DNA from: a bacterium
GTDB lineage: Bacteria; Sysuimicrobiota; Sysuimicrobiia; Sysuimicrobiales; Kaftiobacteriaceae
Assembly (NCBI GenBank): GCA_044868695.1
Contig: JBIOWP010000006.1
Location: forward strand, 1-20,459
Direction of reading: 5' to 3'
Length of the DNA stretch: 20,459 nucleotides
The notes beneath the pieces are model-generated. The model saw nothing but the letters and a program-made list of their open reading frames with translations, was not told the origin of the DNA and did not search any database. Position numbers and translations under genes: made by a program. Positions 1-20,459 of this stretch are shown piece after piece (position 1 is the stretch's first letter; the number at the start of each line of letters is the position of its first letter).

Positions 1-1
1 C

Positions 2-517
2 GGCATCGTCAACAAGCTGCTGACAATCGGCGGGCTGGGGGCCCTGGCGCGCCCGTGGCTGGGAGATGAGCAGACGGCGCTGCTCACGCTGACGCTGGTG
101 AACGCGTGGCGGTGGCTCGGATTTCCCACGATTGTGTTCCTGGCCGGCATCAACGCGGTGCCCGAGGAGTACCTCGAGGCCGCGCGCATCGACGGGGCGG
201 GGGAGTGGCCGGTGATCCGCCACATCATCTTCCCCCTGCTGGCGCCGGCCGTCACGATCATCGTGCTGCTGACCTTCATCGGATCGTTCAACTGGTTCGA
301 GCTGCCCTACGTGATGCAGGGCGTCTCCGGGGCGCCCAACCGGGGGACCGACGTCCTGAGCCTGCTGTTCTATCGAACGGCGTTTGGCGAAGTGGACACC
401 GGACTGCAGGACATCGGCATCGGATCGGCGATCGCCGTGTTGATGTTCCTCGTACTGGTCACGGTGTCGGCGTTTGCCGCGGTCTGGCTGCGCCGGCGCG
501 AGGTGGAACTCGCGTGA
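2..517 (+). CDS. Carbohydrate ABC transporter permease (MalF/UgpA-like), 5'-truncated by the window edge
   Basis: The frame is open from base 2 (GIVNKLLTIGGLGALARPWLGD...). It has the EAA loop 'EEYLEAARIDGA', 'FNWFELPYVM' and hydrophobic segments. The TGA at 515-517 overlaps the next GTG. Confidence 0.92.
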   Translation, partial: GIVNKLLTIGGLGALARPWLGDEQTALLTLTLVNAWRWLGFPTIVFLAGINAVPEEYLEAARIDGAGEWPVIRHIIFPLLAPAVTIIVLLTFIGSFNWFELPYVMQGVSGAPNRGTDVLSLLFYRTAFGEVDTGLQDIGIGSAIAVLMFLVLVTVSAFAAVWLRRREVELA

Positions 518-1341
518 CCGCGAAGACGGCGTGGGCGCCGCTGATCCAGCTCGTGCTCATCGCAAATGCGCTGCTGGTGTTGGCTCCGATGCTGATCATG
601 GGACTGTCCGCCTTCAAGAATACACGCGAGATTTTCCAGAATCCCTTCGGCCTGCCCGCCGTCTGGCGGTGGGAGAATTTTTCGCGGGTGTGGGTCGACG
701 CGAAGTTCGCGCTGTACTTCCGGAACAGCGCCGCCGTCACCGTCGCGTCCGTCATCGTGATCCTCGCGCTGGGGGCGATGGCCGGCTACGCGCTCGGCCG
801 CTTTCGCTTCGGGGGCAACGACCTGCTGTACCTGTACTTTCTCAGCGGGCTCATGCTGCCGATCCGGCTCGGGATCATTCCTCTGTTCATCTTAATGCGC
901 AACCTGCGCCTGCTGGACACGCCCTGGTCGCTGATCCTGACCTACGCGGCCAGCGGGCTGCCGAGCGCGGTGTTCATCCTGACGGGGTTCTTCCGCGCGC
1001 TGCCGTCCGATCTCGACAGCGCCGCCCGCATCGACGGCGCCGGCGAGTGGCTGATCTACCGGCGGATCATGCTGCCCCTGGTCCGGCCGGCCCTGGTGAT
1101 CGTGGCCGTGTACAACATCATTCCGATCTGGAACGACTTTTTCTTTCCCCTGGTCTTCATCCAGTCGGACCGGCTGAAGACCCTGCCGCTGGGGATGACC
1201 TCGTTTTTCGGCCAATACTACACCGACTGGGCGACCCTGTTCGCCGGGCTCACCCTGGCGGCCGTCCCGGTCGTGGCGCTGTACGTCCTGCTTTCGCAGC
1301 ACTTCATCCGCGGCCTGACAGCCGGGGCGGTCAAAGGATAG
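514..1341 (+). CDS. Carbohydrate ABC transporter permease (MalG/UgpE-like)
   Basis: GTG at 514 in a GTGA overlap, with an SD-like GAGGTGG upstream. Motifs 'AGYALGRFRF', EAA loop 'DLDSAARIDGA', 'WNDFFFPL' and C-terminal 'FIRGLTAGAVKG'. The ORF-track start at 106 is an upstream extension. Confidence 0.92.
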   Translation: MTAKTAWAPLIQLVLIANALLVLAPMLIMGLSAFKNTREIFQNPFGLPAVWRWENFSRVWVDAKFALYFRNSAAVTVASVIVILALGAMAGYALGRFRFGGNDLLYLYFLSGLMLPIRLGIIPLFILMRNLRLLDTPWSLILTYAASGLPSAVFILTGFFRALPSDLDSAARIDGAGEWLIYRRIMLPLVRPALVIVAVYNIIPIWNDFFFPLVFIQSDRLKTLPLGMTSFFGQYYTDWATLFAGLTLAAVPVVALYVLLSQHFIRGLTAGAVKG

Positions 1342-1346
1342 GTAAA

Positions 1347-1462
1347 TTCGTCGGTGCCTGGCACCGACGAAAAAGGCCGAGGGAGGACGCCGAGTGGAGC
1401 AGGGGTCCTTCGTCGGTGACAGGCACCGACGAAAATGGGTGGGGGAGGACGCTGAGTGGAGC
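1347..1462. repeat. Two-copy direct repeat with a 62-bp period (1347-1400 and 1409-1462), each copy starting with a 25-bp palindrome
   Basis: The copies match at 47/54 positions by manual alignment. Palindromes are TTCGTCGGTGCC-T-GGCACCGACGAA (1347-1371) and TTCGTCGGTG-ACAGG-CACCGACGAA (1409-1433). Both copies end in GGGAGGACGCYGAGTGGAGC. Confidence 0.9.
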
Positions 1463-2148
1463 GGGCGCTGATCGATCGGCTGTTCGGTGGGCTGGTCGTC
1501 TCCTGTCAGGCGCGGGCGGGGCATCCGCTGCATGACCCGGCGATCATGGCGGCGATGGCGAAGGCGGCTGTGGCCGGGGGCGCGGTGGGCGTCCGCGTCA
1601 ACGGGGAGGATGACGTCCGCGAGGTGCGCCGGGCTGTAGACGTGCCCATCATCGGCATCCGCAAGGTGTCGACGCCGGACTCACCCGTCTACATCACCCC
1701 GACATTCGAGGATGCGCACGTGATCGCGGAGGCCGGGGCGGACATCATTGCGCTCGACGCAACGGCGCGCCCTCGCCCGAGAGGGGAACGGTTGGACGAC
1801 CTGATTCCCCGGATCAAGAAGATGCTCAACCGGCCGGTGATGGCGGACGTCGCCACGCTCGAGGAGGGTGTGCGCGCCGCGGAGCTCGGCGCCGACCTGA
1901 TTGCCTCGACGCTGTCTGGATACACGGGCGACGGTCCCACGCCCGAGGGGCCGGATCTCGATCTAGTCCGGGAGTTGGTGGCGTTGCGCCGGGCGCCGGT
2001 AGTGGCCGAAGGACGCTATCATACTCCGGCGCTGGTCCGGGACGCGCTGCGCGCCGGTGCACTCGCCGTCGTGGTGGGCCGGGCGATCACCGACCCGCTG
2101 GTGCTGACGCAGATGTTCGCCGCCGTGACCCGGGAGTTCCGGCGGTGA
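1456..2148 (+). CDS. nanE: N-acetylmannosamine-6-phosphate 2-epimerase
   Basis: NanE signatures 'GLVVSCQA', 'VPIIGIRK' (catalytic Lys), 'VYITPT', 'IALDAT', 'VMADVAT', 'STLSGYT', 'VVAEGRY' and 'VVVGRAIT'. GGAGG SD precedes GTG 1456. Confidence 0.93.
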   Translation: MERALIDRLFGGLVVSCQARAGHPLHDPAIMAAMAKAAVAGGAVGVRVNGEDDVREVRRAVDVPIIGIRKVSTPDSPVYITPTFEDAHVIAEAGADIIALDATARPRPRGERLDDLIPRIKKMLNRPVMADVATLEEGVRAAELGADLIASTLSGYTGDGPTPEGPDLDLVRELVALRRAPVVAEGRYHTPALVRDALRAGALAVVVGRAITDPLVLTQMFAAVTREFRR

Positions 2149-3125
2149 CGGGCATCGTCGTGGCGGGTGTGGACGGCGGTGCGTCGTCGACTGCGTGTGT
2201 TCTCGTCGATGCCACCGGAGGTATCGTGGGCGCGGGACACGGTGGACCGGTGGACCATCTGTACCGGGCCTCGGGGCGGGCGCAGACGCGCCGCGCGCTG
2301 CGTGACGCATTTGCCTCGGCCCGGGCCGCATCGAGGCGACGCGTCGAGATCCGCGCCGTGGTCGCGGGGCTCACAGGGCTGGAGCCGGATTCGCGCGCAT
2401 CGGGCACAGCCATCCGCATCGTCCGCGAGGCCGCGCACGCGCGGGTCGTCCGCGCCACATGGGACGCCGAGATCGCGTTCGCCGGCGCGTCGGCCGGCCG
2501 ACCGGGCGTGCTGGTCATCGCCGGCACAGGCTCGGTCGCCTTCGGGCGCAACGCGAGAGGCCGCACCGTGCGCGCGGGCGGATTCGGATATCTGATCGAC
2601 GACGCCGGCGGCGGGGTCAGCATCGGACAGGCGGCGGTGCGGGCTGCGCTGCGGAGCGCGGAAGGCCGCGTTCGGCCGACGATGCTGCTGCCTTTGGTCA
2701 CCGCCCGGCTTGGCCCGTGGCGGCGGATTCGAGCGCGAGTGTACGGTGAGGGCGGCGGGCGCGCGTTGCTGGCGTCGCTCGTGCCGTTGGTGTCGCGGGC
2801 CGCGCGGCGGGGAGACCGCGTAGCGCGTGGGATTCTTCACGATGCCGGAAGCGAACTGGGCGCGCTCGTCGTCGCGGTAGCCTCACGCCTGGGGATGCTC
2901 GACGAGCCGTTTCCGGTCTTTCCGGTCGGCGGCGTGTTCGAGATAGGACGGCCGGTGTTCGATCCGATGCGGCAGGCCATCCGTGCACGCGCGCCTCACG
3001 CCGTTATCCGCCCTCCGGCGTTTCCCCCGGAGATCGGCGCGGCGCTGATGGCGCTGGAAGCAGCGGGAGTGGCGCTGACGCCGGAGGTGCTGCAGCGGCT
3101 CGCTCGGTCTGCCAGGGGGAGATAG
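2145..3125 (+). CDS. BadF/BadG/BcrA/BcrD-family (ASKHA) sugar kinase, probable N-acetylhexosamine kinase
   Basis: 'AGVDGGASST' phosphate-1 motif, 'VIAGTGSVAFG', 'RAGGFGYLIDDAGGG' and 'VGGVF'. GTGA overlap with nanE. Confidence 0.85.
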   Translation: MTGIVVAGVDGGASSTACVLVDATGGIVGAGHGGPVDHLYRASGRAQTRRALRDAFASARAASRRRVEIRAVVAGLTGLEPDSRASGTAIRIVREAAHARVVRATWDAEIAFAGASAGRPGVLVIAGTGSVAFGRNARGRTVRAGGFGYLIDDAGGGVSIGQAAVRAALRSAEGRVRPTMLLPLVTARLGPWRRIRARVYGEGGGRALLASLVPLVSRAARRGDRVARGILHDAGSELGALVVAVASRLGMLDEPFPVFPVGGVFEIGRPVFDPMRQAIRARAPHAVIRPPAFPPEIGAALMALEAAGVALTPEVLQRLARSARGR

Positions 3126-3162
3126 CGACTGGTGCGAATAGTGACACTGGGGGGTGGGATGC

Positions 3163-4206
3163 GTGGACAAAGTAACGTTGCTGGCTCCGTCGCTGACGCG
3201 ACGCGGGCTACTTAAAGGAGGATTGGCGCTCGCCGGTCTGGCCGCGATCGGGGGCGCGCCCGCGAAGCTGCTGCGGGCCGCCGTCGCCCAATCGCCGGCG
3301 CAGATGGCGCTGCAGCTCGGCTGGTTCGCCAACAGCCAGATGGCCGGTGACTTTACCGCCATCGGCAAAGGGTACTTCAAGGATGTGGGCATCGACGTCC
3401 GGGTCGTCCCCGGTGGGCCGTCCATTGATCCGGTCGGCGTGGTGGCCAGCGGGTCGGTGCCGATCGGGAACGTGGCGTCGATCGGCGTGCTGGTGTCGGG
3501 CCGCAGCCGCGACGTCCCGGTAAAGGCGTTCGCGACCGCGTACCAGCGCCATCCCTTCGCCTTCTTCTTCCTCCGCGGCAAGGGCATCAAGACGCCCGCG
3601 GATTTTGCCGGCAAGACGATCGGCATCCAAGGCACCGCCCGCCCGCTGCTGGACGCGGTGTTGGCCAAGTACAATGTCCCCCGCGACAAGGTCAACGTGA
3701 TCATCATCGGTGGGACCACGACGCCGCTGCTGACCGGCCAGGCCGACGTCGTCACCGGGTGGGTCATCAACTACGCGCAGAACCTGCCCATCGAAGGCCG
3801 CGCCGACCACTTCCTGCTTTGGGACCTCGGCATCCGCATGTACGCCTACACCTACTTCACGACCGACCAGGTGTACAACACGCGCAAGGACGTGCTCGTG
3901 CGGTACATCGCCGCGGCAGCGAAGGGGTGGCTGTACGCGAAGGATCATCCCGAGGAGGCCGTGGATCTGGTGCTCAAGTCTGCCAGCGGTCTCGAGCGCG
4001 AGATGGAGCTGCCCACCTGGAAGATCGCCGCGCCGTACATGAACTCCATGGCCACCAAGCAGTATGGGTGGGGCTACATGGATCCGCAGGTCTGGGCGGC
4101 GTTGTCTCAGACATACCTGTCGCTGGACCAGATCCCGCGCCGGGTCAATCCCGACGAGGTCATGACCAACGAGGTCGTCCTGGCGGCCAAGACGCCCAGA
4201 CTCTAG
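3163..4206 (+). CDS. ABC transporter substrate-binding protein, NMT1/THI5 (SsuA-like) family, Tat-exported
   Basis: Twin-arginine signal 'TRRGLLKG', 'LQLGWFANSQMAG', 'KGYFKDVGIDV..PGG', 'TPADFAGKTIG' and 'HPEEAVD'. I prefer the start at GTG 3163 (G-rich SD 3149-3156) over the ORF-track 3154. Confidence 0.85.
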   Translation: MDKVTLLAPSLTRRGLLKGGLALAGLAAIGGAPAKLLRAAVAQSPAQMALQLGWFANSQMAGDFTAIGKGYFKDVGIDVRVVPGGPSIDPVGVVASGSVPIGNVASIGVLVSGRSRDVPVKAFATAYQRHPFAFFFLRGKGIKTPADFAGKTIGIQGTARPLLDAVLAKYNVPRDKVNVIIIGGTTTPLLTGQADVVTGWVINYAQNLPIEGRADHFLLWDLGIRMYAYTYFTTDQVYNTRKDVLVRYIAAAAKGWLYAKDHPEEAVDLVLKSASGLEREMELPTWKIAAPYMNSMATKQYGWGYMDPQVWAALSQTYLSLDQIPRRVNPDEVMTNEVVLAAKTPRL

Positions 4207-4215
4207 GTCGCCGAC

Positions 4216-5028
4216 GTGACCACCGTGCGCACCGGGATGCCTGCCGCCGTCGGGAGCGCCGTCGAGATTGCGTTGCGCAACGTCTCGATGGTCTTCCCGG
4301 CAGCGGCCGGTCCGGTGCGCGCGCTGCATGAGATCACCTTCGAGATCCAGCAGGGCGAGTTTGTCTCCCTCATCGGCCCGTCGGGCTGCGGCAAGTCCAC
4401 CGTGCTGCGCCTGGTGGCCGATGTCCTGCAGCCGACCGCCGGCATGATCGAAGTCCGTGCGAATCCGCCGGCGCGCGCCCGGGCGGCCCGGGAGTTCGGG
4501 TTCGTGTTCCAGCAGTCCGGGCTGCTGCTCTGGCGCAGCGCGCTGGCGAACGTGACGCTGCCGCTGGAAGTCGGCGGATGGGGCCGGCGCCACCAGCCGC
4601 CGCAGCCCCCGGAAGCGCTGCTGGACCTGGTGGGTCTGAAGGGGTTTGAGGCGGCCTTCCCGCGGCAGTTGTCGGGTGGGATGCAGCAGCGCGTGGCGAT
4701 CGCCCGGGCGCTGGTGACCGGACCGAGGATCCTGCTGATGGACGAGCCGTTCGGCGCGCTGGACGAGATCACGCGCGATCACATGAACGAGGAGATCCTC
4801 CGCATCTGGCAGGCGACGGGCACGACGATCCTCTTCGTCACCCACAGCATCCCGGAGGCCGTCTATCTGTCGCACCGCGTCCTCGTGCTCTCGCCGCGAC
4901 CGGGGCGGATCGTCGAAGAGATCCCGATCGATCTGCCGTCGCCCCGGCGGCAGTCGCTCAAAGACACGCCCGAGTTCTCACGCTACACCGCCGCGGTCCG
5001 GCGCGCCCTCGCCGTGGGAGGGTCATGA
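4216..5028 (+). CDS. ABC transporter ATP-binding protein (NitT/TauT/SsuB family)
   Basis: Walker A 'GPSGCGKST', signature 'LSGGMQQR', Walker B 'LLMDEPFGALD' and H-loop 'FVTHSIPEA'. The start could instead be ATG 4237. Confidence 0.93.
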   Translation: MTTVRTGMPAAVGSAVEIALRNVSMVFPAAAGPVRALHEITFEIQQGEFVSLIGPSGCGKSTVLRLVADVLQPTAGMIEVRANPPARARAAREFGFVFQQSGLLLWRSALANVTLPLEVGGWGRRHQPPQPPEALLDLVGLKGFEAAFPRQLSGGMQQRVAIARALVTGPRILLMDEPFGALDEITRDHMNEEILRIWQATGTTILFVTHSIPEAVYLSHRVLVLSPRPGRIVEEIPIDLPSPRRQSLKDTPEFSRYTAAVRRALAVGGS

Positions 5029-5849
5029 TGCGCGCCGCGGTCACCGCCCCGCCGGCGGACGTCTCCGAGCGCGCGGTGGCCGAGGCGCGCGCCACCGCCT
5101 CGCGGACCCTGTTGCGCCGCTTGGTGATTCCGCTGGTCGCGGTCGTGACCGTGGTCGTGCTGTGGGATGTCGTGGTGCGCGTTTTGGAGCTTCCCGCGTT
5201 TGTGATCCCGCGCCCGGCCGCCGTCGGCGCGGCGCTGGTCCGCGAGCGCGCCCGGCTCGTTGAAAACGCGATCCCGACGATCTTTGAGAGCCTCGGCGGG
5301 TTTGCACTGGGCAACTCGCTCGCGATTCTCACGGCGATCGCGTTCGTGTACAACCGGACGCTGCAGCGGTCGCTGTATCCGGTCGCCGTCGCGGTCCGCA
5401 CGCTGCCGATCGTCGCCATCAGCCCCATCCTCGTGCTGATGCTGGGCAACGGCTATGCGCCCAAGGTGGCCATCGCGGCGCTCATCACCTATTTCCCGAC
5501 GCTGGTCAACATGGTCGAGGGGCTGGAGTCCGCGGATCCCCAGGCGATGGAGTTGATGCACGTGCTGTCCGCCACGCGGACCGAAGGGTTCCGGTACGTG
5601 CGGTGGCCGTCGTCGCTGCCATACCTGTTTTCCGCGCTGCGGATCGCGTCGACGTCCTGCGTGCTGGGCGCGATCGTCGCCGAGTGGATCGGGACCAACA
5701 AGGGGCTGGGCTATCTCATCGTGCTGACGACCTACGACTTTCGCACGGCGCTGCTGTACGCCTCGATGGTCGTGGCCTCGGCGCTCGCGCTGTCCCTCTT
5801 CTTCCTGGTCAGCATCCTGGAGTGGGCGGTGGTCCGGTGGAAGCAGTGA
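5025..5849 (+). CDS. ABC transporter permease (NitT/TauT/SsuC family)
   Basis: 'FVIPRP', 'RTLPIVAISP', 'PSSLPYLFSALRIA' and 'AIVAEWIGTNKGLGYLI'. ATGA overlap and GGGAGG SD. Confidence 0.92.
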   Translation: MMRAAVTAPPADVSERAVAEARATASRTLLRRLVIPLVAVVTVVVLWDVVVRVLELPAFVIPRPAAVGAALVRERARLVENAIPTIFESLGGFALGNSLAILTAIAFVYNRTLQRSLYPVAVAVRTLPIVAISPILVLMLGNGYAPKVAIAALITYFPTLVNMVEGLESADPQAMELMHVLSATRTEGFRYVRWPSSLPYLFSALRIASTSCVLGAIVAEWIGTNKGLGYLIVLTTYDFRTALLYASMVVASALALSLFFLVSILEWAVVRWKQ

Positions 5850-7180
5850 CGCGGACGATCCGGGAGCCCGACCGCCAGACGCCGGTGGCCGCGGAGAGCG
5901 ACGTGCTCGTGGTCGGCGGCGGGCCGGCGGGGCAGGCCGCGGCCGTGGCCGCCGCGCGCGCAGGGGCCGAGGTCACGCTGGTCGAGCGGTACGGGTATCT
6001 CGGCGGGCTCGCGTCCGGCGGCATGGTGCTCGTCCTTGACGACATGTGCGGCGAGGGGGAGGTGACCGTCGGCGGGCAGGCGCTGGAAATCATCGACCGC
6101 ATGCAGCGGATCGGCGCGTGCGTCGCCCCTCCGCGGGAGGACTGCTTCCGTAGCGACACGACGGTACGCAGCCGCTGGGTGCGCTGGGGGTTCGAGGACA
6201 TCTATGCGAAGGGTGCTCCCAAGCCCATCGTGTATGCCGCGTCGTTTGATCCGGAAGGCTGGAAGCAGGCGTCGCACGAGATGGTGGCGGAGGCCGGCGT
6301 CCGCGTCCGCTTCCACTCGTGGTGCGCGCAGACGATCGTCGAAGACGGCGCGGTCCGAGGGATCATCGCGGAGACGAAAGCCGGGCGCCAGGCGATCCTG
6401 GGCCGGGTGGTCATCGATGCGACCGGTGACGGCGACGTGTTCGGCCATACGAACGCGCCCACGGCGAAGGGGTCATACATCATCACGCTGGTCCACCGCC
6501 TCGCGGGCGTAGACACGGACGCGGCGATCCAGTTTGAGCGCGACCATCCGGACGCCGCGCGCGCGCTGGACGGACAGGTCAAACAGATCCTGGGCGGTTC
6601 CTGGGACATGTGGTGGCTCCTGACGCCGCGGCCGGGTGTCGTGTGGTGCAACTGCCCGCACATTCCGGGACTGGACGGGCTGTCTGTGGACGATCTCACC
6701 TACGTCGAGTTCGAAGGCCGCCGGCGCTTCATGAAGGTCCTCGCGTTCGTCCGCGAGCAGTTGCCGGGTTTCCGTCAGGCCTACATCCTGGACGCGGCGC
6801 CGCAGGTCGGCGTGCGGCAGACGCGGCTGCTCGACGGGGAATATGTCGTCACCAAGGACGACATCCTGGAAGGCAGGCGCTTCCCCGACGTGGTCGCCCG
6901 CGGCCGCAACTACTACACGCCGTACCGCAGCCTGATCCCGCGCAGCATCGACGGGCTGCTCGCGGCCGGCCGGTGCTATTCGGCGACGCCGGAGGCGCAG
7001 CGCATCAGCCGGGAGATTCCACCGGTGATGGTGATGGGGGAGGCAGCCGGTATCGCGGCGGCGCTGTCGCTGGAGTCGGGCGTTCCGCCGCGCCGCGTCG
7101 ACGTACCGGCGCTGCAGCGCCGGCTCCGGGCCGCCGGGGTTAACCTGGGGACGCTCGCGCCCATCGGGGGGACGGCATGA
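5846..7180 (+). CDS. FAD-dependent oxidoreductase (FAD_oxidored / PF12831-like), substrate unknown
   Basis: Rossmann 'DVLVVGGGPAG..AA..AAR.GA..LVERYGYLGG', 'VIDATGDGD', 'GVRQTR' and 'PYRSLIP...LLAAGRCYS'. The start is GTG 5846 in a GTGA overlap, not the ORF-track 5603. Confidence 0.87.
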   Translation: MTRTIREPDRQTPVAAESDVLVVGGGPAGQAAAVAAARAGAEVTLVERYGYLGGLASGGMVLVLDDMCGEGEVTVGGQALEIIDRMQRIGACVAPPREDCFRSDTTVRSRWVRWGFEDIYAKGAPKPIVYAASFDPEGWKQASHEMVAEAGVRVRFHSWCAQTIVEDGAVRGIIAETKAGRQAILGRVVIDATGDGDVFGHTNAPTAKGSYIITLVHRLAGVDTDAAIQFERDHPDAARALDGQVKQILGGSWDMWWLLTPRPGVVWCNCPHIPGLDGLSVDDLTYVEFEGRRRFMKVLAFVREQLPGFRQAYILDAAPQVGVRQTRLLDGEYVVTKDDILEGRRFPDVVARGRNYYTPYRSLIPRSIDGLLAAGRCYSATPEAQRISREIPPVMVMGEAAGIAAALSLESGVPPRRVDVPALQRRLRAAGVNLGTLAPIGGTA

Positions 7181-7959
7181 CACAATTCTGCCGGGTGGAG
7201 CGCGACGGCCACATGCTGACGGTGACCCTGAACCGTCCGGACGTTCGGAATGCGCTGCACCGCGCCGCCACCGACGAGCTCGACGGAGTGTGGACGGCCT
7301 ATGAGGCGGATCCTGACCTGCGGGTGGCCATTCTGACCGGCGCCGGCGACCGGGCGTTCTGCGCCGGCTACGACATGAAAGATTCCTCAGAGCCGGCGGG
7401 GACCGCTTTTCTTGCGGGGCGGCACCCCCGGGGCATCGGCGGCCTGGCGCTGCGCTTCGGGATGAGCAAACCGATCGTCGCGGCCGTCAACGGCGTCGCG
7501 GTCGGCGGCGGATTCGAGCTCGCGCTGGCCTGCGACATCATCGTGGCCAGCGAGCAGGCGGAATTCGGGTTTCCCGAACCCCGGGTGGGCCGGATGGCCC
7601 TGGACGGCGGGATGCACCGGCTGGTGCGCCACGTGCCGCTGAAAGTCGCGATGGGAATGCTCCTCTCCGGGCGGCGCATCACGGCGGCCGACGCGTGGCG
7701 CATCGGGCTCGTGAATGAAATCGTGCCGCTGGCGGATCTGCCTGCCGCCTCACGCCGCTGGGCGGAGACGATTCTGGAAGGCGCCCCGCTGTCGGTCCAG
7801 GGAACGAAACAGGCGGCGATGGGAGCGCTGGGAAGGCCGCTGGATGAAGCGGTGGCGTTCGTGCCGCCGGCGATGGCACGGGCGCTGGAGTCTGCGGATC
7901 AAGACGAAGGTGTGCAGGCATTTCGCGAGAGGAGGTCGCCACGATGGACGGGCCGGTAG
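7177..7959 (+). CDS. Enoyl-CoA hydratase/isomerase (crotonase family, CaiD-like)
   Basis: 'LNRPDVRNAL', oxyanion 'AFCAGYDM', 'KPIVAAVNGVAVGGGFELALACD' and 'FGFPEPRVG'. Both catalytic Glu residues are present. Confidence 0.92.
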   Translation: MTQFCRVERDGHMLTVTLNRPDVRNALHRAATDELDGVWTAYEADPDLRVAILTGAGDRAFCAGYDMKDSSEPAGTAFLAGRHPRGIGGLALRFGMSKPIVAAVNGVAVGGGFELALACDIIVASEQAEFGFPEPRVGRMALDGGMHRLVRHVPLKVAMGMLLSGRRITAADAWRIGLVNEIVPLADLPAASRRWAETILEGAPLSVQGTKQAAMGALGRPLDEAVAFVPPAMARALESADQDEGVQAFRERRSPRWTGR

Positions 7960-9158
7960 GCCGGACGGCAGCGCTGGCCGGCGTCACGGTGCTGGACTTC
8001 ACGCAGATTGAATTGGGACCGTGCTGCACGCAGGTGCTCGGAGATTTCGGGGCCGATGTGATCAAGATCGAGCGGCCTGGTGCGGGCGACCCCGCGCGGC
8101 TGTTCATGAAGGCGCCCAGCGGGGAGAGCGCCGTGTTCTGGGGGCTGAACCGGAACAAGCGCAGCGTCGCGATCGACATCCGCACGCCGCTGGGCGGCGA
8201 AGCCGTCTACCGTCTGGTCAAGCGCGCCGACGTGCTCGTGCACAACTTCCGTCCCGGCGTGATGGAGCGCCTGGGCTTCGGCCCCGACCACCTGCACGCG
8301 ATCAACCCGCTGCTGATTTACGCCGGCGGCAGTGGATACGGGCCGTCGGGTCCCTATCGCGACAAGGGGGGACAGGATGTGCTGGCGCAGGCGATCAGCG
8401 GCATCGCCGCGCGGCGCCCCGATCCGACCGCGGCGCCTGAGCCGTGCGCCACGCCGATCGCAGATTTTACCGCCGGCATGATGCTGGTCCAGGCGATCCT
8501 GCTGGCCCTGCTGGCGCGCGAGCGCACCGGGCAGGGGCAGGTCGTCCACGTCTCCCTCCTCGATGCCATGCTGGCGATGCAGCTGCAGGAGGCCACGGTC
8601 TGGCTCAGCCTGGGGCAGGAGCTGAACTGGGGCGCGATGCCGCTGTCCGGAACGTTTGCGACGCGTGACGGCTACATCGTGATGGTCGGCGCGTTCAAAC
8701 CCAACCCGCTGCAGGAGATCTGCCGGGGACTCGGCATCGAAGACCTGTCCGCCGATCCGCGCTACGCCACCCATGAGGCGCAGGTCGCCCACCGGGACGA
8801 CCTGCAGGCGCGGTTCCGCCGGGAGTTCGCGGCGCGGACGACCGCGGACGCCGTGGCAGCGCTGGAGGCCTTCGATATCCTGTGCGTCCGGGTGAACACG
8901 CTGGCCGAGGCGCTGGCGGACCCGCAGGTGGCGCACAATCAAATGGTGGTCGAGATGCGCCATCCTGAGGCGGGAACGATCCGGACCGTGGGGATTCCGA
9001 TCAAGATGAGCGGGACTCCGGGCGCGCTCCGGCAGGCGCCGCCCATGCTGGGGGAACACACGCGCAGCGTGCTGAAGGAGCTGGGGTTTTCGCCGGAGGA
9101 GGTCGAGTCGCTGGCCGGCGATCAGGCTGCGTCGCCGCAGCCGCAGCGGTCCCGGTAG
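7944..9158 (+). CDS. Family III CoA-transferase (CaiB/BaiF/Frc)
   Basis: 'LAGVTVLDFT', 'GADVIKIERP', 'LNRNKRS', 'HNFRPG', the catalytic-Asp region 'PIADFTAG' and 'PPMLGEHT'. Strong SD GAGGAGG precedes ATG 7944. Confidence 0.93.
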   Translation: MDGPVGRTAALAGVTVLDFTQIELGPCCTQVLGDFGADVIKIERPGAGDPARLFMKAPSGESAVFWGLNRNKRSVAIDIRTPLGGEAVYRLVKRADVLVHNFRPGVMERLGFGPDHLHAINPLLIYAGGSGYGPSGPYRDKGGQDVLAQAISGIAARRPDPTAAPEPCATPIADFTAGMMLVQAILLALLARERTGQGQVVHVSLLDAMLAMQLQEATVWLSLGQELNWGAMPLSGTFATRDGYIVMVGAFKPNPLQEICRGLGIEDLSADPRYATHEAQVAHRDDLQARFRREFAARTTADAVAALEAFDILCVRVNTLAEALADPQVAHNQMVVEMRHPEAGTIRTVGIPIKMSGTPGALRQAPPMLGEHTRSVLKELGFSPEEVESLAGDQAASPQPQRSR

Positions 9159-10441
9159 GGGCACAGCTTCGCCATCCACGCCGGGCAAGCCGGGAGTTCG
9201 GCCGGCGGCGCGCCCGAGTCCAGCAGATGCAGGCGGCGCTCGGCTTCCTCGCGGATGGCCGCTAAGTCAGCGAACGTCATCTCGTAGACCATGAACTTGT
9301 CCTCGGGCAGGGCTTCGTAGTAGAGGACGAACCGCCCCTTCTCGATGCCGGACAGCGCGCACTGGAACGCCAGGGTGTCCAGATTCCAGGGGCGCTCGGC
9401 AGGCAGCCGCTTGCGCTCGATGAAGTCACGCGCCCGCGTCGACTTCAGGATCGTCGGGATGTCCTTGTACAGGCGCACGCGGTCCGCGAGTGTCCCAAGC
9501 CGCACCGGGACACTGCGAAACGCGCGCGGGTCACTCCGGTAGATCACCTCGTCCAGCGCGCGGAAGAACCCCCGGCGTTCCATCTGCCCCAGGCGCTCCT
9601 GTGGAGTGCTGGGCGCTTCGTCAGCCTCGTCGAGCAGGCCGAAGGCCGCCTTCCGGGGGAAGACGAGATGGAAGAACTTGAAGCCCTGGGCCCGGGCGGT
9701 CTCATCGCCCAGCTTGCCGCCGAACAGCGCCTCCAGCCGTGGGTCGCGCTCGATGCGCACACTCGACTCCGGGACGATGCGGCCCAGTTCCGCGGTGACC
9801 GTCCCGCAGCCGCAGATTTCTTCGTATTCGCAGCGGCCGAACCAGGTGCACCGGGGCAGGCCGGCGGGATCCCCGGTATCCAACGCTCTGGCGAGGAGGT
9901 CGCGGCGGCGGATCATTTCGGTGCGGATCGCGGGTGCGTCGCCGAAGTGCAGGCGATACGCCCGCAGCTCTGGCGGCCGCCCGAACTCGCCCCGCCCGTA
10001 GATGAGCAGGTGGCCGGCGCCGCGCCCGGTCATGACCGCGTACATGCCCAGCTGGTCCACGTAGTGCGGGTAGATGGCGTCAGTCCCCTGGCGAATGGAG
10101 CGCGTCGTCTTCAACTCGACAGGAGTGTCTTCGTAGATGTCGATCTTGCCGATGATGCCCTCGAACTCCACGAGCTGCTCGGCGAACTCCTCGGTGGAGA
10201 CCGCGCGTTCGAACTCGTTGTGGAACCCGGTGCCGGCCATCATCGCCTGGGTGCGGTCGGGACCGGGCTGGATCTCGGGATGGGTGCGGGCGAAGAACGT
10301 CTTCCGCGGGTTCACCAGGTCGGTGACGGAGATACGCCGCCGCTTGGACTGCGTCTGGATCGCGGCGGTCAGTTCGTCCTTGATGGTGCGGTTGACATCG
10401 ATGGTGCCGCGGATGAATTGGGCGGAGAAGGCATCAGCCAT
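9122..10441 (-). CDS. Tandem two-domain Cas4/RecB-like PD-(D/E)XK nuclease (N-domain intact, C-domain degenerate), each domain with a 4-Cys C-terminal motif
   Basis: N-domain: 'ISVTDLVNPRK', 'GTGFH74', 'GKID101', 'E109LK111', 'Q130LGMY134' and C198/C204/C210/C212. The C-domain repeats this with 'LVFPRK', 'YKDIPTILKST' and C419/C427/C433/C435. Its ATG overlaps the mrfB stop (ATGGCTGA). Confidence 0.82.
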   Translation of the reverse strand: MADAFSAQFIRGTIDVNRTIKDELTAAIQTQSKRRRISVTDLVNPRKTFFARTHPEIQPGPDRTQAMMAGTGFHNEFERAVSTEEFAEQLVEFEGIIGKIDIYEDTPVELKTTRSIRQGTDAIYPHYVDQLGMYAVMTGRGAGHLLIYGRGEFGRPPELRAYRLHFGDAPAIRTEMIRRRDLLARALDTGDPAGLPRCTWFGRCEYEEICGCGTVTAELGRIVPESSVRIERDPRLEALFGGKLGDETARAQGFKFFHLVFPRKAAFGLLDEADEAPSTPQERLGQMERRGFFRALDEVIYRSDPRAFRSVPVRLGTLADRVRLYKDIPTILKSTRARDFIERKRLPAERPWNLDTLAFQCALSGIEKGRFVLYYEALPEDKFMVYEMTFADLAAIREEAERRLHLLDSGAPPAELPACPAWMAKLCPYRDRCGCGDAA

Positions 10442-11504
10442 GACTCTCTGATGACATCTTACTCGTTTTCCGCAGCAGCCGCTCCCTCCGGTGGGTCAGG
10501 CGCCGAGCGTGGAGCGCGCCGTCGCCGTTGAGCGAGGCAAGGGCCTGGGTGGTGAGTGTCAGGGCCCGCCGGGGATCGCGCAGTTCCCACTCCCACATCA
10601 TCGCCAGCCGTTCCAGCGGCTGCCAGGGCGGCAGGATCCGCGTCTGCACTTCCCGATGCCAGAGGTCGAGCACGAGATCGAGCTGTCCGCTCAGCCGGTA
10701 GTGGCGCGCGAGCGCAGTGACGGCGCGGCGCCGCACGCCCGGCTCTCGCTCGTCAGCGAGGGCCAGACGGTAACAGCCGGCGGCGGTGCCGGCGTTCCCC
10801 CGCGCATCCAGCAGCCGGCCCAGGCCGAACCAGTCCACGATCACCGGGGTCTGGTCAGGGCGCGCCAGCACTTCACCCGCCAGCCCGTGCAGCGCAACGA
10901 GCGAGAGAATATCCTGTGCGTTGTGGGCGAAGACCGGCTCGAGCACGTCGAGATCGCCGGTGTGGAGAAACTGCACATAGAGTGAGGGGATCATCCAACC
11001 CGGGACGTCGACGAAGCGCTCGACCTTCAGGATCATCTGTTCCAGCAGCGCCATGCTGTAGCCCCCCAGGCGGCGGTGCCAGAGGCGGCGCGCCAGGGTC
11101 ATCACATCGAGGTGGGATTCGCTCTCGAGGGCTGCGCGCATGCGGCAGAGGAGAAACCGCGTCTGCAGCAGGGGCAGATCGAAGCGGCTGCCGTTGAAGG
11201 TCACGAGCGCGTTGAAACGGCGGAGGTGACCGCCGACCGCCTCCAGCATGCCGGGCTCCGCCCCCAGATCGCGGAGGAAGTACTGGGTGAGGGAAACGCA
11301 GCCGCCGTCGACGGACGCGATGCCGATGAGGAACACATAGGTGCCGGTGCCGCCGGCGAGGCCGGTGGTCTCGGTATCGAGCCACGCGACGGCGTTGCCG
11401 TCCGGACCCGCCGCACGGCCGAGCTCGACGGCGTCGGCCAGCGCGCGCAGTCCGTGGACACGGTCCAGTGGCCAGGAACGGGTGCGGATTTCGAAACCAC
11501 TCAT
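10434..11504 (-). CDS. mrfB: MrfB/YprB-like DEDDh 3'-5' exonuclease (RNase_H_2 domain) with C-terminal helical TPR-like region
   Basis: ExoI 'WLDTETTGLAGGTGTYVFLIG', ExoII 'VTFNGSRFDLPLL', 'DVPGWMIPSLY' and ExoIII 'HNAQDILSL'. ATG 11504 overlaps the mrfA TGA (ATGA). The ORF-track start at 11909 is an extension inside mrfA. Confidence 0.88.
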   Translation of the reverse strand: MSGFEIRTRSWPLDRVHGLRALADAVELGRAAGPDGNAVAWLDTETTGLAGGTGTYVFLIGIASVDGGCVSLTQYFLRDLGAEPGMLEAVGGHLRRFNALVTFNGSRFDLPLLQTRFLLCRMRAALESESHLDVMTLARRLWHRRLGGYSMALLEQMILKVERFVDVPGWMIPSLYVQFLHTGDLDVLEPVFAHNAQDILSLVALHGLAGEVLARPDQTPVIVDWFGLGRLLDARGNAGTAAGCYRLALADEREPGVRRRAVTALARHYRLSGQLDLVLDLWHREVQTRILPPWQPLERLAMMWEWELRDPRRALTLTTQALASLNGDGALHARRLTHRRERLLRKTSKMSSESHG

Positions 11505-13789
11505 GCGGGGACCGCAGGCGCGAGAGCAGCCCTCAAAAGTGCGAGGCAGTCTGCCTTTCCGGTGCTTCCCACCTCCAGCACCGGTCCCACACAGGACGGG
11601 CAGCCCCACTCGCACCCGCAGTGGGAGACCAGGTCGGAGGCGGCGAGCAGGAGATCGTCGTGCAGGCGGAACAGCCGCTCGGCCTGCCCGACACCGCCCG
11701 GCACGCGCTCGTACAGGTAGATCGTCGGCCGGCCGGTGTGCGGGGAGCGGATTTCGTAGACGCGGCCCAGATCGTTGGGATCGCACATCAGGTACAACGG
11801 CGCGATGTTGTGCAGCGCGTGGGAGAGGGCAGCAAGAGCGCCCTGGAGGCGGTCGTTCGACCAGGGAAGGGAGTGCGGGGACCCGGCGATGGCGTCGGGG
11901 AGCGTCCACCAGGCGGCCGTCGTATGGATCGTCGTCTCCGGCAGGGTGATCCGGCCCCAGCCGATGTTCTCCTGCGTGAACAGTTTGAGCTTCTTGAAAA
12001 TCGTCGGCCGGTAGGTGACGGCGACGTCGCCGTGCGCGCGGGGGAGGGAGTCGCCGGCGGACGCATCTTCCTTGAGCACGGCGATCCCAACCGCGATCTC
12101 CGCGTCAGTGTAGTAGTCGACTTCGACACGCTTCACGTAGGCCTTGCGCTGTTCCCAATCCAGCCGCTCCACGTGAAACTGCTGGCTCAGGTGCATGTAG
12201 ATCGCGTGCTCGTGCACCAGTGCCGGGGCCGAGGCCAGGTCCACTTCGCCCACGACGCGGGGGGAGGGATCGGTTTCGTCGATGATGACCACGTTCTCGG
12301 TCGAGGTCGCCCGCAGGCTGATCTCTTCCGCGGGGAAGCGTTCGGCCACGTAGTGCCAGCGGGCGCCGTCGTCGTGCACGATGCGCTGCGACTGCAGGTG
12401 GTGCATGATCTCGGCAGGGACCATTGTGCCAAACGGTTCGTCGTGAGGGAGCGGCAGCTCGAACGCCGCGCACTTCAGGTGGCTGGTCAGCACGAGCAGG
12501 TTGTCGGGGTTGATCAGCGCGTGCTCCGGCGAGTGCTCGAAGAAATACTCCGGGTGGGTCATCAGGTACTGATCCAGCGGATCGCTGGTCGCAACCAGGA
12601 ACGCGGCGGAGAGGTCGCTGGTGCGGCCGGCGCGGCCCATCTGCTGCCAGGTCGAGGCGATCGTGCCGGGGTAGCCGGCGAGGATCGCGGCAGAGAGCTG
12701 CCCGATGTCGATCCCCAGCTCCAGCGCGTTGGTAGCCGCCACGGCGCGGATCTCGCCGTCGCGCAGCCCCCGCTCGATCGCCCGCCGCTCCGTAGGCAGG
12801 TAGCCGGCGCGATAGCCGCGGACCATCTCCGGGTCGCGGTCGTGCTTCGCGGCAAGGTCTTTCAGATACGTCGCGAGCAGTTCCGCGGCCAGCCGGCTGC
12901 GGCCGAAGACGATGGTCTGGATCTCGGTCCGGATCAACTCGGAAGCCAGGTCACGCGCTTCCATCAAGGTATCCCGGCGGACCCCAAGCTCGCGGCTCAC
13001 GACCGGCGGGTTGATGAAGGCGATCACTTTCTCGCCGGCCGGGGCTCCGGAGCGGTCGATGAGCGTGATGGGGGCTCCGATGAGTCGCTCCGCGTGCTCT
13101 TGCGGGTTGCCGATCGTGGCGCTCGTGCAGATGAACTGGGGAGTGCTGCCGTAAAATCCGCAGATGCGCTGCAGCCGCCGGATGACGTTGGCCACGTGGC
13201 TCCCGAAGACGCCGCGGTACTGGTGGAGCTCATCGATCACCACGTAGCGCAGGTTCTCGAACAGCCGCAGCCATTTCGTGTGGTGGGGCAGAATCGCGGT
13301 GTGCAGCATGTCCGGGTTGGTGACGACGACGTGGCCCGCGGCGCGGATCGCCCGCCGGGCCGAGGCCGGGGTGTCGCCGTCATATGTGAAGGTCTTGATG
13401 TCGGTGCGAAGCGCGGTCACAAGGTGCTGCAGTTCGTCCACCTGGTCGGCGGACAGCGCCTTGGTTGGAAAGAGGTAGAGCGCGCGGGCGCCGGGTTCTT
13501 CGAGGATCCGGCTGAGGACCGGCAGATTGTAACACAGAGTCTTGCCGCTGGCGGTCGGAGTGACGACGACGAGATTCCGGCCCCCGCGGACCGCCTCGAA
13601 GGCCTCGGCCTGATGAGCGTACAACGCCTCGATTCCGCGCCGCCGTAGCGCGCCGGCCAGGTCGGGGCGCACGGCGTCCGGGAACGGCGCGAAACTTGCT
13701 GGCTTGGCCGGGAGGTCCCGCCAGGCCGTGATGCGACCGGCGTAGGTAGGGTCGATCCGCAGGCGGTCGAGAATCTGCCTGAGTGTCAT
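11501..13789 (-). CDS. mrfA: MrfA/YprA (Hrq1/SftH-like) SF2 DExH-box helicase with C-terminal DUF1998 metal-binding domain
   Basis: Q motif 'LYAHQAEA', 'TPTASGKT', 'FPTKALSADQ', 'YDGDT', 'TNPDMLH', 'DELH', 'SAT', 'ATNALELGIDIG' and 'QQMGRAGR'. DUF1998 region 'LMCDPNDL...YLYERVPGGVG...CGCEWGCPSC'. SD GGGAGG precedes the ATG. Confidence 0.93.
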   Translation of the reverse strand: MTLRQILDRLRIDPTYAGRITAWRDLPAKPASFAPFPDAVRPDLAGALRRRGIEALYAHQAEAFEAVRGGRNLVVVTPTASGKTLCYNLPVLSRILEEPGARALYLFPTKALSADQVDELQHLVTALRTDIKTFTYDGDTPASARRAIRAAGHVVVTNPDMLHTAILPHHTKWLRLFENLRYVVIDELHQYRGVFGSHVANVIRRLQRICGFYGSTPQFICTSATIGNPQEHAERLIGAPITLIDRSGAPAGEKVIAFINPPVVSRELGVRRDTLMEARDLASELIRTEIQTIVFGRSRLAAELLATYLKDLAAKHDRDPEMVRGYRAGYLPTERRAIERGLRDGEIRAVAATNALELGIDIGQLSAAILAGYPGTIASTWQQMGRAGRTSDLSAAFLVATSDPLDQYLMTHPEYFFEHSPEHALINPDNLLVLTSHLKCAAFELPLPHDEPFGTMVPAEIMHHLQSQRIVHDDGARWHYVAERFPAEEISLRATSTENVVIIDETDPSPRVVGEVDLASAPALVHEHAIYMHLSQQFHVERLDWEQRKAYVKRVEVDYYTDAEIAVGIAVLKEDASAGDSLPRAHGDVAVTYRPTIFKKLKLFTQENIGWGRITLPETTIHTTAAWWTLPDAIAGSPHSLPWSNDRLQGALAALSHALHNIAPLYLMCDPNDLGRVYEIRSPHTGRPTIYLYERVPGGVGQAERLFRLHDDLLLAASDLVSHCGCEWGCPSCVGPVLEVGSTGKADCLALLRAALAPAVPA

Positions 13790-13810
13790 TCTGGCCTCCC
13801 TGTCAGTTAT

Positions 13811-13826
13811 ACGAACTGATGTTCGT
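13811..13826 (-). promoter_or_regulatory. LexA (SOS/Cheo-type) operator upstream of mrfA
   Basis: The perfect inverted repeat ACGAAC-TGAT-GTTCGT matches the Gram-positive consensus CGAAC-N4-GTTCG. It ends 21 bp upstream of the mrfA ATG. On the minus strand it overlaps two TATAAC -10-like hexamers (13830-13825 and 13811-13806), in an AT-rich patch. Confidence 0.82.
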
Positions 13827-13873
13827 TATAGGGCGTGAGGCTCCTGCCAAAAAGGAGGAGGGGACGGGCCAAT

Positions 13874-14692
13874 CTACGAAGGGGTCTGACCCCGATGACC
13901 GGACGCGTAAACATCGACGCGAAGCACACGGACATCGACCGGTTCTGCCCGGCCCTTCAACTGCAACCGGCGGGATTCAAGCGGCCCGAGATCGAGGCCA
14001 GCGGCGTCGTGAGCGGCATTTGAGATGAGGATTTCCCCAGCCCCGGCTAGGGAAGCCAGCCGCGCGGTGATGTTCACGGTGTCGCCAAGCGCAGTGAGGT
14101 CGTAAACGGTTTCTTCTGACCCCACGATGCCGACAAAGGCAATGCCGGTGTGCACGCCCGCGCCGATCGGGAGCCATGGTCCTCCCGGGGCGCCGTGGCC
14201 GGTGGCGAGCAGCAACTCGCGGGCGGCGCGGATCGCCCGCGCCGGATGGTCGGGCAGATACGGCGGGTAAAGTCCGATCACCTCGTCGCCCACCAGCTTG
14301 TCCACCAACGCGTCGGAGTCGATGAGGACGTGGTTGGCCGCGTGGTAGAAACGATTCAGCAGCTGCGTGAATTCGGACGGCGTCATGCGCTCAGCCAGCG
14401 TCGTGGAGCCGCGGACGTCGGCGAAGAGCAGGGACAGCGGGACTTCGGCACCGCCCTGGGAGCGCCGCAGGGTCGTGTTGCACATGTTGCAGTAGTTGGG
14501 ATTCTTGGGGGAGCGCTGCTTACCGATCATCCGCATCAGCACCCCGCCGATGCCGCGAAACGGGGAGTTGCACAGCTTGCACCGGGGGGAGGACGGCAGC
14601 AGGCGGAAAATGCGCCGCTCCCGCTTGAGTAGTGGGTGGGTCCCGGTCAGATACCCTCGCCAGGCTTCTTCCAGCGCGGACTGCTCGCTCAT
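13874..14692 (-). CDS. Class III adenylate/guanylate cyclase with N-terminal CxxC...CxxC (putative zinc-binding) domain
   Basis: 'LFADVRGST', 'VDKLVGDEV', 'GAGVHTG' and 'TALGDTVNITARL'. N-terminal 'RCKLC' and 'YCNMC'. The start is set at ATG 14692 because the ORF-track 14785 lies inside pdxA. Confidence 0.88.
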   Translation of the reverse strand: MSEQSALEEAWRGYLTGTHPLLKRERRIFRLLPSSPRCKLCNSPFRGIGGVLMRMIGKQRSPKNPNYCNMCNTTLRRSQGGAEVPLSLLFADVRGSTTLAERMTPSEFTQLLNRFYHAANHVLIDSDALVDKLVGDEVIGLYPPYLPDHPARAIRAARELLLATGHGAPGGPWLPIGAGVHTGIAFVGIVGSEETVYDLTALGDTVNITARLASLAGAGEILISNAAHDAAGLDLGPLESRRLQLKGRAEPVDVRVLRVDVYASGHRGQTPS

Positions 14693-14714
14693 CCCGCGGG
14701 GAGCCTTCGAGCCG

Positions 14715-15713
14715 TCACCGTGGTCTCCTGTGGCGTGACGCCAGCCGTTCCGCGACCGCGAGGGCCTGCCGCATGGGGCCGGCATCGGCGATCCCTTTGC
14801 CGGCGATGTCGAACGCGGTGCCGTGCGACGGCGTCGTCATGACGAACGGATAGCCGACGCCTACCGAGACACCCTGGTCGAACCCCAGCAGCTTGGTGGC
14901 GATCTGCGCCTGGTCATGGTACATGGACACGACCACGTCGAACTGGCCGGCGCGGGCCAGACGGAAGATGTGATCTGCCGGGTGCGGGCCGGACACCTGA
15001 AGGCCCTCTCCCGCCGCGGCGCGGATGGCGGGTTCGATGATCCGCTGCTCTTCATCTCCCAGCAGGCCGCCTTCACCGGCGTGGGGGTTGAGCGCGGCGA
15101 CGCCGATGCGCGGGGCGGCCTCGCCCGCGCCGGAGGCCGCCTGATGCGCCATCCGGATCGTGCGCAGGACGAGATCGCGGCTCAGGGCCGCGGCGACGTC
15201 GCGTAAGGCGACGTGCGACGTGGCGCGGGCGACCCACAGCAGGGTGTCCGCGCGCGCGGGGTGCGGGATGACGTTCATTTCGTCGTGCTCGCGGATGCCG
15301 GCCAGCGCGGCGCACAACTCGTACTCGTCCCGTACCTGGTAGCCGGCGCGGATGATGGCCTGCTTGTTCAACGGGGCGAAGACGATGCCATCCACGATGC
15401 CGTCGAGGGCCAGGCAGACCGCCGCTTCCAGCCATCCCGCGGCCGCTTTGCCAGCCGCCGGGCTCATCGCTCCGGGCCGCCAGGTGCGATCGGCCGGCGG
15501 CAGATGCGCGAACGCCACGGAGGCGCCCACCGGCGCGGGCCGACCGGCCGGCGCCGCCGGCAGCGAGACCCCGGTCAGCCGCCGCGTGTCCTCCCAGACC
15601 TGCAGGTCGCCGACGAGCAGGACCTCGAGGCCCTGGGCCGCGGCCAGCGCCTTCGCGGTCACTTCAGGACCGATGCCGGTCGGATCGCCGATCACCACCG
15701 CCAGGCGCGTCAC
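14715..15713 (-). CDS. pdxA: PdxA-family dehydrogenase (4-hydroxythreonine-4-phosphate or D-threonate-4-phosphate dehydrogenase; likely catabolic PdxA2 type)
   Basis: 'GDPTGIGPEV', 'APLNK', 'LNPHAGEGGLLGDEE', 'GPHPAD', 'MYHDQ' and 'PSHGTAFDIAGKG'. Confidence 0.9.
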   Translation of the reverse strand: MTRLAVVIGDPTGIGPEVTAKALAAAQGLEVLLVGDLQVWEDTRRLTGVSLPAAPAGRPAPVGASVAFAHLPPADRTWRPGAMSPAAGKAAAGWLEAAVCLALDGIVDGIVFAPLNKQAIIRAGYQVRDEYELCAALAGIREHDEMNVIPHPARADTLLWVARATSHVALRDVAAALSRDLVLRTIRMAHQAASGAGEAAPRIGVAALNPHAGEGGLLGDEEQRIIEPAIRAAAGEGLQVSGPHPADHIFRLARAGQFDVVVSMYHDQAQIATKLLGFDQGVSVGVGYPFVMTTPSHGTAFDIAGKGIADAGPMRQALAVAERLASRHRRPR

Positions 15714-15764
15714 GTGCCACAGTATCCCATGGCCGGCATAGGAATTCCAACCCTGTGCGTGAAT

Positions 15765-15776
15765 ACTGTATACAAT
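15765..15776. promoter_or_regulatory. Candidate GntR/FadR-family operator overlapping a -10-like hexamer in the divergent pdxA/MmgE intergenic region
   Basis: Palindrome TGTATACA (15767-15774) overlaps TACAAT (15771-15776). GntR-family sites are typically GT-Nx-AC palindromes, and a GntR gene lies in the downstream operon. Confidence 0.55.
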
Positions 15777-15796
15777 CCTGCCGGAGGTTGCCGTCG

Positions 15797-17179
15797 TTGG
15801 GCGTCACTGAGCAGCTTGCCCGCTTCGTGCTGGACACCCGCGCCATCCCGGACCCAGTGCGGTCTCTCGCCATGAACCACCTCGTCGATGGGATCGCGGT
15901 CATGCTGGCCGGCTCGACCGAGCAGAGCGGCACCCTGGTGCGCGCGCATCTGCGCGAGACCGGCGGGCGGCCGCAGGCCACAGTCCTGGGCTCGACCCTG
16001 CGGGCACCGCTGCAGCAGGCGGCGTGGGCGAATGGGACCGCCGGGCACGCGATGGACTATGACGACACCCAGCTCGCGACCGATCCCCACAGCGTCTACG
16101 GCCTGCTGACACACCCGACCGTTCCGGTCCTGGCCGCTGCGCTGGCGGCCGCGGAGGGCACCGGGGCGTCCGGGGCCGCGCTGCTGGACGCTTACATCGT
16201 CGGCGTGGAGGTCGCGTGCCGTGTGGCGGACGCGATTGATCCCCGCCACTACCGCGACGGATTCCACTCGACGGCGACGATGGGCGGGTTCGGGGCGGCG
16301 GCCGCGGCCGCGCGGTTGACTGGGTGCGACCTCGATCAGCTGCTGCGCGCCTTTGGCCTCACGGCCAGCATGGGCGCCGGGCTGCGCGAGAACTTCGGGA
16401 CGATGACCAAACCGTTTCACGCGGGCCGCGCCGCGGAGAACGGGCTGTTTGCCGTGCTGCTGGCGCGGCCCGGCTGGACCGCCGCGAAGGACATCCTGGA
16501 GGCCAAACGGGGGTTCTACCGCGCGGCCGCCGGCGGGTTCGATCCGTCCAAAATCGAGGGCAAGCTGGGCGCGCCGTATTTCTTCGTCGAGCCCGGCATC
16601 TCCATCAAACCGTACCCGTCGGGGTCGCTGTCGCACCCCGCGCAGGACGTGCTGCTGGAACTGGTGCGTGAGCACAACGTGACGGCCGAGCAGGTCGAGC
16701 GTATCGACGTCGGCGTGAACTCCCACGTCCCCAACGCCCTCATCCACACGCGCCCGACGACCGCGCTGGAAGGGAAGTTCAGCCTGCAGTTTCAGATGGC
16801 CATCGGCGTCCTGGAGCGCCGGGCCGGTATCGCGCAGTTCGTGGACGCCAAGGTCGCCGAGCCGCGCACGCGCGCCCTGATGGAGCGGGTCCGCGTCCAC
16901 GTGGATCCGGAGATCGAGGCGCTGGGCTACAACGAGATGCGCATGAAGGTGGACATCACATTGAAGGACGGCCGCCGCCTCTCGGGCTACGCCGACAAAG
17001 CCAAGGGCCACCCGCGCAAGCCGATGTCGCGCGACGATCTCAGGGAGAAATTCATGGACTGCGCCGCGCTGGTGATGCCCGGCGGCCAGGCGGAGCAGGC
17101 CCTGGCGAGATTGTGGGCGATCCGCGATGCCGTGCGCGCGGCGGAGCTGATGCCGCTGCTCACCGGACGTGCCCCGTGA
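15797..17179 (+). CDS. MmgE/PrpD family protein
   Basis: 'NGTAGHAMDYDD', 'THPT', 'GFHSTAT', 'NFGTMTKPFHAGRAAENG', 'KPYPSGSLSHP' and 'EGKFSLQF'. Start is probably TTG 15797, 9 nt after GGAGG (15783-15787), rather than the ORF-track 15755. Confidence 0.9.
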   Translation: MGVTEQLARFVLDTRAIPDPVRSLAMNHLVDGIAVMLAGSTEQSGTLVRAHLRETGGRPQATVLGSTLRAPLQQAAWANGTAGHAMDYDDTQLATDPHSVYGLLTHPTVPVLAAALAAAEGTGASGAALLDAYIVGVEVACRVADAIDPRHYRDGFHSTATMGGFGAAAAAARLTGCDLDQLLRAFGLTASMGAGLRENFGTMTKPFHAGRAAENGLFAVLLARPGWTAAKDILEAKRGFYRAAAGGFDPSKIEGKLGAPYFFVEPGISIKPYPSGSLSHPAQDVLLELVREHNVTAEQVERIDVGVNSHVPNALIHTRPTTALEGKFSLQFQMAIGVLERRAGIAQFVDAKVAEPRTRALMERVRVHVDPEIEALGYNEMRMKVDITLKDGRRLSGYADKAKGHPRKPMSRDDLREKFMDCAALVMPGGQAEQALARLWAIRDAVRAAELMPLLTGRAP

Positions 17180-17856
17180 GGACCGCCGACCTGCTGGTCG
17201 CAGACAACATCCCGGCCCGCGACCGGGTCCTGCGCAAGCTGCGCGAGGCCATCCTGGCCGGCCGGTTCGAGCCCGGCCAGCGGCTGCGGGAGCGAGAGCT
17301 GGTGGAGCGCATGGGTGTCAGCCGGACGCCGATCCGGGAGGCTCTGCGCAAGCTCGAGCTGGAAGGGCTGGTGACCACGATCCCCTACCGGGGGCCGGTG
17401 GTCACGCTGCCCACGGTGGACGATGCCCGCGCGCTCTACGAGACACGCGCCGCGCTCGAAGGGCAGGCGGTGGCGCTGTTCGCGCAGCGGGCGGGGCCGG
17501 AGGCGATCGCGCGGCTGCGCGACTCGATCCGGCAGGCGGCCCGGGCCCTGGCCCGCCGCAACCCCGCCGCTGTGCTGGCGGCCAACAACGCGTTCCACGA
17601 CGAGTTGGCGGCCGGCTGCGGCAACAGCCTGCTGCAGGCGATGATTGCCAACCTGCGGGACCGCATCGTGCTCCTGCGGGTGGAGTCGCTCTCCTACCCA
17701 GGCCGCCGGCCGCGGTCGATCGCCGAGCACCGGGCCATCGTGCGGCTCATCGAGCGCGGGAACGACGACCGCGCGCGCAAACTGCTGGAGCAGCACATCA
17801 TGCACGCCTGGGCCGCGGCCCGCGCTCAGCTCGTGGCCGCGCGGAGGGAACGATGA
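17176..17856 (+). CDS. GntR-family transcriptional regulator (FadR subfamily, FCD domain)
   Basis: wHTH 'LREAILAGRFEPGQRLRERELVERMGVSRTPIREALRKLELEGLV'. FCD 'NNAFHDEL', 'IAEHRAI' and 'EQHI'. GTGA overlap at 17176-17179. Confidence 0.93.
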   Translation: MRTADLLVADNIPARDRVLRKLREAILAGRFEPGQRLRERELVERMGVSRTPIREALRKLELEGLVTTIPYRGPVVTLPTVDDARALYETRAALEGQAVALFAQRAGPEAIARLRDSIRQAARALARRNPAAVLAANNAFHDELAAGCGNSLLQAMIANLRDRIVLLRVESLSYPGRRPRSIAEHRAIVRLIERGNDDRARKLLEQHIMHAWAAARAQLVAARRER

Positions 17857-18839
17857 ACCGCGGGAACGCCCCCATGGCCCCGACTGCCCGGCGCATCATG
17901 GAGCAGGTGCTGGCCGTGCGTCCCGGGGAGCGGCTGGTCATCGTGACGGACTTCGAGCGTCCGCGGTCGATCACGGACCTGCTGACCACGACCGCGGCGC
18001 AGTATGGCCTGCAGGCCGTCGTGGTGACGATGCCCGCACGCGACATGGGCGGCGAGGAGCCGCCGGGCGCCGTCGCCGCGGCGATGCGCGAAGCGGACGC
18101 CATCATCGTGCAGACCTCGCACTCGATGACGCACACCAACGCGGAGCGGGAGGCGCTGCGGGCCGGCGCGCGAGTGTGCAACATCCGCGAGGTGGATGAA
18201 GAGATGATGGTGCGCGGCGGCATGACCGCCGACTACAACGAGGTCGATCGCATCACCCGGGCCGGCGTGGCCCTGCTGACCGCCGCCCGCACCGCGCGCG
18301 TGACGACCCCGGAAGGGACGGATCTGCGCATGGACCTGACCGGCCGGCCGGCGTTCGGCCTGTCGGGGTTTGCGCGCGGGCGGGGAGAGTTTTCAGGCCT
18401 GCCCGACGGGGAGGCGGCCATCGCCCCGCTGGAGGGCACGACCGAAGGCGCCCTCGTCAATCCGTACCTGATCGAAAAGATCGGACAGGTCACCGAGCCG
18501 TTCCGGATGGAGATCCGCGGGGGTCGGATCGTACGCGTGGACGGCGGAACGCAGGCCCGCGCGCTGTCCGAGATCTTGGAACGCAAGGATCCCGGCGGCC
18601 GCAACTTCGCCGCGGAGCTCGCGCTGGGTACCAATCCGGCCTGCCGGCTGATCCCCAAGAGCCGGGAGGTGAAGAAGCGGTTGGGCCAGGCGCATGCCGC
18701 GCTGGGCGACAACCTCAGCCTGGGCGGCACGGTCGACAGCGCGATCCACCTGGATATCATCCTGTTGCAGCCGACGGTCATCCTGGATGAGCGGACCGTG
18801 CTCGATGCGGGAGATCCGCTGTTTGCGAAAGGTGTCTGA
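17853..18839 (+). CDS. M29 aminopeptidase-fold metalloenzyme (aminopeptidase T / NicX-like)
   Basis: 'VRPGERLVIVTD', 'GEEPP', 'SMTHT', 'TPEGTDL', 'LPDGEA', 'AELALGTNP', 'HAALGDN' and 'IHLD'. ATGA overlap with the gntR stop and GGAGG SD. Confidence 0.8.
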   Translation: MNRGNAPMAPTARRIMEQVLAVRPGERLVIVTDFERPRSITDLLTTTAAQYGLQAVVVTMPARDMGGEEPPGAVAAAMREADAIIVQTSHSMTHTNAEREALRAGARVCNIREVDEEMMVRGGMTADYNEVDRITRAGVALLTAARTARVTTPEGTDLRMDLTGRPAFGLSGFARGRGEFSGLPDGEAAIAPLEGTTEGALVNPYLIEKIGQVTEPFRMEIRGGRIVRVDGGTQARALSEILERKDPGGRNFAAELALGTNPACRLIPKSREVKKRLGQAHAALGDNLSLGGTVDSAIHLDIILLQPTVILDERTVLDAGDPLFAKGV

Positions 18840-18869
18840 CGCCATGCACACACAGAGAGGGGGAGACAG

Positions 18870-19829
18870 ATGAACGTGCATGCACGCATTGCGGCAGTGG
18901 CACTGGCGATCGTCCTGGTGGTCGGCGCCGGCGCCTTCGGACAGGGGGCCTACCCCACTAAACCCATCACGTTGGTGACCCACAGCAGCGTGGGCGCCGG
19001 AGGGGACATCTTCCTCCGCAACCTGGCGAAGAATCTGGAAGGCATCGTCAACGTGGCCGTCGTCATCGAGAACCGCAGCGGCGGAGCCTCCGCTAGAGCG
19101 GTGTCGTATGTCGCGACCAGCCCGAAGGACGGCTACATTCTCTACGGCAGCACACCCACGCTGCTGCAGACGCCGATCCTCACCAATACGCCCCACTCGT
19201 TCCTCGACCTGGAGCCGGTAGTGAACGTGTTCTTCGATCCGATGATCCTCTACGTCAAGGCGGACTCCCCGTGGAAGACACTCGTGGATATCGTCACCAC
19301 GGCGAAGGAACGACCGGGCACGATCCGCTTCGGGGCCGCGACACCGGGGTCGGTGGAGCACATGATTGCCCACCAGATCCAGAAGGTGGCGAAGATCCAG
19401 GTGCAGCCGGTGACGTTCGAGGGCGGCGGCGACCTGCTGCTCGCCGTGCTCGGCGGCCATGTGGACCTCGGCGTGGGAGAGTATGCGGAAGTGGCTTCTC
19501 AAGTGCAGGCGGGCCAGGTGCGCGTCGTCAACTCGTTCACCGCGCAGCGTCTGACCGGGACGATGATCCCAACGGCGACGGAGCAGGGCGTGCCCATTGT
19601 CGTCGAGAAGTTCCGCGGTCTGCTCGGCCCGAAGGGCATGGATCCCGCGGCCGTCACCTACTGGGAGCAGACGGTGAAGCAGGCGCTCGACCGCCCGGCG
19701 TACCGGGCGTACTACACGTCCGTGTACCTGCTGCCGGCGTACATGGAGCACACCCAGTACAAGGCCTACCTGCACAAGATGAACCAGACGCTCCGCCGGT
19801 ACATGAAGGAGATCGGGGTCATCAAATAG
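18870..19829 (+). CDS. tctC: Tripartite tricarboxylate transporter substrate-binding protein (TctC/Bug)
   Basis: Signal peptide, 'YPTKPITLV', 'GAGGDIFLR', 'VIENRSGG', 'KDGY', 'SPWKTL.D', 'FEGGG..L.AVLGGHVD' and 'IPTATEQG'. Confidence 0.9.
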   Translation: MNVHARIAAVALAIVLVVGAGAFGQGAYPTKPITLVTHSSVGAGGDIFLRNLAKNLEGIVNVAVVIENRSGGASARAVSYVATSPKDGYILYGSTPTLLQTPILTNTPHSFLDLEPVVNVFFDPMILYVKADSPWKTLVDIVTTAKERPGTIRFGAATPGSVEHMIAHQIQKVAKIQVQPVTFEGGGDLLLAVLGGHVDLGVGEYAEVASQVQAGQVRVVNSFTAQRLTGTMIPTATEQGVPIVVEKFRGLLGPKGMDPAAVTYWEQTVKQALDRPAYRAYYTSVYLLPAYMEHTQYKAYLHKMNQTLRRYMKEIGVIK

Positions 19830-19837
19830 GGGATGCC

Positions 19838-20287
19838 ATGAGGCGGGCGGATTTGCTGATCGGCCTGGCGCTGCTGGTCTTTGCCGTCGTCTATTTCGAG
19901 CAGTCCTTTGCGATTACGCGCGGATTCGCCTCCGACCGCCTCGGCCCGGCGTTCTTTCCGCGGCTCCTGGCGCTGGCGCTGGCGGTGCTGGCCGCGACGC
20001 TCGTGGTGCGGGCGGTGATGGGACGGTCCGATCCATCCCGCCCGCCCGCCGTGCGCTCCCGGGTCTTCGCCGCCGTGCTGGTGCTGCTCGCTGCCTACGC
20101 CCTCCTGCTCCCCAGCGCAGGATTCCTGCTGGCGACCCCGCTGATGCTCGGGACGGTCATCTGGCTGCTCGGCCTGCGCCGCTGGCCGTCGCTGGTCGGG
20201 ACAGCGCTCGGCGTGACGGCCACACTCTATCTCGTGTTTGGACGTGCGCTCCACGTGCTGCTGCCGATGGGACCGCTGGGACGATGA
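19838..20287 (+). CDS. tctB: Tripartite tricarboxylate transporter small membrane subunit TctB
   Basis: 149-aa hydrophobic protein from ATG 19838 with 'LGPAFFPRLL', 'GFLLAT' and C-terminal 'LHVLLPMG'. It lies between tctC and tctA. Confidence 0.87.
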   Translation: MRRADLLIGLALLVFAVVYFEQSFAITRGFASDRLGPAFFPRLLALALAVLAATLVVRAVMGRSDPSRPPAVRSRVFAAVLVLLAAYALLLPSAGFLLATPLMLGTVIWLLGLRRWPSLVGTALGVTATLYLVFGRALHVLLPMGPLGR

Positions 20288-20292
20288 ACTGC

Positions 20293-20327
20293 GGGAACAA
20301 GGGAACGAGGGAACCAGGGAAGGAGGG
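20293..20327 (+). repeat. Imperfect 8-bp tandem repeat (GGGAAnnA x4 plus GGG) in the tctB-tctA spacer
   Basis: GGGAACAA GGGAACGA GGGAACCA GGGAAGGA GGG, read directly from the sequence. Confidence 0.85.
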
Positions 20328-20332
20328 CCCCG

Positions 20333-20459
20333 ATGCTTGAGCGGTTCGCGCTGGGAGCCGCGATTGCGCTGCATCCGGTGTCCCTGCTGATGATGCTGCT
20401 GGGCGTGGCCTGGGGCATCATCGGCGGGGCCCTGCCGGGCATCTCCGGTTCGATTGCCA
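20333..20459 (+). CDS. tctA: Tripartite tricarboxylate transporter large subunit TctA, 3'-truncated by the window edge
   Basis: Not in the ORF track. My translation from ATG 20333 is MLERFALGAAIALHPVSLLMMLLGVAWGIIGGALPGISGSIA, with the TctA 'G..G.LPG' motif. SD AGGAGG lies upstream. Confidence 0.85.
   Translation, partial: MLERFALGAAIALHPVSLLMMLLGVAWGIIGGALPGISGSIA

Follow-up and report, generated by a model that had tools for sequence, protein, structure and literature searches.

Introduction

The closest described counterpart of the locus analyzed here is the MrfA-MrfB (YprA-YprB) helicase-exonuclease pair of Bacillus subtilis. The word LexA is absent from the main text of the paper on that pair (bioRxiv 10.1101/426304). 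The same paper states that distant homologues failed to complement, which bears on whether mitomycin C specificity applies to the present genes. A passage in another report (PMC11194089) suggests that the TPR of MrfB could bind another, unknown protein.

YprA-family helicases also lie near nucleases in DISARM, Druantia, ARMADA, BRIGADE and TALON; PMC12458937, on these systems, places MrfB-associated helicases in the repair branch. Published work already includes a nuclease gene of PF12705 type adjoining a gene for a DUF1998 helicase, in the pairs of a Cas4-like nuclease and a YprA-like (COG1205) helicase that Hudaiberdiev et al. 2017 (PMC5704561) describe. The helicases of these pairs carry large inserts, and the pairs were read as defence. 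The locus in our window (the whole 20,459-nucleotide stretch of DNA analyzed) differs in having an insert-free MrfA, MrfB and an SOS box, together with a tandem nuclease. Our literature search turned up no account of the tandem Cas4-like family or of its three-gene set with mrfAB.

The mrfAB Genes

As originally predicted, three minus-strand genes have overlapping starts and stops (Table 1). Read directly in the sequence, the mrfA/mrfB overlap is ATGA at 11501-11504 and the mrfB/nuclease overlap is ATGGCTGA at 10434-10441. A promoter/terminator scan called no terminator in 8800-14200, and the GC content of the gene region matches that of the window. The remaining genes are metabolic or transport genes, and the absence of a methylase from the window was borne out.

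Table 1. Positions of the genes, protein domains and operator in the window.
Feature	Position	Strand	Basis
mrfA (YprA) SF2 helicase, 762 aa	11501..13789	-	Pfam DEAD, Helicase_C, WHD_HRQ1, MrfA Zn-binding domain (MZB)
mrfB (YprB) DEDDh exonuclease, 356 aa	10434..11504	-	RNase_H_2 E 3e-32; weak C-terminal TPR_5 E 0.02
Tandem Cas4-like protein, whole third gene, 439 aa	9122..10441	-	ORF call
N-terminal domain of the tandem Cas4-like protein, predicted to be an active PD-(D/E)XK nuclease	9782..10441	-	motifs, fold match
C-terminal repeat of the tandem Cas4-like protein, without the catalytic acidic residues	9122..9745	-	repeat alignment, column counts; dN/dS 0.05-0.18
LexA-type operator CGAAC-ATCA-GTTCG	13812..13825	-	23 nt ahead of mrfA ATG; sequence match and conservation

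The first two genes were correctly identified as mrfA and mrfB, and the proteins they encode are closely orthologous to those of B. subtilis. Residues 19-747 of MrfA align with B. subtilis YprA (6znp) at 877 bits. The alignment includes the C-terminal Cys motif, and the protein has the DExH core, C-terminal domain and set of four cysteines of an MrfA. The adjacent gene encodes a DEDDh MrfB that matches MrfB 8un9 (E 8e-30) and in which D43, E45, D109, H194 and D198 are invariant (22/22). Gene order, a full-length helicase with its Zn domain, a DEDDh exonuclease complete in its five catalytic residues, and a weak TPR match are all features shared with B. subtilis, whereas the conserved LexA-type box and the third overlapping gene are found on this side. 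The mrfAB part is an ordinary, already known helicase-exonuclease operon, and as a system the locus is mostly ordinary.

The view that mrfAB serves repair rather than defence is supported. Unlike DISARM, Druantia, ARMADA, BRIGADE and TALON as presented in PMC12458937, the window has no methylase, BrxHII-like or PLD partner. MrfA here also has no fused nuclease, another partner that marks YprA defence systems of the DISARM, Druantia or ARMADA kind.

The LexA-Type Box

The perfect LexA-type box reported ahead of mrfA was confirmed as CGAAC-N4-GTTCG, and it is kept in 22 of the 24 related loci with upstream sequence. Eight perfect sites occur genome-wide versus four for a reversed control. Among the other perfect boxes are those ahead of dnaB, of ruvC and of a radical-SAM gene, and boxes with one mismatch lie ahead of both lexA genes and of recA. 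When one mismatch was allowed, the count in the window was no rarer than chance (two versus a shuffle mean of 1.08). The conserved operator at the promoter, with like boxes at lexA and recA, points to a putative LexA regulon, and from these sites the mrfAB operon is likely to be repressed by LexA. The scan gave no promoter call for mrfA; a TATAAC hexamer (13830-13825) that abuts the box was spotted by eye. None of 88 nuclease upstream regions had a box of its own at one mismatch or fewer.

The Tandem Cas4-Like Protein

The tandem Cas4-like build proposed for the 439-aa protein was confirmed, with halves that are 30% identical (E 5e-15). The N-terminal half has a complete catalytic set (H74, E88, D101, E109-x-K111, Q130-xxx-Y134) and a Cys cluster, C198/C204/C210/C212 (CX5CX5CXC). 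D101 and E109, the residues singled out as catalytic, are invariant in 74/74 aligned homologues. The C-terminal half has lost the catalytic residues and retains the Cys cluster C419/C427/C433(/C435). SSO0001 (4ic1) is the best fold match of the model (Z 16.0, rmsd 2.9, 166 aligned), and the PD-(D/E)XK motifs and fold of the Cas4 family are found in the N-terminal half only.

The protein resembles the solo-Cas4 enzymes SSO0001 (PDB 4ic1) and Pcal_0546 (4r5q) in its fold, in its D...ExK and QxxxY motifs and in belonging to a genome without cas1. It differs from them in having two domains per chain, one of them inactive. Where SSO0001 reads VTDLVRCPRR, the tandem protein reads VTDLVNPRK; the N-terminal cluster Cys is missing, and there are four local Cys instead. 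No Cys is among the commonest residues at positions 44-45 of the 74 aligned homologues, and the tandem protein does not have the four-Cys staple of Cas4 (one N-terminal Cys and three C-terminal). The absence of CRISPR that had been noted also held: the genome (95% complete) gave no cas1 and the window no Rfam match, which speaks against a CRISPR-associated Cas4.

Judged by its sequence, the tandem protein is a variant Cas4 that would work like Cas4. The prediction is of a metal-dependent ssDNA nuclease that is most likely a 5'->3' exonuclease, a polarity taken from the fold alone. Among solved structures, those closest to it have been characterized chiefly as exonucleases, so the protein is no evident candidate for the incision that the third gene was proposed as able to supply. 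At E ≤ 1e-3, the family has 398 representatives in Thermoplasmata, Dehalococcoidia and the host phylum. Pfam and NCBIfam have no specific family model for it.

Linkage of the Nuclease Gene to mrfAB

The original prediction made the third gene a dedicated partner in a three-component system. Its homologues lie mostly away from mrfAB, an outcome that the prediction itself had named as evidence against that idea. Outside the host family, mrfB was absent from the available flanks of all 160 nuclease-family loci (0/80 metagenome, 0/80 genome), although 39 of the 80 metagenome loci are shorter than 8 kb and some flanks are thus short. Helicase matches in these loci numbered five and were weak, at 28-29% only. 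No YprA match at E ≤ 1e-40 was found in 15 archaeal carriers. An RNase_H_2 search was positive in 40 of 43 carrier genomes, which is too broad to signify mrfB. In other lineages the neighbors are different genes: DUF763 lies upstream of the nuclease in 43 loci, mostly in Dehalococcoidia, and in Thermoplasmata the neighbor is an FAD oxidoreductase, or else a DEAD helicase together with a proteasome subunit. Our nuclease-family tree of archaea and bacteria is midpoint-rooted with long branches, and we claim no direction of transfer between the two from it.

Within the host phylum, 20 of 94 genomes have both genes, 6 have the nuclease only, 49 have mrfB only and 19 have neither. Co-occurrence is not enriched (Fisher p 0.80, with kin not independent): 49 of the 69 mrfB genomes lack the nuclease, and no mrfB match came from 6 of the 26 nuclease carriers, among them two genomes of the same genus that are at least 90% complete. 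The 20 include G003, whose nuclease contig is 99.4% identical to a contig of G112 from another family and is likely a mis-bin. Direct adjacency of mrfB and the nuclease gene was seen in only 4 of the 20, which falls short of recurrent linkage; these four, from three genera, do not form a clade (p-AU 0.003). In the host family, the two genes share a contig and lie no more than about 6 kb apart in 9 of the 15 genomes that have both; in several of the others a contig end interrupts the region. Split-contig cases number 11 in all.

What follows mrfB varies across the phylum and includes PIN/Phd pairs, DUF559, an ATP-dependent ligase and transporters. In the closest relatives (nuclease 73% identical), an opposite-strand DUF4389 gene separates mrfB from the nuclease; tblastn with the relative's copy found none in the host genome. 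The trace of a deletion at the junction is weak, with a 9-nt match (E 0.84) and another alignment, to G011, that is just as good.

Discussion

We consider it probable that the locus is an ordinary mrfAB operon, likely LexA-repressed, with a tandem Cas4-like gene of separate inheritance behind it; co-transcription of this gene is likely here, solely through its position directly after mrfB. The nuclease is then likely a local passenger and not the third part of a repair machine. DNA damage would trigger LexA cleavage through RecA and free the mrfA promoter. By orthology with the B. subtilis pair, MrfA would unwind adducted DNA and MrfB would shorten it in the 3'->5' direction. The predicted nuclease would most likely resect DNA ends 5'->3'. 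Its dead second half probably acts as an internal partner subunit or as an arm that binds DNA, and the local cysteines of each half likely hold an Fe-S cluster or zinc. General DNA-end processing, independent of MrfA and MrfB, is the likely role of the protein. The site behind mrfB is variable in the phylum, and the direct junction likely arose by loss of the intervening DUF4389 gene.

Some observations count against a passenger. These are the proximity of the nuclease to mrfAB in the host family, the YprA-type helicase found elsewhere in the genome of 26 of 28 Chloroflexota carriers, and neighbors elsewhere that are sometimes DNA-processing genes (ERCC4, DUF763-HhH, LigD, OLD). Direct coupling in three genera that do not form a clade may stem from selection, more than once, for SOS co-expression, or from an operon already present in an ancestor.

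It is unlikely that the nuclease was recruited as a true MrfAB partner in this one family, binding the MrfB TPR or MrfA and giving the 5'-side resection or incision that comes from an unknown factor in B. subtilis. The overlapping starts and stops, the direct coupling in four genomes, the concentration of the nuclease in the family (15 of 21 other family genomes versus 10 of 72 in other families) and the suggested partner binding by the MrfB TPR count in favor of such recruitment. However, in five same-contig cases the two are separated by a gene on the opposite strand or by 2.4-6 kb of other genes, and the carriers without mrfB already described also argue against it. Divergence does not track either: identities for MrfA, MrfB and the nuclease are 85%, 80% and 55% in G011 and 82/72/73% in G013, and the nuclease rejects (p-AU 0.0004) a group, g1+g2+g6, that has weak support from MrfA (91/94 in its tree). 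We regard as similarly improbable the fuller scenario in which, in one family of this uncultured phylum, an ancient active/dead tandem nuclease is being drawn into the SOS-controlled operon, with direct joins in three genera, and docks on the MrfB TPR to supply the 5'-side cutting or resection missing from MrfAB excision repair.

We find it quite unlikely that the nuclease gene belongs to accessory defence or to a mobile element, with a product that cuts DNA invading the cell, a tendency to gather at insertion-prone sites and only an incidental place behind mrfB: presence is patchy (26/94 phylum genomes), some relatives neighbor Fic, PIN/Phd, AbiEi, an OLD nuclease or a methylase fragment, and PMC5704561 reports that solo-Cas4 occurs in defence contexts and that defence islands link Cas4-like with YprA, but a single-protein query found no relatives in viral contigs, neighborhoods in Thermoplasmata and Dehalococcoidia are stable and housekeeping, the local GC content is unremarkable for the window, and PADLOC gave only a weak Cas4 and no system model.

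If the three-part reading were true, the missing factor of MrfAB repair would be named and an open question made testable. The tandem family, with its rearranged Cys cluster and no family model, is a reasonable target for biochemistry. The LexA-type box found before mrfAB phylum-wide suggests that the pair has a general damage-response role there.

The mrfAB pair and its LexA-type box

The three minus-strand reading frames, the two overlaps between them and the LexA-type box of the original prediction were all confirmed in position when the sequence was checked. In the 762-aa protein, Pfam recognises DEAD, Helicase_C, WHD_HRQ1 and MrfA Zn-binding domains, and residues 19-747 align with B. subtilis YprA/MrfA (6znp, 877 bits). 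The 356-aa protein matches MrfB (8un9, E 8e-30), and an alignment of relatives shows no variation at any of its five DEDDh positions (22 of 22). Because of these domains, matches and invariant residues, mrfAB is, as judged from sequence, a genuine member of the known MrfA/MrfB pair defined in bioRxiv 10.1101/426304. PMC12458937 assigns YprA helicases associated with MrfB to the repair branch and separates them from DISARM, Druantia and ARMADA; its main text mentions neither Cas4 nor LexA. According to PMC11194089, the MrfB TPR may have a further partner, whose identity is left open there.

The box lies 23 nt upstream of the mrfA ATG. Its pattern, CGAAC-N4-GTTCG, is what we take to be the consensus of Gram-positive LexA boxes, and a single match within 20 kb would by itself mean little. 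The host genome has eight perfect boxes, versus four with a reversed control, and five of the eight lie no more than about 25 nt from a predicted start: those of mrfA, dnaB (5 nt upstream), ruvC, a radical-SAM gene and a further gene that Pfam does not match. One-mismatch boxes stand upstream of both lexA genes and recA; no box with up to one mismatch was found upstream of uvrC or the second YprA paralogue. The box core precedes mrfA at 7 of 7 loci in one set of relatives and, in a second set, at 15 of the 17 loci with upstream sequence, with three more loci cut by contig ends. Given the genome-wide sites near starts, the lexA and recA boxes and the conservation before mrfA, LexA control of mrfAB is likely.

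Features of the window and of related loci
Feature	Location	Strand	Remarks
mrfA	window 13789-11501	minus	762 aa
mrfB	window 11504-10434	minus	356 aa
Tandem Cas4-like nuclease	window 10441-9122	minus	439 aa
LexA-type box	window 13812-13825		ahead of mrfA
Metabolic flank	window 1-9158		sugar ABC permeases, nanE + kinase, NMT1-type ABC, FAD oxidoreductase, enoyl-CoA hydratase, CoA transferase; nan cluster also adjoins the nuclease in several relatives
Metabolic flank, other side	window 13874-20459		adenylate/guanylate cyclase, PdxA, MmgE/PrpD, TctC
lexA, two full genes	C54:2812-3414; C72:46974-47576		host genome (G000)
DUF763 gene	L146:4715-5797	same as nuclease	42 other loci alike
550-aa DEAD/Helicase_C gene	L145:4180-5829; also L140, L103, L104, L107	divergent from nuclease	one Thermoplasmata group; presumably Hef-like; proteasome subunit gene behind nuclease
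ATP-dependent DNA ligase gene	L221:4179-5951	same as mrfAB	G024; after mrfAB
UvrD helicase fused to PD-(D/E)XK nuclease, second large gene	L215:1-4676; L210:6270-10687	convergent	genus g4; few genes past mrfAB
Palindromic element	L040:6121-6217; also L039, L211		genus g6, mrfB end; presumably REP-like; encodes MrfB C-terminal tail in two genomes
Fic, tandem nuclease, ERCC4-HhH nuclease genes	L034:1632-4772		G002; in a row, ends touching; genome without mrfB match
Single-domain Cas4-like gene between family A DNA polymerase and DnaB-like ATPase	L049:4811-9063		G012; likely a prophage replication block
Nuclease copy	L241:5352-6374		G113; match ends at residue 81, which points to a broken copy
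Whole 2792-bp contig	L047		G003; 99.4% identical to L236:6055-8846 of G112, from another family; likely mis-binned

A predicted tandem Cas4-like nuclease

The 439-aa protein has only a weak PDDEXK_1 match in Pfam and none in NCBIfam. Its two halves are 30% identical (E 5e-15), and a full-library search at E ≤ 1e-3 gave a tandem family of 398 representatives, with lengths of 420-490 aa in many cases. Invariant among 74 aligned homologues are E88, D101, E109, K111, Q130 and Y134, together with C204, C210, C212, C419, C427 and C433; in the alignment, hydrophobic or basic residues take the catalytic positions of the second half. Each half ends in a group of four Cys, and the Cas4 cluster lacks its N-terminal Cys. 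The dN/dS values of 0.05-0.18 in 4 pairs show purifying selection on either half. The best fold match of the AlphaFold2 model (pLDDT 89.7) was the solo-Cas4 protein SSO0001 (Z 16.0, rmsd 2.9, 166 residues).

PMC5704561 describes Cas4 as an Fe-S exonuclease, with Pcal_0546 acting 5'->3' on ssDNA and five dimers of SSO0001 forming a ring. We infer that the third protein is a resecting ssDNA nuclease with its dead second half as a built-in partner. Branched-DNA processing has been reported for a Cas4 (PMC12538437), so an endonuclease role is also possible. Our literature searches found no published account of the tandem family. A Cas4-like/YprA pairing is already in print (PMC5704561), but the helicase there bears an insert and differs from MrfA of the window.

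Neighbourhoods outside the host family

The original prediction made the third gene a dedicated partner of MrfAB. Homologue search and neighbourhood analysis spoke against this, with no mrfB match in the flanks of any of 160 outside loci (the best 80 of 163 metagenome loci, 41 of them at least 8 kb, and the best 80 of 138 genome loci). Five weak helicase matches in these loci (28-29%) were to the DEAD domain of MrfA; one was a 550-aa DEAD/Helicase_C protein without a Pfam match to the MrfA Zn domain. Record titles point mainly to Dehalococcoidia and Thermoplasmata, and the Atlas clusters of the family are mainly archaeal. A search for MrfA at E ≤ 1e-40, covering 46 of the 80 nuclease-carrier genomes, found no match in 15 archaeal carriers; 26 of 28 Chloroflexota carriers have a 41-50% MrfA homologue, located outside the flanks examined.

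Across the same best-matching loci, the neighbours of the nuclease vary with lineage. A DUF763 gene lies upstream on the same strand at 43 loci, as is usual in Dehalococcoidia, where it has a weak HhH motif; no other same-strand neighbour recurs as often in the family. Thermoplasmata neighbours are an FAD oxidoreductase and a GNAT gene, or a DEAD helicase and a proteasome subunit.

Linkage within the host phylum

The nearest named records of the host phylum carry the label Armatimonadota, and the phylum is probably CSP1-3/Sysuimicrobiota. Of its 94 genomes analysed, 26 have the nuclease and 69 have mrfB. Both genes are present in 20, the nuclease alone in 6, mrfB alone in 49 and neither in 19, which is no enrichment of co-occurrence in a set of incomplete drafts and non-independent kin. 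The two genes are adjacent in four of the 20 genomes with both (G000, G004, G010, G011), share a contig with intervening genes in five, and are on separate contigs, some at contig ends, in 11. An opposite-strand DUF4389 gene separates them in G001 and G013 (nuclease 73% identical in both) and in G015; 2.4 kb in G020 and 6 kb in G012 hold toxin-antitoxin, transporter or nan genes. Many unrelated genes follow mrfB across the phylum, and no box with up to one mismatch was found in the 88 upstream regions of separate, non-adjacent nuclease genes.

The nuclease could nevertheless be a true MrfAB partner limited to the host family. Against separate inheritance we count its presence in 15 of 21 other host-family genomes and its keeping near mrfAB in that family; the direct joins in three genera could also be selected or ancestral. 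At the junction of mrfB and the nuclease gene, the sign of a deletion is weak: a 9-nt match (E 0.84), with an alternative alignment to G011 that is just as good. The four genomes with adjacent genes do not form a clade on the nuclease tree (p-AU 0.003), and a group weakly supported in the MrfA tree is rejected by the nuclease (p-AU 0.0004). We consider a family-limited partnership rather unlikely. The locus probably combines the known mrfAB, likely SOS-controlled, with an unnamed solo-Cas4 variant as a likely passenger, separately inherited and placed behind mrfB.
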